This document shows positions 1 to 64,000 of a stretch of 64,000 nucleotides of DNA, piece by piece. The stretch comes from Thermoproteota archaeon (lineage in GTDB: Archaea; Korarchaeota; JAOZGF01; JAOZFZ01). The notes beneath the pieces were generated by a model. That model had not been told where the DNA came from. It searched no databases and saw only the letters and a program-made list of their open reading frames with translations. Location: contig JAOZFT010000035.1 in assembly GCA_027492035.1 (NCBI GenBank), forward strand, positions 85,923-149,922, written 5' to 3'. A program made the position numbers and the translations under genes. How positions within the stretch are numbered: position 1 is the stretch's first letter; the number at the start of each line of letters is the position of its first letter.

Positions 1-78
1 TGGTTCCTTAATGACCTTTTCCAAGTTTAACTGGTAACCGTAAACTCCAGTATCTATGCTTTTCGACCCTACAATCAA
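1..78 (-). CDS. Partial CDS (N-terminus only, runs off the window edge); possibly a second acyl-CoA synthetase
   Basis: TTG at 78 opens MIVGSKSIDTGVYGYQLNLEKVIKEP to the edge; lies 11 nt downstream of the ligase gene; the YQLNL segment recalls AlkK-type ligase N-termini. Confidence 0.4.
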   Translation of the reverse strand, partial: MIVGSKSIDTGVYGYQLNLEKVIKEP

Positions 79-89
79 AGGGAAATTTT

Positions 90-1823
90 TCATTTTAAGC
101 CCTCTCCACCTCTCATTTTTCGGGCAGCTTCTTCCCTAAGTACTCTACGTAAAATTTTTCCAACCATGTTTTTCTTAAGCTGCTTCCTAAATTCCACTTT
201 CTTCGGTACTTTGAAAGGGGCCAATCTCACTTTGCACCAGTCGATAATATCTTTCTCGGTTGCTTTCGCTCCCTCCTTCAAAACAACATAAGCCTTAATT
301 ATTTGGCCTACAGTTTCAGTAGGCACTCCTACTACGCAGGCTTCTTTAACTGAAGGGTGACTATAAATAACGTTTTCGATTTCCTTTGGAAAAACAGAGT
401 ATCCCTTATATTTTATCATGTCTTTCTTTCTTTCCATTATATAAAGGAAACCTTCATCATCGAGTTTACCTATGTCTCCTGTTCTTAACCAAATTTTTCC
501 GTTTATCTCAACCAATGCTTCATTGTTTCTTTCAGGGTCGTTCAAGTACCCTTTCATTACTTGCGGCCCGTGTACAAGAATTTCACCTACTTCACCAAGT
601 TCAAGGAACTTGTTTTCTTCAGGATCCGCTATGGCCACAGTGGTTCCAGGTAAAGGAACGCCTGCAGTGCTTGGTTTCCTTAATTCTTTCCAGGGAGGAT
701 TAATACATACTGCAGGCCCTGCCTCTGTTAAACCGTAACCTTCAACAATAATTGAACCTGTCATTTCTTCAAATTTTCTTTGTACTTCACTCGGTAAAAC
801 ATCTGCAGCACAAATGCATACTTTCAACTTCTTTAAGTTGTACTTTTGAACTTTTCCGTAGTTAGCTAATAAATTATAAATGGTGGGTACCCCTGCAAAC
901 AAGGCTGCTTTATATTTACTTAATTTTTCTAAAACTTCTTTTGTTTCAAATTTTGGAAGCAGCACTACACTTATTCCACTGTACAAGGCTGTTAACAACT
1001 GTATACAGCCAAAACTGTGAAAAATAGGTAAAACCAAGACTGTGGATTCTTTTTTCTCGATTAAAGGCGGTAAAACCCATTTGTTGATCTGGATAACATT
1101 GGCTAAGACGTTGTAATGGGTAAGTAAAACCCCTTTAGGCGTACCTGTAGTTCCTCCAGTGAATAAAAGCAGTGCAACATCTTCTTTGGGATTATTTTTT
1201 AAAAAAACAGGTGTAGGTTTATTTTTAAGTAATTCATTGAAGAAATAAATGTTCCTTCCATGTTTAACTTTTCTAGTGGGTACTTTCCTAAACAGTTTAC
1301 CTAGGAAACCTTTAAATGGAGGAAGAAATTCTGTTAGACACGTATATATAACGCTGAGCTTCTGCTCCTTTTCTGAAATCTCTCTTTCCAAATTTTCCAC
1401 TTTATCTTCGAAAATATCCAGCGAAACCAAAAACTTTGCTTTAGATGCTTTAACTATATATTTAATTTCTCTTACTGTGTAAAGGGGGTTAATGGGTAAA
1501 ACTGCTCCTCCTGCCTTCAATACCCCAAACAAAGCTATAACAAATTGGGGACAGTTGGGAAGTAAAACGCCTACAACATCCCCTTTTTCCATGCCAAGTT
1601 TATCTTTTAAACCTGAAGCAAGCCTCCAAGCTAAGTCCTTTATCTCCAAATAAGAAATTTTCTTTCCAAAGAAATACACTGCAGGGAAATCTTTGTATTT
1701 TTCAGCTCCCTCCTCCAAAACGCTAAAAAGCGGTTTGTTTGGTACTTTAACGTCAGGAGTTGCGTTTCCTCCATACTTTGTCAACCAAGGTTTTGATTTA
1801 ATGTAGTCGGGAACTTTACTCAT
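90..1823 (-). CDS. fadD: Long-chain fatty acid-CoA ligase (AMP-binding, FadD-like)
   Basis: FTGGTTGTPKG P-loop, GYGLTE, RTGDIG and C-terminal GKILRR motifs. Confidence 0.9.
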   Translation of the reverse strand: MSKVPDYIKSKPWLTKYGGNATPDVKVPNKPLFSVLEEGAEKYKDFPAVYFFGKKISYLEIKDLAWRLASGLKDKLGMEKGDVVGVLLPNCPQFVIALFGVLKAGGAVLPINPLYTVREIKYIVKASKAKFLVSLDIFEDKVENLEREISEKEQKLSVIYTCLTEFLPPFKGFLGKLFRKVPTRKVKHGRNIYFFNELLKNKPTPVFLKNNPKEDVALLLFTGGTTGTPKGVLLTHYNVLANVIQINKWVLPPLIEKKESTVLVLPIFHSFGCIQLLTALYSGISVVLLPKFETKEVLEKLSKYKAALFAGVPTIYNLLANYGKVQKYNLKKLKVCICAADVLPSEVQRKFEEMTGSIIVEGYGLTEAGPAVCINPPWKELRKPSTAGVPLPGTTVAIADPEENKFLELGEVGEILVHGPQVMKGYLNDPERNNEALVEINGKIWLRTGDIGKLDDEGFLYIMERKKDMIKYKGYSVFPKEIENVIYSHPSVKEACVVGVPTETVGQIIKAYVVLKEGAKATEKDIIDWCKVRLAPFKVPKKVEFRKQLKKNMVGKILRRVLREEAARKMRGGEGLK

Positions 1824-1859
1824 TTACAACCTCTCCCTTTTTTCTTTTTTGAATTTCTT

Positions 1860-3017
1860 CTAAATGAAAATTTTACCAAGCAAGCTTTTCATCAAAATAT
1901 ACCTCTGCACTTCATTTGTTCCTTCCCCTATCTCCACTAACTTGGCGTCTCTGTAATATCTCTCTAGGTTGTTCTCTCTGCTGTAGCCGTAACCACCGAA
2001 AATTTGGATGGCGTTTCTAGTTATTTCAACAGTTTTCATAGCTGAATAAAGTTTAGCCATTGAAGCAAGTTTCACATATTCAAGGTCTCCTTTATCCTTT
2101 AACCAGGCTGCTTTATAAGTTAACAGTCTCATTATTTCGATATCCATAGCCATGTCTGTTAACATCCTTTGGATAGCCTGTCTTTTGATTAATGGTTTAC
2201 CGAAAGCTACTCTTTGTTTAGCGTACTTTAAAGATTCTTCATAGGCTGCTTGACTTAACCCTATACCAGCGGATGAAGCATAAATTCTGCTTTCGTCCAG
2301 TGAAAACATTGCTACACTGAATCCTTCATTTTTCTCCCCTATCAAGTTTTCTTTTGGTACGTGACAGCCTTTAAAAGTCACTTCAGCTGTTCCCGTTCCC
2401 CTGAAACCCATAACAGGTACTTTACGTGTTTCAACGTTTTCATCTCTCTCAACGATAAATGCTGAAATGCCCCTATGTTTATCCTCAACCTTACCTGTCC
2501 TGGCAAAAACTACAAAGAAATCAGCCACTAAACCAGCTGAAATAAATGTTTTAGTTCCTTCAATGACATATTCATCCCCCTGTTCCACAGCCTTTGTTTG
2601 TATTGAACCTGCATCACTTCCACAGCAAGGTTCGGTTAAAGCGAAAGCCCCAATAAATTTACCTTTAGCTATCCCGGTTAAATACTTCTCTTTCTGTTCT
2701 TCACTGCCAAATAAGGTTATAGGTAAAGACGTTAATGCTTCTATTCCTGATAACAGTCCCACTGAGCAACTCACTCTAGCCATTTCTTCACCCACGATCA
2801 CTGTGTCAAGTACGTTGAAACCTAGGCCTCCATATTTTTCAGGAATCCTTACTGCTGGATAACCCATTTTAACAAGTTTTTTATAAATTTCTAACGGGTA
2901 CTCATCTCTTTCATCTATTTCCCTAGCGTAAGGCTTAATTTCTTCCTCAGCAAACTCTCTAACAGCTTTTCTCAAAACTTTATGTTTAGTTTCAAATTCG
3001 AAATTCAATTTAAGCAA
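1860..3017 (-). CDS. Acyl-CoA dehydrogenase
   Basis: FALTEPCCGSDA, GTKTFIS, QIFGGYGY and EIGEGTNEVQR motifs; co-oriented with the ligase. Confidence 0.93.
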   Translation of the reverse strand: MLKLNFEFETKHKVLRKAVREFAEEEIKPYAREIDERDEYPLEIYKKLVKMGYPAVRIPEKYGGLGFNVLDTVIVGEEMARVSCSVGLLSGIEALTSLPITLFGSEEQKEKYLTGIAKGKFIGAFALTEPCCGSDAGSIQTKAVEQGDEYVIEGTKTFISAGLVADFFVVFARTGKVEDKHRGISAFIVERDENVETRKVPVMGFRGTGTAEVTFKGCHVPKENLIGEKNEGFSVAMFSLDESRIYASSAGIGLSQAAYEESLKYAKQRVAFGKPLIKRQAIQRMLTDMAMDIEIMRLLTYKAAWLKDKGDLEYVKLASMAKLYSAMKTVEITRNAIQIFGGYGYSRENNLERYYRDAKLVEIGEGTNEVQRYILMKSLLGKIFI

Positions 3018-3233
3018 CCTCAGCCTTGAATAAGTTTTTAAGCAATCAGGAATTTCTATTTTTTAAAAAACTTAATACAATATCCCCCTAAAGAAAAAGG
3101 TAAAGGAAAGAGTTTTTTATTCATTTCTTCCTCTATAACTTCATGGAACAGGGGGAGATGAATTAATGAACTTTAGAAAAGTTCTTTCCTTCATTAATCC
3201 CTAAAAACCTTTTTCTTCCAGTTTCAATTTTAG

Positions 3234-4028
3234 GTGGTGTTCTTTTTGGTTGCAGAAACGGCTTGGCGGGAATGGGTAATTACAGAAATTGACTTCACTA
3301 AGTTTTCCTGTGAAAAAAAGAAGGTTAGACTTGCAGTTGAGAAACCTTTAACTCTTTACATTAACGGTAAACATTACGCAACCTTTCTAGTTACTCCAAA
3401 TTTTGTAAAGGAACTGGTAATTGGCCACTTATTCTCTACAGGCGTAATTTCTTCTCTGCAAGACATTTCCTCTTTTCAACAAATTTCTTCAAAAGTAATG
3501 GTTGAACTGAAAAGAGGTAACCTGGCTGAAACCAAAAGAATTTACAAGTTGATATCTACTGCTTGTGGCGCAATAGGGAAGGAGTCACTAATAAACGAAA
3601 TTAAACTCCGTAAAATAAAATGCGAAAACTCTATAACTGTAGGAACAATTGTTGAAGTATACAAAGATGCAAACAAAAGGGCTGAAACACATAAATTAAC
3701 AGCAGGTACACATATAGCAGGTGCTTACACCCTTCAAGGCAAAAATGTTTTCTTTGTGGAAGACATAGGGAGACATAACGCCATAGATAAATTAATAGGG
3801 TTGACCATTACAAGGAAAAGGGAAGAAACTCCAATAATTGTCACTTCAGGCAGACCAACCATAGACCTGGTTTCAAAAATAGTAAGAACTAAAACTCCCT
3901 TCTTGATCTCTTTTTCTAGACCAACTCACAGAGCTTCAAAACTGGCTGAAGAAAAAAACTTAACCTTAATCACAATTAAAAAGAAAATTTATTTATTCAG
4001 CGGCAAAGAAAGGGTGGAAACAAACTAG
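3234..4028 (+). CDS. fdhD: Formate dehydrogenase accessory sulfurtransferase FdhD
   Basis: EKPLTLYING, LVIGHLFS, TAGTH, EDIGRHNAIDKLIG and TSGR motifs. Confidence 0.88.
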   Translation: MVFFLVAETAWREWVITEIDFTKFSCEKKKVRLAVEKPLTLYINGKHYATFLVTPNFVKELVIGHLFSTGVISSLQDISSFQQISSKVMVELKRGNLAETKRIYKLISTACGAIGKESLINEIKLRKIKCENSITVGTIVEVYKDANKRAETHKLTAGTHIAGAYTLQGKNVFFVEDIGRHNAIDKLIGLTITRKREETPIIVTSGRPTIDLVSKIVRTKTPFLISFSRPTHRASKLAEEKNLTLITIKKKIYLFSGKERVETN

Positions 4029-4270
4029 AAATCTTTATAAAACCGTCACTTTAATCCATAAACTTTATCCATTATTTATTGGGAAAATTTTGGAGAAAGA
4101 GGAGCTGGATCTTTCTAAATCATTTCAAATGTTCCTTTAAAGTTTCTACCCTCTTCTGTTGTTTGAAACAACTTTCTCTCTTAAAAAAGGAAATAATTTT
4201 ATAAAAAATAAAGGGACATTTCTCTCTTTACTTCCTTTACAAAACAACACTTCTGTAGAGGTGTCTCTTT

Positions 4271-5281
4271 TTGAAATTTTATAAAAACATGCTTGAACTT
4301 GTTGGTAATACTCCTATCATTAAGCTTCAAAAGATAACTAAAAAAGTAGACGCTAATATTTATGTTAAATGTGAATATTTCAACCCTAGTGGAAGCATAA
4401 AGGACAGGATAGCACTTAAAATGGTTGAAGAAGCTGAAAAAGAAGGTGAATTGAAAAAGGGAGGCGTAATTGTTGAAGTAACAAGCGGAAACACAGGGCC
4501 AGCACTGGCTTTTGTAGGGGCCGTTAAAGGATATAAAGTCCATATTTTCATCCCTTCACAATGGACAGGAACCTACAACCCGGAAGACAGAGTAAAAACG
4601 ATGAAAATATATGGTGCAAAAGTAACCCCTTTCCTAACTGAAAAATATGAAGAAATCTTCCAAGGCTTATCTGAAAACGAAGCAGCAGCAGCAACAATAG
4701 CTGTAGGATTGAAGGAATGCTATGAATTCGAAAAAAGAAATAATTTGGTGTGGTGGCCGAATCAACTCTGTAACAGAAACAATGTTTTAGCTCATAAAGA
4801 ATCAACAGGTAAAGAAATAATTGAACAACTTAACGGAGAAATTGATGCTTGGGTTGCTTCTGTAGGCACAGGCGGAACCTTACTTGGGGTGGCTGAGGCA
4901 TTAAAGGAAGAAATAGGAAACGTAAAAACAGTGGCTGTTGAACCTGAAGATGCAAGAGTTACAGAATGGGCTGAGAAAAAATTAATGAGTAAATTCATGA
5001 AACAACTTAATCTTCCACAAAGGAAATCAATAATGGAAATAGCTTTAGAAAAGGGGGTACCTGACAAGGTAATAAGAGTCAGTCATGAAGAAGCAAGAAA
5101 AATGGCTAACAAACTATGTAAAGAAGAAGGATTATTCTGTGGCATATCTTCCGGAGCAAATGTTTATGCAGCCTTGAAAGCAGCTAAGGAAATAGGTGAA
5201 GGAGCAAATATTGTAACTGTTCTAGTGGACAGCAGAGACAGGTACTTTCCTGAGTACCCAAACGAACAGTACACCATCTAA
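4271..5281 (+). CDS. PLP-dependent cysteine synthase / cystathionine beta-synthase family protein (divergent)
   Basis: GNTP, NPSGSIKDR (PLP lysine), TSGNTG, GTGGT and GISSGAN motifs. Confidence 0.85.
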   Translation: MKFYKNMLELVGNTPIIKLQKITKKVDANIYVKCEYFNPSGSIKDRIALKMVEEAEKEGELKKGGVIVEVTSGNTGPALAFVGAVKGYKVHIFIPSQWTGTYNPEDRVKTMKIYGAKVTPFLTEKYEEIFQGLSENEAAAATIAVGLKECYEFEKRNNLVWWPNQLCNRNNVLAHKESTGKEIIEQLNGEIDAWVASVGTGGTLLGVAEALKEEIGNVKTVAVEPEDARVTEWAEKKLMSKFMKQLNLPQRKSIMEIALEKGVPDKVIRVSHEEARKMANKLCKEEGLFCGISSGANVYAALKAAKEIGEGANIVTVLVDSRDRYFPEYPNEQYTI

Positions 5282-5613
5282 AACCTTATCCTTACAAAGT
5301 AATGCTCCAGATTTCTTTTCAGCAATTACTTCCTAAAAGAAATAAATCTAACCCTCTCCATTACTGAACTTGAAGGATAGAAGTCAATTCAAGCTACGAC
5401 TGAAAATCTTTACTATGCGCATTTTTAAAAAATAAAGCTGTCTTTCAGAAACTTAACAGGTTCCCATACTCAATATACTTAATGAATAATTGACAGGTAA
5501 TAGAGTCTGAAACAAAGAAAAGCAAAATTAAAAAATTTATCCCCCTTAATCTTTACGTAGAAAAAGTGAAAAATTCCTTTCTTTAAAGATTTATTAAAGG
5601 TTAAGGAAAAAGG

Positions 5614-7014
5614 TTGAAAACGGAGAAAGTAGAAATGAGTTTAGACCAAGAAATTATTTCTTCCTTTAAAAAACTTGGTTTAACAGAGTATGAAGCCAAG
5701 ACTTACTTAACTTTAGTTAAGAAAGCAGAAGCTTCTCCTTTAGAGATAACATTAGCTTCTAAAGTTCCTCAACCTAAAGTTTATACTTCCCTCAACTCTT
5801 TAGCAGCAAAAGGGTTAGTTGAAGTGGTTAGTGAGAGACCTAGAAAATGTAAAGCTGTAAACATAAGAGAAGCTGTCAGGAGGCTTTTTGAAAAAAAAAT
5901 AACTGAACTAGGTGAAAACGCCAAAAAAATAATTGAGAAAACAATTAAGGAGGAGTTAGAGGGAAAAATTCAGCCTCATGAAATATATAACTTAATAGGG
6001 GAGGCTGAAACAAAAAAGAAATTGATAGATATGCTATCCCTTGCAGAAAAAGAAGTTTTATTAGCAACTAAAAACTTAGAAATTCTTAGGTTTAAGAAAA
6101 TAAAGGATGTGCTTTCCAAGTTAGCAATGAAAGGGGTGGAATTTAAGGTTTTGGTTGAGTTCGACTCTTTAGATACAGAAACCCTTCTTTTTCTAAAAAA
6201 TTTTGGGACAAGAGTGGTTGATGTGTTGGAGGAACAGTCCCTTGTCACAGTTGATGGAAAGATAGCAATTACTACTTCGGTAATCGAAACTGGAATAGGG
6301 CCTTCGGTTTGGTTCTCAACCTTTACAACCTGTACTGAATGCGTAAAGGCTTATGTGCAGAAACTCAACTCTGCATGGCTTAAAGGTTCTAAACTTCCTC
6401 AAGAAACAAGGAATAAAGGAGTAAAAATAGCAGCTATAGTGCTTGCAGCAGGGAAACCAAGTTCAGAAAACAAAAACGTACTTCTTTATCCTTGGAGGAA
6501 CAAACCAGTAATTTGTCACGTAATAGAAGCATTAATGTTTTCTGATGTCGACGAAATAGTGGTAGTAACAGGTTATCAATCCAAAAAAATACAGAAGGTA
6601 ATAAATGAAAGATTTAGCAATGTTTCATTTGTTCATAATAAAAACTACGGTGAAGGGATGCTTTCCTCTTTTAAGAAGGGACTTGAAAAAGTTAAAGAGT
6701 CAGATGCTGTTCTTCTAATGCTTGGAGACCAACCCTTCATTGAACCATCAATAATAAACGAAATGATAAAGGAATTTAAACGAAATAAAGAAAAGAAAAA
6801 AGTCATAAACCCAGTGTTCAAAGGAAAAAGAGGACATCCTGTGCTTATCTCTTCCCATTTATATAAAGAAATACTGGGCACAAACAATAAGAAAACTGTA
6901 AGGGAAGTTTTAAACCAATACAAGGAGTCCACAGTACTAATTGAAGGGAAAGATTGGGTTTTAATGGATGTAAACACAATTAAAGACTTAGAAAAAGCCG
7001 AAAAAATAATTTAA
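5614..7014 (+). CDS. TrmB-family transcription regulator fused to a MocA/MobA-like NTP-transferase domain
   Basis: N-terminal LGLTEYEAKTY...VPQPKVYTSLNSLAAKGLV (TrmB wHTH); C-terminal AAIVLAAG, NYGEGMLSSFKKG, LGDQP, KRGHPV, DVNTIKD (MocA-like). Confidence 0.85.
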   Translation: MKTEKVEMSLDQEIISSFKKLGLTEYEAKTYLTLVKKAEASPLEITLASKVPQPKVYTSLNSLAAKGLVEVVSERPRKCKAVNIREAVRRLFEKKITELGENAKKIIEKTIKEELEGKIQPHEIYNLIGEAETKKKLIDMLSLAEKEVLLATKNLEILRFKKIKDVLSKLAMKGVEFKVLVEFDSLDTETLLFLKNFGTRVVDVLEEQSLVTVDGKIAITTSVIETGIGPSVWFSTFTTCTECVKAYVQKLNSAWLKGSKLPQETRNKGVKIAAIVLAAGKPSSENKNVLLYPWRNKPVICHVIEALMFSDVDEIVVVTGYQSKKIQKVINERFSNVSFVHNKNYGEGMLSSFKKGLEKVKESDAVLLMLGDQPFIEPSIINEMIKEFKRNKEKKKVINPVFKGKRGHPVLISSHLYKEILGTNNKKTVREVLNQYKESTVLIEGKDWVLMDVNTIKDLEKAEKII

Positions 7015-7017
7015 CCA

Positions 7018-7938
7018 TTAAAAAGCCTTCAATATAAATCCTTCATCGGTGATTTCGCACCTAATTCTTTCCTTGTTTTCCAGATAACTCACCATAGCTT
7101 TAACAGGTACTATTGTCAAATAAAACTGTAAAATACTCTTCTTCACCCCGTAACAGTTTAAAAGGTAAACAGTTAAGGAATCAACTCTGTTTACTCCTTT
7201 CTTAACTGCTGAAACAATTAATCTCTCCACTTCAAACACTCTAGAAACATTTAATTTAACCAAATTTTCTGCTTCATTTGCTTTAAGGGGGTAGCCGTGA
7301 CTGGGAACCACGATCTTAACTTTTTCGCCATTTAAATAATCCAAAATCTTTTTTAAACTGTTTAAATATTCTTCAGTGTTACTGTGGAAAGGTACACCAT
7401 ACTTAGAAAGAATGCTTTTTGAAAAGAAAGAGTCAGCAGCTAGAAAAACCTTTTTCGGAGTTAAAATCCCCACCTGGCCCAAAGAATGACCGGGAATAGA
7501 CACAACTTTCAATTTACTCCCTGAAAAATCCACATCTAATTCCTCAGCTTCATCAAGAAATAATTTGTTAGTAACCAAGGAAGGTTTAGCCAGTAATTCT
7601 CTTCCCTTTAACTCAACCAAAGGGTCAGCTAAACCATAAATGGCAAAGGGTTCAAAATATGGGTTCTCAATAAAGCAAGCCTCTTTGGCCTCAGAATAAA
7701 TTGAAGCATTAAATTTCCCCTGAAGATAACTATTCCCACCGATGTGGTCGCTGTGGTGGTGAGTGTTAAAAATAGAAACTTCAGAAAGGCCTAAATGATT
7801 TAGAACCTTAAATATCTTCCGTCCTCTCTCCTTGCCGCTGCCAGTATCTACAATAAGAGCTTTGGTCCCAGTTAAAGGAAAAACAAAGACATTAATAGCT
7901 CCTGGAAGCATTAAAACGTCTCTAATTTTTATGTACAA
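7018..7938 (-). CDS. MBL-fold metallo-hydrolase
   Basis: VDTG, THHHSDHIGG, PGHS and PSHG motifs. Confidence 0.88.
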   Translation of the reverse strand: MYIKIRDVLMLPGAINVFVFPLTGTKALIVDTGSGKERGRKIFKVLNHLGLSEVSIFNTHHHSDHIGGNSYLQGKFNASIYSEAKEACFIENPYFEPFAIYGLADPLVELKGRELLAKPSLVTNKLFLDEAEELDVDFSGSKLKVVSIPGHSLGQVGILTPKKVFLAADSFFSKSILSKYGVPFHSNTEEYLNSLKKILDYLNGEKVKIVVPSHGYPLKANEAENLVKLNVSRVFEVERLIVSAVKKGVNRVDSLTVYLLNCYGVKKSILQFYLTIVPVKAMVSYLENKERIRCEITDEGFILKAF

Positions 7939-8078
7939 AATAACCCACCATTAAACTTGTGAAAACAATTCTTTTAACACAGGCCAAAAATAAAAATATT
8001 TTTTAAAGGAAGTTCTGTAAAAGAGTTATGAATCAGTTTAAAAAGATTTAGAAAGAAAGGAAGGGTAAGGAGGAATCA

Positions 8079-8549
8079 ATGAAGAAAATTTATACCATTG
8101 GACACAGTAATAGAAGCCAAGAAGAATTCGTTCTCCTCTTGAAAACGTATAAAATAAAAAAAGTTGTAGATGTTAGAAGATTCCCAACAAGCAAAATTCA
8201 GTACTTTAATAAAGAAAATCTGCAAAAAATTCTTAAACGGGAAGGGATAAAGTATACTTACTTAGGTAACCAGCTAGGGGGATATAGGAAAGAAGGGTAC
8301 AGAGACTACATGGAAACTTCCATGTTCAAGGAAGGACTAAAAAAACTTGAAGAAACAGCTGAGAAAAGTGAAACAGCCATAATGTGCACTGAAAAGCTTC
8401 CATGGAAGTGCCACCGAAAACACATAAGCATGATGCTGCAGAAAAAGGGATGGGTAGTAACTCATATTATAGACAGGCAAAAAACATGGACACCTAAAAA
8501 GCCTGAAAATAAAAACTTAAATGATGAAACTCTAACAAACTTTCTTTAA
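8079..8549 (+). CDS. DUF488 domain protein
   Basis: IYTIGHSNR, DVRRFP, LGG and MCTE...CHR motifs. Confidence 0.85.
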   Translation: MKKIYTIGHSNRSQEEFVLLLKTYKIKKVVDVRRFPTSKIQYFNKENLQKILKREGIKYTYLGNQLGGYRKEGYRDYMETSMFKEGLKKLEETAEKSETAIMCTEKLPWKCHRKHISMMLQKKGWVVTHIIDRQKTWTPKKPENKNLNDETLTNFL

Positions 8550-8564
8550 ACCTCCTGGGCGCCT

Positions 8565-9014
8565 CTATTTCTCTTCAAGAATATACTTTTCGTTGTTTCG
8601 ATGTTCTCTCATTATACATTTACCCATTATTACAGTTAGTCCAGCTGAAACTGCCTTTTCAGCTGCTTTATCATCTCTTATTCCAAGCTGCATCCATATA
8701 ACATAAGGAGTCCCGTATTTCCTCCTCAACTTTATAGCTTGATTCACTATCGACATAACTTCTTCCGATGGCCTAAAAATATTTATAACCTCCAATCTTT
8801 TTTTCTTATTTTCTGGTAGGTCCAATATACTTCCATAACATTTCTCGCCTAATACTTCATCAGCAAAAGGATTAATTGGTATTACTTCATATCCCTTTGA
8901 TTTAAGGTAGGACGCAACTTGGAAACTGTCCTTTTCAGGGTTTCTAGATACACCTACAACTGCTATTGTCCTGTACTTTCTAAGCACATTCAAAATTGTT
9001 TCCCTTAAACTCAC
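8565..9014 (-). CDS. CoA-binding protein (YccU-like)
   Basis: IAVVGVS, GYEVIPINP, IFRP and WMQLGI motifs. Confidence 0.88.
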   Translation of the reverse strand: MSLRETILNVLRKYRTIAVVGVSRNPEKDSFQVASYLKSKGYEVIPINPFADEVLGEKCYGSILDLPENKKKRLEVINIFRPSEEVMSIVNQAIKLRRKYGTPYVIWMQLGIRDDKAAEKAVSAGLTVIMGKCIMREHRNNEKYILEEK

Positions 9015-9121
9015 ATTCCTCCCCTACTTAACTATAAAATTTAAGTTATGTATGTGAAAAGGAACACCTGAAAGGAACCCTTTTTAAAATTTCCTTCATG
9101 AAGCATCTCCCTAACTTATTT

Positions 9122-9745
9122 TTACAATGTTTCTTGGACGAACGAGTTCTCTTTCGGCAAAATCTCTTTTTTATAAAGGGTTAAGCAAGAATTGCAGCAG
9201 AAGTATAGTTCTCTGTCATCAACAACCAATTTAAGAGGTTCTTCCTTTATTTCCTTCCCGCAATATGTACATGAAACTTTAACTCCGAATCCTGGCCTTA
9301 ATTTCGGCCCGTAATCCTCTTTAAGTGTTTTAACAACCACAAATGTGTTAACAGTCTCAATTCCTTCTATTTTACTCAATTTATTCCTCAAAAACTCTTG
9401 GTAACCGGAGAAACTAGGTGTTGAAACTTTGAGGATTAAATCGAAAGATCCACTAGTCATATATAAACCGGTAACGTCCTCTATTCTGAGAATATCCTTA
9501 ATAGCTTTGTTCATTAATGACACCTTTGTTTTTAACCCTATAAAGAAAGTTAATCCACCAATAAGTTTTTCAGGGTCTATTTCTACCGTGAAACCTTTAA
9601 TTACACCGAGAGATCTCAATTTTCTAACCCTATTCTTTACAGTAGGTAAGCTGACACCTGTCTTTTCAGCGATTTTTGAGAAACTCATCCTGGCATCTTT
9701 CTGTAAGAGAATCATTATCTCTATATCTAAATTATCAAGTATCAA
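9122..9745 (-). CDS. Lrp/AsnC regulator with C-terminal TRASH domain (CopR-like copper regulator)
   Basis: LDNLD...DARMSF...IA HTH, AsnC RAM domain, CTYCGKEI...FCCNSC; divergent from copA. Confidence 0.88.
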   Translation of the reverse strand: MILDNLDIEIMILLQKDARMSFSKIAEKTGVSLPTVKNRVRKLRSLGVIKGFTVEIDPEKLIGGLTFFIGLKTKVSLMNKAIKDILRIEDVTGLYMTSGSFDLILKVSTPSFSGYQEFLRNKLSKIEGIETVNTFVVVKTLKEDYGPKLRPGFGVKVSCTYCGKEIKEEPLKLVVDDRELYFCCNSCLTLYKKEILPKENSFVQETL

Positions 9746-9994
9746 AACGGCTTCAACTCCTCATGAGGGAAAAGCTGGAAAAGACAAAATAAGTTCCTTA
9801 TATATCTCTCTTTCGTTATTGAAAAAAAGTTCCCCTTTTTTTTCAAAAAAATAAATTTTTCTACTTCGGAAAATTATATAAAAAAGGTTTTTTTCTCCTT
9901 TATTCTTCAGAAACTGAAAAGGAAGATTTTTAATCAGTAAAACACCTGTAGTAACTGGCGTAAAAGTAAACAAGGAATACTTAGAGGTAAAAAG

Positions 9995-12610
9995 ATGACA
10001 GAAAATCGTAAGAAAAATTTTGAACTCAAAATATCTGACATGTTTTCTGAAGCTCATGCTTTAGAAATTAAGAATACCTTACTCAGCCTAAATGGGGTTA
10101 TCGACGCAAAAGTTAGTTTCAAAAATGGGACTGTTAAGGTGAAATATGACCCTACAAAATTAAAAATTGCTGACATAGAAAAAGCAGTAAAAAATGCTGG
10201 TTATAAAGTAATCAAAGAAGTTACTTTGAAAATTGGAGGAATGACTTGTGCCAGTTGTGTGAGGACAATTGAGAACTCCCTTAAAAAATTAGATGGCACC
10301 TTAAGTGTTAATGTTAACCTTAACGCTGAAGAAGCACATGTTGTTTATAACCCGGAAAAAACCACAGTAAAAAATATGAAGAAAGCTGTTGAGGAGACAG
10401 GTTACCACTACCTAGGGGTTAAGGGAGAAATAGAAAATTTAGAGGGAAAAGTAAAGAAAAGAAACTTAAGAGATAAACGCAGCAAATTTCTTGTAGGTTT
10501 TGTTGTAGGCATTCCCTTAATGCTTCTCAAATATGTTCCAATTAACACTTCCTCTCTACTATCCTACTCAACATTAGCTGTTTCATTTCCAGCCTTTATT
10601 TATATAAGTTACCCCATTTTCGCTGCTGCATATCGTTCCATTAAGAATATGAACCTTAACATGGATGTTATGTACTCCATGGGGATAGGCGTAGCCTTTA
10701 CCTCCAGTATCTTAAGCACCTTTAACATACTTTCTAAAGAATTTTCATTTTACGATACAGCAATTCTTCTCGCTGCATTCCTTACAGTTGGGCGATATTT
10801 GGAAGAAAAGGCAAAGGGGAAAACTTCAGATGCAATAAAGAAACTAATTAATTTGCAGCCACAGAAAGCCATTGTACTACGTAACAGTAACGAAATCGAA
10901 ATACCTGTAAAAAATGTTCAAATAAACGACATAATTCTAGTGAAACCGGGAGGAAAAATACCTGTAGACGGTGAAGTTATTGAAGGCGAAAGCTATGTAG
11001 ATGAATCAATGATTACAGGGGAACCTGTCCCTGTTTTGAAAAGGGAAGGGGACGAAGTTATTGGTGGAACCATCAACAAGAACAGCACAATTAAATTTAA
11101 AGCGACAAAAGTAGGGAGGGAGACTTTACTCTCACAAATCATAAAACTAGTTGAAGAAGCCCAAAGTTCGAAACCACCTATTCAAAGGATTGCGGATAAA
11201 GCAGTAAGGTATTTTATCCCTGTAGTGTTAACAGTTGCAATTTCTTCCTTCATTGGCTGGTACTTAATTTTACATAGCACCTTGCTTTTTGCTTTGACCT
11301 GTATGATTTCAATACTTGTAGTGGCATGTCCTTGCGCTCTTGGACTTGCTACACCTACAGCTGTCACTGTAGGTATTGGACGTGGAGCAGAGCTGGGTGT
11401 CCTTATTAAACAGGGTGAAGCTCTTGAAAGATGCGAGAAACTGACAACTGTGGTATTTGACAAAACCGGAACCCTCACAAAAGGTAAACCTGAAGTTACA
11501 GATTTAGTGAGTGTAGGAATTAATGAAAAGAAACTATTGAAGTTAGTGGCTAGTGTTGAAAAAAGTTCTCAGCACCCGTTAGCTGAAGCTATTGTGAAAA
11601 AAGCTCAGGAAGAAGGTTTAAAGCTTGAAGAAAGTGAAAACTTTGACACATTTGAAGGAAAAGGGGTAACAGCAAAAATAAATGGGAAAGAAGTCCTTGT
11701 GGGAAGTAAAAAGTTCTTAAAGGAAAGGAATATCCCCTGCCCTGAAGAAATTGAAGAAAAATTGTTTCAACTTGAAAATGAAGGAAAAACAGTGATTTTA
11801 GTTTCGTTAAGTGGCAAAATCTGCGGTGCAATAGCTGTTACTGACAGATTAAGAGAAAAAGCCAAGGAGGCAATAAAAGAACTTAAGAAAATGAAACTTG
11901 ATGTTGTTATGATTACGGGTGACAACGCCAGAACTGCCTACACCATTGCTAAACAAATAGGGATCAAAAAGGTATTAGCAGAGGTCCTGCCGCAAGATAA
12001 AGTCAAGGAAATAAAGAAACTTCAAGAAAAAGGGGAAGTAGTGGCTTTTGTAGGTGACGGAATAAATGATGCCCCTGCACTTGCAAGTGCAGATGTAGGT
12101 ATTGCAATAGGTAGTGGTACAGACGTAGCAATTGAAACAGGTGAAATAATACTTGTAAAGGATAACCTTTTAGATGTTGTTGCAGCGCTGCAGCTAAGTA
12201 AGAAAGTAATGTCAAGGATAAAACAAAACCTGTTCTGGGCTTTCGCGTACAACGCTGCCTTGATTCCTATGGCAGCCGGGATACTACATCCCCTCTTAAA
12301 AGTTGATTTTAGGCCTGAATTCGCAGGACTTGCAATGGCAATGAGCTCTGTAACAGTTGTAACACTTTCTCTTCTGCTACGGAAATATGTACCACCTATA
12401 AAGAAAAATTTTGGAACCGTGAAAAAACATGTGAAGGAGGCGAGAAAAATGGTTGTGGACCCTGTTTGTAAAATGGTTGTAGATGAAGAAACAGCAAGAT
12501 TTAGAAGTGAATATAGAGGTAAGACGTACTACTTCTGCAGCTTAAGTTGTAAGGAAGCATTTGATGAAAACCCTGAAAAATATGTTGGCAAGGTTCTTTC
12601 GCACAAGTGA
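9995..12610 (+). CDS. copA: Cu(I)-translocating P1B-type ATPase with C-terminal YHS/TRASH domain
   Basis: [35 protein letters not shown]; C-terminal DPVCKM...YYFCSLSC. Confidence 0.93.
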
Positions 12611-12906
12611 TGTAGAAAAGGAAATTAACAGCAGTAAATAACCTTTAACTCTTAAATTTTTTAGAATCGTTAAAATATTAACCCAGCGACTGGTATCTCT
12701 AGCTCCCAGCTTTATACACATTAAATACTTTTTATCTCCTCCTTAAGCATCATCCGTTTCATGTCCACTGAATTAACAAAATGGATGGTTGAAGGTTTAG
12801 GGAAAGAATAGATGATTCATTCATAACCTTTTTAGATAATGCAGTAAAGAAACTTAAGTTGTTAAAGACCAGTTAAAACTTGTTAAGGGAAGGAGGTGGA
12901 AATTAA

Positions 12907-13056
12907 ATGATGGCTATTCGTGCAGGCTTGGTTATACTGAATTTAATTGTTAAAGGTGTACTTGGAGCAATAATGGTTGTAGCTGCTGTGTTTTTCCTTT
13001 GGAAATTGAGTAAACTTGTTGATGCATACACAGCAAAACTTAAAGAGAAACCTTAA
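12907..13056 (+). CDS. Small single-pass membrane protein (49 aa; absent from the ORF track)
   Basis: MMAIRAGLVILNLIVKGVLGAIMVVAAVFFLWKLSKLVDAYTAKLKEKP; strong SD GGAGGTGG just upstream. Confidence 0.65.
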   Translation: MMAIRAGLVILNLIVKGVLGAIMVVAAVFFLWKLSKLVDAYTAKLKEKP

Positions 13057-13164
13057 CAGAATTATTTAACAATCTCAGGGAAAAATTCCTCTAAACTCAG
13101 AGAAAAAAGGACCTTTACCACACCTTTTTTCGGAGACTTAAAAAGTCCTTGTTAAAGCAAAGGG

Positions 13165-14895
13165 TTAACCCCCATGTTTATTTTTCATTTCAGGTTCGAC
13201 TTTAAAATTCACTTTAAATTCTTTTATGCCATGTTTCTCTAGAAGCCCTCTAAACTCCTCTAAACTTTTGAAAGGTCTCATTTTCATTATTTCAAGTACT
13301 ATGGTCTTGTTAAAACCTGGTATAAGTTTTAAAACAGACTTATCAGCACTATTTACTTCTATTTCATAAGGTACAGCTTTCACTGACCTATGCCTATGTT
13401 TTGAAACAACTACATCCAGAAAAATCCTAAGTTTTAAAGGGATTGGGACCTTAACCAAGAGAGGATACGTTCCAAACTGTCTCGCCCATGTATAATGATC
13501 AACAATTTTTTCAGTAAAAACATTTCTAAGCCGAGTTCCCTCCGGTACAACTTTTTTAAGCATAGGAATATCTATTTCAGTCCTGATTCTGCCTCTCCAA
13601 TACCGAAAAAGTCTCTTATGTCTGTATACATTTTTTAAACCGAATTTCTCCATTCTAGTACCTTTAAAAACCATAACCTGCCTAATATTTATCCTCCTTA
13701 AAAGAAGCCCTTCATCAAGTATTCTTTTCAGGTAGGTGTAATTCTCCCTGAAAGTTTTCTTTGTTTCCCCCATAAGGCCATGTAAAATATTTACTCCAGG
13801 AAGAAGGGAAGGGAGGCCATTCCACCCCCTCCTTTTCCCAATATTGTTCACCACTTTAATAGCTTCCAAAGCTTCATCAGGAAAAACTTTGAGGTTATTC
13901 CTTTTAACCACGTCCTCGTCAAAACTTTCAACACCAAATGCAGCTACATCTCCAGATGTTCCGTACTCCACGATTATTTTCAAAATTTCAATGCTTTCCT
14001 TTCTCCAATGCACTATTGTTCCTGGGTTTACGTTATCCATGTGAAGCACTTCAAGTGTAGGTGCTACTTTCTTCACCCCACTATAAAGTTTTTTTATGGC
14101 TTCAACGTTGGGTTTGGGAAACTCTTCATCTCCAACTTTGTCAGCTTTATAAGTTAACAAGTCAGCCTGGCATCCTATCCTGAAAAATTTCACTCCACAA
14201 TTATGCAGTGTCTCAATTTCCTTGATTATACTGTCCAAGCTTCTAAACTGCGGTTTGCCATATAAAGGCGTTGTACAGAAAGAGCATCCTCCAACAACAT
14301 ATCTTGGACATCCTCTATAGGTTTCTATCTCAACCATTATGAAAGGGTAAAGTGGATGTTGCTTGACTATCTGGGCTCCTGCTGCAGGAATTCCCCCAAG
14401 ATTTTCCCTGTTTATCTTTGCGTTAGAATCTGCGTTTTCTAAGCCTTCCTTCAAAAGTTGAGGAATATATGCTTCAAGATCCCCCTCAACCACTGCATCA
14501 AAACTTCCAGCATAATCCTCCACTCTTACCCCAACCTTTCCTCCTTCACTTGCTGTACCGAACTTCACTGCAGGTCCACCTATGACTTTCAAAGGTTTAT
14601 CTAACAAATTTGCGATGGAAACAAGTTCCTCCAGTGTCGCAGGTGACCCTGCTAAATATTTCCCGGGTACAACAGTCCCCCCAATGAACACAACAAGGTC
14701 TGCTTTGGAAGCTAGTTTCAGAAACTTATCCCTCTTTTTCCTAATTTCGTCAATAGTGAAATAAGAAACTTCTCTCTCCCCACAGCTATAAAGAGCTCCT
14801 GCAACATATCTGGGATAGGGTGAAATATAAGGCGGAACCCCTAAACATGAGGGTTCATCCACGTATCCATCCAGTATTATGGTTTTCAACTCCAA
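13165..14895 (-). CDS. Radical SAM protein with C-terminal helix-hairpin-helix (COG1031-like)
   Basis: DGYVDEPSCLGVPPYISPYPRY N-terminus, ETYRGC-x7-CSFC, RRINIRQV, TRAM-like RQFGTYPLLV, HhH-like LKLIPGF. Confidence 0.85.
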   Translation of the reverse strand: MELKTIILDGYVDEPSCLGVPPYISPYPRYVAGALYSCGEREVSYFTIDEIRKKRDKFLKLASKADLVVFIGGTVVPGKYLAGSPATLEELVSIANLLDKPLKVIGGPAVKFGTASEGGKVGVRVEDYAGSFDAVVEGDLEAYIPQLLKEGLENADSNAKINRENLGGIPAAGAQIVKQHPLYPFIMVEIETYRGCPRYVVGGCSFCTTPLYGKPQFRSLDSIIKEIETLHNCGVKFFRIGCQADLLTYKADKVGDEEFPKPNVEAIKKLYSGVKKVAPTLEVLHMDNVNPGTIVHWRKESIEILKIIVEYGTSGDVAAFGVESFDEDVVKRNNLKVFPDEALEAIKVVNNIGKRRGWNGLPSLLPGVNILHGLMGETKKTFRENYTYLKRILDEGLLLRRINIRQVMVFKGTRMEKFGLKNVYRHKRLFRYWRGRIRTEIDIPMLKKVVPEGTRLRNVFTEKIVDHYTWARQFGTYPLLVKVPIPLKLRIFLDVVVSKHRHRSVKAVPYEIEVNSADKSVLKLIPGFNKTIVLEIMKMRPFKSLEEFRGLLEKHGIKEFKVNFKVEPEMKNKHGG

Positions 14896-15155
14896 GTCCT
14901 TACTCCAAAGATTTCAGAGAAGCAACTTACTTTTACTCCTAAAGAACTAGACTTTGTTAAAAAATATAATACTTCTACTGTGTAATCAAGGAAAGGAGTG
15001 CGCTATCCTCAATCTGTCATGTATTTCTCCATTTCTTTTCCAGGTTTTCAGAAATAAAAAGTTTCACCTTCAATTTTTTGAGGTAAGTAAAAAGGAGTTA
15101 ACCAGTGACGTCCCTAACTCTTCTCCCTCTTCTTTCGCTAACGCAACGATTTTCA

Positions 15156-16019
15156 TTACAAAGTTTTCTCTTTAATTACCCTAATCTGTTTCACTATACA
15201 TTTGCATTTTCTTCTTTTTGTTGAGAAAATGTAAGAAAGAAAGTATGTAAATACTGCTATTATTCCTGTTATGGCGCTTGCTGAAACATTTAAATAAATA
15301 GAGGCAATTAAACCTGTTAATCCAGAAGTTAAGGCGAAAAGCTCAGCTAAAATTACAGCTTTTTCGAAACTGTGGGAGAACTCATAAGCTGAAGCTGCAG
15401 GTGCTACAAGTAAAATAATTGTCAATATTGACCCTACAACTTTCAAAGAAATAACTGTTACAATAGCTACAATCATAGTTAACGTGTAACGTAACAGGTC
15501 TGTTCTTAAACCCATAGCTTCGGCTGTTTCTTCATCGAAAACTATGAATTTAAACCCTTTAAAGAGAAGAGTTATTAAGAGAAGCGTAGTAAAGGTTAAA
15601 GTCAACAAAATATTTATTTCATCAATTGTTACACTTAAAACATCCCCTATAATGTACTGCCAAGCTGAAACTGAGTAAGTTGAGGTTAAGGAAAGAAATA
15701 AAACAGCTAATGCAGTAGATAAACCAAAAACTAAACCAAGCATAACATCCATTCTTCCCTCCTCCTTCTTCCCAATATATGATATCAGGAAAGAGAAAAG
15801 TATACTCAAAATAAAAGCTCCTAACAATGGGTTTATCTTTAAAAGTAAAGCTAAAATGGCTCCTGCTAAAGATGAGTGGGCGACAGCTGCTCCCATTGTT
15901 GACATTTTCTTCTGAACCACAAAAACCCCAACTGCTGAAGTTGTTAAGCTTGTAAGTAAAGTAGCAATCAAGGCATTAATTAAAAAAGAATAAAGGAAAA
16001 AATTAAACGTGCCCATCAC
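15156..16019 (-). CDS. Zn/Mn ABC transporter permease (ZnuB/MntB-like)
   Basis: Highly hydrophobic; AHSSLAG, FDEETAEAMGL, VVG...LLVAPAA. Confidence 0.9.
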   Translation of the reverse strand: MMGTFNFFLYSFLINALIATLLTSLTTSAVGVFVVQKKMSTMGAAVAHSSLAGAILALLLKINPLLGAFILSILFSFLISYIGKKEEGRMDVMLGLVFGLSTALAVLFLSLTSTYSVSAWQYIIGDVLSVTIDEINILLTLTFTTLLLITLLFKGFKFIVFDEETAEAMGLRTDLLRYTLTMIVAIVTVISLKVVGSILTIILLVAPAASAYEFSHSFEKAVILAELFALTSGLTGLIASIYLNVSASAITGIIAVFTYFLSYIFSTKRRKCKCIVKQIRVIKEKTL

Positions 16020-16780
16020 CCTTCAACAATTACTTTCTCCTTTTCCAAACGTAAAATTTTCATTTCCCTCATAAATGTTTTAGTTAATGTTTCTTCATTC
16101 AGTACCTTCTGAGGAGGACCAGCTGCAACCACTTTCCTGTTTAATAAAATAACTTCGTCTGAAAGTTTAAGAGATGGGTTTAAATTATGAGTCACTATAA
16201 CTACAGTTACTCCTTCACTAACTAAATTTTTTAGAGCCTGCAGTATTCTTCCCTCAGATGCTATATCCACTCCCGCTAAGGGTTCATCCAGCAAAAGAAT
16301 TTCAGGTTGAGAAGCTATCGCTCTAGCTATTAAAACTCTTTGCTGCTGCCCACCTGACAAGTGAGAAAATGGTTTATCCCAGAAATTATCCATATCAACA
16401 AGTTTTAAAGCCTCCCTTGCTTTCTCAACATCCTCCTTAGTAAAGAAGGCTATCGGTTTCTTTTTCGGAAGCCTACCCATTAACACTACATCTTTAACCA
16501 GCACCAGCGCTGCAGGATCTATTCTTTCCCTTTGAGGGACGTAACCTATTCTTCTGCGAAGTTTTAAAGCCTTCTTGGAAGGATCCAAACCTAAAACCTC
16601 CACTTTGCCAACAAAAGGCTTAATTAAACCCAATAAAACCCTGAGAAGTGTTGTTTTTCCTGCTCCATTAGGGCCTATCACGGAAAGGAACAAAGGCTTC
16701 TTAATACTCCATGTAACATCTTCTAACGCTATAAAAGGCCCATATGCCACATAAACGTTTTCAACTTTAACTATGTTCAT
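16016..16780 (-). CDS. Zn/Mn ABC transporter ATP-binding protein (ZnuC-like)
   Basis: GPNGAGKT, GYVPQ, LSGGQQQR, LLLDEP and H-loop. Confidence 0.92.
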   Translation of the reverse strand: MNIVKVENVYVAYGPFIALEDVTWSIKKPLFLSVIGPNGAGKTTLLRVLLGLIKPFVGKVEVLGLDPSKKALKLRRRIGYVPQRERIDPAALVLVKDVVLMGRLPKKKPIAFFTKEDVEKAREALKLVDMDNFWDKPFSHLSGGQQQRVLIARAIASQPEILLLDEPLAGVDIASEGRILQALKNLVSEGVTVVIVTHNLNPSLKLSDEVILLNRKVVAAGPPQKVLNEETLTKTFMREMKILRLEKEKVIVEG

Positions 16781-17223
16781 TTATTCCCTCTCCTTAAAGG
16801 AGGAATAGGTTTCCCATGGGGGCAACAAACCGGGTTGCCTAATACGTAATTAATTAACTCCACCACCCTAAAAGAAACATATGAATCAAATTTTTTTGTT
16901 TCGCAACACGCTGTGTCAACATCTAACCCCAGTTTTTCCACAAGTAAAGTTTCAATTAATCTATGCCTTCTAATAATCTTTTCTGCTGAAACAACTCCTT
17001 TTTTAGTCAATTTAACCCCCTTTCTGCCTAAATACTTAACTAAACCCTTACTTTCAAGTTTTTTCAACATTTCAATTGCTGTGGGAGACTTCACATTAAG
17101 CTGTTTAGCTAGTGACGAAAGCGAAACACTACATCTGTTAATTGACGTTTCATATAGTGCCACTAAATAGTCTGCTTCTCTTTCAGTTATTTTTTCAAGT
17201 TGAGCAGTATCTACCTCCATCAT
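16777..17223 (-). CDS. DtxR/MntR family metal-dependent repressor
   Basis: DYLVALY, wHTH, RRHRLIE and CPHGKPIP motifs. Confidence 0.9.
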   Translation of the reverse strand: MMEVDTAQLEKITEREADYLVALYETSINRCSVSLSSLAKQLNVKSPTAIEMLKKLESKGLVKYLGRKGVKLTKKGVVSAEKIIRRHRLIETLLVEKLGLDVDTACCETKKFDSYVSFRVVELINYVLGNPVCCPHGKPIPPLRRGNK

Positions 17224-17312
17224 TTCTTTACTAACTCCTCAGTTTCCGTTTTTCAGTATATTCTCTCCCTCTAAAAGGTTTTAAAAGTGGAAGTAATTAT
17301 ATTAAATATAAA

Positions 17313-17327
17313 TTAGGTATAACCTAA
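17313..17327. promoter_or_regulatory. Putative DtxR/MntR-family operator
   Basis: Near-perfect palindrome TTAGGTATAACCTAA between the divergent regulator and the binding-protein gene; TTAGG...CCTAA arms match known DtxR/SirR boxes. Confidence 0.7.
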
Positions 17328-17340
17328 AAATAAAAATTTA

Positions 17341-18390
17341 ATGTTCCCAAAAACAAGAAGAGGTGTTTCCGGTTACATGAACAAGATTTTTCACTTGTTT
17401 CTCGCTTTAACTTTCTCTTTCCTTTTCTGCCTAAATTTACCCTTTTCACCAGTTCAGGGAATTAGTCAACATAAACCCTTAATTGTTACAACGATTCCTC
17501 CCCTTAAAGCAATAACAAAAGAAATTGTTGATGACCACTTCCAAGTTATAGCTCTTGTTTCCGCAGAAACAGATCCACACCAATACTCGCCAAAACCTTC
17601 AGATATTGAAATCGTTAGGAAAGCTGATGTTTTCATAAGTGTGGGTAAAGAGGAGTTTCTGGGTCAACTTCCCAAAGAAGGTAAACCTGGACAAGTTAGG
17701 CTTTCCTGGAAAGACTGGATAAAGTCAGGTGTTTACATTAAAAATGAAAACCCTCATTACATATGGCTCTACCCTAAAAACGCTGAAAAAATAGCTGAGA
17801 AAATAAAGGATACTTTATCTGAAAAATACCCAAACCTAACAAAAGAGATGGAGATAAATTTTGAGAAGTTTGTCTCTAAACTAAATCAATTAAAGATTCA
17901 AATCAAGGAACTGATTGAAAAAGCAAATGTTGGGAAAGAGCAAGTGGTTTTAGCAGCTCCTCATTTCGAGCCGTTAATGGAATTTATGGGAATTAAAGTT
18001 TTAGACATTGTTATGAAAGGGGAAGGAAAAACTCCAAGTGTGAATGACATCGCTTCAATAGAGAAGGAAATGCTGAAAAAAAACGTTAAATCAATAATTG
18101 CCCTGTACACAATGAAAGAGGGAATTGAAGGAAAAATAAGTCAAAAAATAGCTAAAGATGTAAACGCGACAGTTATTTACCTCTACGGTTTACCCATAAA
18201 CCAAAATGACAGCTACACAGATTTCATCCTCTATGATGCCTCAATCTTAATAGGGAATCTTCAACAAGGACACTGCGTAAAAACAAGTCAGGGACCACCG
18301 GAGTACACCACAACTCTTCTAATTACAATTGTTTTCTTGGTTGTTTCGCTTCTGATTGAAACTTTTGTTCTGTTGAAATTCAGAACCTAA
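17341..18390 (+). CDS. Metal ABC transporter substrate-binding protein (ZnuA/TroA family) with C-terminal membrane anchor
   Basis: Signal peptide, IVTTIPPL, DPHQY, NPHYIW, C-terminal TM helix. Confidence 0.88.
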   Translation: MFPKTRRGVSGYMNKIFHLFLALTFSFLFCLNLPFSPVQGISQHKPLIVTTIPPLKAITKEIVDDHFQVIALVSAETDPHQYSPKPSDIEIVRKADVFISVGKEEFLGQLPKEGKPGQVRLSWKDWIKSGVYIKNENPHYIWLYPKNAEKIAEKIKDTLSEKYPNLTKEMEINFEKFVSKLNQLKIQIKELIEKANVGKEQVVLAAPHFEPLMEFMGIKVLDIVMKGEGKTPSVNDIASIEKEMLKKNVKSIIALYTMKEGIEGKISQKIAKDVNATVIYLYGLPINQNDSYTDFILYDASILIGNLQQGHCVKTSQGPPEYTTTLLITIVFLVVSLLIETFVLLKFRT

Positions 18391-18549
18391 ATTACCTACT
18401 TCTCCTCATTAAATCTTTCTATACTCCCTTTTTTAGCTAAGTATAAACCATATCTTTAAGAGTATATTTTTTTAAATAAATTAAACGTATGTTTTGGGAA
18501 AATAAATCTATCCTAAATAGGTTTCTTCTATTCTTTTGGTGAATTTCCC

Positions 18550-19554
18550 TTGATAGGGATGATTCTTTGTGGAGGTTTCGGTAAAAGATTCGGTTCAGTC
18601 ACTAAAGAAACTCCAAAATCATTGTTGGAAATAAAAAAGGGTTACACCATTCTAGATAGGCAAATTTTCGATTTCTCCAGAGCAGATGTAAAAAAGGTTT
18701 ACCTTTTAACAGGTTATTTAAGCAAGAAAATAGAGAAAAGATATGGAGACGGGTTTTTAGATGTTGAAATAAAATACATAAAAGAGGATGAACCCCTAGG
18801 AACTCTTCATGCAATTAATTTAGGAATTAAAAATGTAAAAGAGGATGCAATAATAAGAAATGGAGATGTGATTGCTGATTTTAACCTTAAAAGAATGATT
18901 CAGCAGAGCAGAAAATCTAATTTTCCTTTAACAATGTACATAACTAAAATGCCAAGCCCCTACGGCGTAATTGAGCTAGAAGGGGATAGAATTAAGTCTT
19001 TCAGGGAAAAACCATTACTTAACTACTACATAAACGCTGGAGTTTACTATGTTAAAAAAGAAGTTTTTCCCTTTTTCAGTAAATATAAGGAAGGAGACGT
19101 GGAAAAAACAATTTTTCCTTTATTAGCTGAAGAAGGGAAAATTGGTTTCTATGTAGAAAACAGTGTTTTTTGGAGAAGTATTGACACGTTTAAGGATTTA
19201 AACTTTGTAAGGGAAGAGTACAGGAACAGAACAGATAAACCTTGGGGTTACGAGAAATTACTCATTAAAACAGAACATTACTTAATGAAGAAACTCTATA
19301 TTATGGAAAATTATCAAACTTCTTTCCATTACCACAGGGAAAAGGATGAAGCAATGTTTGTACAGTCAGGAAAAGGCACAGTAGTTTTTGAAAACAAAAA
19401 GAAAGAATTTAAAACAGGAGATGTAATAAGAATTAAACCCAACACTCCCCACTCAATCAACGCAAGTGAAAACACGATTATTTTTGAGGTTTCAACTCCA
19501 CATTTAGGGGACACAGTTAGAATAAAGGATTTTTACACTAGATTAAAACTTTAA
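18550..19554 (+). CDS. Sugar-phosphate nucleotidyltransferase with C-terminal cupin domain
   Basis: ILCGGFGKRF...PK, EPLGT, NGD, FREKP, INAGVY; KPWG and SFHYH..KDE cupin. Confidence 0.85.
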   Translation: MIGMILCGGFGKRFGSVTKETPKSLLEIKKGYTILDRQIFDFSRADVKKVYLLTGYLSKKIEKRYGDGFLDVEIKYIKEDEPLGTLHAINLGIKNVKEDAIIRNGDVIADFNLKRMIQQSRKSNFPLTMYITKMPSPYGVIELEGDRIKSFREKPLLNYYINAGVYYVKKEVFPFFSKYKEGDVEKTIFPLLAEEGKIGFYVENSVFWRSIDTFKDLNFVREEYRNRTDKPWGYEKLLIKTEHYLMKKLYIMENYQTSFHYHREKDEAMFVQSGKGTVVFENKKKEFKTGDVIRIKPNTPHSINASENTIIFEVSTPHLGDTVRIKDFYTRLKL

Positions 19555-19602
19555 AATTACTCAAAAACTCCATATACAATTAAAAAAACTTCCAGACATT
19601 TT

Positions 19603-20001
19603 ATGGTTTTAGGAGGGGGTAAACCATTGTGTGAAGACAAAGAACTTGAAATTTTAAAACAGAGAAAACTGCTTGAACTTAAAAGGAAACTAGCTGGAAA
19701 AAACAGAGAAACAGAAAAGGGCAAGGCTGACCCTAAAAAAATACTTTATCGTTTCTTAACTCCAAAAGCTGCTGAAGTGCTTGAAGCTGCTGAAAAACAG
19801 TACCCTCAAGTAACTCCTCAAATCATTAATGCGCTTGCTGAAGCAGTCCTCACCGGAAGAATCAGAAAAGAAATAACGGGAGGTGAACTCCTCTGGTTCC
19901 TCAGGTATATAGGGTTAAATGTCAAAATAGAAACCAAAATAGCTTTCTTAGAAAGGGGGAAATTAAAAACAATAGGTGATAAACTGAAGGAAAAAATGTG
20001 A
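19603..20001 (+). CDS. PDCD5-like double-stranded DNA-binding domain protein
   Basis: DKELEILKQRKLLEL, LTPKAAEVL..A..QYP, I....L.W.LR pattern. Confidence 0.65.
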   Translation: MVLGGGKPLCEDKELEILKQRKLLELKRKLAGKNRETEKGKADPKKILYRFLTPKAAEVLEAAEKQYPQVTPQIINALAEAVLTGRIRKEITGGELLWFLRYIGLNVKIETKIAFLERGKLKTIGDKLKEKM

Positions 20002-20385
20002 ATAAACTCCTTTTTAGAAAGTTTCATTTAATTTTTCTTAAAAAAGTTTCAGCAATAAACTTCGTTCATTTTCCTTTTTCGGTGAAAAACTCTTCACTCT
20101 TCTGTTCGAGAAACATTTTCTAAGTTAAGCATTAAAAATTCCAAGGTTTCATCATTTTTTACGTACAGCCTTTATAACTTTAAAAACACTAACTTCGCAG
20201 CTTCAATATTATACAAAGACATATTTAAAGAGGAAATAATAAACTAAAAAAAAGTAGTAGAGAATGGAAAAACAATCTTATGCGGGCCTATACAGGCTAA
20301 AACTTAACTTTTTGCATTTTAAAAAGCGGAAATATTTTTTAAAGATAATAAGAAGCACTTCGTTTTTAATAAATCAGGAAAGGAG

Positions 20386-21105
20386 GTGTACGTAATGAAG
20401 TACAAAATAATTGGGGATAATTTGCAAGTTGTTATTTTAGAACTGAACCCAGGTGAGAGAGTAGTTGCAGAGGCTGGAGCATTAAATCATATGAGCGGTA
20501 ACATCAAGCTTGATACAAAAGCTATTGGGGGAATAAAAACAGGTTTAAAAAGACTTTTTGTGCGTGAATCATTTTTTATGACCGTTTTTGAAAGCATAGG
20601 AGGAACAGGTTTAGTTTCTTTTTGTGGGAACGTACCGGGAAAAATAATTCCTTTACAGTTAACTCTTGGTAAGGAATTTATTGTTCAGAAAGATGCTTTC
20701 CTTGTTTCACAAGATACAGTTAACTTAGACATCACCTTTATTAAGAAGTTAGGAGCTGCCTTTTTCGGCGGCGAAGGACTAATACTGGAGAAATTATCAG
20801 GTAACGGATTAGTCTTTCTTCATGCTTGTGGAGACATGGTGGAGTATAACTTGAGGCCTGGAGAAATTTTGAAAGTTGAAACAGGGCACGTTGTAGGTTT
20901 TGATTCAACAGTGGATTATGACATTTCAAGAGTTGGAGGGTTGAAGTCTATGCTCTTTGCCGGTGAAGGGTTGTTCTTAACTACTTTAAAAGGGCCTGGA
21001 AGAGTTATTTTACAATCTCTCAATGTAGCTGATTTAGCTGCTGCTCTAAAGCCATTTCTTCCACGTGAAACCTCAGGTAAAGGGTTTTCAATAAACATAG
21101 GGTGA
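20386..21105 (+). CDS. TIGR00266 / AIM24 family protein
   Basis: YKIIG.NLQ, AEAGAL, ESFF, GGEG and GEGLF..LKGPG.V.LQS motifs. Confidence 0.88.
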   Translation: MYVMKYKIIGDNLQVVILELNPGERVVAEAGALNHMSGNIKLDTKAIGGIKTGLKRLFVRESFFMTVFESIGGTGLVSFCGNVPGKIIPLQLTLGKEFIVQKDAFLVSQDTVNLDITFIKKLGAAFFGGEGLILEKLSGNGLVFLHACGDMVEYNLRPGEILKVETGHVVGFDSTVDYDISRVGGLKSMLFAGEGLFLTTLKGPGRVILQSLNVADLAAALKPFLPRETSGKGFSINIG

Positions 21106-21380
21106 TTTTCCTGGGACTGAAAACTGTAATTTATCTCTTTTTAGCTGCTGCTTTAGCCATTGTTTTCATTACCTTCTTCAGAGAAATAATTCTTTTACTC
21201 GGTTTTGGCTTGATCACTTACTTTGCTGCAGTTATTCTAGTAACTATATTCATAGTATTTATTAAATTACTTATACTTCCTTTTTTCATTGCGAGAAAAA
21301 AGGACATGAAACCTAAACCTGGACTGTACAGTTTAGACATGGTTAAGGAACCCGGCAGAAAGAAAAAAGAAGAAAAATAA
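21102..21380 (+). CDS. Small membrane protein
   Basis: Two hydrophobic helices; 4-nt overlap with the upstream gene. Confidence 0.65.
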   Translation: MIFLGLKTVIYLFLAAALAIVFITFFREIILLLGFGLITYFAAVILVTIFIVFIKLLILPFFIARKKDMKPKPGLYSLDMVKEPGRKKKEEK

Positions 21381-21390
21381 AAAGTTCTTT

Positions 21391-22251
21391 CTATTCCCTT
21401 ACCTTTTTCACTTCGGCCACGAATTCCTTAACCCGGTTTAAATCCACTTGATTTTCTGCAACTCCTCCCTTCTTTAAATACGTTCCAACAATAACTCCGT
21501 CTATTCCTGCTTTAAAAAAATCTTTAATGTTTTCCTTTGTTGCACCGCTTCCCAATAACAAAGGAGTTTCTCCAGCGTATTTCTTTGCTTCTTTAACCTT
21601 TGAAATGTCAGGAGCTTTACCTGTCATTTTTCCAGACACTATTAAAGCATCAGCCAAATAAAACTTGGTCCATTCTATATGCGTAGCTAAATCTATGCCT
21701 GGAAACATAACTGCATGTTTTTTTTGGACGTCTGCAAAAATTTTTATGTGTTCCGCCCCTAACTGCTTCCTCACCCTTAAAAGTTCAGCTGCACAGCCAT
21801 GGTCGAATTCACCAGTATCCCATACTTGAGCCCCTGTTAAAAGACACACCCTTATAAACTGTGCACCTGCCGCTACAGCTATAGCTAAGCAGACTCTTCC
21901 TCCATTATGGACGACATTTATTCCAACTGGTACATCAGCGGTTTTGACAATTTCTCTTGCCGCTACAGCTTGTGCAGTCATCTCTTCAGGTGGTACATTT
22001 CTTCCAACAAAGTAAGGTAAGTCCCACATGTTCTCCACAATTAATCCATCAACACCTCCCTCTAAAAGGGTTTCAGCATCTTTCAAGGCTGCATCAATTA
22101 TTTTATCCATGCCATAGAAGTCGTATCCAGGTGAACCAGGTAAAGGTAGAAGATGAACCATGCCTATAACCGGCTTAGGTGTTTTGAAAAGCTCCTCTAA
22201 ACTTTTCAGTTTCTTCTGGTTTAACTTAACTCTCCATTCTGGAAGAGACAT
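21391..22251 (-). CDS. BtpA/SgcQ family protein
   Basis: IGMVHLLPLPGSP, VENMWDLPY, GINV, FIRV and ADVQKKH motifs. Confidence 0.9.
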   Translation of the reverse strand: MSLPEWRVKLNQKKLKSLEELFKTPKPVIGMVHLLPLPGSPGYDFYGMDKIIDAALKDAETLLEGGVDGLIVENMWDLPYFVGRNVPPEEMTAQAVAAREIVKTADVPVGINVVHNGGRVCLAIAVAAGAQFIRVCLLTGAQVWDTGEFDHGCAAELLRVRKQLGAEHIKIFADVQKKHAVMFPGIDLATHIEWTKFYLADALIVSGKMTGKAPDISKVKEAKKYAGETPLLLGSGATKENIKDFFKAGIDGVIVGTYLKKGGVAENQVDLNRVKEFVAEVKKVRE

Positions 22252-22504
22252 AAGGGAAACACCTCCATATCTCTTCTATCTTCCAAACTACCTTATTATT
22301 TAAAACTTCCCTTTCAATCTAGAAAAGGAAAACGAGTTGGCAAAAATGTTTAACCACACCAAAAAATAAATGGAAATCACTCGATGAATATCTATAAATT
22401 TTACACGCTGTTTCACTTACTTAGGTAGCAACACTTGTAAAAATTTCCCTTTACAATACCCTCCAGAAATGCAGAGACCTAAAGTATTTCTTCAAAATAT
22501 CTTT

Positions 22505-23269
22505 TTATTTAAAACCTTCAAGAAAAGCTTTAACGTTTTTACCTAGTACTGACTTGTTATACCCACCCTCTAAAGCTGCGTACCTCCTCCCTTTACCTTT
22601 GCTCTCTGAAAACTCCTTTATTAATTCTCCAATAACTTTATAATCCTCTGTTTTAAGTACGCCTCCCCAGTCCTTCTCATGCCTGTCAAAACCTGCAGAA
22701 ACAGCTACAATGTCTACTTTCCTCATTTCTTCTAAAAACCTAGTTAACTTCCTTATTGTTTCTTCACGGTCTTTATCAGGGACATGAAAATACTTAACTT
22801 CCGGTACTTGCTTAAAAATTGAATCTGTACCGTCTCCAAAATGTAAATCAAAATCTACTATTAAAGCATTTTTTATTTTGTTTTCTTTTCTAAGTTTCTC
22901 TATTGAAACTGCTATGTTGTTAAAGAAACAGAAACCCCAATTATAATTGGCACTTGCATGATGGCCAGGAGGCCTCACTAAGGCAAAAACAGTTTCTCCA
23001 TTTAAAGCCATGGTTGAAGCTTTAACTGTTCCACCTGCAGCTAAAACAGCTACTTCATAAAGTACTTCATCCTTTTTAACTGAAGCTATGAGTTCCTTGG
23101 TGTGGACAAATTCAAGAAATTTTTCAGGTAGAGGTTCAGGTTCAACAAATTCAAACTCATCCTTCAAAACATTGTAAATAGACTCCATTCTTCCAGGTTC
23201 AGCGGCAGGATCTGAAGCATATACAGTAAAAAATTTCTTGGAAAAAATAATTTTCAATTTATTCATCAC
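22505..23269 (-). CDS. Histone deacetylase family protein (short form)
   Basis: RPPGHHA, GFCFFNN, DFDLHFGDGT, SAGFD and EGGY motifs. Confidence 0.9.
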   Translation of the reverse strand: MMNKLKIIFSKKFFTVYASDPAAEPGRMESIYNVLKDEFEFVEPEPLPEKFLEFVHTKELIASVKKDEVLYEVAVLAAGGTVKASTMALNGETVFALVRPPGHHASANYNWGFCFFNNIAVSIEKLRKENKIKNALIVDFDLHFGDGTDSIFKQVPEVKYFHVPDKDREETIRKLTRFLEEMRKVDIVAVSAGFDRHEKDWGGVLKTEDYKVIGELIKEFSESKGKGRRYAALEGGYNKSVLGKNVKAFLEGFK

Positions 23270-23433
23270 CTTTCAATGAATCTTAGCATGTTATCTCCTT
23301 GACAGGTTTTTAAAGGCTATCAAGGAACCTGAAACTCTTTTATCTACTTGCTCACTGAAAATTTTAAAATATCTGTCATAGGTTAAACTTTCCATATTAA
23401 ACTTTTCAAAAACTACTGGGAGGTGTTTTTGTT

Positions 23434-24003
23434 ATGACTGTTATTTCAGGTAGCCAAGCTGAACTCGAAAACATTTTACAAGTTGCTAAAGCAATGTGTG
23501 TAGCTGCTAGAACAGCTCCTAAAGCGAAAGGTGTAGACACCGTAATTACAGCCATAGTTTACGGTAATGATTTAACAAAGTTAGCAGACGAAATGGAAAA
23601 ATACAGTGGAAAATGGAGTTTTTTCTCCAGGGATGCTAAGAATGTACGAAGCTCAGCAGCTGTAGTTCTCATAGGTATTAAATCTAAAGGTCCCTCAGGC
23701 TTAGACTGTGGAGGCTGCGGCTGCAGTTCTTGTCAAGAGTTCAGTGACATGGAAAAGAATGAAGGATTAGCTTACACAGGTCCAAACTGTGTGTTTGACT
23801 TACTTAATCTCGGAATAGCTATTGGATCCTCCGTTAAAATAGCCAGTGACCACTGTGTAGATAACAGGGTAATGTTCTCTGTAGGTGCGGCTGCGAAAAA
23901 GGCAGGTTTAATTGAAGCAGATGTGGTTTTAGGAATTCCCCTGTCAGCCACAGGAAAAAGTATTTACTTCGACAGGGGAAGGGTAACAGCTCCCTCTCTT
24001 TAA
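23434..24003 (+). CDS. Ferredoxin-like domain protein (DUF2148 family)
   Basis: AARTAPKAKG, LDCGGCGCSSC, LGIAIGS, DNRVMFSVG and KSIYFDR motifs. Confidence 0.82.
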   Translation: MTVISGSQAELENILQVAKAMCVAARTAPKAKGVDTVITAIVYGNDLTKLADEMEKYSGKWSFFSRDAKNVRSSAAVVLIGIKSKGPSGLDCGGCGCSSCQEFSDMEKNEGLAYTGPNCVFDLLNLGIAIGSSVKIASDHCVDNRVMFSVGAAAKKAGLIEADVVLGIPLSATGKSIYFDRGRVTAPSL

Positions 24004-24048
24004 AAACTCCTTTTTTAAACAGATTTCGATCTCCTTCAGCAAAAGAGG

Positions 24049-25122
24049 GTGCTACCTTTCAACAGTTTAAAAAATTTAAAGGAAGTAGGAATGACCACCC
24101 TTATTCTACTTGCAGGTGGTGAAAGCAAAAGGTTCCATGAACCTAATAAACCTAAAATTGACAAAGCCCTGCTTAAAGTAGGAAATAAAAGGTTTTTAGA
24201 GAGAATAATTGAAAATGTAGGCCGGGAAGTTGAAGAGATTATTGTGACGGTTAATACTGAAGAGAGGAAGAGACTATATGAAAAGGTTTTATGGCACTTA
24301 AGCAGCAAATTTGAAATCAAAATTTTGAAAGATGCGAAATCTCAAATTAAAGGCCCGTTAAACGGAATAAGGACAGGTCTAGAGTATTCTGAAGGGTCGC
24401 TATGTTTAACTCTGCCTGTTGATGTACCCTTTATTAAACCTGAAGTTGTGAGGGAAATCTTAAAGGAAGCTGTTAAATGGGAAACCACAACACTAATTTG
24501 GCCAAATGGGGGCATTGAACCCTTAATAGCGACTTATAAAAGGGAATATGCTGTGAAAGCATCTAAAATACTTTTATCTTTCAAAAGGTCAAGACCTGAC
24601 GACTTAGTAAGGGCTGCGTCTGACACCTTCTTTTTAAACGTAAATGCTTTGAGGAAGTTTGATCCAGAACTAGAAAGTTTCAGAAACATAAATTCACTTA
24701 AAGACTTGATTAAGAAGGATGGAAGGAAATGGCAGGAAGGGGAACTAAAGAATTCGGTACTTATAAAAGCTGAAGAAAAAATTTTCCATGGGAGCCACTT
24801 GTTTAACAAGGAGGAACTAATTCTTTTAAACAACACTTTCTTCCCAGGTGAGAGAAAAAGAAACTTTTTCTGGGTTGGTTTAATTTCAAACTTTTTTGGT
24901 GAAAAAACCAAAAAGAGGGAAGTTGCAGAAGAATTTTTAAAAGAAGCTTATGAAGCATTTACTAAAGAAAGAATGCTCTATATAAATAAAAAAGTGTATT
25001 TTCTAGCTTTCCACTCAGGAATTGATGCGTCAAAGTGCTACATGAAAATTTTTCGGGGAGAAAAGAATAAAGAATTAGAGAGGGAAATAAGTTTTTTTGC
25101 AAGCAAATTCAAAAACATTTGA
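24049..25122 (+). CDS. mobA: Molybdenum cofactor guanylyltransferase MobA with C-terminal extension
   Basis: LAGGESKRF, DKAL, GPLNGI, PVDVPF, EPL and FRNINS motifs; ATG at MTTLILLAGG is the likelier start. Confidence 0.78.
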   Translation: MLPFNSLKNLKEVGMTTLILLAGGESKRFHEPNKPKIDKALLKVGNKRFLERIIENVGREVEEIIVTVNTEERKRLYEKVLWHLSSKFEIKILKDAKSQIKGPLNGIRTGLEYSEGSLCLTLPVDVPFIKPEVVREILKEAVKWETTTLIWPNGGIEPLIATYKREYAVKASKILLSFKRSRPDDLVRAASDTFFLNVNALRKFDPELESFRNINSLKDLIKKDGRKWQEGELKNSVLIKAEEKIFHGSHLFNKEELILLNNTFFPGERKRNFFWVGLISNFFGEKTKKREVAEEFLKEAYEAFTKERMLYINKKVYFLAFHSGIDASKCYMKIFRGEKNKELEREISFFASKFKNI

Positions 25123-25191
25123 GCCTTTTTCTTTACTTTGTCTAAAAAATTAACCTTAAAAACTAAAATTGTTTTTTTCGGTAACTAAAAA

Positions 25192-25497
25192 TTATCCCTC
25201 TGAATCCTTTAAAGTTAACTCCTTTATTTTTATTTTCCCCCCTTCCTCGTAGGCAAAAATGGGTTTACCATCTATTTCCGCTGCTTTTTTAACTAAAGAA
25301 TTAATTTCGTTTCCTGATAAATAATTTCTTTTCTTGCAAGTCACTAACAATTTTTCATTTTTACTTAAAGCGACTAAGTCAGCCACTCCTTTACTGCCTG
25401 CACTTCTAACAACGAAATACCCCCTTTTTTCAAGAAAAGATTTAACTCTCCTTTCAAAATCTGCACCCTTCCTTTTAAGGTTCCTCCTACCATTCAT
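25192..25497 (-). CDS. Hjc-like Holliday-junction resolvase / PD-(D/E)XK nuclease
   Basis: KG.DFER...L...GYFVVRSAGS...DLVA...CK pattern. Confidence 0.75.
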   Translation of the reverse strand: MNGRRNLKRKGADFERRVKSFLEKRGYFVVRSAGSKGVADLVALSKNEKLLVTCKKRNYLSGNEINSLVKKAAEIDGKPIFAYEEGGKIKIKELTLKDSEG

Positions 25498-25671
25498 TTC
25501 TACTCAACATTCTCCCCACAAACTTCATTATTCCTTTTTCTCAATAAAAATTTTTCAACGTCATTCTTTAAAAATTTTAAAACAAAGAAAAAAAATAAGG
25601 TAATGATGTAAAGGTTTAACAAATCAAAAATAAGCTTCTTTTCCAAAACCTTATCTAGGGGTAGCAATTCC

Positions 25672-26457
25672 ATGCTAAGGAATTTAATAATTTTTAAGAT
25701 AGGTGGTTCAGTTATAACCTTTAAAGACAGTTTAAAACCTAAACCAAACCTAAAAAACATTAGATTATTGGCTGAAGAGATTTCCAGAGTTAAGGAAGGT
25801 TTAAATCTGGTGCTAGTTCACGGAGCAGGTTCATATGGACACCCAATAGTGCAGAAAACAGGGATACATAAAGGAATAAAGAATAAAGCTCAGCTTCTAG
25901 CTTTTGCTGAAACCCAAAAACTGCAGAATGAACTAAACCTTCTAGTGACAAAAAACCTAATAAAAAAGGGGTTGCCTGCCACCCCTTTTCAAGCTAATAC
26001 TTGTGCAATACTTGAGAAGGGAAGGGTGAAAAGTTTCTTTTTGGAAACAATTAAGGGATTTCTGAAAATGCATTTAATTCCGGTTCTTTACGGTGTACCA
26101 GCCTACGATGTCAATCAAGGATGCAGCATTCTCTCTGGTGACCAAATAGTTTCTTTTCTAGCACGAAAACTTGAACCTAAACTCCTTCTTTTCGGTGTAA
26201 ACGTTGATGGGTTAATTGGAGAAAATTCACAAGTAATAAAGAAGGTAACTGATATTAAGCAAGTAATACATTACATAAGAAAAACCTCCTATCTAGACGT
26301 AACTGGTGGAATGGAAGGTAAATTGAAGGAAATTATTGATTTAAAAATAGAAACCAGAATTTTCAATGCAACAATTCCAGGAAACATAGAAAAGGCTTTG
26401 AAAGGGGAAGAAATAGGGACAACAATAAATCCATGTTCTACATTAATCAATAGTTGA
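25672..26457 (+). CDS. Isopentenyl phosphate kinase
   Basis: KIGGSVIT.K, VHGAGSYGH, ILSGD and DVTGGMEGK motifs. Confidence 0.88.
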   Translation: MLRNLIIFKIGGSVITFKDSLKPKPNLKNIRLLAEEISRVKEGLNLVLVHGAGSYGHPIVQKTGIHKGIKNKAQLLAFAETQKLQNELNLLVTKNLIKKGLPATPFQANTCAILEKGRVKSFFLETIKGFLKMHLIPVLYGVPAYDVNQGCSILSGDQIVSFLARKLEPKLLLFGVNVDGLIGENSQVIKKVTDIKQVIHYIRKTSYLDVTGGMEGKLKEIIDLKIETRIFNATIPGNIEKALKGEEIGTTINPCSTLINS

Positions 26458-26773
26458 AAATTTTAACTTTCGGGAATTTATATTAATTGGTTGTATAGTC
26501 CATGGAAAAATATAAGAAAGGAAGAAGTGAACAATGAGACTTGGATGAAAGAGTAAAGGAAATATATAAAAAAAGTAAGGAAGTAATATTACATTACAGT
26601 ACGCTTCTTCGTCCTTATTTGTCAAAGAAGACATGAATAAATCCATGTTGGGGGGACTAAAAAACGTACAGCAACTACTATAAGTTCGGGAAAGATGATG
26701 GAGGTTTTAGAAAAAGGTCTAGAAATAGCTCTCAATTTTTTAGGAAAATTACCCTACTTTTGAGGTTTTTCCC

Positions 26774-28150
26774 ATGGATTTTGATGAAGTTTTAAAGTTC
26801 TACTCAAACCCTTTGGTTCAAAAAGAAATTGTAGATTACAGTAATAAACGCTGGGTAGCTGTTGAATGCGAACCTAAGGAAGGAAGAAGAATATTTCTAA
26901 GGTATTGGGGACGCCAAGGCCCGCCTCTACATATTTCTAAAACTGAAGACTTAACAAGTTTAATTAATAGATTTAAAGGGTTGAGGCCAAGGACATTCTA
27001 TGCTTCAGTTAATCTCTACTCAAGGCTTAAATCGGTTGAGGACACTGAAAACTTGGACAACATCCTCTATTCTTCCCCCATATGGGACATTGATGGTTCA
27101 CCTGACTACTACAAAGAAACTTTAGAGATAGCAGAGTTGATTACTAATTTCCTAAAGGAAGAAGGAGTCCATAAATCAGTTTTCCTAAAATGGTCAGGTA
27201 GAGGGGTACATGTCCACATCCACGAAAAAGCCTTCTCGAAAGAAACAATTTCTTCGCATAATCCTTTAGATATAGCTTACTCCGTTGTTGAGTACGTTAA
27301 CAGAGTACTTTATGACGAACTAAAGGAGAAAATAACTAAATTTGAAGCTGAAAACCATCCAATAAATGTTGAAAACAAAATAGATCTAAAAAGGGTTTTT
27401 ACGTCTCCCCTATCCTTACATCGTGAAGTTGGCTTTTGCTGCGTCTGTTTTAAACCTGAAAAAATTCATAAATTTAAAATTGACTGGGCTAAACCGCAAA
27501 CTTTCAAGCATGACCAAAACTGGAGAACATACGAGGAAGGAGAAGCTGATGAATTAGCTGTTAAAGCTTTAAAGGAGATAGGGGGCTACAACTGGCCTGG
27601 TTCCAAGAGGAAAACCGGATTAACAGCCACTGTTTTCCCTACAAGGAAAAAAACAGAAACTGTTAAAACACATAAACTTGGCAGGTTTCAAGTAATGGCC
27701 CTGCTTCAGGCTGCAAGATACTACCTCCTAACTAAAGACTTAGAAAAAGCTAAATCCTTCGGCCTAAACAGGGCAATTTTTTACGCTTGGGCTAAAAGGA
27801 AGGGCATTGGTCGTGTCCCTTCAAGGAAAAAGAAAGAAATAGTGGAAAAAGGGGAAGTAACTAAAGAAGTGAGGGAAGGTAAAACCCTTGTCTACCTAGG
27901 AAATGAAGGTGCCTTTGTTTCCAAGGAAGGCTGGTTCACCATAGGAAACACGTTACAAACCCCTAATGATTACAGTAGAGAAATAGAACATAAAATAAGT
28001 TTAGTTATCCCCTACAGTACAGCTTGGGAAGCAGCTATCAATTATCTTAAAAAATTCCCGAAAGAAGTTTTACTCAGTCAATCAAAATTCTTCAGCAAAG
28101 CTTATAAACCAATAAGAGACAGTTTCCTTGAACTAGTTCAAACATCATGA
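26774..28150 (+). CDS. Archaeo-eukaryotic primase (AEP) superfamily protein with unassigned C-terminal domain
   Basis: Motif I WDID, motif II WSGRGVHVH, motif III region KID..RVFTSPLSLH. Confidence 0.72.
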   Translation: MDFDEVLKFYSNPLVQKEIVDYSNKRWVAVECEPKEGRRIFLRYWGRQGPPLHISKTEDLTSLINRFKGLRPRTFYASVNLYSRLKSVEDTENLDNILYSSPIWDIDGSPDYYKETLEIAELITNFLKEEGVHKSVFLKWSGRGVHVHIHEKAFSKETISSHNPLDIAYSVVEYVNRVLYDELKEKITKFEAENHPINVENKIDLKRVFTSPLSLHREVGFCCVCFKPEKIHKFKIDWAKPQTFKHDQNWRTYEEGEADELAVKALKEIGGYNWPGSKRKTGLTATVFPTRKKTETVKTHKLGRFQVMALLQAARYYLLTKDLEKAKSFGLNRAIFYAWAKRKGIGRVPSRKKKEIVEKGEVTKEVREGKTLVYLGNEGAFVSKEGWFTIGNTLQTPNDYSREIEHKISLVIPYSTAWEAAINYLKKFPKEVLLSQSKFFSKAYKPIRDSFLELVQTS

Positions 28151-28338
28151 AGTTTAAATCCTTCCAAGTCTTCACTTCTAAAAAACTCTTTCACCCAAAC
28201 TTTTTATTTTAAACATATAGAGACACTAACTCTTTAAAAAAAGGTAAAAGGTACATCCTGATGAGAAGTAAATCATGTTTGAAAAGCTCCTCCCCTAAAA
28301 TAAATTAGTGGAGGAACCTGTAGAGGCACTGAAGAAAA

Positions 28339-30090
28339 TTGAAGAGCCAAAAAAAACTTTTAAATCATTTACATTTCTTTAAAATATCACGGAACTACTT
28401 AAAAAGATTTGAAGTAAGTCTACTGATCCTAGCGGCTTTAACAGGTATTGGAGGAGGATTTGGAGCAGTTATTTTCCGTTTACTCATTACAGGCTTTACA
28501 ACCCTTTCATTTCAACATGGCAGTAAAATACTGAACTTTCTAGGAAATTATTACATCATCTTTATTCCTGCAATAGGTGGTATGGTTGTAGGATTCCTTG
28601 TAAATCGTTTCGCAAGAGAAACTAAAGGACATGGGGTACCAGAAGTAATGGAATCCATCATGTTGAAAGGTGGAAAAATAAGGCCAAGGGTTGCAATAAT
28701 AAAGTCCCTTGCCTCCTCTATTTGTATAGGTTCTGGTGGTTCCGTAGGCAGGGAAGGGCCAATTGTACAAATAGGTTCAGCGATAGGTTCAACGCTGGGT
28801 CAAATATTTAAGTTAGGTGAGGAGCAAGTGAGGAACCTAGTTGCCTGTGGGGCTGCTGCTGGAATTGCAGCAACTTTTAATGCACCAATTGGGGGTGTGC
28901 TTTTCGCCTCAGAGGTAATACTTGGTGAATTTGCTACTACAACCTTTATAACTATCGTGATTTCCTCAGTAAGTGCAACCATTATTTCAAGGATATTTCT
29001 AGGAAACAAAGTTTCTTTCCTTATTCCAGCTTATTCTTTTGTAAACCCTATTGAAATACTTTTTTATGTGATATTAGGTGTTTTAGCAGCTTTTATAGGT
29101 CTGTTATTCACTAAATTACTATATAAAGTTGAAGATGGTTTTAATTTGTTGAAAATATCGGACTACCTGAAACCAGTCATTGGTGGGTTAACAATCGGTA
29201 TCATAGGTTTCTTCTTTCCACAAATTTTCGGTGTAGGTTATGAAACAATAGAACTTGCCCTTGCAGAAAAACTTGCTTTAGGCACAGTAATCTCACTCAT
29301 GTTTCTCAAATTATTAGCTACTTCAATCACTCTTGGATCAGGTGGTTCAGGCGGAATATTTGCACCCTCTTTGGTTATAGGTTCAATGCTTGGCAACTTC
29401 TTCGGCACCTTCATCCACTCTGCATTTCCGGAAATAACTGCGTCTCCAGGGGCGTATGCACTGGTTAGTATGGCTGCTCTTTTTTCAGCAGCTGCTCATG
29501 CCCCCATAACAGCTATAATAATTCTGTTTGAAATGACAGGGGATTACAAAATTATTTTGCCTTTGATGGCAACCTGTGTAATTGCAACCCTAATAACTAG
29601 AAGAATGTCAGAAGGAAACATTTACACTTTGAAACTTATAAGGAGAGGAATCCATATATTAGATGGAATGAGTCTTAAAGTGAGGAAAACTTTAACAGCT
29701 TTCAAAATAAAAGATATAATGACAAAAGATGTGGTCTCAGTAACACCCAACTTATCTCTTGAAAGAATTTACAGCTTAATCTTGAAAACCGACCACCATG
29801 GTTTCCCAGTTATTGAAAATGGTAAATTAGTTGGCCTAATTACAGTTCATGACCTTGTAAAGGTTCCTAAGGAGAAATGGGGAAAAATGAAAGTAAAGGA
29901 CGCTATGGTTAAACATGTTGAAACAATCTCAACTGAAAATTCACTTTATGACGCAATACGTTTAACGACGAAGAAAGGGGTTGGTAGATTAATTGTTGTT
30001 TCTAAGGATGACCCTAACAAAGTGGTAGGCATAATAACTAAAACAGACTTGGTGAAGGCTTATAATACAGCTCTTCTAGTTACATACTGA
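28339..30090 (+). CDS. CLC chloride channel/transporter with CBS pair
   Basis: GHGVP, GSVGREGP, FNAPIGG, GSGGIFAP; C-terminal CBS domains. Confidence 0.93.
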   Translation: MKSQKKLLNHLHFFKISRNYLKRFEVSLLILAALTGIGGGFGAVIFRLLITGFTTLSFQHGSKILNFLGNYYIIFIPAIGGMVVGFLVNRFARETKGHGVPEVMESIMLKGGKIRPRVAIIKSLASSICIGSGGSVGREGPIVQIGSAIGSTLGQIFKLGEEQVRNLVACGAAAGIAATFNAPIGGVLFASEVILGEFATTTFITIVISSVSATIISRIFLGNKVSFLIPAYSFVNPIEILFYVILGVLAAFIGLLFTKLLYKVEDGFNLLKISDYLKPVIGGLTIGIIGFFFPQIFGVGYETIELALAEKLALGTVISLMFLKLLATSITLGSGGSGGIFAPSLVIGSMLGNFFGTFIHSAFPEITASPGAYALVSMAALFSAAAHAPITAIIILFEMTGDYKIILPLMATCVIATLITRRMSEGNIYTLKLIRRGIHILDGMSLKVRKTLTAFKIKDIMTKDVVSVTPNLSLERIYSLILKTDHHGFPVIENGKLVGLITVHDLVKVPKEKWGKMKVKDAMVKHVETISTENSLYDAIRLTTKKGVGRLIVVSKDDPNKVVGIITKTDLVKAYNTALLVTY

Positions 30091-30350
30091 AAAAGAATTT
30101 TTTACATGAATCTCGTCTGAAATACAACAAACGGTTCCTCCTTTTTTAATTTATTTTCAAAAATAGGTTTGAAATATATAATTTTTTTACATATAAAATT
30201 AAAAAAAGAAATTTTCTTAAATATCTTTGGTCCTTCACATGTTTTTTCATAAATTTTTCAAAGGTAGCAAGGAGGAAAAGTGAAGCCTTTCTTCTGACTT
30301 TCCTAAAAACTAAGTAAAAAGGGTGTAGCAAAACGTTCATCTATAAAAAA

Positions 30351-32129
30351 GTGAAGAAGGTTCTCTCAACAAATAAACTTTTGGTTTTAAGTATTTTAAC
30401 AGGTTTAGTGTCAGGATTGGGGGCACTTCTTTTCTTTTATATGCTTCATTTTTTTTCAAGCTACTTTATAGGTTACCTGGCAGGTTTTAAAGTTCCAAGT
30501 CCAGGTGGTGAAACTTCACCCTTTCACATCAATGGTGAAACAACCTATAAACCCTGGCTTCTTGTTATTTTACCAGCAATTGGTGGACTACTTTCTGGGG
30601 TAATAGTTTACTCCTTTGCACCTGAAGCTGAGGGACATGGAACCGACGCAGTTATTGAATCCTTCCATAAATTCTCTGGTTACATTAGGAGTAGAGTACC
30701 TGTAATTAAATTGATTGCTTCTGCGTTGACTATAGGTACAGGTGGAAGTGCAGGCAGGGAAGGACCTATTGCCCAAATAGGAGCTGGTTTTGCTTCATTT
30801 ATCTCAAACTTTTTGAAATTAACAGCTAGAGAAAGGGAAATCCTAGTTGTTTGTGGAGCTGCTTCCGGAATAGGTAGTATATTTAGAGCTCCCTTCGGCG
30901 GGTCCATTTTCGGCATAGAAGTGCTCTACAAAAGAGACTACGAGGTTGATGCCTTTATCTACTCAGTTATTTCTTGTTTTGCAGGTTATGGCGTGTTTGC
31001 TTCGGTTGTAGGTTGGAAACCTATTTTTATAACCCCCTTCTACACTTTCTCACCTAAAGAATTACCTCTTTTCGCTTTGTTGGGGATAATAAGTGGTGTA
31101 ATAGCAATTATTTATGTCTCAGTTTTTTACGGGCTTAGGGATAAATTCTTTAGAAAAATGAAGATCCCGAATCATTTTAAACCAGCTATAGGTGGTATAA
31201 TGCTTGGTTTACTCGGGTTCTTCTTCCCTCAAGCAATAGGGACAGGCTATGGATGGATGCAGCTTGCAATTAACGGTGAATTAGGGCTAAGTCTTATGCT
31301 AGGGCTTATTTTCGCTAAAATTTTCGCTACTTCCTTCACCATTAGTTCAGGTGGAAGCGGTGGGGTTTACGCTCCTTCTCTTACAATAGGCGCCATGGTT
31401 GGTGGCTCTATCGGAATGCTCCTTAAACAGGCATTTCCAGCCATTATAACTAACCCAGGAGTTTTTACATTAATAGGTATGGCTTCATTCTTTTCAGCAG
31501 CAGCTAAATGTCCAATTTCACCAATCATTATGGTTTCTGAAATGACTGGAGACTACAATGTTTTAGTTCCAGCTATTTTAGCTTCAACAATCTCTTACTT
31601 CTCTTCAGGTGAATACACCATATACGAAAAACAAGTAATTTCCAAGACACACTCCCCTGCCCACACAGACAGGATCATAAGTGAACTTGGGAGAAGAGCA
31701 TATAAAGTAACTGACAAAATAAAAAAGGCATTGATAGCTTTCAAAGTTAAAGATGTAATGACTAAGAAAGTATTTTCTGTGAACCCTGACTCCACAGTGG
31801 AAGAATTATATGACTTAATTTTAAAAACTGATCATCACGGTTTCCCTGTGATTAAAAACAATAAACTTATAGGTTTAGTTACTATTCATGAACTCAGATC
31901 ATTTCCAAAAGAGAAATGGAAAGAATTGAAAGTGGAAAATGTTATGGTTAAACATGTTAAAACTATTTCGGCTGAAGAACCAATTTACGATGCAATAGTG
32001 AAAATGGCAAGGGAAGGGGTTGGTAGATTAATTGTTGTTTCTAAGGATGACCCTAAAAAAGTGGTAGGCATAATAACCAAAACAGATTTAATGAAAGCAT
32101 ACAATACAGCTCTTCTTGTTTCCATTTAA
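30351..32129 (+). CDS. CLC chloride channel/transporter with CBS pair (second paralog)
   Basis: GHGTD, GSAGREGP, FRAPFGG, GSGGVYAP; CBS domains. Confidence 0.93.
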   Translation: MKKVLSTNKLLVLSILTGLVSGLGALLFFYMLHFFSSYFIGYLAGFKVPSPGGETSPFHINGETTYKPWLLVILPAIGGLLSGVIVYSFAPEAEGHGTDAVIESFHKFSGYIRSRVPVIKLIASALTIGTGGSAGREGPIAQIGAGFASFISNFLKLTAREREILVVCGAASGIGSIFRAPFGGSIFGIEVLYKRDYEVDAFIYSVISCFAGYGVFASVVGWKPIFITPFYTFSPKELPLFALLGIISGVIAIIYVSVFYGLRDKFFRKMKIPNHFKPAIGGIMLGLLGFFFPQAIGTGYGWMQLAINGELGLSLMLGLIFAKIFATSFTISSGGSGGVYAPSLTIGAMVGGSIGMLLKQAFPAIITNPGVFTLIGMASFFSAAAKCPISPIIMVSEMTGDYNVLVPAILASTISYFSSGEYTIYEKQVISKTHSPAHTDRIISELGRRAYKVTDKIKKALIAFKVKDVMTKKVFSVNPDSTVEELYDLILKTDHHGFPVIKNNKLIGLVTIHELRSFPKEKWKELKVENVMVKHVKTISAEEPIYDAIVKMAREGVGRLIVVSKDDPKKVVGIITKTDLMKAYNTALLVSI

Positions 32130-32216
32130 GAAAACAAAAAGGCATTAAATTTATTGTGTTAGTAAAAAAGTTTTACCGTAAATAAAATAGTGAGTCAACC
32201 AATGCCTTCTTTTATG

Positions 32217-33332
32217 TTACAACCCGAGTGGAGAAGGAAGCTGTTTTCCGAATTTAAACCATATGTAACAAGTTCCCTCCGTTGAAACCATGCATGGACC
32301 CACTGGGTTCCTTGGTGTGCATTTACGTTTGAAAAGATGGCATTGTGTAGGATAAGCCTTCCCAAGCACCACTTTATCACATATACATCCTTTAGGCATA
32401 GAAGTCTTTTTTATTTCTTTTTTGATCGAGTATTTTACCCTCGCATCCCTGTAACTGTACCTCTCCTTAATCTTGAACCCTGAAGAAGGAATTCTTCCTA
32501 TACCCCTCCATATAGTTTCTGTTACTTCAAAAGCGTTCTTAATTATTTCTTTAGCTTTAATGTTTCCCTCTCTCTCCACACTTCTCTTGTACTCATTTTC
32601 AAGTTTAGCTTCTCCTTCACTTACTTGATTAACAATCATAAGAATCGCTAATAAAACATCTACCGGTTCAAAACCGGCAACCACAACAGATACACCGTAT
32701 TCGCTGACGAAATTCCAAGGTTCAAACCCTATTACAGTTGACACATGGCCTGGAGCTATTATTCCTCTTATTTCAACGTCTCCGCTTTCCAACAAATACT
32801 TCATCACCGGGGGAGTTAAACGTAAAGAAGTGAGGATGCTGAAGTTCTCCTCTTTGGCTTTAATTATTTCATATGCAACAGCTGGAGCTGTGGTTTCAAA
32901 CCCCACAGCAAAGAAGACCACTTCCTTATCTGGGTTTTTCTCAGCTAGTTTCAAAGCGTCGTGTGGACTATAAACTACTTTCACATCAAAACCTTCACTT
33001 TTAACTTCCCATAAACTTTTATTTAATGCAGGAACCCTAACCATGTCGCCGAAAGTAGTTAAAATAATGTTTTCGTTTTCGGCTAACTGAATTGCTTCTT
33101 CAACATCTTCAATAGCTGCTACGCAAACTGGACACCCTGGACCTGCTACAAGTTCAATGTTTTCAGGCATAAGAGACCTTAAACCAAAATAACTAATCGT
33201 GTATTCATGGGTACCGCAGAAATGCATTATTTTTGTTTTTTCAAGGGTTTGAGCTTTAGCAGTGATCATTTTCGCTATCCTTAATGCTAAGGCTCTGTTC
33301 CTGTATCCCTGTAAGAAATTGTTCCACAACAA
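32217..33332 (-). CDS. hypD: Hydrogenase maturation protein HypD
   Basis: CGTH, GPGCPVC, GFETT, PGHVS and GPCMVSTEGTC motifs. Confidence 0.95.
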   Translation of the reverse strand: MLWNNFLQGYRNRALALRIAKMITAKAQTLEKTKIMHFCGTHEYTISYFGLRSLMPENIELVAGPGCPVCVAAIEDVEEAIQLAENENIILTTFGDMVRVPALNKSLWEVKSEGFDVKVVYSPHDALKLAEKNPDKEVVFFAVGFETTAPAVAYEIIKAKEENFSILTSLRLTPPVMKYLLESGDVEIRGIIAPGHVSTVIGFEPWNFVSEYGVSVVVAGFEPVDVLLAILMIVNQVSEGEAKLENEYKRSVEREGNIKAKEIIKNAFEVTETIWRGIGRIPSSGFKIKERYSYRDARVKYSIKKEIKKTSMPKGCICDKVVLGKAYPTQCHLFKRKCTPRNPVGPCMVSTEGTCYIWFKFGKQLPSPLGL

Positions 33333-33462
33333 AAACTACCTTCACCCTTCTAATTTTGAAACCTTCAATTAAAGAAAGGGTAATTTTTTCAAAACGTTTA
33401 CCTTTTTTAAAAGGGGAAAGTTAAATAAACTTCCCTTTAAAATTTTATCTTTGATTTTCTAG

Positions 33463-34494
33463 GTGCCAAGTATGGATGGAAAAGTTACACTTTCCCATGG
33501 AGCAGGTGGCGAATTAACTTTTGAAGTGGTAAAAAGATTTTTCTTGGAAAAGTTCCTCCACCGCTCAGCCATGGATGGTGTAGGTTTAGATGCTCTTGAT
33601 GATGGTGCCTCAATTAAAACAAAAAATTTAGAAATAGTTTTTTCAATAGATAACTACACTGTCAACCCTATCTTCTTTCCAGGTGGGGACATTGGCAGGT
33701 TAGCTGTTTCAGGAACAATAAATGATGTTTCAATGCTGGGAGCTAAACCTGTAGCTATTCTTGATGCGGTAACAGTTGAGGAAGGTTTTTCATTTAATGA
33801 TTTAGAATTAATTGTTAACTCTATGAAAGAAGCAGCTGAAGAAGTGGATGTAGCAATAGTTTCAGGCGACTTTAAAGTTATGCCTAAAGGCAAACTTGAC
33901 AAAATAGTTATTGCAGCCTGCGGTGTAGGAGTCACTGAAAAGGGAAAAATTATTCTAGACAGTGGCGCCAAACCAGGTGACAAAGTTTTAGTTACAGGTA
34001 CAATAGGCGACCACGGAGTGGCTTTAATTTCGAAAAGAGAAGGAATAGAGTTCGAAACTGAAATTATGTCCGATACAGCCCCTATCTGGTGTGTTGTTGA
34101 AGCAGCTTTAAAGGTTGGTGGGGTTCATGCTATGAAAGATCCTACAAGAGGGGGATTAGCTGGTGCATTAAACGAAATAGCTGAAAAATCAAAAGTAACT
34201 ATTTATGTAAATGAAGAAAAAATTCCCTTTAAGGAACCAGTTATAGCTGCTGCTGAAATGTTGGGTTTAAGTCCTTATGAACTCTTAAGTGAAGGAAAGG
34301 CTGTAATAGTTGTGGATAGGGAGTTGGCTGAAGAAACTTTAAATGAAATAAAGAAAACAAAGTATGGAAAAGAAGCTGAAATCATCGGTGAAGTAAGAAG
34401 GGAAAAACCTGGCTATGTACTCATAAATACATTAGCAGGAGGAACAAGGATACTTGAAAAACCAATAGGAGAACCTATACCTAGGATTTGTTAA
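33463..34494 (+). CDS. hypE: Hydrogenase maturation carbamoyl dehydratase HypE
   Basis: HGAGG, FFPGGDIG, DPTRGG and C-terminal PRIC. Confidence 0.95.
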   Translation: MPSMDGKVTLSHGAGGELTFEVVKRFFLEKFLHRSAMDGVGLDALDDGASIKTKNLEIVFSIDNYTVNPIFFPGGDIGRLAVSGTINDVSMLGAKPVAILDAVTVEEGFSFNDLELIVNSMKEAAEEVDVAIVSGDFKVMPKGKLDKIVIAACGVGVTEKGKIILDSGAKPGDKVLVTGTIGDHGVALISKREGIEFETEIMSDTAPIWCVVEAALKVGGVHAMKDPTRGGLAGALNEIAEKSKVTIYVNEEKIPFKEPVIAAAEMLGLSPYELLSEGKAVIVVDRELAEETLNEIKKTKYGKEAEIIGEVRREKPGYVLINTLAGGTRILEKPIGEPIPRIC

Positions 34495-34527
34495 GAACTG
34501 AAAAAAGTTCCGTGGCCACAAGAAAAA

Positions 34528-36867
34528 TTAATATTCTCCATGTTTAATGGCTAAAAACTTTGTTTTGGCCAGTAAAGCTTGGCCGGTGGAGACTCCTCCA
34601 TCTCCTAAAGGAAGCTTCTGGTTCAGAAAAATTTCAACTCCCTCCTGCATTAAAACCTCTTTTATCCCTTTTATTATGTAATTGTTAACAGCTGCTCCTC
34701 CCGATACAACCACTTTATTAATGTTTCTTTTTAAACATTTAAACGCTACACGTCCAAAAGCTCTACCTACTTCTTTCAAAATACTGTAAGCAAGTGTCGA
34801 AACTTCGTAAACATCTAATAACTCAATTACTGATTTAAACATTTCGCTTGTATCTATCACGTATACTCCATCAATTTTCCTTATGGGGATTTTTAAGAGG
34901 TTAAGGTCTCTCCCCCCTACTGCTTCTTCCTCAAGTTTAATTGCCGGTTCACCTTCATAATTTCTGTGTAAACATATGTTTAAAAGAGCTGAAAAAGCAT
35001 CTAATAACCTCCCTGTACTGGACGTCATGATAGAATACTTTCTATGCCTCAAAATTGTTTCAAAAGCTTTTAAACCATGCCTAAACCCTCTTTCCAACCT
35101 CCTTTTCAAAATTATTTCCTTTATTTCTTGAGGTTCAAGGAATGTGGACAGTATCCCAACAAGCATTCTTACTGGGTATTTAGTTGCTAAGTCGCCACCC
35201 AGCATAGGTTGATACTTCAACTGCCCCCTTCTTCTGTAATTGCTGCAGGAACCAACTAAAACCTCTCCCCCCCAAATCATACCGTCATCTCCATAACCTA
35301 CCCCGTCCATGGTTACTGCTACAACCTCCTCCAAGGGGTTAATCTTTTGTTCAGCAATAACTGAAGCCATGTGTGCGTGGTGGTGTTGAACCTTTAACAA
35401 TGGACAACCATATTTTTCAGCCCATTCAAAGGCAAGTCTTGAAGAGAAGTAACTTGGGTGTTTATCACAAACAATGATGCTGTCCCTAACTTTTATGTTA
35501 TATGTTTTTAAGAGGAAAGTAAGGGCTTCTTCTAAGTAAATAAGGTTGTCGTATTCGTCCATGTCTCCTAAGTACTGGGTTGGAACAATGTGGTTCCTAA
35601 AGGCTAAGGCTGCAGTGTTAGATAAATCAGCTCCAAAAGCTATAACTGGTTTCTCAAAAAACAGGTCCACATTTACCCAAGTTGGGGCATAACCCCTACT
35701 TCTTCTCAAAAAAACAGGGGAGCCGTCTGTAAACCTAACTACACTATCATCACATCTGTTTATAATCCTTCTATTATGCATTAAAAAATAATCCACGAAC
35801 CCCTTTAAGTGGTTAAGGGCTTCCTTGTTCGATTTACAGATGGGTTTATTCCTTAAGTTGCCGCTTGTCATGATCAAAAATTTATCTCTTGACTGCTTCA
35901 GTAAAAGGTAATGTAGCCCTGTGTAGGGGAGCATGACCCCTAATGTTTTAAGTTGTGGGGCAACATACTTTGAAACAAGTGCATTATCTCTTTTTAAAGC
36001 CACTACAATTGGCTTTTCATGGCTTAAAAGCAAATTTTTCTGCTTTTTATTTAGAGATAGAATTTTTTCAGCTGTTTCAAGGTTTAAAGCCATCAAGGCA
36101 AAGGGTTTTTGAGGCCTATCCTTCCTTTTCCTGAGTTTCAGAACTACTTCATCCTGAGTTGCTGAAGCCGCTATATGGAACCCCCCTAACCCTTTTACTG
36201 CAATTATCTCCCCTTCATCAATCAACTTCGCTGCTTCCCTGATGACATTCATAGACTCTATCCCTTCTCCCTCCCTATTTAAAAGAAAAACAATTGGCCC
36301 GCACTGTTTACAACTTATTCCTTGACCATGAAACCTTCTTACATTTTCAGGGTCTCTATACTCTTTTTCACAGTCTTTACATAGAGGAAAATCCCTCATG
36401 GTAGTGTTCTCTCTATCATAGGGCGTCCTCTCCATCATTGTAAATCTGGGGCCACACCAAACGCAGGAATTAAAAGGATATAAATACCACCTTGAGTCAG
36501 GGTCATCAATTTCTTTTATGCAGTCCTCGCAAATCCCTATATCTGGAGGAACCATGGAGTAAAAAGAAACATCTCTACTGCTTTTCAAAATCACAAAATC
36601 TCTATATTGCTTAGGTTCAACCTCTTCAATCTTCACTTCCTCAATTACTGCAACAGACGGCTTCTCTACATCTAACTGCCAAAGAAATTTTCTTAGAGAA
36701 AACTTATCCCCTTCAATCCAAACCTCTACTTCAGACCCTCCTGTATTCTTTACATAGCCCCTTAACTTATTCTTGGTAGCGATTCGGTAAATGAAAGGTC
36801 TGAAACCAACACCTTGCACAATCCCTGTAATTCTCACCCTGTAAGCTACCAAGCCCTTACTAGGCAT
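34528..36867 (-). CDS. hypF: Carbamoyltransferase HypF
   Basis: GIVQGVGFRPF acylphosphatase domain, zinc fingers, KGLGGFH, QHHHAH, GDGG. Confidence 0.95.
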   Translation of the reverse strand: MPSKGLVAYRVRITGIVQGVGFRPFIYRIATKNKLRGYVKNTGGSEVEVWIEGDKFSLRKFLWQLDVEKPSVAVIEEVKIEEVEPKQYRDFVILKSSRDVSFYSMVPPDIGICEDCIKEIDDPDSRWYLYPFNSCVWCGPRFTMMERTPYDRENTTMRDFPLCKDCEKEYRDPENVRRFHGQGISCKQCGPIVFLLNREGEGIESMNVIREAAKLIDEGEIIAVKGLGGFHIAASATQDEVVLKLRKRKDRPQKPFALMALNLETAEKILSLNKKQKNLLLSHEKPIVVALKRDNALVSKYVAPQLKTLGVMLPYTGLHYLLLKQSRDKFLIMTSGNLRNKPICKSNKEALNHLKGFVDYFLMHNRRIINRCDDSVVRFTDGSPVFLRRSRGYAPTWVNVDLFFEKPVIAFGADLSNTAALAFRNHIVPTQYLGDMDEYDNLIYLEEALTFLLKTYNIKVRDSIIVCDKHPSYFSSRLAFEWAEKYGCPLLKVQHHHAHMASVIAEQKINPLEEVVAVTMDGVGYGDDGMIWGGEVLVGSCSNYRRRGQLKYQPMLGGDLATKYPVRMLVGILSTFLEPQEIKEIILKRRLERGFRHGLKAFETILRHRKYSIMTSSTGRLLDAFSALLNICLHRNYEGEPAIKLEEEAVGGRDLNLLKIPIRKIDGVYVIDTSEMFKSVIELLDVYEVSTLAYSILKEVGRAFGRVAFKCLKRNINKVVVSGGAAVNNYIIKGIKEVLMQEGVEIFLNQKLPLGDGGVSTGQALLAKTKFLAIKHGEY

Positions 36868-36915
36868 TTAAAACCAACTTGTAACACATTCTACCTCTAG
36901 ATTACCTTTAAAAAC

Positions 36916-37137
36916 TTAGGTAGTTTCTTTCAGTATACTCACCCAAAGTTTCAATGTTTCCTTAGCTTCTTCAATGTCTAGTTTCTGAATAGCAAAACCT
37001 ACATGAATCAAAACATAATCCCCAACTTTCACGTCATCTAGCATAGAAATAATAGCCTCTCTCCTTACTCCACCAAAATCAACCACCGCCCTTTCTCCCT
37101 TAATTTCCAAAACCTTCCCTGGAACCGCTAAACACAT
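36916..37137 (-). CDS. hypC: Hydrogenase assembly chaperone HypC
   Basis: MCLAVPG and VGDYVLIHVGFAI motifs. Confidence 0.95.
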   Translation of the reverse strand: MCLAVPGKVLEIKGERAVVDFGGVRREAIISMLDDVKVGDYVLIHVGFAIQKLDIEEAKETLKLWVSILKETT

Positions 37138-37410
37138 CTTTTACGCCTCCTTAACAAACCCAGAGCCATAAATTGGGCCTTAAGTAAATACCTTAAAACA
37201 ATATTTATAAATCGTTACCACCCCCAAAAAGTTCATAAGGAACCGAAAAATATAAGGTAAACCTAAAGAAAACTTTTTCCAAAGTAAGTAGCTAACTAGT
37301 TAATAAAAAATCAACCAGTCAAAAACCTTTTTAAGCAACATGTTTATAAACATAAATCAGCAGCAAATGGGAATCTACCACCAGTTTCTCAGCAGTTACT
37401 TTTTTTAGGT

Positions 37411-38097
37411 GTGGCCTCTTTGCAAAAAAATAAAATATTGAAGGTTGATGAGGGAGAAATACTTGACATTGAAATTGAAGAAGATTTACTGAAAGCTAAC
37501 AAAGAACTTGCATCTGTTAACAGAAAAACCTTTGACTTAAATAACATTAAATCAGTAAACGTTATGGGGGCAATAGGCTCAGGGAAAACAAGCATCATCC
37601 AATGGCTCATAAAAGAACTGAAAAACAAGTATAAAATAGCAGTAATAGCAGGTGACGTAACAACAGGTATAGATGCTGAAAGAATTAAAGAAGCAGGAGC
37701 GGAATCTATACAAATCAACACAGGAAGAGGTTGCCACCTAGACGCCTTAATGATTAGGAAAGCAATCAAAAAATTAAACCTCAAAGAAATAAACCTCCTC
37801 TTTATAGAAAACGTTGGAAACCTAATCTGCCCCGCCGACTTCCCACTAGGAACCCACCTAAACATGGTGGTTGTAAGCGTCACAGAAGGGCCTTATATGA
37901 TCATCAAACACCCCTTCATAATCAAGGAAGCCGATATAGTTGTAATAAATAAAATAGACTTAGCTGACCAAATGGAAGTAAATGTGAACAAACTAGTTAA
38001 GGATGTGGGAAGAATTAACTCTTCAGCTAAAGTAGTTACAACTTCTGTAAAGGAAGGAATTGGTTTAAATGGTTTAATTGAAGCTTTAAAACTCTAA
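37411..38097 (+). CDS. hypB: Hydrogenase nickel-insertion GTPase HypB
   Basis: GSGKT, GCHLDA, ENVGNLICP and NKID motifs. Confidence 0.95.
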   Translation: MASLQKNKILKVDEGEILDIEIEEDLLKANKELASVNRKTFDLNNIKSVNVMGAIGSGKTSIIQWLIKELKNKYKIAVIAGDVTTGIDAERIKEAGAESIQINTGRGCHLDALMIRKAIKKLNLKEINLLFIENVGNLICPADFPLGTHLNMVVVSVTEGPYMIIKHPFIIKEADIVVINKIDLADQMEVNVNKLVKDVGRINSSAKVVTTSVKEGIGLNGLIEALKL

Positions 38098-38110
38098 AAA
38101 AGCGATTAAA

Positions 38111-38500
38111 TTGCATGAGTTCTCAATAGCCAATGCAATACTGCAAAAGATTCTAAACGTAGCTGAAAAAAGCGCTGCAGAAGAAATAAAGGAAGCAAAC
38201 ATTTCAATAGGGGAACTAACCTTTCTTAACAAAGAACAGCTAATTTTCGCCTTAAAAGTCCTGTCTAAAGAAACAAAGGCTGAGAAATGTAAATTCAACA
38301 TATGTGTCATAAAAACAAAAATTAAATGCCTTAACTGCGGCTACAAAGGAAAAGCTGTTTATGAGGGACCCGAATACCACATTCTAAACTTTAAGATACC
38401 ACTTAACTGCCCAAAATGCAAAAGTAAAAAAATAAAGATAGTGGAAGGGAAAGAAGTACTTCTTAAAAACCTGAAAATAAAAATTAAGATTCCTAAATAA
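38111..38500 (+). CDS. hypA: Hydrogenase nickel metallochaperone HypA
   Basis: MHEFSIA, CLNCG...CPKC, GKE. Confidence 0.93.
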   Translation: MHEFSIANAILQKILNVAEKSAAEEIKEANISIGELTFLNKEQLIFALKVLSKETKAEKCKFNICVIKTKIKCLNCGYKGKAVYEGPEYHILNFKIPLNCPKCKSKKIKIVEGKEVLLKNLKIKIKIPK

Positions 38501-38766
38501 TTCTGGGAAGTGTTTTCGCAAAAGGTTTTACTTTCCTATTGTTTCCAACCTAAATAAACTTCCTAATTCTCCTCTTAGAACATAGCGCAGATGTTGAAGC
38601 CTCTTTATACACAGTTAAATACAGATGCACTTTAAAGGTTTTATTTTTGAATTTTTTTTAGAAAAAAAGTTTCTAAATGGTAATGAATGAATAATATTCA
38701 TTTTTTTATTGTAACATTAAACTTAAAAAAGGGAAGTAAGTTTCTTTTAGCTAAAAACAGAAGGAA

Positions 38767-39750
38767 GTGAAGCTGGGAATGAGCGAAATAAAAATCGAGA
38801 AAATTAATGCTATTTGGTTGCAGGGACAGGGGTGTACCGGCTGTACAGTTTCTTTAACTGGTGCTACACATCCAAGTCTACCTGATCTATTGACAGGGTT
38901 TCTTCCGCAGGCAGCAGGTGTCGCTTTAGTTTTTCACCCAACCATTATGCTTCCCCATGGTGAAGAAGCCATAAATGTGTTAGAATCCGGATTAAAGGGG
39001 AAATTAGACCCTTTCGTCTTAATACTTGAGGGAGCAATACCGAATGAAGAATTAGCTGAGAAAACAGGTGGTTACTGGTGTATGGTGGGAGAAAATGGTG
39101 AAGGGAAACCTTTAACTCTCAATTACTGGGTGGACAAACTGTCTGAAAGGGCAGCTGCGGTTGTGGCAGTGGGTACCTGTGCCTGCTATGGAGGAATCCC
39201 TCATGGAAAACCTAACCCAACAGGTTCAAAGGGTCTTTTAAGTTACTTAGGCAGAAACTGGCGAAGCAAATTGAACCTTCCAGTGATCTGTATCCCCGGG
39301 TGTCCAGCTCAAGGAGAACATGTAGCTGAGGTGTTAGCTCATCTTGTCCTTACAGCTAGAGGATTTCTTCCAATTCCTGAACTTGATGAATTCCACAGGC
39401 CCAAATTCATATTTAAGGCAACTGCTCATGAAAACTGTCCTAGGGCTGGGTTCTTTGCTGAAGGAAAGTATTCTGAGGAATTTGGCGAACCTTATTGCAT
39501 GGGACTACTAGGATGTAAAGGACCCATAGTTCACTGTGACGTGCCTAAGAGAGGTTTCGTTGAAGGTGTGGGTGGATGTACAACTGTGGGATCCATATGT
39601 ATTGGATGTACTGAGCCTGAATTTCCAGATGAACCATTGTCCCCGTTCTTTAAAAAAGCTCCTCCTGGAGTTTTTGTCTCTGAAACATTTGGAGATATCA
39701 AGGGTAAACTTTATGCTTTACTTCACAGATTAAAGTCGAGGAAGATATAA
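38767..39750 (+). CDS. [NiFe]-hydrogenase small subunit (group 1 type, no Tat signal)
   Basis: WLQGQGCTGC, GTCACYGG, PGCP, HENCPR, GCKGP and CIGCTEP Fe-S motifs. Confidence 0.93.
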   Translation: MKLGMSEIKIEKINAIWLQGQGCTGCTVSLTGATHPSLPDLLTGFLPQAAGVALVFHPTIMLPHGEEAINVLESGLKGKLDPFVLILEGAIPNEELAEKTGGYWCMVGENGEGKPLTLNYWVDKLSERAAAVVAVGTCACYGGIPHGKPNPTGSKGLLSYLGRNWRSKLNLPVICIPGCPAQGEHVAEVLAHLVLTARGFLPIPELDEFHRPKFIFKATAHENCPRAGFFAEGKYSEEFGEPYCMGLLGCKGPIVHCDVPKRGFVEGVGGCTTVGSICIGCTEPEFPDEPLSPFFKKAPPGVFVSETFGDIKGKLYALLHRLKSRKI

Positions 39751-39765
39751 AAGGAGGATATAGAA

Positions 39766-41514
39766 ATGGTTGAGGAAAAAATGAAAAATGAAGTACTTAT
39801 CGAGCCCCTTACAAGGATAGAGGGACACTTAGCTATACATGCTGTTCCTGATCTAGAAACGAAAAAATACAAAAATGCTCACAGTTACGCGGTAATGTTT
39901 AGGGGGTTCGAGATAATTTTGAAGAATAGAGAACCTGCCGACGCTATATGGATAACTCAAAGGATTTGTGGGGTTTGCCCTGTCCCGCACGCTGTAGCAT
40001 CTGTAGAAACTGTAGATATGACGTACAAAGCCCCCCCAACTCCTTTCAGCATCGCTGTGAGGAACTTTGTCCATTTGTCTGAACAGCTTTATGACTCGCC
40101 ATTGGGATGCGGAATACTTGAGGGCCCGGATTACTCCGAACCAGTAGTTAAAAGGTTTAATCCTGAATGGTGGAGTTCTGCACAAGAAACAAAAGCTGAA
40201 CATTCAGATTTACATGGATACTCCACAATTGCAGACATAATGACTGCTCTAACTCCATTATCAGGCTCTTTATGGCTAAAATGTTTACAGATATCAAAAC
40301 TAGGTAGGAAAATGGCTTCCCTTTTCGGGGCTAAGCATCCTCATGTAGGCACTTTTGTTCCTGGCGGTGTAGGGAAAACTATCACAGCTACAGACCTAGA
40401 AATGTTTGCAGGTATGCTTTCCCAACACATAGCCTTTTCTAAAGAATTTGTTCCAGCCTTTGACGACCTACTAAATTTCCTAATAGGTATTGGTTACGAA
40501 GAAGCAGGTGCGAGGGCAGCTAACTTAATAAGCTACGGAAGCTATGAAGACCCTCATTCTTACAACGCCAAATATGAAGACATGTCTAAATGGGGAGAAA
40601 AGAGGAAAGTGACACCTGGTGTAGTAGTAAACAGAAACTTAATAACTACAGACTTGGTTGAAATAAACGTAGGCATAAGAGAATTCATCACTCATTCTTA
40701 CTACAATGAATGGGATGGAAGAGAAGTAGAGAGAGATCCCTTAGGCAATGAAATAGCTGCAGAGCATCCTTGGAACAAAGAAACAATACCTAGGCCAGAG
40801 CCCTCTAAACAATGGAACGGGAAGTACTCTTGGGGTACAGCCCCCAGGTGGCATGATTGGAAAAAACATATTGATGGAGGAATATATACTTTGGAAGCAG
40901 GGCCTATAGCAAGGATGTGGACAACTGCCCAAGCTAGGAAAGTTCCTGAATCTACAGGGAACAGTTTAAAATTTACTCTCCCCAAAGTCACTGTTGTAAC
41001 TGGTAAAGTTGCTGAAGAAATGACTTTCGAATGGAAAATTCCTGAGAAGGTGAATGCCATAGAAAGAATAAGAGCTAGAGCATATTATCATGCCTACAGT
41101 GCATACGTGGCTTACAACATGTTAATTGAAGCTTTGGAAATGGTTAAAAAGGGAGAAATTGAGATGTGGAATAAGTACAGGAGACCAAGGGAAGGAATAG
41201 GTGTAGGAATGATAGAAGCCATGAGAGGAGGTGTAGCCCACTGGTGCATAATGAAAAACGGAAGAATTCACAGGTATCAAATCATAACTCCAACAGCTTG
41301 GAATGAATCTCCTAGGGGACCAAACAATGAGCCTGGACCTTATGAAGAAGCAATTATAGGTACTCCAATAACAGAAGCTATAAGTTCAAGCCTTAACGGC
41401 ATAGATGCGGCAAGAGTTGTAAGAAGCTTCGATCCATGTCTAGCCTGCACAGTCCATGTTTACAATGGGAAAAAGAAAACAGTAAATGAAATTTCTCCAT
41501 ACTTCAACCTCTAA
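39766..41514 (+). CDS. [NiFe]-hydrogenase large subunit
   Basis: TRIEGH, L1 QRICGVCPVPH, L2 SFDPCLACTVH followed by a cleavable C-terminal extension. Confidence 0.95.
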   Translation: MVEEKMKNEVLIEPLTRIEGHLAIHAVPDLETKKYKNAHSYAVMFRGFEIILKNREPADAIWITQRICGVCPVPHAVASVETVDMTYKAPPTPFSIAVRNFVHLSEQLYDSPLGCGILEGPDYSEPVVKRFNPEWWSSAQETKAEHSDLHGYSTIADIMTALTPLSGSLWLKCLQISKLGRKMASLFGAKHPHVGTFVPGGVGKTITATDLEMFAGMLSQHIAFSKEFVPAFDDLLNFLIGIGYEEAGARAANLISYGSYEDPHSYNAKYEDMSKWGEKRKVTPGVVVNRNLITTDLVEINVGIREFITHSYYNEWDGREVERDPLGNEIAAEHPWNKETIPRPEPSKQWNGKYSWGTAPRWHDWKKHIDGGIYTLEAGPIARMWTTAQARKVPESTGNSLKFTLPKVTVVTGKVAEEMTFEWKIPEKVNAIERIRARAYYHAYSAYVAYNMLIEALEMVKKGEIEMWNKYRRPREGIGVGMIEAMRGGVAHWCIMKNGRIHRYQIITPTAWNESPRGPNNEPGPYEEAIIGTPITEAISSSLNGIDAARVVRSFDPCLACTVHVYNGKKKTVNEISPYFNL

Positions 41515-41984
41515 AACTCCCTTCTTACTTTTTCCGATATAATCCCTACAACTTTATTAACTGCTTCTCTAACTTTTGAGGAAAGCCCTACCCCAAACGA
41601 TAAGTCACCAGGTTGGCATCCTATCAAAAAAACTTTTTTAGGAGATTTCTCTAACGCTTTACTAAGCCTTAAAATTTCTTTCGGCCTAAGTTCATGGAAG
41701 CTCACAGTGATCATTTCAAAAAGGTCAGACTGACTAGCTTTCTCAGGTTTTACTTCTGAAATAAATATTTCACCTGGGGTTCCACCAAAATCCACAGCGT
41801 CAACAATTACTACTTCATCGAAATCCCCTATGTCATACAAAAGATCTAAACTGCTTGTTCCATATTCCCTAATTACTACATGTTTCGGAAACTCAATTTT
41901 AGATAATTGGTTCACTACTTCGCATCCGAAACCGTCATCTCTCCTTAGTTTATCTCCTACTCCAGCTATTAATACTCTCTCCAT
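41511..41984 (-). CDS. Hydrogenase maturation endopeptidase (HybD/HycI family)
   Basis: GVGD.LRRDDGFG, IVDAVD, SFHE, GCQP; start moved to the ATG at 41984 (MERVLIAG). Confidence 0.9.
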   Translation of the reverse strand: MERVLIAGVGDKLRRDDGFGCEVVNQLSKIEFPKHVVIREYGTSSLDLLYDIGDFDEVVIVDAVDFGGTPGEIFISEVKPEKASQSDLFEMITVSFHELRPKEILRLSKALEKSPKKVFLIGCQPGDLSFGVGLSSKVREAVNKVVGIISEKVRREF

Positions 41985-42172
41985 GATTTTTCCTCGCTCC
42001 AAATTTCTCTTCAAAATAAGCTTTGAGTATAGAAAAAGGAAAATCAAAGAATTCAAAAACTTTCTTAAAACCTTTTTGTTGGCAAATTTTATGCTTAAAG
42101 TTTTTCTGTGCCTTACAATCTTCAACTTGATAAAACCTTTTTTAAAGAGAAACGTAAGAAAAGCCTTGATTC

Positions 42173-42985
42173 CTATTTAAACTTTTTTCTAAGTAATTCT
42201 TTAATCAAAGGTATTTCCTCGATCTCCCTTTTCTTCAGTTGCTGCCAGTAAATTCCCTTAGGTTTCAAATGTTTATTTCTGGTATTAATTATTTTTGAAG
42301 GTGTAACTAATATATCCAAAGGAGTGTCGTGAGGCTTCATCGGAACAAAAGGCACTATCTGGATTTCATGTACAGTGGTTGCTACAGGTGTTGACTCTCT
42401 AATTGAGCCGTATTCTCTCAATAACCCATATTCTAAATCTGAGTAGCCGTGGCCTTTACCTAACCTGCCTCCACTAAGGTCTACCGCCACACAACCTGTT
42501 ACCACTAAATCAACTTCAATTGTTGAGGGATGAACAGGTTTACCGTACTTAAAGGCTCCCTTAATAGTTGATGCCTCTTTAAACCTTTTCTTCGGTATTT
42601 GGTTTGGATCCAGTAAAAGGAAACCCCTTCTTAACCTAGGAGTAGCCATTACAAGTTTCTTTCTATCTATTAAAACGTTCATCCTCACAGGTTTCTGAGG
42701 TGAATCAGGGTTACAAAAAACAGTTTCAGCATCAAGGTATTCCCTTGCTTTCCTCAATTTAAAACTTGCTTCATTACTCCCCTTAAAGTTAGGTATTCTA
42801 CCTTGGACAGGTTTCGGAAACAAAGCAATGTTTCTTTCCTCCATAATCCTCCAAATTTTTTCTCTTATTTCTTCTTTAGTGAAGCTTCCACCTATTTCTT
42901 CTTTGAAATACAAAGGGGAGCACCTGAAAAATTTTCCCTTCAAATTTTTCTGTTTAAAAAGCTTTATTCCATAATATTTCAACAT
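42173..42985 (-). CDS. 5-formyltetrahydrofolate cyclo-ligase family protein (COG0212 archaeal type); start uncertain
   Basis: RIPNFKG, NPDSPQ, PRLR, GRLGKGHGYSDLE and TTVHEIQ motifs. Confidence 0.85.
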   Translation of the reverse strand: MLKYYGIKLFKQKNLKGKFFRCSPLYFKEEIGGSFTKEEIREKIWRIMEERNIALFPKPVQGRIPNFKGSNEASFKLRKAREYLDAETVFCNPDSPQKPVRMNVLIDRKKLVMATPRLRRGFLLLDPNQIPKKRFKEASTIKGAFKYGKPVHPSTIEVDLVVTGCVAVDLSGGRLGKGHGYSDLEYGLLREYGSIRESTPVATTVHEIQIVPFVPMKPHDTPLDILVTPSKIINTRNKHLKPKGIYWQQLKKREIEEIPLIKELLRKKFK

Positions 42986-43141
42986 CTAAACTAAATCTAT
43001 TCCTCCCCAACATTTTTTATCTAATCTTCGATACATCTGTAATTTAATATGTCCTTAATTGCCTTTATCCTTTAAACATTCTCAGAACTTATATTTTAAA
43101 ACAAAATAAGATGGTTATGATAAAAAACATGTGTCAATAGG

Positions 43142-43567
43142 CTAAGGTGGTAGCATCACTGTTGTTTCTGTTTTCTTTAGCCCTCGCATCTTCAAATCTT
43201 TATACAATTTAACTAGTTTCTCCAGATCCTTAGTTGAGTAAAGTATTTTTCCCTCCTCCAGTGCATCTACTATCAATGGGTTTCCCTTCTTCAACATTTC
43301 CAAAGCCTCACATAACCTATATGGATGGGGCTCGATATTTATTGGTACATTACCTATTATCTCCAGTACCTTCTTTATTCTATCCAAGTATTTCTCTTTG
43401 AAATCAGATATTATCAATAGGTCGTAGTCGCTCCATGGAATCCAGTCTCCTCTTGCCCTTGAACCAAAAAGTATTACAGCCTTTACACGGAACATCTCAA
43501 CTAAATATTTTACAACGTTTCTTAGCCAGTCATTTTCATTATTCATAGGACACCTTTCCCCTAACAT
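43142..43567 (-). CDS. Minimal nucleotidyltransferase (MNT) antitoxin
   Basis: LFGSRARGD...SDYDLLII; overlaps the HEPN gene. Confidence 0.9.
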   Translation of the reverse strand: MLGERCPMNNENDWLRNVVKYLVEMFRVKAVILFGSRARGDWIPWSDYDLLIISDFKEKYLDRIKKVLEIIGNVPINIEPHPYRLCEALEMLKKGNPLIVDALEEGKILYSTKDLEKLVKLYKDLKMRGLKKTETTVMLPP

Positions 43568-43928
43568 AATCTATTATCTTCTTCGCTGCTTCTAATGCAT
43601 TCATAGATGTCTTCTCGTCATAGGCTTGGTGTGGAGTTCCTGAAGGATGAACATTTGGATATCTTGACGGTATATAGTGTCTATCTAGTTCTCTAGCATA
43701 ACTTAATAACTCCTGATTTACATCTAAGGCTCTTCCCCTAAAATATCTCTCGAACAGTACTCTAACACTGTGACCCCATGGCGCCTCATTGACATGGTAT
43801 AATAATGCCTTAACAGCCTTCTCAGCTGATTGATGAGCATAGAATGCAGCAGCATTATATCTCTTCTCACGATGAAGAATCATAGCTGTTTCATAATCCC
43901 ATAAAGCTTCATCCAGCCATCTAATCAC
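43539..43928 (-). CDS. HEPN domain protein
   Basis: HQSAEKAVKA, GHSV and LDRHYIPSRYP motifs. Confidence 0.9.
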   Translation of the reverse strand: MIRWLDEALWDYETAMILHREKRYNAAAFYAHQSAEKAVKALLYHVNEAPWGHSVRVLFERYFRGRALDVNQELLSYARELDRHYIPSRYPNVHPSGTPHQAYDEKTSMNALEAAKKIIDYVRGKVSYE

Positions 43929-44249
43929 TTCATCTCTCAGAGACTACACCTCTAATATATAAATTTTATAAACCATCAACTATGTAGCTTCCCATCTATA
44001 AAACTTAGATGAGAGATAAAGAAAAACATTTCTGTTAGAATAAATCAGATAAAATGCTTGTTAAGCCTCAGCTAATCTCTAATACTATTTAGTTATCCAT
44101 TACTGTAATTACTAAACTCTCTATTTCCGGATGTAGAAATTCTAGTTCTTAATAGCTACTGACAGCAGGCAGGCATGCTAGTAATCTAAAAATACCGATG
44201 TAATATTATCTATTAGTGCCATCAAGGTTTAAACCCTACCTTTATAAAA

Positions 44250-44388
44250 GCACTAAAGAAGTATGGAAAGCAGTGCATGGTTGTTGTGGATGTCAATGCG
44301 GCTCCTCCCCCTAAGTGCTGAAGGACTTAAAACTGCTGGCAGCGATGTTGAGATACTGCCTGTGGTCGAGAAAATCGGAGTCCAGTAG
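44250..44388 (+). pseudogene. Frameshifted fragment resembling an NAD(P)-dependent methylene-H4MPT dehydrogenase (MtdA/B family) C-terminal region
   Basis: Removing one C from the C-run gives LKKYGKQCMVVVDVNAAPPLSAEGLKTAGSDVEILPVVEKIG, similar to the D.NA.PPLG..G motif of Mtd enzymes. Confidence 0.45.
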
Positions 44389-44510
44389 TACAAAGCCTGA
44401 GAACAGATTATTTCAATAATTATACTTTTAATACGCGCTCTTGATTCTATGCTCCCTGGTTCACAATTATGCTATCTAACAAGTTGCTGGAAGCTTTTAC
44501 TAAATTACTC

Positions 44511-45431
44511 TCACTCCTTCACAACTTTGTTCCTTATTTTCCCTATTTTCTCAATTTCAATTTCTACTACATCTCCCTCCCTTAAAAATTTAGGTTTAGG
44601 TTTAAAAGCGAAACCCACACCTGCAGGTGTCCCTGTAGCAATTACATCCCCTGGTTTAAGCGTCATTCCTTGACTTAATACAGAAATTATTTTCTGAATT
44701 TTCAAAGCCATTTTGTTTGTATTAGAATTTTGTCTAACTTCTCCATTCACTTTAGTTATTATTTTTAGGTTGTGCGGGTTCCTTATTTCATCTTTTGTAA
44801 CAATCCAAGGTCCCATGGGAGAGAAGGTGTCGTAACTTTTTCCCCTAGTCCATTGCCTGTCTTTGAATTGAATATCCCTTGCTGATACATCGTTGCAAAT
44901 GGTGTAACCGAGTACATGGTTCATTGCTTCACTTTCTTCTATGTACTTACCTTCTAAACCTATCACTACCGCTAATTCTCCTTCATAATCTAATTTTTTA
45001 GTTATTTTAGGCCAAATAATTTCATCAAAAGGACCTGTCAATGAAGTTTGTGGTTTAAAAAAGATGACTGGTTCATCTGGAGGAGTTAAACCTTGTTCTT
45101 GAGCATGATCCACGTAGTTAAGCCCTAAAAAAATAAGTTTGGGAGGACTTAAAATTGGAGGTAAAATATGGACGTTACTTACTTCTTCTGAAAATTTTAA
45201 GCATTCCCTGTAAAGGGATTTGTCTGTGAAAACCTTCTTAAAAGTTTCTAAAAAACCATGTTTCATAACCTCTTCTACTCTGTGGGGCAGTTCCAACCCT
45301 GTTACTTCCGAAAGTTTCTGGAATGAAATGAAGTTTTTCCGGTTCAACATTAAACCTGCAAACCTAGAACTATTTTTCTCGTAACTAATAAACTTCAAAC
45401 TTTTTCCACCATTTTTCACTTTTCCTTTCAA
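44511..45431 (-). CDS. Fumarylacetoacetate hydrolase family protein
   Basis: GLNYVDH, DYEGEL, NDVSARD, GKSYDTF and GDVIATGTP motifs. Confidence 0.92.
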   Translation of the reverse strand: MKGKVKNGGKSLKFISYEKNSSRFAGLMLNRKNFISFQKLSEVTGLELPHRVEEVMKHGFLETFKKVFTDKSLYRECLKFSEEVSNVHILPPILSPPKLIFLGLNYVDHAQEQGLTPPDEPVIFFKPQTSLTGPFDEIIWPKITKKLDYEGELAVVIGLEGKYIEESEAMNHVLGYTICNDVSARDIQFKDRQWTRGKSYDTFSPMGPWIVTKDEIRNPHNLKIITKVNGEVRQNSNTNKMALKIQKIISVLSQGMTLKPGDVIATGTPAGVGFAFKPKPKFLREGDVVEIEIEKIGKIRNKVVKE

Positions 45432-45661
45432 GAAACTGTTTTGTGAAACAGAATAATTTTCTCCCGGAAAATAAAAACCTTTCCTTGAAGAATTAAAGAA
45501 ATAAAGTGAATCAGTTAAATTTTTTAAAAAGAGGTTATCTTTTTGAAAAGAGGGCCTCTTTAAAAAATCCTACTGGAACAGTTGCGCTGAAACTTTCTTT
45601 TTTATGTCAAGAAAGTGTAACCTTACAATGTAAAAAGGGTGGGGGAACGGAAAGGTAAGAA

Positions 45662-48202
45662 GTGTTTTGCATGTTTAAACTGCATAATTTAACAAGTAAG
45701 GAAGTATTCTTTTTCGCAATTGCCTCAACTCTTTTGTTAATTCAAGTAATGTCTCCTGCGTCACCCACCCCAAATGATGAACCTTTCAAATTGACTCTAA
45801 GGGTAGAAAACGAAGTAATACCTAGGCCATCCACCCAAAATTTCTTTGTGGTATTAATAAATAATAACGTAAGGAGACATGTTGAATTGTTTGTTTCTTT
45901 GGTGAAAAGAGGGGAAGTTCTTGAACAGAAAAGTTACACAGTTTTTTTAGACCCTAAGGAAATAGTTAATTTAACAGATTCTTTAACTTTCAAGCCATCC
46001 CTGAAACCTGGGATTTACCTTTTGCTTGTCCAAACTTTTATAGATAATTCTCAAATCAATGTCTCGCAACCAGTATTTGTTTTTCCCTCCCTCAAAGAAA
46101 TATACGTTCTCTTTCAGAAATATGTTGAAATTAAAACTTTCTCTGAAGAAGCTGAAACACTTTCAAATAAAGGATTAATAAAAACAAATTTCTCGAGGTT
46201 AATCAACGAAACCAATTTCTTAATAAATAGTTGCCTTAAACTTCGCCACGAAAAAAAATTTGTTGAAGCCACTAAAGCTTATGAAAAAGCTGAAATTAAC
46301 ATGAATTTGCTTAATAAAGAGAAAATAAAAATGGAAAGAAGCTTATTCATTTATAAACTGCTCAGTTCCATAGAAGACTCCTTAAGTTTCGACGCTAAAA
46401 TAATTTTTGGCTTTTGGTGGAATTTCATAGTGGGTTCACTGTTTGTTTTCATAATTTTCCTTATTGTTTTCCCGATCTACACTTCAAGCCCTATTTTGTG
46501 GATTGAAAACTTTAAAGTTCTCTTTCCACATTCTCCAGCAACTGAAACAGAGAAAACCATATTGTATCTTAAAAACGAGTTAGGTAAAAGGATTGATTTA
46601 TTATTGTCTCAAGCCTTTGAAACAATAAAAATGGATATTAGAATACTTTTCTTAACAGCTGTAGCAGGTATCATAGCTGCAATAGGTTTATTAACCAATA
46701 ACGTAGCTGTTCTTATAGGGTCTATGCTTATCTCCCCCATCATGGTTATTGCAGTGGCAGACACTTATGGATGGATCTTGTCAGGTAAAAAAACAGCTAA
46801 GGGAATAACTGGGGAATATGTTTTTAGAAAAGGGTTTTCAAATGAACTTAAAGGAGTGTTAGCAGCTGTACTTAGTTCTTACCTAGTAGTTTCTTTCTTG
46901 AGTTTCTTTATGTCCATAACTCCTTCTTCTCTGCTTATGTCACGTGCAGCCCCTAATTTCAGCGATTTAGCAATAGCTATAGGTGCAGGCTTTGCAGGGG
47001 CAGTAGCACTTGCAGGCCGTAGAAAAGAAATAAGTTTGTTAGTTGGGTCAGCAATAGCTATAGCCTTGATTCCTCCAGCTTCAGCCTTAGGTATAGGGTT
47101 AGCGATTCTAAGAGCAGATATTGCGTTTGGTGCTGCTTCTTTGTTAATAGTTAACCTTATCGCCATTAAATTTTCAAGTTACTTAACAGCAGCCATGTAT
47201 CTTTTATACCCCCTGTTTAAAGAAATATATTTTAAAGTTAGAGATTTCTGGCTTAAGGGTGACACTTATTCCTTAATGAGCTTAATAAAGAACTTGTTCA
47301 TTTATTGGGCCTGTGTAAGTTTAAGCGTCACTCCACCGTTTGGAAGAGAAGAAATTAAAGGTGCCTATTCATTTTTCAAAAAATTCCAGCCACTAATATG
47401 GAAAACTTTCAAAAAATTCGTAACTTTCATAATTACTCCCCTCTTCCTTATTTGGTTTTTCGGTTTAATAGTATCTACCCCAGTGTCTGCAGCACCTTCC
47501 CTACTCATCAGTTCCCTTGCAAAATTCCTTTCAAACTTATACTCAACTTTAACGCTTCAAGTTACACAAAATATTTTACTTGAACAAATCCTGAACATAC
47601 TAAAAACCTTAATTATCTATTTACTTCCCATCTTTCTTGTCTCCATAACCCTCGTTTACTCTCTTCGAATCCTTAAAAATAAAGAATTAAACAAAGGAAC
47701 ACTTCTGAAGTTTTCTGTTTCATCCTTTCTTCTCTGGCTTTTTTCAAGTTACCTCTTCAATTTTCAATTTTTCCCGAAAATTTTAACAATTTACACATTG
47801 TTTTTCTTACTAGGATGCTTAATTGTGGTGGAATGGAGAAAACTGAAAAAATACAGGTCCAGAATTATGCTCTACGGTTTCGTAGTTTTCTCCCTCATCT
47901 ACGTAACTTTCCAAAGTATCCAAGTTTACCAAACAAGTGTGTACGCAGTAAATGTCCCCCATATAAACACTGTTTCGAAGGAAGTAATAGCTGCTTACCT
48001 AAACTTACCAACCGAAAACCTGCTTGTCGACTCCTCCTTAAAAAAGGGGATTCTAAAAGTTGAAGCTGAAGTTAGGATGCCTCTTAAAAACATTTCAAAA
48101 TACCAGTTGAGCAAAACACAAATTGAACAATTAAACGAAATACTCACCTCAATCACGGGTTACCAAACAGAAGTAACCCTCAAATACATAATCTCCACTT
48201 AA
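45662..48202 (+). CDS. Large membrane protein with DUF389 (TIGR00341-like) core
   Basis: IAAIGLL.N..AVLIGSMLISP and AIAIALIPP motifs; signal peptide plus soluble N-terminal region; extra TM helices. Confidence 0.78.
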   Translation: MFCMFKLHNLTSKEVFFFAIASTLLLIQVMSPASPTPNDEPFKLTLRVENEVIPRPSTQNFFVVLINNNVRRHVELFVSLVKRGEVLEQKSYTVFLDPKEIVNLTDSLTFKPSLKPGIYLLLVQTFIDNSQINVSQPVFVFPSLKEIYVLFQKYVEIKTFSEEAETLSNKGLIKTNFSRLINETNFLINSCLKLRHEKKFVEATKAYEKAEINMNLLNKEKIKMERSLFIYKLLSSIEDSLSFDAKIIFGFWWNFIVGSLFVFIIFLIVFPIYTSSPILWIENFKVLFPHSPATETEKTILYLKNELGKRIDLLLSQAFETIKMDIRILFLTAVAGIIAAIGLLTNNVAVLIGSMLISPIMVIAVADTYGWILSGKKTAKGITGEYVFRKGFSNELKGVLAAVLSSYLVVSFLSFFMSITPSSLLMSRAAPNFSDLAIAIGAGFAGAVALAGRRKEISLLVGSAIAIALIPPASALGIGLAILRADIAFGAASLLIVNLIAIKFSSYLTAAMYLLYPLFKEIYFKVRDFWLKGDTYSLMSLIKNLFIYWACVSLSVTPPFGREEIKGAYSFFKKFQPLIWKTFKKFVTFIITPLFLIWFFGLIVSTPVSAAPSLLISSLAKFLSNLYSTLTLQVTQNILLEQILNILKTLIIYLLPIFLVSITLVYSLRILKNKELNKGTLLKFSVSSFLLWLFSSYLFNFQFFPKILTIYTLFFLLGCLIVVEWRKLKKYRSRIMLYGFVVFSLIYVTFQSIQVYQTSVYAVNVPHINTVSKEVIAAYLNLPTENLLVDSSLKKGILKVEAEVRMPLKNISKYQLSKTQIEQLNEILTSITGYQTEVTLKYIIST

Positions 48203-48407
48203 CCTTTCCATCCATTTATTTAAAACTCTTTAATGTACTTTGCGAAGCTGAACCCGAAAGGGAGAACTTCAAATTGAATAAGAGTCGGTGGAAATTCAAT
48301 TAGTTGAGTCAGATATATTCACCGGGTAACTTGTAAAGTGAAGTTTTCCAAAAGGGAAATTTGTTTTTGTCTGTTAGGCTTATGTTAAAGCTGAAGGGTT
48401 CTTGAAG

Positions 48408-48623
48408 TTAAAGGTATCCCAGGGCTCTAAGTCTCTTCTTTATTTCCTCTTCCTCTTCAGGTGTAAAAACATTTTCTTCTCCCTCTTCCTTAACAACTTC
48501 ACTCAAAACAAACTCTACAAATTCCTCAACATTCTTGAATTCTCCTTTGCTCTCCTTAACCTTCGCCTCTATTTTTTCATATAAACTCCTTGAAATATTT
48601 ACAGGAACAGTGTCCTTAGGCAT
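48408..48623 (-). CDS. CopG/ribbon-helix-helix family protein
   Basis: VPVNISRSLYEKI...F.NVEEFVEFVL; C-terminal EEEEIKKRLRALGYL. Confidence 0.8.
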   Translation of the reverse strand: MPKDTVPVNISRSLYEKIEAKVKESKGEFKNVEEFVEFVLSEVVKEEGEENVFTPEEEEEIKKRLRALGYL

Positions 48624-48736
48624 CCAACCACCTCAATTACCAAGCTTCGTTTTGATTTCTTATTAAATCTTTATAATTTTTTTACTTAGAATGTTTTTAT
48701 CAACTGTGTTCTGTAAGGTGATTTTTTCTTTAAGGC

Positions 48737-49077
48737 ATGGGAAGGAGGGGGTGATAGAAGGCATAGATGGATGTACTATTTAACAGGGATGCCTGGTTGG
48801 CTTAGATTCAGATTCTTACCTGGATGGATTGAGAGGTCACCTACAGGTTTACCTCCAACTGCACAGTGGCTTGTTTTAAGTGGTCTAACTTCTATAGTAC
48901 ATGTCTTGTCTAATGCAAACTACACCTTTAACACCGATGGCCCCACCTGTTACACTTGGTCTACCGAGTATGCTAGGGCCGCCAAAGGAGCAGGAAAAAT
49001 TAATGCTTGAGCAGCAAATGAAGCCTTTAAAGGCTCAGCTGGAAGCCATTAAGAAGAGACTTGAAGAATTAAAGTGA
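48737..49077 (+). pseudogene. DUF5320-like protein, frameshifted
   Basis: RHRWMYYLTGMPGWLRF...SPTGLPP in one frame; KEQEKLMLEQQMKPLKAQLEAIKKRLEELK* in another. Confidence 0.65.
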
Positions 49078-49101
49078 AACAGTTAAGAAGGAAGGGAGGA
49101 G

Positions 49102-49394
49102 ATGCCTAAGGAATGGAGGTTTATGTGGATGTGATGGTTTCCAAGGATTTATTGGTCATGGACTGGTTGGTGGTTTTGGAGGTGTAGATTCTTCCCCTGG
49201 CTTCCAAGATGGTGGTGGACAGGGATCTATGTACCAGTCACATGGGCACCTTACGATCCAATGACCCTTCGGTTACACATCTCCACCCCCACCCACTAAA
49301 ACTGAATCAGGGTATCTGAAGGAACAGAAAAGGATACTTGAAGAAGAACTAAAGGAAATAGAGAGGAGGAATTGAGGAAATTAGAGGAATCAAA
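49102..49394 (+). pseudogene. Second DUF5320-like Trp-rich / coiled-coil gene, disrupted
   Basis: GGAGG SD and ATG; early TGA; RCRFFPWLPRWWWTG, then YLKEQKRILEEELKEIER in a shifted frame. Confidence 0.55.
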
Positions 49395-49435
49395 ATGAAG
49401 ATACTAGTAGCAACCTAGACCAAAAGTGGTTAGGA
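49395..49435 (+). pseudogene. NifB/NifX-family (FeMo-co binding) N-terminal remnant
   Basis: MKILVAT*TKSG*, in the position where this family usually follows DUF5320 genes. Confidence 0.35.
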
Positions 49436-49685
49436 CTGCCAAAGATGATGAAGCTGCATCTATAGAGACCTCCACGATAAAGCATAGGGTGGAAAAAATC
49501 TTTTAAATCCATAATGTTCAGAGACTTGTGTATCCTCAACATTGAAGTCGTTGAAAGACAATTTAGGGGGATTAATGAAGAGAAGTAATTACAATTACTA
49601 AAACATGTTGTTTAAGCTCCAACACATTTACATTTATATTTGTATAACGTCTTCTATTATTTAGCGCATTTAAAAGTGACATATT

Positions 49686-49797
49686 ATGAGACGAAATTTT
49701 TTCGTTGGTAGAAAGAAGAATTGAAACTTCTGGGAAATCTTTGGAAAGAAAAGGATTTTACACTTGTAATTGTTTATGACAAAAGTGGAAATTAACA
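49686..49797 (+). pseudogene. Archaeal ATPase N-terminal remnant
   Basis: FVGR / EELKLL...LVIVY split by a frameshift; Walker A degraded; truncated. Confidence 0.55.
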
Positions 49798-50219
49798 ATG
49801 ATGTTGAAAGAGATTAAGAAAGCTGTTAGGAAAAGTGGTTTAGAGAGGCATAAAACCATAGATGGGAAATATGGTTGGAAACCTAAATATTCAGGTCGAA
49901 TAGTAGAGGTTCAGATTTGAAGATAGACCCCTTTGATGAAGCTGTTTACAGAAGAAAATTGGCATTGAATTACTTGAACAGGGCTAATAATGCATTTAAA
50001 AACAAAGATTTACCTGGATGCATCTTGTTTTCCCAGTTAACAGTTGAAAACGCAACTAAACTTGCACCTGAATATGGAAGAGCCGCTTATGGAGAACCTG
50101 AGAAAAGATTAACACCTGAAGACATACATGTTTTAAAAGATGCTGAGAAAGCCCTTGAAGAAGCTAAAAAATCCATAAGGGTAATGGAAGAGTTCCTAAA
50201 CCATTGGGAAATAAAATAG
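49798..50219 (+). pseudogene. Decayed MNT-HEPN pair (MNT C-terminal tail plus internally deleted HEPN at 49917-50219)
   Basis: HEPN ...FSQLTVENA joined directly to TKLAPEYGRAAYGEP (middle missing); upstream tail ...KYGWKP overlaps it at TTGA. Confidence 0.55.
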
Positions 50220-50689
50220 GTGACACAAGAATGAATTCTCCTCCGCTCTACCGCGTTGTAATGTGGGTGGATTACGCTTCACTTTTAGCTTGCATCATTT
50301 TCCTTCACAACTACCGGTTTGCTATTCCATATGTTTCGCTCTTAGAAAGTTTTGGAGGAATAATTTCTCTTGTAGGCATTATTTTAATAATCTTGGCCCA
50401 TAATGAACTCCCAAAGGAGCATGGTGAACCGAAAAAGATAACTAAGCTAGCCACGAAGGGTATCTACTCAAAAATTCGACACCCAGTCTATTCTGGGTTC
50501 ATACTTATTAATTTTGGTCTAAGTTTAATTTTCACAAACTATGTAATGTTTGCTTTGTCAATTCTACTAACCCCACTGTGGTATATTGTTAGCAAGTATG
50601 AAGAGAAATTCTTAATGAAAAAATTTGGTAAACAATACATGAACTATGTAAAAAGGGTCAAATGGAGATTTTTTCCAAAAGTATTCTAG
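50204..50689 (+). CDS. Isoprenylcysteine carboxyl methyltransferase / PEMT family membrane protein
   Basis: LATKGIYSKIRHPVYSG and EEKFL.KKFG..Y..Y...V..RFFP motifs. Confidence 0.85.
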   Translation: MGNKIGDTRMNSPPLYRVVMWVDYASLLACIIFLHNYRFAIPYVSLLESFGGIISLVGIILIILAHNELPKEHGEPKKITKLATKGIYSKIRHPVYSGFILINFGLSLIFTNYVMFALSILLTPLWYIVSKYEEKFLMKKFGKQYMNYVKRVKWRFFPKVF

Positions 50690-50797
50690 CTTTTATTTTC
50701 TCTGCTCTTTTTTCCTCTTTACGGAGTCTATGGCTGGTCGAGTGAATTTTTTAAATGTTTTTCATTGATAACTGTGGCATCCCTAGAATGGCATCCC

Positions 50798-50821
50798 CCT
50801 ATTAATAGGCCTATTAATAGG
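50798..50821. repeat. Perfect 24-bp palindrome made of two tandem copies of CCTATTAATAGG
   Basis: CCTATTAATAGGCCTATTAATAGG read directly; upstream of hicB. Confidence 0.85.
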
Positions 50822-50888
50822 AAAAGTAATTAGTAAAATTTTGGAAAGATATTTTAAAACCTTTAAAAACAGAATAGAGAACAGTTAG

Positions 50889-51125
50889 GTGGATACGATG
50901 GAGTTTAATGTCATTATTAAGAGAAGAGAAGGTGATTATTTAATTTCAGAAGGTGCGGAATTGCCAAGTTGTCACGCACAAGCTAAAAATTTAGATGAAC
51001 CTATGAAAAGGACTAAGGAATCAACAGAATTATATTTAGAATGCGGAAAAGAAATACTGAAAGAAAGGTTTGTAGCGCTACAGAAAAACCACGGTAGAAG
51101 AAAGTGTTTAAGCTTCCTTTATTAA
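50889..51125 (+). pseudogene. HicB-family antitoxin (degenerate)
   Basis: ELPSCHAQAKNLDE...RTKES.ELYLE with several non-conservative changes; partner gene disrupted. Confidence 0.7.
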
Positions 51126-51335
51126 CAGGGAAAGAACTGGTAAAACCTTAGGAAAAAAAGGTTTTAGAGTTGTTAGACAGAAAGGAAGTCATGTTTTCTT
51201 AAAGCATCCCGATGGAAGAACCACTGTAGTGCCAGTTCATGCAGGGGGAGGTAATTGACAGAGGGTTGCTCAATAAAATTATAAAAAAGGGTTTGAAAAC
51301 TGAGAGAAAAGAGTTTCTAAAATATCCCCTAAAGC
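51104..51335 (+). pseudogene. HicA-family toxin, frameshifted
   Basis: KLPLLTGKELVK / GFRVVRQKGSHVFLKHPDGRTTVVPVH split over frames. Confidence 0.8.
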
Positions 51336-51611
51336 AAACTGTTGTGCTTGGATACAGAGAACAAAGTGAAAACCTATTTAGAAGTTAAAACCCTTAACTT
51401 CACTCAATTGAAAAAGAGAAAAATATAATGAATAAAAATTTAAAAACTAAACTACTTTCCCCAAAAACTTTAAATAAACCATGAAAAACATCCCTTTTTA
51501 AAAAAGTCACAGTCCCTAAAAAAAGGGAAAATTTATTAAAAGTGGTGAAAAGAGGATAAAGACACGATAGGAGGAATAGTTTTCTTAATATTTTTCTTTC
51601 TGCTTTCCATC

Positions 51612-51809
51612 ATGACTCTCTCATTTCCATACATTCCACCTGGAAACGATCTGCAAAGAATACTTCACATTCCCTACTCAGCTACTCCTGTATGGGGCTA
51701 CTCCACCTGGGTTGTGATAAACGCAATCCTAAACGGCCTGGTTTACGGAGTAACCATGTGGATAGTGTTTTCCATAGCCAAATACATATACGAAAAAAGA
51801 AAAGAATAA
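51612..51809 (+). CDS. Small membrane protein (true start probably upstream or damaged)
   Basis: Frame stays open upstream as DTIGGIVFLIFFFLLSI with no standard start codon; PPG and NGLVYG hydrophobic segments. Confidence 0.45.
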   Translation: MTLSFPYIPPGNDLQRILHIPYSATPVWGYSTWVVINAILNGLVYGVTMWIVFSIAKYIYEKRKE

Positions 51810-51929
51810 AACCAAATACAAGGGAACAAACACCTGGACAAGAAAGGAGTTTTGTAAAACTCCTTAAAATCCTTCTTTTCAACTCTTATCTCCCCCAACT
51901 ATTTTACCTCAGAAGGAAACTGGAAACCT

Positions 51930-52511
51930 AAAAAGTTTGAAGCCATTAAGGAGATTGGAAGAAAGGAAAGAAGAGTAGTTGACGATTTGTTGGCAGAAGT
52001 TTTTGAGGGAGATGGTTAATAGAGCCAGGGAAGAGAATGCTGTGATAGTATTGGGTGATTTGAAAAGGTATAAGAAATCAAAACAAGTATGGCATTTAGA
52101 GAGTTAAACTAGGGAAACACCTGCTTCAATCTTTCTCTTATCCACCACTATAAGGCCTTAACACTTGCAAGGGCTTTTATCCCCAACTCCTTCGCTAAAT
52201 CTGGTGGAATCGTAGAGAAGTAAACTCTAGTACAAATGTCTGGAAAGAGGCATATCCGTCGTTTACATAGATGCCAAACAAACTTCCCAGAAATACTCTC
52301 TGCGAAACCATCGATAAGAGAAACAGGGAAACTCAATTGCTTTTCCGATGTGTTAGCTGCGGCTGCCAGCATAATGCTGATATTGTTGCCTCTTTGAACC
52401 TGTCAAGCTGGCTCACAGGTTCTGGGGAGTGCCAACCCCCTATTGTAGGGATGAATGCTTTGTATGATGATTCACCTACAAGCTCCCGACTTTAGTTATG
52501 GAGTAGCTGAC
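51930..52511 (+). mobile_element. tnpB: Decayed IS200/IS605-family element: tnpB fragments plus right end
   Basis: FEAIKEIGRKERRVVDDLL...AREENAVIVLGDLK; LFRCVSCGCQHNADIVASLNL (Zn ribbon and RuvC-III); 3' hairpin AAGCTCCCGACTTTAGTTATGGAGTAGCTGAC. Confidence 0.75.
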
Positions 52512-52539
52512 TCCTCATCGGAAATATGGGAAACCCTTT

Positions 52540-52995
52540 TACTCAACCTCTTTAGCTTTCCCCTCCACTTCACTGAGCAAACGCTTTCCCGCCATCACTA
52601 AACCCCTCCCTAAAGGCAACTTAATAGCATCCCCCACAACCGACCCAATAAAAACAGGGTTAGGGATTGAATCAGGATTTTTATCTCAGCCTAAGGCTGT
52701 CCCCATGTCTTGTTGCCCTGCCTTCATTCAGTAGTCGAGGTGGTACGGAAGTGGGGGTAACCCCACCTATTACAGCTTTCACGAGTCTCAGTAGGAGGAA
52801 ATATCCTTCCATCAGAACTCCTTTCACCATTAGCCCATGGAAACATTTCCTTTTTCCGTCGAATGCTTCCCTTCCATTGCCTTTACGGTTAAGGGGAATG
52901 ATGGAAGCATTGGAAGGGAAAAAAACCTTACTTAAGGGGGGGGGGGAGTCTTTAAGATTGGGAAATAATTCATTTGAGAAGGGGTACTGCCTCAA
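52540..52995 (-). pseudogene. Unidentified frameshifted gene fragment
   Basis: The 52681-52995 ORF continues in another frame as NPDSIPNPVFIGSVVGDAIKLPLGRGLVMAGKRLLSEVEGKAKEVE*; contains an 11-nt homopolymer. Confidence 0.3.
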
Positions 52996-53269
52996 AGGAA
53001 GGGAAAATAACAGGTTAACAGGAAAATAAAGGAATTAGAGGGGGAATTGAACAGGTTAAGGTGGAAGAGAAAGAATAGAAAAAGGGTTAGTTAAGAGGAT
53101 AAGAGGAAAATATTGATTTAACAACAAAACCATACAGGGGAAATCCACGCTAACGCTCAACATAAACAGATGAACTAAACTCTAAAATTTCTTCTATTGG
53201 CTTCGGTTCAAATCCACGAAGCTTTGTTCCAGTGAAAATTGCTCACACCACAACAGTTAAGAAAAGTCA

Positions 53270-53626
53270 TTATATAAATCTGAATTCCCCCCTTTTCATA
53301 TCAAGCAGTACACCTAACTTCTCAAGCGTTGAGATCCCTGCTAATGGTTCATCTTGTCCCGGCAAAATCACGGCTTCAACCTCTTCACTCCTTTCCTCAC
53401 CCGTCTCTTCGTCCCTAACTTTAATTTTAACAAGGCAAAGCTCCCCTCTTACAGTGCCTCCCCCTCCAACCCTAAGTTTGATTTCCCTCCCAAGCCTTCT
53501 GGGGCCTATTTTATCTGCTAACTCTTCAGGGAGTATCGTGTAATCTGAACCTGAGTTTGCAAGCATAATTACTTCTTTAACGCCTTTTATACCTCTCAGC
53601 TCAGCTGGAATCAAGACTTCAGGCAC
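53270..53626 (-). CDS. Clan AA retropepsin-like aspartyl protease (catalytic Asp replaced by Asn)
   Basis: LANSGSDYTILP where D[ST]G is expected; EPLAGISTLEKLG flap/helix motif. Confidence 0.75.
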   Translation of the reverse strand: MPEVLIPAELRGIKGVKEVIMLANSGSDYTILPEELADKIGPRRLGREIKLRVGGGGTVRGELCLVKIKVRDEETGEERSEEVEAVILPGQDEPLAGISTLEKLGVLLDMKRGEFRFI

Positions 53627-54409
53627 ATCCTTTCCCTCAACCTTTTCAGCGAGGACTCGCTGAAACAGAAACCCACCCTCTTAACTTTCCTAAAATACCC
53701 TATTCTCGGCATAGTCTTCTTCATATTAACCAAACATAACAATAACTAAAGGAATAATTAAATGTAACGGTCAACAAGAGAAACATGTAAATGTAACACC
53801 CTCTCAACTACTGATAGCTTCCGTCATCACCCATTCTTTAAATACATTTAACAATGTATTTAATGCCTTCTTCAAACTTATATTCAGGTTTCCAACCTAA
53901 TTCACGTTTAATCTTAGAAGAGTCTAAACTATACTTTAAACTAACAGATTTACAATTAATGGGCCCTATGCTTTAAGTAACACTCTATAAAATTCTTTAA
54001 CACGTTTCTCCATGTTCACAAGATACTCAATAAGTGAGAGAGAACACAGTCCACTGAACCTCCACGAAGAGGGGGACGATGAACGTCTTCTACATATTCC
54101 TTACACACATACTATAGCCAAGTAGGGATCCTTAGGAATAAGAAGAGAAACAATTACCTATCAAGTTCCCAACTCGATTTAGTAACTTTACCTGGTGAAG
54201 CGAGACACAACTAGTTTACCAAGCCTAGGGTTCACTAAAAACCTCACAAAGTTAAGGCTAGTTGCCCTCATTAACGAATCAAAAAACTTGGTGGCTAGCA
54301 ACTTCGACCAGGTTGGAGGGGAAATTTTACATGAAGCCTCAGTTAAACCCGATTCAATTCTTCAAGATAGCTTAAGTCTTCATTTTCTGCAATCCAACAA
54401 CTCTCTGCT

Positions 54410-54575
54410 TTAAAATCTCCCCTTTCTCCTCCTTCGTCAAAGTTTCTAAGTAAAGCTCAATAGCCTCCTTAACGTTACTCATAAACCCCTCTAAATCATC
54501 TCCCTAAGTATGACAGCCGGCAGAGCAGGCACGAAAGCTATATAGCCGCCAGTTTTATCCTCAAGGTAAATTTTT
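54410..54575 (-). pseudogene. HicB-family antitoxin pseudogene
   Basis: GGYIAFVPAL / GCHT*GDDLE...NVKEAIELYLE with a frameshift and a stop. Confidence 0.75.
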
Positions 54576-55031
54576 AACTTATTATTTCCCCTACACATAA
54601 CTCACTGTATATTAAGCTTAATAAAGTGTAGAAACTTACCTAAACCACTCCTCCCTACTATATAGATACCCGATCAACATTGGACATTATAGAGAGAAGC
54701 ACCTCCAAAACATAAGCGATAACACTTTATCTCTACAGGTGGCAATCGTTACAACACAATCATAGCCCTTATCCTCACACTTGTCTAGAATTACGGAGAG
54801 AATAGATTCATAGCCTATTTAAGAAACTCTTTACAGGATCATCTGAAGGCGAATCTCCACAATGATCATTTCATGTTTAATTACATAGAATATTTCTGAT
54901 ACACTTGACAGAAGGTCTCGCTGAAGGAGACTTACACCCTGGATGGGTTGGGATTGAGTCTGGTTGATGAAAATGAGGCGAGAAAACCATCCACTATAAA
55001 AATAACAAAATATCACGAAAGTAGCGGGGAG

Positions 55032-55358
55032 TCAGGACAACATTTTCAATTTAAGAGAAGAAACTTCAGCTATATCCTTAAAATCTTTGTCATCGGTTAT
55101 CAGCTCCTCACCATTATTAATCGCTATAGAAGCTATCAATATATCTGCAAACCCTTTCATCCTACCCTTCAGCATAAGTCTCCTCTGGATATCATAAGCT
55201 AAGAAATAATCCTTCACAGTGGGAAATATAACGTCACCTTTAAACCCTGCGTACTCCATTACAGATGGATATTCAATGAGTGTGATAATGGTTATGGATT
55301 CCTCTACGGTACCCCTCCTCCTAATTCTACTGATAACTAGGTTTGTATCAAGGATCAT
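55032..55358 (-). CDS. vapC: VapC / PIN-domain toxin
   Basis: MILDTN, TLIEY, DILIASIA and LITDDKDF motifs. Confidence 0.88.
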   Translation of the reverse strand: MILDTNLVISRIRRRGTVEESITIITLIEYPSVMEYAGFKGDVIFPTVKDYFLAYDIQRRLMLKGRMKGFADILIASIAINNGEELITDDKDFKDIAEVSSLKLKMLS

Positions 55359-55624
55359 CGGCTAAATACCCTCTTACGCCTCGAATCCAGTATCCTTCTC
55401 CCCAAACCCTCTGGAACCTCGATATTATATCTAAGCTTCTTAATATCCAACTTCTCCCTTAATTCATCAGCTGAAAACCTATAGGAACCCTTCATCATAT
55501 ACTCCATTAAAGCCTTCTCAATCTCATCACTCAACCGCCTAGTAGAGCCATGAAGACCTACAACAAACTTGATCCACCTGCTCCATAACTCAGTATCTAT
55601 CACTATAGAGGTCTTCCTCTTCAA
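55355..55624 (-). CDS. Putative RHH antitoxin (VapB-like)
   Basis: KTSIVIDTELW RHH-like N-terminus; 4-nt overlap with the PIN gene. Confidence 0.65.
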   Translation of the reverse strand: MKRKTSIVIDTELWSRWIKFVVGLHGSTRRLSDEIEKALMEYMMKGSYRFSADELREKLDIKKLRYNIEVPEGLGRRILDSRRKRVFSR

Positions 55625-55869
55625 AAATGGACACCGTAAAATAGGGTATACAAATAGGCATATAAAGTTAACGGTATATAATCCCTATTAACTAACTTCG
55701 TAAAAGAATAATAAAAACAATGCGGGAACTGATATATAAATTCATAAAACCCGAATGGAAATTATGGAGATAATCTCAACCTCACAGAAATAATGTCTAT
55801 ATACCCAGGTAAGAAGAGAACTAACTAAACCACTCTCTATATTTTCCATGTCAACAAATCACAGAAACA

Positions 55870-56118
55870 TTGAAGCCTTGTTTAACAAGCTCACATCAAA
55901 CAACACGGACTAACTTACCCCTGATACCTCAGGTCCTCGGGATAACAAGTAAGCATGCACACATGGACTTGAAAAAACTTGTAAACATGGGCTACATCAC
56001 TAAAAGGACGACTTCTAGGGTAGATACACCTATCAAATCACTTACACAGGGGGCTAAGTATCTGGCTAGAAGAGGGATCATAAATTTAACCTATTACCAA
56101 CCAGAACCATATATGTGA
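55870..56118 (+). CDS. Winged-helix domain protein or fragment
   Basis: LGITSKHAHMDLKKLVNMGYI...LT.GAKYL pattern. Confidence 0.4.
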   Translation: MKPCLTSSHQTTRTNLPLIPQVLGITSKHAHMDLKKLVNMGYITKRTTSRVDTPIKSLTQGAKYLARRGIINLTYYQPEPYM

Positions 56119-56469
56119 AGGAAAATCCATGCCGCGCCTACTTCCCCCAGAGAAAGAAAGGTTTTTCCGTAAGAGAAACCGATTTACCATTTAAAAACCC
56201 TCAAGACAATCATTACGGAGAAATGGAACAGTTTCGCTAAGCCATTGGATTATATGAAGTTAAAGCCACGTACCTTCTCCAAAATATAGATCATAATACG
56301 GCGAAATCTCACTTATCATCTTAAAAAAATTAAACCCTGAATACGTCTTTATCGATTTACCTTCACCATTTTCAAGTATCCGTGAACAATCAAACTTCAT
56401 CTTAGGAAACTTCATAAAGAAAAAGAATTCCTTTAAGGTTTTAAGTATATTGGGCAATGTTGCCTGAGC

Positions 56470-56899
56470 CAATTTGTCACGTATAATCTTAGACCCTAAC
56501 AGCCACATCCACTTCGACTTGGCTGGGATAACCGTAAACAACCCCCTTTTCATCGAATACGCCCATCTCTTTATTTCTAATCCCAGTTCCTCTTCAATAA
56601 CCCTTTTCAACTCCTCTCTGAAGGCTTCTTCGCTCATCAAACCCCATCTTGCCCTCAAAGCGTCAATATGTCTCCTTAATAAGTCAAAACCCCTATATGT
56701 ATCTCCCCTGAGTTTATTCATCTCCCCTCTAAGACTATTCATATCCTCTCTAAGTTTGATGAGTTGTTATTTCATGTTTATCCAGTCTTTCAAGGATTTC
56801 TTTTAAGCCTATGTAACCTGCAACCGTGTATCTAAACTCTTTGTCTTTCTCTAAAAACCTAAGAAATTCTCGTTTAAGACTCAGACCCTCTACACCCAT
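56470..56899 (-). pseudogene. DUF3782-like coiled-coil / PD-(D/E)XK protein pseudogene
   Basis: LKREFLRFLEKDKEFRYTVAGYIGL..., heptads LREDMNS/LRGEMNK, ARWGLMSEEAFRE; several frameshifts. Confidence 0.65.
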
Positions 56900-56984
56900 T
56901 AACCAAGTAAGAAGTTGTTTTAGAGGAAGCTGTTGCCTTTCCTCATTACTTTTTATTGCTAAGGTAATTTAAAATTGTGTTAAG

Positions 56985-57350
56985 CCGATCTCCAGCACAC
57001 CCAGCTCCTTTGCCATTTTCATTGTCTCAGACTTATCGTGAGCCCTCACCAACACACCGTAAGGTGGCACAGCCACCTTCAAGTGTTTTTGAACCAATTT
57101 TAGGTGGAAGGAAAACGGAACAACGGCCTTAACTCCTACGGGGATGGCGTAGCCATACCTACCCCTCTATGCAATTCTTATCACGTCGGCGATGAAAGCT
57201 GCTGGGTTATCAGTTGGAGACGTATACCTAAACCGTCCCTTGCAATACCTAGAGAAAAACGCAGCAGCGTACTTCTTGTCATTCGCCAGCATACAGTTAA
57301 ACCCTTCCCGCCCCAAACTGCGGGTTATCGCCAGGCTATTATCTCACTGA
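56985..57350 (-). pseudogene. ATP-grasp domain protein N-terminal pseudogene
   Basis: NSLAITRS / LGREG...AFFSRYC...YTSP...AIPVG...AHDKSETMKMAKELGV with a frameshift and an internal TAG; truncated. Confidence 0.6.
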
Positions 57351-57468
57351 AGAGAATGATTAATAAACTTTTCGGAGAGATTTTTTATGGCTTTAAACGT
57401 CCTCATAACCGAGGCCTCTTTTAGATCATCATTAGGTTGTTTAAGGAAAGTTGACCGTGCGCCAATAC

Positions 57469-58521
57469 TCAAGTTGTCTCTATCCAGCTTTCCAATACTT
57501 CCTTAATCTCTTCTTTATTCATTAGAAGGTTTTTATCACCAGATGAGAACCTTCTAACCTCGGACTGCCTAAAACCTAGTTTCATGAATTTAATATATTC
57601 ATTGTATTTTGATAATTCATCCTCTTCAGCAAAGATCATGGGGAGGCGTACAAAGAGAATCTCGTTTTCTAACAGTAGCCCGGTCTCATTTTTAGAGATA
57701 AGATCCTCATGAAACTTTTCCCCTATTCTCATTCCTATTATTTCATAGTAATCAGGCTGATAACCCATTAATTCTAAGAAAACCTCCGCTAGATCACCTA
57801 TCCTTACTGATCGCATCTTTAAGATGAATATTTCACCATTTTCAGCATAATATGACGCATTAAATATCAGCCTGATGCTTTCAGGAATGCTCATGAAGAA
57901 CCTCGTCATCTTCGGATTGGTAACCGTTATCTTTTTTCCCTCTTTTAACTGTCTTTCCCATATCCTAAGCACTGAACCTCTAGATGCAAGAACATTTCCG
58001 AACCGTACGACACCTGTTCTCATCATATTATCCCTATTACCTTGGTAATACATAGCGGAGACAAGCCTCTCAGCTAACAGTTTAGTTGCACCCAATACGT
58101 TTGTTGGATCTACAGCTTTATCTGTGGATATAAGAATCATTTTCTCTACCCTCCGCTTTAGAGCGCACTCTATGACGTTCTGTGTTCCTATTACGTTTGT
58201 CTTTATTGCCTCGAAGGGGTTATACTCACATACCGTAACGTGCTTTAGTGCAGCAGTATGAAATACAACATCCACTCCATCCATTAGTTGAAACAGCTGC
58301 TCTTTTTCTCTTATATCTCCGAAAAAAAATCTCATATTAGGGATATTACAATTCCTCATGGCATCGGATAACTCTGTCTCTCTGTTGTCAAGTATCCTTA
58401 TTTCCTTAGGATTATAGAGCAGTAATTGTTTGGAGAGCTCCGAACCTATGCTACCTAACCCGCCAGTTACTAATATTACTTTATCCTCAAAAAGGTCCCT
58501 TACTTGGTTATCTTTCGGCAT
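57469..58521 (-). CDS. Nucleotide-sugar 4,6-dehydratase (CapD/PseB family)
   Basis: TGGLGSIG, AALKHV, STDKA, RFGNV, MTRF and GEKFHE motifs. Confidence 0.9.
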   Translation of the reverse strand: MPKDNQVRDLFEDKVILVTGGLGSIGSELSKQLLLYNPKEIRILDNRETELSDAMRNCNIPNMRFFFGDIREKEQLFQLMDGVDVVFHTAALKHVTVCEYNPFEAIKTNVIGTQNVIECALKRRVEKMILISTDKAVDPTNVLGATKLLAERLVSAMYYQGNRDNMMRTGVVRFGNVLASRGSVLRIWERQLKEGKKITVTNPKMTRFFMSIPESIRLIFNASYYAENGEIFILKMRSVRIGDLAEVFLELMGYQPDYYEIIGMRIGEKFHEDLISKNETGLLLENEILFVRLPMIFAEEDELSKYNEYIKFMKLGFRQSEVRRFSSGDKNLLMNKEEIKEVLESWIETT

Positions 58522-58525
58522 CTTA

Positions 58526-59659
58526 TCAACCTCGTAGAATCTCCTTTATGGTTCTAACAATATACTCTAACTGATTCTCCTTTAACTGGGGGTATATTGG
58601 TAGTGAAACTATTTTTTCGTAAACTCTTTCGGCAATTGGAAAGGCTCCCTTTCTATACCCATATGCCCTTTGATAGTAAGGCATTAGATGCAAGGGAATG
58701 AAGTGTACACTTGTGCCGATTCCTCTCTTAGCCATTTCGGATATAAACCCGTCCCGGCTGTAATTGGTCAATCTTATTGGGTATAAGTGATAAGATGATT
58801 TTACCTTATCGCTTACATATGGCAGTATTACGTCTAACTTTTCGAGATTATCACTATAATACTCTGCAATTTCTCTTCTTTTTTCATTCATCCAATCTAG
58901 TTTTTTTAGCTGCTCAATACCGATTGCAGATATAATATCAGTAGGATTGCATTTATAACCAGCTTCAAGAACCTCATAGTACCATCTGTTCATATCTAAG
59001 TATCTTCTCCAAGCATCTCTGCTTATTCCATGCAGTCTAAGTAGCCTTAATCTTTCACTAAGGTGGTCATCATTTAATACTACTGCCCCTCCCTCTCCAG
59101 TAGTCATAGGTTTCGTTGGATAGAAACTGAAACATGTTAGATTACCCAAAGATCCGACTTTCTTCCTGTTTTCATACTCACTACCCATTGCATGGGCAGC
59201 ATCTTCTATTACCGCTAGATTGTACTTCTTTGCAAGGTTAAGGATGCCTCTCATGTTTACTGGTTGACCACCATAATGAACGACTATTACCGCTCTTGTC
59301 TTATCTGTAATCTTCTCTTCTATTTTGTTTATATCGATGTTATATGTTAACTCATCAATATCAACAAATACAGGTTTAGCGTTACAGTGAGCTATAACAT
59401 TGGCTGTCGAAGCAAACGTAAAGGTCGTCGTTATTACCTCATCCCCTGCCTTTATACCAAGAGCCTTTAATGATAGGAACAAAGCTGAAGTGCAAGAGTC
59501 TGTAACTATTGCATGTTTACATCCGATATATTTGGCGATCATTTTCTCGAATTCCAGCGTTTTTGGCCCCATTGACAGCCAATTAGACTTTAAAACCCCT
59601 ACTACGGCCTCTATCTCATCTTGTGTTATATATGGAAGAGCGAATGGAATCTGCATCAT
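58526..59659 (-). CDS. DegT/DnrJ/EryC1/StrS sugar aminotransferase
   Basis: SCTSAL, EDAAHA and FSFYPTKPMTTGEGG motifs. Confidence 0.93.
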   Translation of the reverse strand: MMQIPFALPYITQDEIEAVVGVLKSNWLSMGPKTLEFEKMIAKYIGCKHAIVTDSCTSALFLSLKALGIKAGDEVITTTFTFASTANVIAHCNAKPVFVDIDELTYNIDINKIEEKITDKTRAVIVVHYGGQPVNMRGILNLAKKYNLAVIEDAAHAMGSEYENRKKVGSLGNLTCFSFYPTKPMTTGEGGAVVLNDDHLSERLRLLRLHGISRDAWRRYLDMNRWYYEVLEAGYKCNPTDIISAIGIEQLKKLDWMNEKRREIAEYYSDNLEKLDVILPYVSDKVKSSYHLYPIRLTNYSRDGFISEMAKRGIGTSVHFIPLHLMPYYQRAYGYRKGAFPIAERVYEKIVSLPIYPQLKENQLEYIVRTIKEILRG

Positions 59660-59666
59660 ACCTGAT

Positions 59667-60386
59667 TCACCTAGTCCCTTTGTCTAGAATCAATGCCCCC
59701 TCTAACCCCCTTCTTATATAATCCAGTGCATGGTCTCCCGTGTTAAATAGTAAATCAATAACGGAGAGATACGGGACAAAGTTCCCATATAATTGTTGGT
59801 AAACGGGATGTTTATATTCATACCAATAGAGACGGATTTCTGCATCCCTAAACTTAGTAACGTCTATATACGCTTTTGCTGCTGGGCCTGTAATATATTC
59901 GTTAGCTCCTAGTTTGTCTAATATGTTTATCAGTCTCTCGGTTTTCCTGCCCTTAACCTTAAGGTCTGAGGATAGGAGAAACTCGGTGTCGTTTAGATGT
60001 AATAAATTTGATATTTCTCTTATTATTGTTATGTTTAGATCTACCAGTTTCTCAAATCTGTGATCGTATATGTCTGCCAGAGACCCGCTATACCTACCAA
60101 AAAATTTGGCTTTATTATACGCGTGTCTGATAGTTTGCCAGTGTTTCACAGCCCAGTTAACCTTATTATTTATTTTAACTTCGTTTATCTTTTGGCCAAA
60201 CCTCCTTATCACGGGTACTGATAGCCAAATCCAGCTCTTGTTAGGCATTTTTATTCTATTCCGACGCTGCCATGATCGATGCACAAATTGAACGTCATCG
60301 TAGAATACAAAGACGTCGGCCACCTCGATTAAACCGAAATATCCTATCCACGGAAGATATAGAGGCTGCAATATTACTACCCTCAT
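59667..60386 (-). CDS. WbqC family protein
   Basis: QPLYLPWIGYF, DDVQF, RNRI, Y.Q....FVPYLSVIDLLFN. Confidence 0.9.
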   Translation of the reverse strand: MRVVILQPLYLPWIGYFGLIEVADVFVFYDDVQFVHRSWQRRNRIKMPNKSWIWLSVPVIRRFGQKINEVKINNKVNWAVKHWQTIRHAYNKAKFFGRYSGSLADIYDHRFEKLVDLNITIIREISNLLHLNDTEFLLSSDLKVKGRKTERLINILDKLGANEYITGPAAKAYIDVTKFRDAEIRLYWYEYKHPVYQQLYGNFVPYLSVIDLLFNTGDHALDYIRRGLEGALILDKGTR

Positions 60387-61030
60387 GGTCTCTCTCTCGG
60401 CTCCTTATAAATATATAATGTAAACTCCCAGAGCTGGTAATCATGCCTTATTATTATCCACCTGCTTAGATTATTTACAGAAAAGGAAATTATATCCCCG
60501 ATGGGACAGTAATAGAGAGTGGGGTCTCTCCATTCAACAAACTCTGTCATAAAATTGACTGAAATGCCTTTTTTACATAATTTCCACAATTTTAACAATA
60601 TAGATTGTAACCATTCCCTGTGAACGACATCATTGGCGTCCAGCTTTATGTAAAAAACACCTGATACAAGTATGTAGTCAAAGAAACCCTTGAAATACTC
60701 AAGATCATCTTTTAAGACGTCTATTACCCTAAACGTGCCGTTAGGATGTCTGCTTTTGGCAGCAGCTATCATTTTCTCTGAAATGTCCCACCCGTAGTAA
60801 ATGCAATTTATACACTTTTCTTTAAGAAAATCAAGCAGTAGGGCATTTCCACACCCAAAATCCAGTATTCTCTTGCAGTTTAGATCATCTATTTCTGTTA
60901 ATATTTTGAATCTTAACCAAGTCTTCTCTCTTCCTATCCAATGAGCAGCTTCGGGCGAGTTAATATCATGCTTATCCAAGCATGACTCATATTCTTTCTT
61001 TATTCTCTCTGTATGGCTTTCTATTTCCAT
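60383..61030 (-). CDS. Class I SAM-dependent methyltransferase
   Basis: ILDFGCG, DISEKMI and SGVF motifs. Confidence 0.85.
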   Translation of the reverse strand: MEIESHTERIKKEYESCLDKHDINSPEAAHWIGREKTWLRFKILTEIDDLNCKRILDFGCGNALLLDFLKEKCINCIYYGWDISEKMIAAAKSRHPNGTFRVIDVLKDDLEYFKGFFDYILVSGVFYIKLDANDVVHREWLQSILLKLWKLCKKGISVNFMTEFVEWRDPTLYYCPIGDIISFSVNNLSRWIIIRHDYQLWEFTLYIYKEPRERP

Positions 61031-61046
61031 TATTTATCCCTCTCAT

Positions 61047-61958
61047 CTACTCTGTTTCGAGTATCGCGTAGCCAAACCCGGTTTTCCCATAGCTATTTCC
61101 ATTGTACAACATATACTTTCTTCCTGCATGCTCAAACACAAAGGGGTAGCATATCATCTCTGAGTTCCACCCTGATTCGGAGACATCAATTCCGGCCTCT
61201 TCATCCTTCCTCTTCCAGTGAATCCCATCCTCTGACTCAGCATATCCTATCCGATAGGAGGTTATGGCATAGCTATACCACATTTTATATATTCCATCTT
61301 CCTTTCTTACGCATGGACGGCCTATACGAGTCTCACCCTTGTACCTGAAGTCTATACATGTTATTCCTTCCCTTCTCCAGTGAATCCCATCCTCTGACTC
61401 AGCATATCTGATATTATAGTAATATATGGGCCTTCCATTTTCCACTCTAAAGTCCTTTGCGGAGACATACCACATCCTCCAGACATTTTCCTCCTTTAAG
61501 ACACAGGCTGCTTGGGTTAGGTATGGATCAAAGTCATTTCTATCCATTATGGGCGCTCTCGAATATCTCTTAAATGTTCTTCCACCATCATAGCTAATCG
61601 CTAGTCCAATTGCAGCGTAGTACGGAACGCTAACACCTTGTGCCCATCCTGTGTAGTACATGTAGAGGAGCTCGCCATGCCTCACAATCCAAGGTGCCAG
61701 CACGCCGCTATCGTCAAAAAGCCCGGGCCTTCCGACTCTTAGAACAGGCTTTGGAGATAAATAGGTAATCTTAATAGAATCTTGCAGCTTAACCTCAATG
61801 TAGCCCTGTTGGGTCTTGTTCTCTTTGTTTCTACCACCAAAATATATTCTGTATCTATCATTACTCAGATATAAGGCAAAGGGAGTTGAGGCATGGGTGA
61901 TTACCCAGTCATACTGCGCCCTCGGTTCGAATATCAAACCCCTTTTCTTCCACTTCAT
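61047..61958 (-). CDS. Five-bladed beta-propeller glycoside hydrolase-like protein (GH32/43/130 superfamily)
   Basis: FDDSG, YMYYTG, IGLAIS.DG, YAES.DGIHW repeats, MLYNGN.YG..GFG. Confidence 0.72.
   Translation of the reverse strand: MKWKKRGLIFEPRAQYDWVITHASTPFALYLSNDRYRIYFGGRNKENKTQQGYIEVKLQDSIKITYLSPKPVLRVGRPGLFDDSGVLAPWIVRHGELLYMYYTGWAQGVSVPYYAAIGLAISYDGGRTFKRYSRAPIMDRNDFDPYLTQAACVLKEENVWRMWYVSAKDFRVENGRPIYYYNIRYAESEDGIHWRREGITCIDFRYKGETRIGRPCVRKEDGIYKMWYSYAITSYRIGYAESEDGIHWKRKDEEAGIDVSESGWNSEMICYPFVFEHAGRKYMLYNGNSYGKTGFGYAILETE
61214..61408. repeat. Perfect 33-bp direct repeat (61214-61246 and 61376-61408)
   Basis: TCCAGTGAATCCCATCCTCTGACTCAGCATATC twice; encodes YAESEDGIHW on the minus strand. 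Confidence 0.9.
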
Positions 61959-61988
61959 ATAAACACCAAAAGTGAGGCTACTTCTGCG

Positions 61989-62666
61989 TTATCTACTCTC
62001 GTAGCTGTTGACCACCCGAAGCAACTTTGCTGGATGACCTCCATATACTCCTCCCTTCTCCGTATCTTTTATTATTAAAGCATGCGCCCCAATAATGCAA
62101 TCGTCTGCTATAGTGATTCCATCCCTTATCGTAGCGTTTACGCCAATAAAACAGTATTTCCCCATCTTTACGTGACCAGAGATAACTGCATGAGAGGCTA
62201 TAAAGCAGTGTTTACCTATCACTGTGTGATGTCCTATGTGATTTCCACTCCACACAATAACATCATCGCCTATTACAACATATGGCTGAATCACGTTTGC
62301 TTCAAATATAAAGCAGTTATCGCCGATCTTTACGTTATCCCAGACCATCGCCTTTGAGCACACATAACTTATGAGTCGGTAGCCCTTTCTCTTAGCCTCA
62401 TTGTACCTGTTTGCCCTCACCCTATTTAATCCACTATAGGCTATTGCAATAAACATCTTGTATTCATCAGGTGGGTAAATGTCTTCTACCCTCTCAAAGG
62501 GGACAACAGGTAGGCCTAGCTTTTCCCTTACGTTAATGTATTTCTCATTTACGGTAAAGGCTACGGCCTCATATGGGCTATCCTTCATGAGATAATTATA
62601 TGCAACCTCACCAAAGCTTCCCGTTCCGAATATAACTACCTTCTCATACTTTCTATTCATCAGCAA
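61989..62666 (-). CDS. Hexapeptide-repeat sugar acetyltransferase (NeuD/PglD-like)
   Basis: IFGTG Rossmann-like start; IG.NC.I / IGHH / IG.H left-handed beta-helix repeats; GHPAK. Confidence 0.85.
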   Translation of the reverse strand: MLMNRKYEKVVIFGTGSFGEVAYNYLMKDSPYEAVAFTVNEKYINVREKLGLPVVPFERVEDIYPPDEYKMFIAIAYSGLNRVRANRYNEAKRKGYRLISYVCSKAMVWDNVKIGDNCFIFEANVIQPYVVIGDDVIVWSGNHIGHHTVIGKHCFIASHAVISGHVKMGKYCFIGVNATIRDGITIADDCIIGAHALIIKDTEKGGVYGGHPAKLLRVVNSYESR

Positions 62667-62727
62667 TCACCTACTTCAGCGCGCTATACCATTATAAATA
62701 CTTATGTTTTTAGTATTTTATTCATTA

Positions 62728-63855
62728 CTATAAAAGACTATCATAAATTTTTTCAATTTTTTGCATATTTTTCTTTAAATCAAAAAATTTTAAAGCTGCC
62801 ATCCTAGATTCACGGCTGATCCTCCTCCTTAACCCTTCATCCTTTAAGAGTAAAATTAGTTTCTCGGCTAAATCCCTAGGATCTAATTGCCGGTAGGTTA
62901 ATCCTCTAAACCAAGTGGCTGTTCTCACATCCAAAACATCACTTATGAGTTGCGGTGTTCCGCAGGCCATAGCCTCCCTTGTCGTTTGTCCTGCCCCGCT
63001 TCTTCCACTTGAAGCTATAACGCTCCTTAAGGGGTCAATGTAGTAGTCGCTAATTGTATCTACGTACACATCGACACTAGCAAGATACTTCGGCATTTTG
63101 TAGTCTGGAACTCTTCCAACAAATAACACTTTATCCAAAACTTTCAGACTCTGGGCTAGTTCTACCAGTTTTGATTTAAGAGGGCCTCCCCCTAACATGA
63201 TGAACTTAACATTTCTGACTTCCTTTACTACAAAGGGTATTGCTTTGATGAGGACGTTTACATGATAACTCGGCTTCCATCGTCTGGCGCATAGCACCAG
63301 GCACCCGTTGTCCCCTCCTAGTTCTCTGCGAAGATCCTCTGATCTTGCCTTAGGCGAGAAAAAATTGTTATCCACACCCCATAGCTGCATAAATATCTTT
63401 TTTGGGTCACATCCCAGCTTTATTAGCTGTTTACTCACAATTTCACTACCAGAATGAACGAGATCTGCTTTTTTAATGGCATATCTTATGAGGAGACCGT
63501 GAAACATTGATCTTCTTGGGTCAACGATGACATCATCCCCCCATGTGCTCAGAAGAAAGGGATGAAAGTTTAAAAAGCTTCCATACACGCCATACACCGA
63601 AATGTAATGTGCATGTAGGATGTCAGGTTTGATCCTTTTAATGGCCTCTCTTACTTTATGTATTCTTAACACGTATGCCATTTTATTGAAGTAACTGACC
63701 TTATGAACAGTAACTCCTTCAATTGAATCAACAACAAAAGTTATCAGATGAACATCATACCCCCTACCTGCAAAGTATCCCAACCATCGTTTGACATGTA
63801 GACTTTTTCCATTTGCAAGGAAAGCTAACCTGATCGCATTGACCATCCGATTCAC
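62728..63855 (-). CDS. Glycosyltransferase family 4
   Basis: KPDILHAH, WGDD, GVD, GGGP and EAMACG motifs. Confidence 0.88.
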   Translation of the reverse strand: MNRMVNAIRLAFLANGKSLHVKRWLGYFAGRGYDVHLITFVVDSIEGVTVHKVSYFNKMAYVLRIHKVREAIKRIKPDILHAHYISVYGVYGSFLNFHPFLLSTWGDDVIVDPRRSMFHGLLIRYAIKKADLVHSGSEIVSKQLIKLGCDPKKIFMQLWGVDNNFFSPKARSEDLRRELGGDNGCLVLCARRWKPSYHVNVLIKAIPFVVKEVRNVKFIMLGGGPLKSKLVELAQSLKVLDKVLFVGRVPDYKMPKYLASVDVYVDTISDYYIDPLRSVIASSGRSGAGQTTREAMACGTPQLISDVLDVRTATWFRGLTYRQLDPRDLAEKLILLLKDEGLRRRISRESRMAALKFFDLKKNMQKIEKIYDSLL

Positions 63856-64000
63856 CAGGTTAATTACAGGATTGCTGAAAAATGTGGATACACATTCACT
63901 GTATCAGTTAATTCTTTACCTGAAAGAATTAAAGGAGCCTCTAGGAAGGAAGGTTTATAAGCCCCCTTTTCAAAACCAAGTAAATGTTTATAAGCCCATT

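Follow-up and report, generated by a model that had tools for sequence, protein, structure and literature searches.

The archaeal regulator ThiR is a repressor served by a cofactor-biosynthesis enzyme domain, ThiN. Its cofactor is thiamine, not a pterin, and the fold of ThiN is unrelated to that of MocA-like domains. In the Nudix-related regulator NrtR of NAD metabolism (PMC2330246), an enzyme-like effector domain is joined to a winged-helix DNA-binding domain, and the protein regulates the matching cofactor pathway. The protein described here follows the same design principle, in that its DNA-binding half is continuous with an enzyme-like half from which catalytic residues are missing; NrtR differs in being bacterial and in its enzyme fold, its DNA-binding family, and its defined operator and effector. 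The molybdenum or tungsten cofactor itself is sensed in bacteria by the Moco riboswitch, which, according to PMC2408646, controls genes for cofactor transport, synthesis and use. Among the papers found in the literature search, this riboswitch was the only direct sensor described for the finished Mo/W cofactor; the search turned up neither a cofactor-sensing transcription factor made of protein nor a regulator of cofactor synthesis in archaea. The riboswitch is RNA and bacterial, whereas the fusion is a protein and archaeal, and the likeness lies in the proposed function.

Each half of the fusion has a well-studied family of relatives. TrmB and TrmBL2 (PF01978; structures 3qph and 5bpd) share with it a winged helix-turn-helix (wHTH) domain, a long helix and a PLD-like domain. 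TrmB has a sugar-binding C-terminal subdomain; the fusion instead has an appended MocA-like domain, and also a CxxC motif. MocA (TIGR03310) and the MocA-like structure 3d5n have the same fold and the LAAG, GDQP, GHP and DxN motifs in common with the second half, and they are its closest family by score. In contrast to MocA, the fusion lacks three residues of the NTP loop, namely the invariant Arg and Lys and a Ser that is common there; it also scores under the family cut-off, is joined to a DNA-binding module and, unlike the canonical MocA of the genome, has no XdhC gene paired with it. The initial annotation knew of no characterisation of this architecture, and our literature search likewise turned up no description in print; in the main text of the 2014 TrmB family review, “fused”, “fusion” and “molybd” are nowhere used.

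The gene lies in a 64,000-nucleotide stretch of DNA from a Thermoproteota archaeon (the window), and its features are listed in the table. The claim that one continuous reading frame carries a TrmB wHTH, a CTEC motif and a full MocA-like fold was borne out by the ORF, Pfam and structure matches: in a single frame, a full MocA-like domain follows a complete TrmBL2-type module made up of the wHTH, a long helix, a PLD-like domain and the CxxC. ATG 5635 is the likely true start, giving 459 residues, and the orthologue P0002 begins at the equivalent Met. The database copy P0001 has the same start, ATG 5635, and its 459 aa match the translation of the window from there without a difference. Direct translation confirmed the positions of CTEC, LAAGKPSSENKNVLL, GDQP, GHP and DVNT. 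In the linker, pLDDT falls below 50 at residues 247-260 (459-aa numbering), and the orthologues show an indel with few identities.

Features of the fusion gene and its surroundings in the window. Residue numbers refer to the 466-aa form (from TTG 5614) unless marked as 459-aa numbering.
Feature	Position	Strand	Evidence
fdhD, sulfurtransferase maturing formate-dehydrogenase-type cofactor	3234..4028	+	Pfam FdhD-NarQ, E 2.3e-51
Cysteine-synthase-like PLP enzyme, between fdhD and fusion	4271..5281	+	Pfam PALP, E 2.5e-69
Upstream spacer with presumed promoter, 353 nt to ATG 5635	5282..5634	+	sequence read
Whole gene, TrmBL2-type regulator with MocA-like pseudoenzyme domain (predicted)	5614..7014	+	ORF, 466 aa from TTG 5614
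TrmB-type wHTH (residues 19-84)	5668..5865	+	Pfam PF01978, E 1e-19, 70.5 bits vs cut-off 25.6
Long helix after wHTH (residues 84-115)	5863..5958	+	helix 77-108 (459-aa numbering) in both models
PLD-like alpha/beta domain, TrmBL2 type (residues 124-257)	5983..6384	+	profile, model, Foldseek
CxxC motif (C240-T-E-C243), start of the module's last helix	6331..6342	+	alignment, model 2
Linker between TrmBL2-type and MocA-like modules (residues 254-267), poorly conserved, probably flexible	6373..6414	+	pLDDT, orthologue alignment
MocA/MobA-like nucleotidyltransferase-fold domain (residues 271-461), predicted catalytically dead	6424..6996	+	Pfam, 3d5n, fold
Degenerate NTP-binding signature loop LAAGKPSSENKNVLL	6442..6486	+	alignment; Ser/Arg/Lys positions are Pro/Ser/Val
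GDQP, retained; Asp is the family's metal-binding Asp; equivalent to MobA 100-103	6724..6735	+	D372 106/106
GHP, retained	6832..6840	+	G407 97/106, H408 65/106 (Asn 41/106), P409 106/106
DVNT, C-terminal, equivalent to MobA Mo-MPT-binding motif 176-182	6967..6978	+	D452 104/106
MobA-like gene, intact LAGGxSxRF loop, ~150-aa C-terminal extension	24049..25122	+	Pfam PF12804, E 3e-24

The N-terminal module is of the TrmBL2 type, and TrmBL2 is its closest solved relative. A profile (A4) matched TrmBL2 5bpd with E 1.5e-36 over positions 6-252, and residues 1-262 align to the entire 264-aa TrmBL2. The wHTH region is modelled at pLDDT above 90, and the long helix may form a dimerisation coiled coil, a role suggested by the matched TrmB and TrmBL2 structures. 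The full-length model (pTM 0.55) gave no reliable domain arrangement, and its middle domain stayed below pLDDT 50; a second model, restricted to residues 8-276, did resolve this domain (mean pLDDT 84.1), and Foldseek placed it with TrmBL2 (E 2.7e-17), followed by the NucT and Zucchini PLD folds. The “TrmB effector-like domain” of the initial annotation is thus present, but it is a TrmBL2-type PLD-like domain and not the sugar-binding part of TrmB. Residues 9-238 align to residues 2-221 of the 342-residue TrmB chain 3qph, where the match stops, and the sugar-binding C-terminal subdomain of TrmB/TrmBL1 (PF11495) gave no Pfam match at E 0.01. The CxxC motif is invariant in the window protein and P0002 and is also found in the nearest standalone relatives P0144, P0293 and P0294, with no occurrence among 24 other aligned TrmB-like sequences.

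The C-terminal domain is modelled mostly at pLDDT above 90 and matches Pfam NTP_transf_3 (PF12804) at residues 274-437 (E 1.9e-29, 103.4 bits). By sequence, residues 271-461 match the Sulfolobus MocA-like protein 3d5n (Q97W15) with E 1.9e-22; Foldseek gave a target-normalised TM of 0.92 and an rmsd of 1.8 A for 3d5n, TM 0.86-0.89 for Rv0371c and TM 0.78 for E. coli MobA (1e5k). The nearest families by score are TIGR03310 and DVU_1551 at 135 bits, with all others at 80 or below. Against the TIGR03310 (MocA) equivalog, the fused domain scores 135.6 bits, below the cut-off of 186.45, and the standalone copy of the genome passes with 198.7. In the tree, the fused domain falls in a group with the lineage's own MocA genes at support 78, under the 80 needed for a resolved fork, and the only resolved relation is that of the two fused domains as sisters.

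An alignment with 106 standalone homologues, together with direct translation, agreed with the initial annotation that Ser, Arg and Lys have been lost from the nucleotide-binding loop while GDQP, GHP and DxNT stay. At the loop Ser position, 98 of the 106 homologues have Ser, the window protein Pro and the orthologue Lys; at the Arg position, all 106 have Arg, and the two fusions Ser and Phe; at the Lys position, 105 have Lys, and the fusions Val and Ile. No conserved basic residue in the loops of both orthologues substitutes for the lost Arg. In a wider set of 340 MocA-like domains, drawn from all 359 proteins fetched, Arg and Lys of LAAGxSxRxGxxK are both kept in 321, including all 165 from other multidomain proteins and 156 of the 158 standalone domains; none of the seven TrmB fusions has the Arg. 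G280, invariant in the 106 homologues, is kept, as are the base-side motifs LAAG and G-x-M-x-S-S, and D372 is kept in both orthologues. According to PMC4633490, GTP is bound by motif 12-25 of MobA, and the binding of Mo-MPT involves motifs 100-103 and 176-182. The second Asp of DVNT (position 454; Asp 104/106, Asn 2/106) is Asn in both orthologues, and a moderately conserved D-x-G (Asp 64/106, Gly 86/106) has Lys or Gly at the Asp and Thr or Ser at the Gly in the fusions. These changes suggest that the pterin pocket may be altered too.

The initial annotation had raised the concern that the fusion might be unique to this assembly. This objection fails because the architecture recurs in independent assemblies: the fusion is present in two genera and at least four assemblies. 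The same protein occurs on two contigs, and a further contig carries a variant, P0292, that differs in one residue. P0002 is an intact copy of the orthologue; in genome G001 the orthologue is split across two contig ends, with 412/412 residues identical. An assembly artefact or a lost stop codon is ruled out by this recurrence on independent contigs and by the intact orthologue. The architecture is rare, forming one cluster among 1.84 billion representatives. Among 41 related genomes, full-length matches were found only in G000 and G001; a scan of genome contigs found only the G001 contig, and a metagenome scan found only plain TrmB-like genes, of which the 6 loci translated out of 80 all encoded regulators of about 250 aa without the MocA-like part. 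The fused domain is under purifying selection. Its identity between the two genera is 58.6%; the corresponding values are 54.1% for the true MocA orthologues that these genomes carry and 56.1% for the N-terminal module. With pS saturated at 0.86, its pN is 0.25, and the standalone MocA pair has a pN of 0.30.

A second TrmB-MocA-like family comprises four sequences of 289-291 aa, with a wHTH, a helix and a MocA-like domain whose loop is two residues shorter and also lacks the Arg. This short family has neither the PLD-like domain nor the CxxC, so the recurrent feature is the dead MocA-like domain. The short type was found in none of the 43 genomes scanned from the phylum, and in the tree it is not sister to the long type, with weak support.

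The place of the gene behind fdhD was partly upheld. The fdhD gene (TIGR00129, 148.7 bits vs cut-off 140.9) lies two genes upstream on the same strand, but the PLP-enzyme gene, whose best NCBIfam match is a cysteine synthase under its cut-off, and a 333-nt spacer intervene. An Fwd/Ftr/Mch/Mtd cluster lies about 6-13 kb upstream of the first base of the window on the same contig. In G001, moeA is divergent upstream of the fusion, and a xanthine-dehydrogenase-type large subunit and a 2Fe-2S subunit lie about 1.2 kb downstream. Cofactor genes thus lie within two genes of the fusion in both genera (2/2), fdhD in the window vs moeA and xdh in the other. The two genera differ in which genes these are, so an operon is not conserved, and the association, seen in two genomes, is only suggestive. 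A canonical MocA with an intact loop adjoins XdhC in each of the genomes G000, G001 and G002. The genome carries eight AOR-type, three MoCoBD_1-type (xanthine-dehydrogenase-type) and three MoeA genes, and the organism relies heavily on Mo/W pterin cofactors. The MobA-like gene farther along the window (best NCBIfam match MobA, under its cut-off) is part of the cofactor machinery of the genome and not of the regulator.

Upstream of the gene, the promoter is presumed to lie at a TATA-like stretch, rich in A/T, some 40 nt ahead of ATG 5635. The upstream regions of the two orthologues yielded no convincing inverted repeat or shared word as an operator; no palindrome was common to window positions 5282-5640 and positions 7262-7995 of the other locus (L008), which shared only A/T-rich 9-mers. 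Inverted repeats in the spacer occur only at 5292-5343, just past the stop of the upstream gene, and the 9-nt repeat at 5311-5343 is read as terminator-like because it is T-rich and directly follows that stop. No riboswitch was matched by Rfam in window positions 1-12000.

The loss of the catalytic loop suggests that the regulator probably senses the cofactor instead of making it. We propose, with about even confidence for and against, that the protein is a pseudoenzyme sensor of the Mo or W pterin cofactor that controls DNA binding. The transcription factor would consist of a complete TrmBL2-type module and a duplicated MocA (CTP:molybdopterin cytidylyltransferase) domain predicted to be unable to transfer a nucleotide. 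The lost Arg and Lys would be the residues that clamp the triphosphate, and the dead domain would still have those regions of the fold in which the pterin cofactor and the base of the nucleotide are held. The most likely ligand would be a pterin cofactor species bound without turnover, namely Mo- or W-molybdopterin or the product MCD. Its occupancy, acting via the flexible linker, would alter DNA binding by the TrmBL2-type module and could thereby tune genes that make or mature the cofactor, or genes that encode molybdo- or tungsto-enzymes. What we infer in this scheme is that a ligand binds and which one it is, that its binding acts allosterically, that DNA is bound sequence-specifically, and which genes are targeted.

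The domain might instead sense a nucleotide or another non-pterin metabolite, such as CMP, CDP or a sugar nucleotide, and control a regulon unrelated to Mo/W. Its fold is common to many sugar-nucleotide transferases, including IspD, GlmU and TarI, the base-side motifs remain, and neither immediate neighbour in the window, the PLP enzyme or a metallo-beta-lactamase-fold protein, belongs to the cofactor genes. We nevertheless consider this unlikely, since the domain is by far nearest to MocA-type proteins (135 bits vs at most 80), MocA genes of the same lineage fall in its weakly supported tree group (support 78), the C-terminal motif linked with Mo-MPT binding is retained, and cofactor genes lie near the fusion in both genera. 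A protein could also be the signal, if the dead domain keeps docking surfaces for XdhC, MoeA or apo-enzymes and a free partner titrates the regulator. MobA and MocA contact other cofactor proteins, the pairing of canonical MocA with XdhC in G000, G001 and G002 indicates that such partners exist there, and the orthologues agree well in the C-terminal, surface-forming half of the fused domain. However, the best-kept residues are the pocket motifs (LAAG, GxxxS, GDQP, GHP and DxN), as small-molecule binding predicts, and no partner gene is conserved beside the fusion in both genera, so that we rate a protein signal as rather improbable.

Less probable again is that a thiol or metal site, formed by the CxxC and the fusion-specific Cys79 and Cys301, is the actual sensor (a metal, Fe-S or redox switch) with the MocA-like domain as a scaffold, or that the protein is an architectural, TrmBL2-like chromatin protein without ligand control. 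Both orthologues have all four cysteines, C79, C240, C243 and C301; the nearest standalone TrmB-like protein, P0144, has Phe in place of C79, the standalone MocA of G000 has Glu in place of C301, and the CxxC sits at a helix N-terminus in the second model and is common to the nearest standalone TrmB-like relatives. In PMC4158304, TrmBL2 itself is presented as a chromatin protein whose DNA binding is not sequence-specific; taken with the title of PDB entry 5bpd, this counts against the pterin-sensor reading. On the other side, the short family has a dead MocA-like domain without the PLD-like domain and the CxxC, and the C-terminal domain is constrained at least as much as the N-terminal module (58.6% vs 56.1% identity). 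A bifunctional protein of the BirA or RbkR type, making MCD or another dinucleotide cofactor by a variant mechanism while also regulating, seems highly improbable to us. Bifunctional cofactor enzyme-repressors exist, and the fusion still has the metal-binding Asp of its GDQP motif and most of the fold. Yet the Arg that is invariant in 106/106 standalone homologues and 165/165 other fusions is absent here with no conserved basic replacement, the MocA score lies under the equivalog cut-off, and each genome has a canonical MocA elsewhere.

Beyond this protein, and more tentatively than the pterin-sensor reading itself, dead MocA domains may form an unrecognised class of protein sensors for the Mo/W pterin cofactor, recruited more than once by DNA-binding modules (long TrmBL2-type, short wHTH and Phd/YefM-type fusions), although we think it somewhat doubtful that this holds. 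Such a class would be the protein counterpart of the bacterial Moco riboswitch in archaea and some other microbes, and the conserved Cys near the junction might discriminate between metals or between loaded and empty pterin. If sensing holds true for the present fusion, it would itself be the equivalent, in protein, of the riboswitch by which bacteria sense the cofactor. Should the dead MocA domain bind the cofactor, it would be a naturally occurring protein that captures a labile, hard-to-measure molecule and a clean case of an enzyme turned sensor, and it would show how archaea match cofactor supply to enzyme demand.

The fusion gene is a single open frame, in agreement with the initial annotation, and Pfam searches place a TrmB winged helix-turn-helix (wHTH) and a MobA-like NTP-transferase domain within it. 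All the motifs quoted in that annotation were reproduced by direct translation. Since both the database copy (P0001), which is completely identical to the window translation from that point, and the orthologue P0002 begin at the same Met, ATG 5635 is the likely start of the gene; residue numbers refer to the 466-residue frame. The linker between the two parts is not conserved between the orthologues and is of low confidence in the model.

Features of the fusion gene and of the surrounding window (nucleotide positions unless residues are named)
Feature	Position	Strand	Remarks
Fusion ORF	5614-7014	+	single open frame, 466 aa
TrmB wHTH	residues 19-84		Pfam, E 1e-19
MobA-like NTP-transferase domain	residues 274-437		Pfam, E 1.9e-29
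CTEC motif	6331-6342	+	direct translation
Loop motif LAAGKPSSENKNVLL	6442-6486	+	direct translation
GDQP motif	6724-6735	+	direct translation
GHP motif	6832-6840	+	direct translation
DVNT motif	6967-6978	+	direct translation
C79	5848-5850		invariant in both long-fusion orthologues; Phe in P0144, the nearest standalone TrmB-like protein
C301	6514-6516		invariant in both long-fusion orthologues; Glu in the standalone MocA of the same genome
fdhD	3234-4028	+	before fusion gene, same strand
MobA-like gene	24049-25122	+	intact loop; C-terminal extension of ~150 aa without family match
Lrp/AsnC-type regulator	9122-9745	-	C-terminal TRASH metal-binding domain
P-type ATPase	9995-12610	+	two HMA domains and YHS domain; divergent from the Lrp/AsnC-type regulator, probably a copper-responsive pair with it
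hypD, hypE-like, hypF, hypB-like, hypA	32217-42125		adjoin NiFe hydrogenase small and large subunits and maturation protease
Short ORFs only	48400-57400		~9 kb, 71-161 aa in simple gene call; no Rfam match, no notable direct repeats

Profile searches and a predicted structure identify the N-terminal module as a complete regulator of TrmBL2 type. A profile built from residues 8-276 and 61 relatives matched TrmBL2 (5bpd) from end to end (E 1.5e-36), and its match to TrmB (3qph) stopped at chain residue 206. In a fold search with the model of residues 8-276 (mean pLDDT 84.1), TrmBL2 was the top match (E 2.7e-17), followed, through the middle domain, by PLD-fold proteins including NucT and Zucchini. 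The Pfam search gave no PF11495 match, so the fusion protein lacks the sugar-binding subdomain of TrmB. Because of these matches and this absence, the region initially annotated as effector-like is taken to be the PLD-like body common to all TrmB proteins and not a sugar site. The CxxC motif lies at the start of the module's last helix in the model; in the alignment of TrmB-like sequences only the nearest standalone relatives (P0144, P0293 and P0294) have it too, and the remaining 24 lack it.

The C-terminal domain is, judging from its sequence and modelled fold, a MocA that has lost its NTP loop. Its sequence is closest to the MocA equivalog (135.6 bits, under the cut-off of 186.45), and its fold matches the Sulfolobus MocA-like structure 3d5n (target-normalised TM 0.92) and E. 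coli MobA (TM 0.78). The reported loss of the loop Ser, Arg and Lys was borne out: at these positions, which are Ser in 98, Arg in 106 and Lys in 105 of 106 standalone homologues, the window protein has Pro, Ser and Val, and the orthologue Lys, Phe and Ile. At a D-x-G pair of moderate conservation the fused domain also departs from the 106 homologues, and position 454 is Asn instead of Asp, while LAAG, G320, N342, G348, S352, G356, D372, P374, G407-H408-P409 and D452 are retained. In MobA, according to PMC4633490, GTP binding is the role of motif 12-25, and motifs 78-82, 100-103 and 176-182 make up the rest of the GTP and Mo-MPT sites; only the first of the four is destroyed in the fused domain.

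An HMM built from the 106 standalone sequences and run over all 359 proteins fetched gave 340 domain hits, 7 of them fragments without the loop region, which were sorted by partner. Arg and Lys were both kept in 156 of 158 standalone MocA-like proteins and in all 165 MocA-like domains of other multidomain proteins (at least 260 aa), whose partners, where Pfam domains were checked or precomputed, were YqeC, XdhC, MoCF_biosynth or a tandem second MocA-like domain. The loop Arg was kept in none of the seven TrmB fusions; three further proteins without the residues were set apart after that had been seen, so these three are not an independent count. A degenerate loop and an N-terminal extension also occur together in P0209, P0148 and P0100: P0209, with an antitoxin-type domain of the Phd/YefM kind at 4-57 (38.3 bits, cut-off 29.8), has Tyr in place of the Arg and Met in place of the Lys, and the 85-aa extensions of P0148 and P0100 gave no Pfam match.

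Two contigs carry the identical fusion protein, and a third carries a variant that differs in one residue (P0292). In G001, a genome of the same family and another genus, the gene is broken across the ends of two contigs; P0002 (463 aa, 56% identical to the window protein) is its intact form, and 412 of 412 residues are identical between the two. The fusion is thus not unique to one assembly, a possibility raised in the initial annotation, and an assembly artefact is ruled out by the several contigs and the intact orthologue. G002, a genome of the same order (71% complete), showed only a standalone MocA. By sequence search the architecture is rare: HMMER against 1.84 billion representatives returned 20,653 proteins at E 0.001, and among the best 150 only one cluster covers both halves (929 bits; next best 184 bits); weaker fusions may lie below these. 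Also among these 150 is P0122, a different, shorter fusion (wHTH 8-74, helix, MocA-like domain) with three relatives at 59-62% identity; all four have the loop LAAG[KP]VK[DE][EK]DKLL, two residues shorter than the canonical one and without Arg.

Sequence divergence indicates that the dead domain is maintained. Identity between the two genera is 58.6% for the C-terminal domain, 56.1% for the N-terminal module and 54.1% for the true MocA orthologues of the same two genomes; pN is 0.25 (149 codons available), 0.29 and 0.30, respectively, with synonymous sites saturated (pS 0.76-0.89). When 61 MocA-like domains were placed in a tree, the two fused ones formed a sister pair (support 100) with a long stem (0.66). 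The group around this pair, which includes the MocA genes of the lineage itself, has weak support, and the short fusion was not resolved as sister of the pair.

A canonical MocA (195 aa, loop LAAGKSERMGKNK) is also encoded in the genome of the window protein; it exceeds the cut-off, at 198.7 bits, and its gene is arranged tail to tail with that of XdhC. The same pair occurs in G001 and G002. In G002, a DUF364/DUF4213 "heavy-metal chelation" gene (locus L013, 253-999) directly precedes MocA, XdhC and moeA. Genome-wide matches comprise 8 AFOR_N, 3 MoCoBD_1, 3 MoeA_N and 1 PF00384. The window's fusion gene follows fdhD and a cysteine-synthase-like gene on the same strand and faces a convergent gene for a metallo-beta-lactamase-fold protein. 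The same contig (C38, locus L123 1-14500) has, about 6-13 kb ahead of the window's first base and ~9-17 kb upstream of fdhD, Ftr, Mch, Mtd, Amidohydro_3, GXGXG, Molybdopterin (PF00384) and Molydop_binding genes in a cluster that looks like formylmethanofuran dehydrogenase with the H4MPT-pathway methyl branch. In G001, the fusion has a divergent moeA upstream, and downstream of it lie a nickel-insertion (LarC-type) gene and then genes for the large subunit of a xanthine-dehydrogenase-type enzyme and for the 2Fe-2S subunit of that enzyme. Cofactor genes therefore lie near the fusion in both genera, but different ones in each.

In this superfamily, as established for MobA, GlmU and IspD, the loop residues hold the triphosphate and the leaving pyrophosphate, which the MobA motif roles given above support in part. 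The residues lost are these, and those retained line the base and pterin sites; this pattern fits a dead domain that may bind Mo- or W-molybdopterin, or the MocA product MCD, without catalysis, joined by the linker to a presumably dimeric DNA-binding module. We consider this, at roughly even odds, the most likely way in which the protein works. Against a cofactor sensor stand the non-conserved gene neighbourhood, the failure of a search of the upstream regions of both orthologues to find an operator, and the nature of TrmBL2 itself, described in PMC4158304 as a non-specific chromatin protein. Alternatively, the four conserved Cys, present in both orthologues, could form a separate sensor.

Literature searches on TrmB with MocA and molybdenum cofactor, on TrmB domain architecture, on transcription factors and archaea in connection with Moco sensing, and on tungsten or molybdopterin regulators in archaea found no paper on such a protein, and "fused", "fusion" and "molybd" do not occur in a review of the TrmB family. 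NrtR (PMC2330246) and ThiN-domain repressors are precedents for the design of the fusion, and the Moco riboswitch (PMC2408646) for its proposed function. The initial interpretation of the repurposed domain as a ligand sensor is reasonable as a hypothesis, and independent lines of computational evidence strengthen it.

Follow-up and report, generated by a model that had tools for sequence, protein, structure and literature searches.

A second chromosomal primase-polymerase-type protein of archaea, fused to a conserved C-terminal domain that also occurs as a separate module

The window, the whole 64,000-nucleotide stretch of a Thermoproteota archaeon contig analysed here, carries an ORF at 26774..28150 (+) that starts with ATG and encodes 458 amino acids followed by a stop codon. 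The ORF list, the homologs, and an AF2 model of the whole protein (mean pLDDT 89.6) divide the product into an AEP (primase-polymerase) domain, a linker, and a novel C-terminal domain (CTD). Within about 5 kb lie genes for an isopentenyl phosphate kinase, a MobA-like NTP transferase, an Hjc-like protein, and two CLC channels, and the GC content around the gene is not deviant. As an earlier note on this DNA had stated, no priL, plasmid, or viral gene is found among these neighbours. The Hjc-like nuclease mentioned there is present as a 101-aa protein (Pfam Hjc, E 2.3e-13), but its use as a functional clue was dropped because the Hjc-like, isopentenyl phosphate kinase, and MobA-like genes are each singletons across the family loci.

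The N-terminal AEP catalytic domain (26774..27598, +; residues 1-275) retains intact the three catalytic motifs that had been read from the translation, and these are invariant or nearly so in 37 homologs. Motif I, WDIDG, with the metal-binding DxD pair D105/D107 (27083..27097, +; residues 104-108), is invariant or nearly so in alignment A1; of 135 fused members, 128 keep D105 and 129 keep D107. Among the same 135 members, motif II, WSGRGVHVH (SGxGxH; 27191..27217, +; residues 140-148), keeps S141 in 131, G142 in 132, G144 in 131, and H146 in 129, and motif III, IDLKRVFTSPLSLH (27380..27421, +; residues 203-216), keeps D204 in 127, R207 in 130, and H216 in 130. The domain has the DxD, the sGxGxH, the acidic residue of motif III, and the AEP catalytic fold that characterize the AEP superfamily, and the retained motifs predict a catalytically competent member of it. 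Its nearest structural neighbours are the LigD-Pol/Prim-PolC repair AEPs, including an archaeal NHEJ polymerase (PDB 2fao, 2iru, 6sa0, 5dmu). Two observations count against an affinity to repair polymerases, a structural-alignment identity that is higher to PriS (21%) than to LigD-type polymerases (12-18%), and a PriS-like motif III. The LigD_Prim-Pol model (PF21686) matches nothing in the whole genome at E <= 10 and is absent from the Pfam matches at E <= 0.1, and the 160-residue CTD is lacking from LigD-type enzymes.

The window protein is also distinct from PriS. It scores 19.9 bits on PF01896 (cut-off 26.8) and 18.1 bits on TIGR00335 (cut-off 143.5), and hhalign gave a probability of 3% between the family profile and the genome's own PriS, with the motif III stretch alone aligning. 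The genome's PriS has a CNKC...CSSC zinc knuckle, whereas the family has no CxxC knuckle and C225 as its only invariant cysteine. The window gene does not lie beside PriL; on another contig of the same genome (C9), PriS (63.5 bits) adjoins PriL (105.8 bits) and PCNA, so that the case named in the earlier note as refuting its claim, a window gene that is the genome's only PriS ortholog, does not hold. The genome has a third AEP as well, a paralog consisting of the N-domain only; a 619-aa frame on contig C31 with a weak PF01896 match proved to be a HerA-type helicase and was not counted as another AEP. Five Asgard or DPANN genomes were examined, and each has a further PF01896 match at a position other than that of the family gene.

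Among the candidates scored, 684 homologs of the window protein were found at E <= 1e-3, far beyond chance, and full-length homologs are 48-58% identical, about 50% identity being kept across archaeal classes. The family is distributed like a housekeeping gene: its profile matches 40 of the 43 genomes of the phylum (24 of the 25 high-quality ones), and 382 family stretches were confirmed in the GTDB species collection. The gene occurs on contigs of up to 776 kb, among metabolic genes. A tblastn search of 72,556 plasmid and 50,697 phage records found no match, none of 26 pattern matches in IMG/VR was confirmed, and searches of PADLOC and PHROGs gave no match. The gene is a paralog of PriS with a chromosomal distribution, and the family is best explained as distinct, vertically inherited archaeal primase-polymerases spread across TACK, Asgard, and DPANN archaea. 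It apparently represents an extra, undescribed enzyme of primase-polymerase type, annotated only as a hypothetical protein.

Residues 276-300 (27599..27673, +) form the basic inter-domain linker that the earlier note had recognised; pLDDT values below 50 at residues 276-278 and 285-299 predict disorder, and in alignment A1 both the length and the sequence of the linker differ among members. The CTD that follows (27674..28147, +; residues 301-458) is modelled as a helical hairpin, a five-strand beta-meander, and a helical bundle, with a pLDDT of 91.4 and a pTM of 0.88 for the CTD alone. The hairpin carries the signature GRFQVMALLQAARYY...AKSFGLNRAIFYAWAK (27680..27796, +; residues 303-341); LGRFQVMALLQAARYYLL at residues 302-319 and AKSFGLNRAIFYAWAK at 326-341 are invariant or nearly so in 37 homologs. 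In 40 diverse members, R304, F305, M308, L311, Q312, R315, A326, K327, S328, G330, N332, R333, A334, F336, Y337, and K341 are invariant, and R448 joins R304, R315, K327, R333, and K341 as the invariant arginines and lysines of the domain. As had been claimed, the Fe-S cysteines of PriL are absent: the translation has no cysteine in its last 163 residues (296-458), and the CTD alignment has no conserved cysteine column.

Structure searches with the CTD gave no match in the PDB or BFVD and no usable match in the ESM Atlas. No PriL, PriX, PriCT, pRN1, or RepB' helix-bundle chain was matched by the CTD in the Foldseek PDB and VIA-wide searches, in VIA applied to the top 447 from Foldseek, or in BFVD. 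Pfam gave no match to the CTD, and a PriCT or PriL model was matched by none of 29 members; the CTD profile (A3), aligned with hhalign to the PriL of the genome, reached a probability of 0.13%. Profile searches of PDB sequences with A3 and with profile A2 returned nothing below E 0.3, and a single-protein search of PDB chains returned only consensus-TPR repeat artefacts (each stretch <=6.0 bits), which were discarded. In these searches no match to a known PriL, PriX, or PriCT fold was found; such a match would have undercut the earlier claim of a new domain. The CTD is thus a confidently modelled, conserved domain without a recognisable fold, for which the searches gave no counterpart among solved structures.

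The CTD behaves as an independent module. The earlier note had mentioned similar stand-alone proteins, and these exist: the CTD stands alone in 27 of the 150 representatives listed at 50% identity. In one variant (P0186) the same CTD is fused to a different, unrelated Prim-Pol catalytic domain, and in another (P0183) it is intact and followed by a PIP-like tail on an N-domain that is missing all three catalytic motifs. Separately encoded N-domains and CTDs were expected to be adjacent, but an N-domain gene lies within 4 kb in only 1 of 80 metagenome loci with a stand-alone CTD, and this expectation was given up; in whole genomes a wide distance separates the split halves, as in G018, where it is 400 kb.

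The stand-alone CTD is genomically linked to ligase, PolX, and glycosylase genes. In 59 loci the sequence reaches 650 nt or more upstream of the CTD gene, and in 17 of them a same-strand gene with a DNA-ligase domain precedes it. Sixteen of these ligase genes encode the adenylation domain only (189-215 aa; PF01068, E down to 5e-21), and the product of the remaining one, 431 aa long, has a C-terminal ligase domain. The ligase and CTD genes overlap or are at most 27 nt apart in 13 of the 17. Two loci have a mini PolX immediately upstream of the stand-alone CTD, a full PolX-PHP is adjacent in three, a methylpurine glycosylase is present in six, and in G018 the gene is followed directly by RNase HII. 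The other 42 of the 59 loci have no upstream ligase, so that a repair context belongs to a minority of loci, mostly of this subtype. Complex prediction for the mini-ligase with the stand-alone CTD that is its operon partner scored 0.02 against a mark of 0.32, a value that says nothing for or against binding. Around the fused gene, examined in 81 places (80 loci and the window), no conserved operon was found; the best neighbour cluster, of ABC ATPases, recurs in 8, no integrase, helicase, or capsid gene recurs, and a full-length DNA ligase is among the neighbours of the gene in 6, a weak link.

Many family members end in a tail resembling those of PCNA clients. The pattern h-x-x-[FWY][FWYLI] occurs within the last 14 residues of 38 of 81 long tails, as compared with 3.2 +/- 1.7 in shuffled tails (200 shuffles, maximum 8), and the RNase HII and FEN1 proteins of these genomes have C-termini of that form. 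We call these tails PIP-like after the PIP-box consensus (Q/x-x-x-h-x-x-a-a); the likeness checked is that to the PCNA-client tails of these genomes. Besides three full-length ATP-dependent ligases, the genome of the window encodes a LigD-type 3'-phosphoesterase that stands alone; all four are unlinked to the gene, and Ku was not found in this genome (93% complete).

We consider it fairly probable that the window protein is a second chromosomal primase-polymerase that works beside the replicative PriS/PriL, not in its place, in repair or damage tolerance, with the CTD as its substrate-holding module. This agrees with the proposal in the earlier note of a chromosomal Prim-Pol paralog for repriming or repair with a new accessory domain, which is supported by the PriS and PriL genes elsewhere in the genome, by the distribution, and by the CTD itself; the activities and all binding partners named below are ones that we infer. 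The N-domain, whose scaffold is most like that of LigD-Pol/Prim-PolC, carries the active-site DxD, SGxGxH, and motif III Asp, and the flexible basic linker tethers the CTD to it. The reaction may be gap filling, end processing or joining, or repriming. The CTD may hold the nucleic-acid substrate, either a 5' end that borders a gap or nick or the template together with the initiating nucleotide, and would then be a functional but non-homologous counterpart of PriL-CTD, PriX, or PriCT. The many orthologs that have a PCNA-client-like tail would be recruited by it to the clamp. Several observations count against a repair role for the window protein: it ends ...FLELVQTS, without a PIP-like tail, no repair gene lies beside its gene, and its local neighbours are not conserved in relatives. 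The family also differs from LigD-type repair AEPs in the PCNA-type tails of many members; no Ku was found in the window's genome, and linkage to a ligase gene is seen in relatives only.

The linkage of the stand-alone CTD invites a broader and much more tentative proposal, namely that the CTD is a new substrate-recognition subunit for archaeal DNA break and gap repair, shared by three unrelated classes of nucleotidyl transferase. It would serve the AEP polymerase, a PolX that retains only palm and thumb, and a DNA ligase pared down to the adenylation domain, all three without their usual DNA-binding parts. Together with the LigD-type phosphoesterase and PCNA, the CTD might then constitute a modular, Ku-independent counterpart of bacterial LigD end-joining and gap repair, widespread in Thermoproteota, Asgard, and DPANN archaea.

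Of comparable, rather low probability is that the protein is a monomeric, self-contained primase, for repriming or as an alternative replicative enzyme, in which the CTD holds the initiating nucleotide and the template, and gap filling is secondary or absent. An AEP domain with a tethered helper, as in pRN1 ORF904 (with its PriCT-1 helix bundle), PolpTN2, and the NEQ395 type of N. equitans, is the classic layout of true primases, and the architecture would therefore suit a priming role equally well; PMC3914693 and PMC5862659 describe the fused primases as an AEP domain, a flexible linker, and a helper domain. According to the same two papers, PriCT and PriL-CTD also occur as separate proteins and on other AEP domains, which is true of this CTD too, and Kazlauskas et al. 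describe an interchange of PriCT domains among Prim-Pol catalytic domains of the kind suggested by P0186. The six invariant arginines and lysines of the CTD would suit a primase as well, and the PCNA-type tails of many members would place such an enzyme at forks. However, the genome already has a complete PriS/PriL, and the CTD, with its five-strand beta-meander and no cysteines, has no detected fold or sequence similarity to PriL-CTD, PriX, or PriCT, whereas the helpers of NEQ395, PolpTN2, and pRN1 are all-helical relatives of the PriL Fe-S_N domain. The CTD is also conserved on N-domains without the DxD, SGxGxH, and motif III, and tight operons combine it with an OB-less DNA ligase or with a mini PolX, settings that call for no initiation of primers. 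The family further differs from single-chain primases in being chromosomal rather than on mobile elements. A fused primase of NEQ395 type in particular was rejected, as family carriers in Nanopusillaceae hold another PriS-type gene and the CTD lacks Fe-S cysteines.

It is improbable that the family acts on RNA or RNA-DNA hybrids, for instance in RNA repair or in the synthesis and removal of ribonucleotide patches, with the CTD as an RNA-binding module common to an RNA ligase. The mini-ligase partner of the stand-alone CTD matches RNA_ligase (PF09414; E 1.6e-7 and 6e-7), and an RNA substrate is therefore conceivable; RNase HII lies directly downstream of the CTD gene in G018, and LigD-type AEPs prefer ribonucleotides. 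Nevertheless, the mini-ligases score far better on the DNA-ligase adenylation model (E 5e-21) and on a PHROG of phage ATP-dependent DNA ligases (E 7.7e-16), PolX, methylpurine DNA glycosylase, and full-length DNA ligase, which also recur as neighbours, are all DNA enzymes, and the PCNA-client-like tails point to DNA. An origin as the replicase of an integrated plasmid or virus, since domesticated or decaying and without a role in the cell, is strongly disfavoured: most non-PriS archaeal AEPs described in PMC4538821 are plasmid-borne, and the P0186 N-domain matches a phage DNA polymerase/primase PHROG, but no copy was found in the plasmid, phage, and IMG/VR searches, no mobile-element gene recurs as a neighbour, and GC is not deviant around the window gene, while the family is present in nearly the whole phylum, on long contigs among metabolic genes, and keeps its catalytic residues and about 50% identity across classes.

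The preferred reading, a second primase-polymerase beside PriS/PriL, has a likeness in concept in eukaryotic PrimPol, a second AEP beside the replicative primase (Pol alpha-primase) that presumably serves damage tolerance. Accounts of archaeal DNA replication usually name just one AEP, PriS/PriL, and additional archaeal AEPs are usually treated as plasmid or virus genes; here, a strongly conserved chromosomal second AEP is found in nearly every genome of its phylum, and a scaffold of repair-AEP type is paired with a CTD that travels between polymerases and ligases. To our knowledge, most archaea are without Ku and LigD. If the protein does act in repair, it could be tested as a candidate archaeal polymerase for gap filling or end joining, with a new accessory fold, and the thermostable minimal enzymes (OB-less ligase and helper) may be of practical use. 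If it is instead a primase, the helper domain of AEP primases would have been invented at least twice.

The open reading frame at 26774..28150 (+) encodes a 458 aa protein in which an AEP (primase-polymerase) N-domain is joined by a basic linker to a C-domain. The AEP catalytic motifs named in the earlier note, WDIDG (residues 104-108), WSGRGVHVH (residues 140-148), and IDLKRVFTSPLSLH (residues 203-216), were all present, and they and the two quoted C-domain motifs (residues 302-319 and 326-341) were invariant or nearly so across 37 aligned homologs (47-58% identity). The prediction from sequence that the active site is intact in the fused form is solid. The protein scored 19.9 bits against Pfam DNA_primase_S (cut-off 26.8) and 18.1 bits against NCBIfam PriS (cut-off 143.5), no other Pfam or NCBIfam model matched it, and a sequence search of PDB chains returned consensus-TPR repeat artefacts only.

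The genome containing the window (1.87 Mb, 42 contigs, 93% complete) also encodes a canonical PriS (411 aa, 63.5 bits, CxxC...CxxC knuckle) on contig C9, adjoining PCNA and a PriL (336 aa, 105.8 bits) that has cysteines at its C-terminus. The family profile aligned with this PriS in hhalign over motif III only, at 3% probability. In five of five further carrier genomes (Asgard or DPANN), a PF01896 match was located away from the family gene, above the Pfam cut-off in three. The window gene is thus a paralog and neither the sole PriS ortholog nor the replicative primase, as had been proposed, and the paralogy of the family to PriS is solid. A weak PriS match on contig C31 of the same genome was ruled out as a further AEP, being a HerA-type helicase.

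A word-indexed search (7,999 candidates scored) yielded 684 proteins at E <= 1e-3, and an exhaustive search of 50%-identity representatives yielded 265 at the same threshold. Among the matches listed (120 of 684), all were full-length (91-100% query coverage, 419-491 aa), and carried no precomputed Pfam domain; those given a name at the source were each a 'hypothetical protein' except P0068, a 'DNA primase catalytic subunit'. The GTDB species collection contained 382 confirmed stretches; hosts in 80 of these were Bathyarchaeia, Nitrososphaeria, Methanomethylicia, Nezhaarchaeales, Korarchaeia-type MAGs, Thermofilaceae, Desulfurococcaceae, Odin-, Baldr- and Njordarchaeota, Woesearchaeota, and Nanopusillaceae, on contigs of up to 776 kb. 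Within the phylum of the window's genome, 40 of 43 genomes, and 24 of the 25 high-quality ones, had a family match. No family copy was found by tblastn in 72,556 plasmid and 50,697 phage records, none of 26 IMG/VR pattern matches was confirmed as family, and PHROGs and PADLOC gave no match. GC content near the window gene is ordinary. The family gene is a vertically inherited cellular gene, in agreement with its earlier description as chromosomal and without adjacent plasmid or viral genes. We found no published description in full-text searches or in the literature consulted (PMC3914693, PMC2614490, PMC6393860, PMC9258230, PMC4538821, PMC5862659, and PMC12770985), although an arCOG-level mention elsewhere is possible; the extra archaeal AEPs mentioned in a 2015 review are plasmid-borne only (PMC4538821). 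That this is a distinct, chromosomal, widely conserved AEP family is solid.

The AlphaFold2 model of the window protein (40-sequence alignment, mean pLDDT 89.6) consisted of the N-domain at residues 1-275, where pLDDT mostly exceeded 95, then a disordered linker (residues 276-300) and the C-domain (residues 301-458). Strong VIA-align matches of the full-length model to 48,161 chains all fell inside residues 1-291, and Foldseek retrieved the same superfamily (AEP) at E about 1e-6. On the basis of the VIA-align matches, the modelled N-domain scaffold is nearest to repair AEPs. Two results cut against this affinity: in structural alignments, identity to the N-domain was higher for PriS (21%) than for LigD-type enzymes (12-18%), and the Pfam LigD_Prim-Pol model matched nowhere in the window's genome at E <= 10. 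Within the AEP superfamily, the family forms a separate branch.

The C-domain, folded alone from 29 sequences including stand-alone forms (pLDDT 91.4, pTM 0.88), comprised two long helices, a five-strand beta-meander, and five helices, with secondary structure identical to that in the full-length model. Foldseek against the PDB gave no hit at E <= 1e-3 (best E 0.6), BFVD likewise gave none at E <= 1e-3, and no consistent Pfam match was obtained for the 29 members, no match in a PDB profile search, and no usable match in the ESM Atlas; hhalign against the PriL of the same genome gave a probability of 0.13%. Among the invariant residues were R304, R315, K327, R333, K341, and R448 and many aromatics. 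There was no cysteine at all, which bears out the noted lack of PriL Fe-S cysteines. No known fold was detected, nor was a PriL, PriX, or PriCT match, which the earlier note had said would refute its reading.

When 290 fetched proteins were sorted by HMMs of each half, 135 were fused, 29 had the N-domain only, 33 had the C-domain only, 8 combined the C-domain with another N-domain, and 85 were partial or other (17, 21, 27, 4, and 81, respectively, among 150 listed representatives). Similar stand-alone proteins, as mentioned in the earlier note, therefore do exist. Stand-alone C-domains start with a GRFQVM motif. P0186 has just the C-domain in common with the family (hhalign 100%, profile positions 291-451; nothing before), and its N-domain matched a phage 'DNA polymerase/primase' PHROG (E 3.7e-5) and showed DLD and SGNGLH motifs by eye. 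In P0183-type proteins, the N-domain is homologous and DxD, SGxGxH, and motif III are all gone, while the C-domain and a C-terminal SLEEFFRR tail are retained. P0178, P0179, P0183, P0194, and P0204 are 366-441 aa with a fully conserved C-domain and, in most, a PIP-like tail; the degenerate AEP-homologous N-domain was identified by profile alignment in P0183 and by eye only in the other four. The C-domain is solidly a mobile, modular unit without a detectable known fold.

No conserved operon surrounded the fused gene in 81 places (80 related loci and the window). The commonest neighbour cluster was ABC ATPases (8/81); a full-length ATP-dependent DNA ligase was near in 6/81, and in two Nezhaarchaeales loci it followed the fused gene on the same strand at a distance of 124-140 nt. 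The window neighbours were isopentenyl phosphate kinase, a MobA-like transferase, a 101-aa Hjc-like PD-(D/E)xK protein, and two CLC-CBS channels. The Hjc-like nuclease pointed out earlier is present at 25192-25497 (-) but is not conserved beside the AEP family; it, the kinase, and the MobA-like gene were singletons. It is shorter than the 134-position model and scored above the Pfam Hjc cut-off (50.3 bits) and below the NCBIfam Hjc equivalog (30.8 vs 70). Immediately downstream of the AEP gene, the two CLC chloride-channel genes (28339-30090 and 30351-32129, +) are paralogs arranged in tandem, with CBS pairs at the C-termini of their products.

Among 80 metagenome loci of the stand-alone C-domain gene, only one had an N-domain gene within 4 kb. 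A ligase-domain gene lay upstream on the same strand in 17 of the 59 loci with at least 650 nt upstream, 13 of the 17 with a gap of 27 nt or less or an overlap. Sixteen were mini-ligases (189-215 aa) made up of the adenylation domain alone (PF01068, E as low as 5e-21), with invariant KxDGWR, LDxEL, FVFD, EGIVIK, and WRKIK, and no OB domain; these operons lie within L124-L165 (e.g., L128:3432-4498). The seventeenth (L145) is 431 aa with a C-terminal ligase domain. The order at L134:2902-4492 is mini-ligase, 166-aa PolX palm-plus-thumb, and C-domain, and at L117:1407-2438 a mini-PolX, itself not preceded by a mini-ligase, sits directly before the C-domain, and a full-length ligase follows about 2.2 kb further downstream. 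A 572-aa PolX-PHP adjoins the C-domain gene in three loci, a methylpurine DNA glycosylase is near in six, and in genome G018 RNase HII follows by 30 nt.

The window's genome carries a third AEP outside the window, identified by profile search, an N-domain-only protein (308 aa, contig C20, L166:4081-5909) 38% identical to the fused N-domain (E 5e-62), with Asp to His and Arg to Ser in motif III. A single-domain KaiC/RadA-like ATPase is encoded 60 nt upstream of its gene in the same orientation, and such an ATPase adjoins the N-domain-only gene in 4/4 annotated loci (this genome, G018, G036, and G008); in G008, the other flank of the N-domain-only gene holds an Lhr helicase gene at a distance of about 570 bp. 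In the N-domain tree, 32 of 34 N-domain-only sequences formed one clade without fused sequences (support 0.89); DxD and H146 were kept in 34/34, S141 in 33/34, and the motif III Asp in only 24/34. Their C-termini share a short peptide, K-[LV]-D-[EK]-[MW]-I-x-x-[FW] (L166, L168, L171, L173; P0133, P0137, P0143), with ends such as PVDKWITEFLK, KLEEMLWF, and PLDKWIIHFM, which may be a docking motif for some partner.

By hand count over the whole-genome family search, 16 phylum genomes have the fused gene, 13 of them (the window's included) also an N-domain-only gene. Another 18, most belonging to a single genus, lack the fused gene and have a C-domain-only gene, with an N-domain-only match in 15 (two partial); these two genes are never linked (400 kb separate them on the closed G018 chromosome, 65 kb in G036). 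In G040, the family copy (C37:9756-11105) is in four pieces and is probably a pseudogene, as the largest has in-frame stops (2 TGA, 1 TAA); an intact N-domain-only gene is also present.

Of the 161 fetched members that carry the end-of-domain motif, 81 extend at least 20 residues beyond it. The form h-x-x-[FWY][FWYLI], which we take to be the archaeal PIP box, occurred within the last 14 residues in 38 of these 81 vs 3.2 +/- 1.7 (max 8) in 200 shuffles; other long tails ended in TLDELF, QKTLF, or ARLEL. The C-termini of RNase HII and FEN1 in these genomes are alike (GQKKLEEFIN, TGLEKWF, GNDLTEFLD). The tail is absent from the window protein and its nearest relatives (P0001-P0032).

We favour, as somewhat probable, the reading that the fused enzyme would be a repair or damage-tolerance Prim-Pol, because of a scaffold of the repair type, the repeated association of the C-domain with ligase, PolX, glycosylase, and RNase HII, the PCNA-client-like tails, and a LigD-type phosphoesterase and multiple ligases in a Ku-less genome. 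Three full-length ATP-dependent ligases (frames of 568-599 aa) and one further, partial match lie on contigs C9 and C19 (L174-L177) of that genome, and a stand-alone LigD-type 3'-phosphoesterase (146 aa, 137 bits) lies on C26 (L181:4017-4457); neither Ku nor PolX was found in its 93% complete assembly. The phosphoesterase occurs in 19 of 43 phylum genomes, 3-8 kb from the N-domain-only gene in five (two genera). A Macro-domain gene is two genes from it in the window's genome. The arguments against the repair reading carry weight: the window gene has neither repair neighbours nor the tail, the ligase operon occurs in a minority of loci, of the stand-alone subtype, and an AEP with a tethered helper domain is exactly the build of true primases. 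A dedicated primase is rather unlikely; the known helpers PriL Fe-S_N, PriX, and PriCT-1/2, one related helical fold according to Kazlauskas et al. (PMC5862659), were not detected in the C-domain, a missing match being no proof of a new fold. An RNA-directed role or a mobile-element relic takes the small remainder and is improbable.

The C-domain partners are stripped of their usual DNA-binding parts (ligase without OB/DBD, PolX without the 8-kDa and fingers domains), which, with the persistence of the C-domain on dead AEP domains, suggests that it supplies substrate recognition or scaffolding and not chemistry. The features described in the earlier note are borne out, and its proposal of a chromosomal Prim-Pol paralog for repriming or repair finds support. 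AEP Prim-Pols are a known kind of enzyme; what is new is this family and its accessory module.

Follow-up and report, generated by a model that had tools for sequence, protein, structure and literature searches.

A predicted cytoplasmic [NiFe]-hydrogenase of an apparently anaerobic archaeon falls inside the 1g/1h/1l supergroup and outside its named subgroups

Two adjacent genes in a 64-kb stretch of archaeal DNA (the window, by which we mean the whole stretch analyzed) are predicted to encode an intact, cytoplasm-facing [NiFe]-hydrogenase heterodimer. In our trees, the enzyme belongs to a clade, here called clade X, that lies inside the supergroup of groups 1g, 1h, and 1l and outside each named subgroup. 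By its sequence it is best described as a relative, not a member, of the family with which bacteria consume atmospheric hydrogen. Taken as a whole, the explanation that we consider likely is that the genes encode an intact cytoplasmic clade-X heterodimer, that this enzyme would oxidize H2 and pass the electrons to an acceptor encoded outside the operon, and that the gene set was acquired horizontally.

Hydrogenase and maturation genes

The hydrogenase genes adjoin a complete hypABCDEF set and a gene for a maturation endopeptidase:

32217..33332, minus strand: hypD (TIGR00075, 471 bits)
33463..34494, plus strand: hypE (TIGR02124, 398 bits)
34528..36867, minus strand: hypF, carbamoyltransferase (TIGR00143, 817.9 bits)
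36916..37137, minus strand: hypC, chaperone (domain search)
37411..38097, plus strand: hypB, nickel-insertion GTPase (TIGR00073, 250.9 bits)
38111..38500, plus strand: hypA, nickel metallochaperone (domain search)
38767..39750, plus strand: [NiFe]-hydrogenase small subunit, 327 amino acids (aa) from GTG (PF01058 and PF14720)
39766..41514, plus strand: [NiFe]-hydrogenase large subunit, 582 aa (PF00374, E value of 5.8e-74)
41511..42125, minus strand: hydrogenase maturation endopeptidase, HycI/HybD family (TIGR00072, 122 bits)

Judged by orthologues, the ATG at 38779 (MSEIK...) is a likelier start for the small subunit than the GTG. The two subunit genes are separated by 15 bases. The endopeptidase gene is convergent with the large-subunit gene, and their ends overlap by 4 bases; a protease gene likewise adjoins the large-subunit gene in 45 of 54 clade-X loci. 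Every segment quoted in a preliminary description of this DNA was located in the window sequence. These segments and the metal-site motifs are as follows:

38824-38844: GQGCTGC, small subunit aa 20-26, cluster ligand motif
39004-39048: LDPFVLILEGAIPNE, small subunit, segment named in the preliminary description
39535-39609: CDVPKRG..GGCTTVGSICIGC, small subunit, segment named in the preliminary description
Further small-subunit cluster ligand motifs: GTCAC, aa 136-140; PGCP, aa 177-180; HENC, aa 221-224; YC..GC..C, aa 243-257; GGC..IC.GC, aa 269-281
39811-39828: TRIEGH, large subunit, N-terminal
39961-39990: L1, RICGVCPVPH, large subunit aa 66-75
40213-40242: HGYSTIADIM, large subunit
40645-40674: TTDLVEINVG, large subunit
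40735-40791: DPLGN..HPWNKETIP, large subunit
41029-41079: EWKIP..NAIERIRAR, large subunit
41431-41457: L2, DPCLACTVH, large subunit aa 556-564, with a C-terminal extension of 18 residues after it

The large subunit has the group 1 signatures (L1 RxCGxCxxxH, L2 DPCxxCxxH, and PF00374) and keeps all four Ni-Fe cysteines of L1 and L2 together with the TRIEGH glutamate. It also has the C-terminal extension and dedicated endopeptidase of group 1; the neighboring endopeptidase would cut off the extension once the metal is inserted. The small subunit shows the three-cluster architecture of group 1 (PF01058 plus PF14720). When it was compared with the structure of PDB entry 5AA5, all ligand positions were conserved except that an Asp of 5AA5 is replaced by Cys26 here. 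The proximal cluster thus has four Cys ligands and the distal cluster a His and three Cys; the medial cluster is probably [4Fe-4S], because a fourth Cys is present. Conservation across 21 orthologues was also counted in support.

A Tat signal peptide on the small subunit is typical of most group 1 subgroups. As the preliminary description had noted, this small subunit carries neither a twin-arginine leader nor a transmembrane anchor. The stretch ahead of the first cluster motif is just 19 residues long, and no RRxF is present; as controls, E. coli HyaA was used and RRxFL was seen in six of seven small subunits of a related clade (clade Y, see below). Hydrophobicity over 19-residue stretches peaks at 1.41, at an internal position (E. 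coli HyaA anchor, 2.03). The absence of a cytochrome b gene was also borne out, among 15 neighboring open reading frames (ORFs) and 40 further window ORFs scanned, and no plausible redox partner was found among the scanned ORFs of the 64-kb window.

The host is an archaeon and, as proposed earlier, apparently anaerobic: no heme-copper or bd oxidase was found in the 93%-complete genome. It represents a sparsely sampled TACK lineage whose nearest AtpA match is 63% identical. In the one same-family and the one same-order genome searched, the hydrogenase gave only weak, partial C-terminal matches, and its orthologues at 69 to 73% identity belong to different families within the phylum. Horizontal acquisition of the gene set is therefore probable.

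Placement within the 1g/1h/1l supergroup

The preliminary description had seen a group 1h-like scaffold in this enzyme, and that view held up. The best solved relative is the group 1h enzyme HofKG of Ralstonia eutropha (5AA5), which scored 444.6 bits for the large subunit and 278 bits for the small subunit, versus 173.5 and 183 bits, respectively, for the next PDB chain. An AlphaFold model (pLDDT of 86.2) superimposed on 5AA5 with TM scores of 0.91/0.94 and a root mean square deviation (rmsd) of 1.8 Å, compared with 0.72/0.78 and 5.8 Å for the next-best structural match. With group 1h (HofKG and Mycobacterium smegmatis Hhy), the enzyme has in common the overall fold, a small subunit that is Tat-less and ends in a helical tail, and three cluster positions that include the fourth medial Cys. 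The quoted segments held to be 1h-like are indeed present but are not exclusive to 1h; since 1l-type and 1g sequences share them, they mark the 1g/1h/1l supergroup rather than 1h alone.

The metal-site motifs differ from those of 1h. The four plasmid-borne 1h large subunits compared, including that of R. eutropha pHG1, read TRIVGS, SRICGICGDNH, and DPCLPCGVH, which confirmed the 1h motifs named earlier. At these positions the present enzyme has TRIEGH (the Glu is lost in 1h), CGVCPVPH, and DPCLACTVH, and its small subunit has GCTGC in place of the GCDGD of 5AA5, i.e., Cys where the 1h proximal cluster (GCxGD) combines three Cys with one Asp. The Cys-versus-Asp contrast is true of this enzyme but is not a property of its clade, in which 19 of 51 small subunits have the Asp. 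Gene context differs as well. In the 1h loci fetched, the order was small subunit, large subunit, NifU-like, DUF5947, DUF6084, hypothetical protein, and protease, with DUF5947-DUF6084 following the subunit genes in 4 of 4. No NifU-like, DUF5947, or DUF6084 gene accompanies the present enzyme, no homologues were found in its genome by tblastn at an E value of ≤1e-3, and among the 999 ORFs of 70 loci there was a single NifU-like match.

A homologue search retrieved 2,320 proteins at an E value of ≤0.001 among 8,000 scored; the best 119 homologues, apart from the query, were 58 to 74% identical, and 368 relatives were found among GTDB species genomes. The careful maximum likelihood (ML) tree had 49 rows and 574 columns, and quick trees were also built. 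Labeled anchors were limited to 1a, 1c, 1d, 1g, 1h, a 1l-type sequence, and group 2. For the 1l and core-1h representatives, labels were assigned by motif and by likeness to published labeled sequences, and 3 of 10 cluster representatives have names (Hyperthermus, Pyrodictium, and a Thermococci metagenome-assembled genome [MAG]). The trees exclude degenerate paralogues that have no catalytic Cys (P0125, P0131, and P0141), fragments shorter than 450 aa, and P0134, whose tail is frame-shifted, and ANME-1/Syntrophoarchaeia hydrogenases were not in the sample.

In the careful tree, clade X, which contains this enzyme, received support of 100/100 and grouped with two archaeal sister clades, Y and Z (97/92). 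This trio was sister to (1g,(1l,1h)), with support of 99/98 for the supergroup; 1h paired with 1l-type sequences (98/92) and then with 1g (99/92). The 1h branch was long (0.77) and fully supported (100/100), with this enzyme outside it. Group 2 anchors formed the outgroup in every tree, this enzyme falling outside group 2. The small-subunit tree was congruent but unresolved among four lineages. Identities were 40 to 44% to 1h, 1l, and 1g versus 25 to 31% to other groups.

Clade X is monophyletic and has an L1 of QR[ITV]CGVCP.PH, a Tat-less small subunit of ~320 aa ending in R.I, and a core of small-subunit, large-subunit, and protease genes, all of which apply to this enzyme. Its members come from Korarchaeia, Bathyarchaeia, Altiarchaeales, Asgard, methanogen-order, and Dehalococcoidia MAGs; this widespread clade was seen only in MAGs of such anaerobe lineages (archaea plus Dehalococcoidia). 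Proximal-cluster Asp is present in all seven clade-Y small subunits and has switched with Cys at least five times within clade X, leaving natural Cys/Asp pairs such as L022/L023 and L020/L024. One sister clade of X bears Tat leaders and membrane anchors. An L2 search pattern missed some clade-X members; selenocysteine was considered as the reason and rejected, because their L2 motif ends in Gln rather than His.

The nearest labeled group by identity is 1l (the Antarctic-soil type, in which the updated HydDB includes halophile and Sulfolobus members), of the same supergroup. Group 1l enzymes have an N-terminal MCFKNLP... extension, TRVAGA, CGVCGGVH, and DPCMPCTTH, all absent here, and genes for transmembrane proteins lie between their subunit genes, which are adjacent here. 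Group 1g, also of this supergroup, keeps TRIEGH as this enzyme does. The L1 of named 1g large subunits, CGVCGASH, is absent (named-1g small subunits were outside the comparison), as are the Tat leader and the isp1/isp2 genes of the 1g operon. Korarchaeum-type 1g-like enzymes have a small-subunit Tat leader and C-terminal anchor, isp1-isp2 after the subunit genes, and an L1 of CGVCAAS, none of which is found here.

Two readings would tie the enzyme more closely to 1h. The preliminary description had proposed an unclassified soluble lineage standing as the basal sister of 1h and bearing on the rise of high-affinity atmospheric H2 oxidation. This agrees with the best solved relative, the lack of a Tat leader, and an identity of 40 to 42% to 1h (31% or less to other plasmid-borne group 1 and 2 enzymes), and a sister position to 1h and 1l together, with 1g outside, was not rejected by the approximately unbiased (AU) test (p-AU of 0.097). 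The ML tree nevertheless puts the superclade of this enzyme on the side opposite to 1h, and forcing an exclusive clade of the superclade and 1h cost 14.2 lnL units and was rejected (p-AU of 0.0034). The 1l-type representative is also closer than 1h (44% versus 40%), the 1h accessory genes are missing, and the hosts are anaerobe lineages. We regard basal sisterhood to 1h as very unlikely, and we treat as speculation any link to the origin of high-affinity H2 oxidation. Membership in 1h as a divergent form is highly improbable. It is favored by published labels: the hydrogenase of Korarchaeia lineage Kg_8 (genus QMVU01) was called HydDB "group 1h" (PMC10667645), Kor-8 genes were called "1h/5" (PMC10469681), and QMVU01 orthologues are 71 to 72% identical to this enzyme. 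Against this, the enzyme departs from the four verified 1h enzymes in its L1, L2, and N-terminal motifs and in its proximal ligand, the 1h branch excludes it, the accessory synteny is absent, and the closest HydDB reference for the QMVU01 orthologues is only 42 to 43% identical and labeled 1l (table of Leung et al. 2024, PMC11018855). Motifs, synteny, and tree thus agree with the earlier statement that this is not a 1h enzyme.

That the lineage is unclassified was half right: it lies outside every anchored HydDB subgroup, but it is already in print, unnamed or automatically labeled "1h." Leung et al. 2024 (Nat Commun, PMC11018855) reported unnamed archaeal group 1 lineages, including Korarchaeia QMVU01, Bathyarchaeia TCS64, and Altiarchaeales, with the same L1/L2 motifs, Tat-less small subunit, and small subunit-large subunit-protease core as here. 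Leaves of their Fig. 3 tree are contigs of four of our clade-X loci (L030, L031, L035, and L043), and two orthologues in their Table S2 (L016 and L018) are 72% and 71% identical to this enzyme. The Altiarchaeales "group 1" NiFe hydrogenase (PMC8755723) belongs to the same lineages, whose neighbors in the Leung tree include the ANME-1/Syntrophoarchaeia hydrogenases that were given a place "next to 1g and 1h" (PMC9894754). In the available text of these publications, we found no clade name and no analysis of mechanism, ligands, or gene context for the unnamed lineages. New here are the distribution of the proximal Asp, the sister clade with Tat leaders and anchors, and the membrane-module neighbors of clade-X loci.

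Candidate electron acceptors

For both the electron acceptor and the direction of catalysis, we offer a proposal. H2 would be oxidized in the cytoplasm, and the electrons would run along the three clusters to an acceptor encoded outside the operon. Our best guess for that acceptor, offered tentatively, is an HdrD/Isp2-like Fe-S protein with a NarI/Isp1-like membrane partner, a NuoEFG-less 11-subunit complex-I-like complex, or both. Modules of these kinds lie beside 13 of 54 clade-X loci: nine loci have at least three flanking complex-I-like genes, four an HdrD-like gene, and four a NarI-like gene. The 13 are not independent events, because they are mostly from related Bathyarchaeia. Their arrangement varies, being upstream and divergent in Bathyarchaeia and downstream in L023 and L036, with the NarI-like gene between the subunit genes in L039. 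Some clade-X loci share these Isp-type partner families (NarI/Isp1-like and HdrD/Isp2-like) with 1g-like loci, and the HdrD-like protein shows homology to the Isp2-like protein whose gene lies downstream of the subunit genes in Korarchaeum-type 1g-like loci (E values of 1e-28 to 1e-47).

In the host genome, the candidate modules are side by side, but on a contig other than that of the hydrogenase. This contig (C31) carries A-ATPase genes, a NuoABCDHIJKLMN-like operon, an ArsA gene, a 257-aa ORF with multiple transmembrane segments, and a 437-aa HdrD-like gene. The HdrD-like protein shares 36% identity with that of the relatives (E value of 3e-98); the 257-aa protein matches the NarI-like family weakly (21% identity, E value of 4e-6) and has no Pfam match. 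A complex of the small subunit with this HdrD-like protein, predicted with alignments and with no controls folded, gave a score of 0.10 (mark, 0.32), which we count neither for nor against the pairing. The 11-subunit complex was also considered as a group 4g "Hfo" hydrogenase (PMC7886697) and rejected: the NuoD-like subunits of this genome and of nine relatives are without Ni-Fe cysteines, and the complex is therefore not itself a hydrogenase.

A soluble enzyme that reduces a cytoplasmic carrier (ferredoxin, F420, or an HdrABC/MvhD-type bifurcating complex) is a functional alternative that we judge unlikely; on this view, the enzyme might also work in the opposite direction during fermentation, evolving H2 as a redox valve. 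The cytoplasmic location, the operon without a partner gene, the 41 of 54 clade-X loci without a membrane-module neighbor, and a genome rich in CCG/Hdr-like proteins (about 10 CCG-domain proteins) all speak for it, and F420 reduction has been raised for a Korarchaeia enzyme (PMC10667645). A weak match to FrhA (TIGR03295, 77.9 bits versus a cutoff of 392.5) points the same way but is confined to the shared N-terminal motif region. No FrhB, FrhG, or MvhD-like gene lies beside the hydrogenase in the window, no such cluster recurs among the 70 loci, and the small subunit is of the three-cluster group 1 type (PF14720), not the group 3 type. The Tat-less, cytoplasmic enzyme and partnerless operon would also suit a regulatory H2 sensor like those of group 2b rather than an energy enzyme, but this is scarcely credible given the position of group 2 as outgroup, the lack of an adjacent kinase or regulator gene, and a large subunit with a C-terminal extension and dedicated protease. 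Sensors of group 2b are not known to have either of the latter.

Implications for clade X and H2 cycling

Aerobic high-affinity 1h enzymes are held to be marked by an Asp-ligated proximal cluster. A bolder view, which we consider quite unlikely, is that clade-X enzymes are the missing H2-input module of NuoEFG-less respiratory complexes (the 11-subunit complex-I-like kind), of HdrD-NarI (Isp-like) membrane modules, or of both, and that the Asp cluster of 1h was inherited from anaerobic ancestors rather than arising for O2 tolerance. If this were true, clade X and its modules would form a cytoplasmic, energy-conserving H2:membrane-carrier oxidoreductase chain in anaerobic archaea.

The present gene pair itself contributes little apart from being another well-preserved member that has a full maturation set. 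Clade X as a whole is common in the uncultured anaerobes that are dominant in sediments, in hydrothermal systems, and in the deep subsurface, and the labels it receives in metabolic reconstructions are inconsistent: "1h," "1h/5," "group 1," or "undescribed." The "1h" label implies aerobic scavenging of atmospheric H2, which is almost certainly wrong for clade-X organisms. Because the labels are inconsistent and misleading, correct placement helps genome-based models of H2 cycling. The Asp/Cys switch helps such models as well, and its natural pairs let enzymologists probe the role of the Asp.

Hydrogenase island and host genome

The subunit genes lie in a compact island together with hypD, -E, -F, -C, -B, and -A and a gene for a maturation endopeptidase.

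Genes of the hydrogenase island (window coordinates, strand, product)
32217-33332, -, hypD
33463-34494, +, hypE
34528-36867, -, hypF
36916-37137, -, hypC
37411-38097, +, hypB
38111-38500, +, hypA
38767-39750, +, [NiFe]-hydrogenase small subunit (PF01058 and PF14720)
39766-41514, +, [NiFe]-hydrogenase large subunit (PF00374; E = 5.8e-74)
41511-42125, -, maturation endopeptidase, convergent

Neither subunit reached the cutoff of a curated NCBIfam equivalog, which places the pair outside every well-curated subtype. The small subunit starts 19 residues ahead of the first cluster motif, or 15 if the ATG at 38779 is used, the start that orthologues suggest. The preliminary description had reported a small subunit lacking a Tat leader and a membrane anchor, with no cytochrome b gene adjacent, and both observations hold. 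No twin-arginine motif is present in the small subunit, whose highest 19-residue hydrophobicity is internal and reaches 1.41 (versus 2.03 for the anchor of E. coli HyaA), and no cytochrome b is encoded among the 15 neighboring or 40 further open reading frames (ORFs) of the window. As judged from the sequence, the enzyme is cytoplasmic, its catalytic and cluster ligands are complete, and it is accompanied by a full maturation set and carries a C-terminal processing site.

Immediately upstream of the hyp genes lies a tandem pair of paralogous genes for CLC chloride channels with CBS domains (28339-30090 and 30351-32129, +). A pair encoding an MntA-like nucleotidyltransferase and a HEPN-domain protein (43142-43928, -), the usual type VII toxin-antitoxin arrangement, sits two genes downstream of the island, and farther on is an 846-amino-acid protein (45662-48202, +) in which a DUF389 hydrophobic domain (residues 355 to 502) is the sole recognized part. 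Molybdenum-cofactor accessory genes (FdhD, MocA-like, and MobA-like) are dispersed at 3234-7014 and 24049-25122; the scanned ORFs of the window yielded no molybdoenzyme gene.

The host genome (1.87 Mb, 93% complete) encodes about 10 CCG-domain proteins. It holds no further PF00374 match at the family cutoff, the single weak one being a NuoD-like gene on contig C31. Neither a heme-copper oxidase nor cytochrome bd was found, an absence that is not proven because the genome is incomplete. No other database entry exceeds 63% identity to the host's AtpA, for which the named matches are "Thaumarchaeota" and Bathyarchaeota metagenome-assembled genomes (MAGs). A search with the large subunit gave only weak partial matches in the single genome of the same family and the single genome of the same order, with orthologues of 69 to 73% identity in other families of the phylum; this distribution points to horizontal acquisition of the hydrogenase.

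Relatives and phylogenetic placement

Of 8,000 scored candidates, 2,320 matched at E ≤ 0.001, and the best 119 beyond the query were 58 to 74% identical. At 50% clustering, identity fell from 61% (P0040) through 52% (P0122) and 44% (P0123, 1l-type) to 40% (P0124, core 1h), the last two labeled by motifs and by likeness to labeled sequences. When GTDB was scanned with one genome for each species, 368 relatives emerged, and the 80 best were retained. Hosts of the closer relatives include Korarchaeia-type Thermoproteota, Bathyarchaeia, Altiarchaeales, Heimdall- and Sif-archaeota, Methanocellales, Methanotrichaceae, and Dehalococcoidia, and those at 46 to 51% identity include Archaeoglobaceae, Thermoplasmata, Geoarchaeota, and Njordarchaeota; the named hosts are MAGs throughout. 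These host lineages are known as anaerobes. Three full-length relatives of 1l-type sequences (P0125, P0131, and P0141) lack the catalytic cysteines (e.g., SRTRGLSSGAH and no DPCxxC) and may be noncatalytic paralogues.

The scaffold had been called 1h-like, and the group 1h hydrogenase of R. eutropha (PDB 5AA5) is indeed the best solved relative by bit score (large subunit, 444.6 bits, next PDB chain, 173.5; small subunit, 278.2, next, 182.8) and by fold. An AlphaFold model (pLDDT, 86.2; pTM, 0.90), which may lean on 5AA5 as an entry probably in its training, matched 5AA5 with TM scores of 0.91/0.94 and an rmsd of 1.8 Å, compared with about 0.72/0.78 and at least 5.8 Å for the next entries. All segments quoted in the preliminary description, 1h-like or not, were found in place in the window subunits; however, the 1h-like ones also occur in 1l-type and 1g sequences and so mark a larger supergroup rather than 1h by itself. 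The contrasts drawn with 1h were sound: TRIVGS, SRICGICGDNH, and DPCLPCGVH occur in all four plasmid-borne 1h large subunits read (R. eutropha pHG1, Methylocystis, Mycobacterium, and Streptomyces), and the proximal-cluster motif is GCDGD in the 5AA5 small subunit versus GCTGC in the window.

Trees were anchored with four plasmid loci for 1h, R. leguminosarum HupL and E. coli HyaB for 1d, E. coli HybC for 1c, C. acetobutylicum WP_010890826 for 1a, Hyperthermus butylicus WP_011822511 (P0129) for 1g, and, for group 2, a 2b HupUV-type sequence plus one more. Subgroups 1b, 1e, 1f, 1i, 1j, 1k, and 1m lie outside this set and are covered indirectly, since Table S2 of Leung et al. (PMC11018855) compares orthologues with HydDB references, the closest of which, at only 40.6 to 42.7%, come from 1l or 1h. 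A careful tree (49 rows, 574 columns, LG+C20+F+G4 by PMSF; support given as ultrafast bootstrap/SH-aLRT), with which quick trees of 81 and 69 rows agree, recovered a supergroup (99/98) that divides into (1g,(1l-type,1h)), supported at 99/92 and 98/92, and, opposite it, a superclade (97/92) made up of three clades, here X, Y, and Z, each at 100/100, with the window's protein in X. The preliminary description had proposed, before any tree, that this lineage was the sister of 1h, and an exclusive clade of the superclade with 1h was rejected (ΔlnL, 14.2; AU P = 0.0034). A topology with the superclade sister to 1h plus 1l and 1g outside, framed post hoc once the tree was known, was not rejected (ΔlnL, 4.9; AU P = 0.097). 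A quick tree of small subunits recovered the supergroup (97) and X plus Z (91) and resolved no order among Korarchaeum 1g-like sequences, Y, 1h, and X plus Z. The enzyme thus falls outside 1h and every anchored subgroup, yet 1h is not its sister: the initial observation was accurate and its interpretation half right.

Within the careful tree, bacterial (Dehalococcoidia) and archaeal (Methanotrichaceae) copies form one tight subclade (100/100; loci L052 to L054, L060 to L063, L067, L068, and L081 with L055 to L059), which implies recent transfer between domains.

Proximal-cluster ligand and export

The proximal ligand is polymorphic in clade X. Among loci with a readable small-subunit motif, 32 of 51 have GC.GC and 19 have GC.GD, so Asp is not diagnostic of 1h. 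All seven clade Y small subunits have Asp, and all eight readable ones in clade Z have Cys. On the 69-row tree, Cys/Asp changes number at least five within X (28 scored rows) and at least seven overall (43 rows), and sister pairs are split by ligand (L022 Cys/L023 Asp; L020 Cys/L024 Asp). Strict-anaerobe lineages, Methanotrichaceae and Dehalococcoidia among them, often have Asp, and in the subclade shared by these two it occurs in every copy with a readable motif. The last residue of the L2 motif varies as well: in many clade X large subunits (P0041, P0047, P0049 to P0058, and many others) it is Gln (DPCLACC[VI]Q) rather than the customary His or Arg. The maturation protease is said to cleave behind this residue, which is His in the window's protein.

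Clade Y small subunits (388 to 428 amino acids) have hydrophobic C-terminal anchors, and six of seven carry a twin-arginine motif, the seventh ORF being cut at its 5′ end. The cytoplasmic clades X and Z therefore sit beside an exported sister. In two Korarchaeum-type 1g-like loci with gene order S-L-isp1-isp2 (S and L denote the genes for the small and the large subunit; L108:5786-7039 and L109:5205-6482), the small subunit combines a Tat leader with a C-terminal anchor. In L108, the only one read that far, the proximal-cluster position is Asn (SQDCAGN), where Cys is canonical and 1h has Asp.

Gene neighborhoods, electron partner, and meaning

Across 70 loci, the window included, the only widely conserved neighbors were S (69), L (69), the protease (57), and hyp genes (hypF, 29; hypE, 28; hypD, 27; hypC, 24). 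Genes for UbiA, UbiE-type, geranylgeranyl-reductase, B12-radical-SAM, and ArsA proteins recur nearby. No 1h accessory gene was found in the host genome, and the 70 loci gave a single NifU-like match. In clade Z, two small conserved ORFs without a Pfam family, of ~133 and ~77 amino acids, follow the large subunit in six and five of nine loci, respectively (examples among L073 to L078 are L073:4408-4809 and L078:12132-12365); both may encode additional subunits or chaperones.

In the proposed working, H2 would be split at the Ni-Fe site, and electrons would pass from the proximal (four Cys) through the medial (four Cys; probably [4Fe-4S], as in 5AA5) to the distal cluster (His plus three Cys) and on to a partner presumably encoded outside the window; the 15 neighboring and 40 further window ORFs include no ferredoxin, Hdr, or Frh-type partner. 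A NuoABCDHIJKLMN-like operon adjoins 9 of 54 clade X loci, an HdrD/Isp2-like gene 4, and a NarI/Isp1-like gene 4 (in one locus placed between S and L); 13 of the 54 have at least one of the three, and the NuoD-like subunits lack the Ni-Fe cysteines. The host's contig C31 (L107:3571-16870), outside the window, carries A-ATPase genes, an 11-subunit complex-I-like operon without NuoEFG, an ArsA/Get3-like ATPase gene, a 257-amino-acid multi-TM ORF, and a gene for a 437-amino-acid HdrD-like CCG protein that is 36% identical to a Bathyarchaeia copy adjoining the hydrogenase there. We tentatively suggest a membrane module, HdrD/NarI-like and/or complex-I-like, as a possible partner; transfer to a soluble carrier, or a role as a reversible redox valve, seems less likely.

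The window's enzyme joins a large clade that earlier authors have already pointed out but not named. Leaves of the tree of Leung et al. are the same contigs as loci L030, L031, L035, and L043, and a table there names those of L016 and L018 (PMC11018855). For Korarchaeia lineage Kg_8 (genus QMVU01), Vulcano et al. (2023; PMC10667645) report a hydrogenase that HydDB assigns to "group 1h" and speculate on F420 reduction; Kor-8 genes are called "1h/5" (PMC10469681), an Altiarchaeales "group 1" enzyme is reported as an adaptation to H2 (PMC8755723), and ANME-1/Syntrophoarchaeia hydrogenases, described as unclear in function, are placed "next to" 1g and 1h (PMC9894754). Distant 1h members are the subject of a warning in the HydDB paper itself. 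No clade name, biochemical study, or ligand analysis was found in the literature searched, of which PDF supplements may hold more. New here are the ligand polymorphism, the exported clade Y sister, the neighborhood counts, and the absence of 1h accessory genes. In practice, "group 1h" calls in anaerobic archaea should not be taken as atmospheric-H2 scavenging, and the natural Cys/Asp variants and candidate partners are worth testing.
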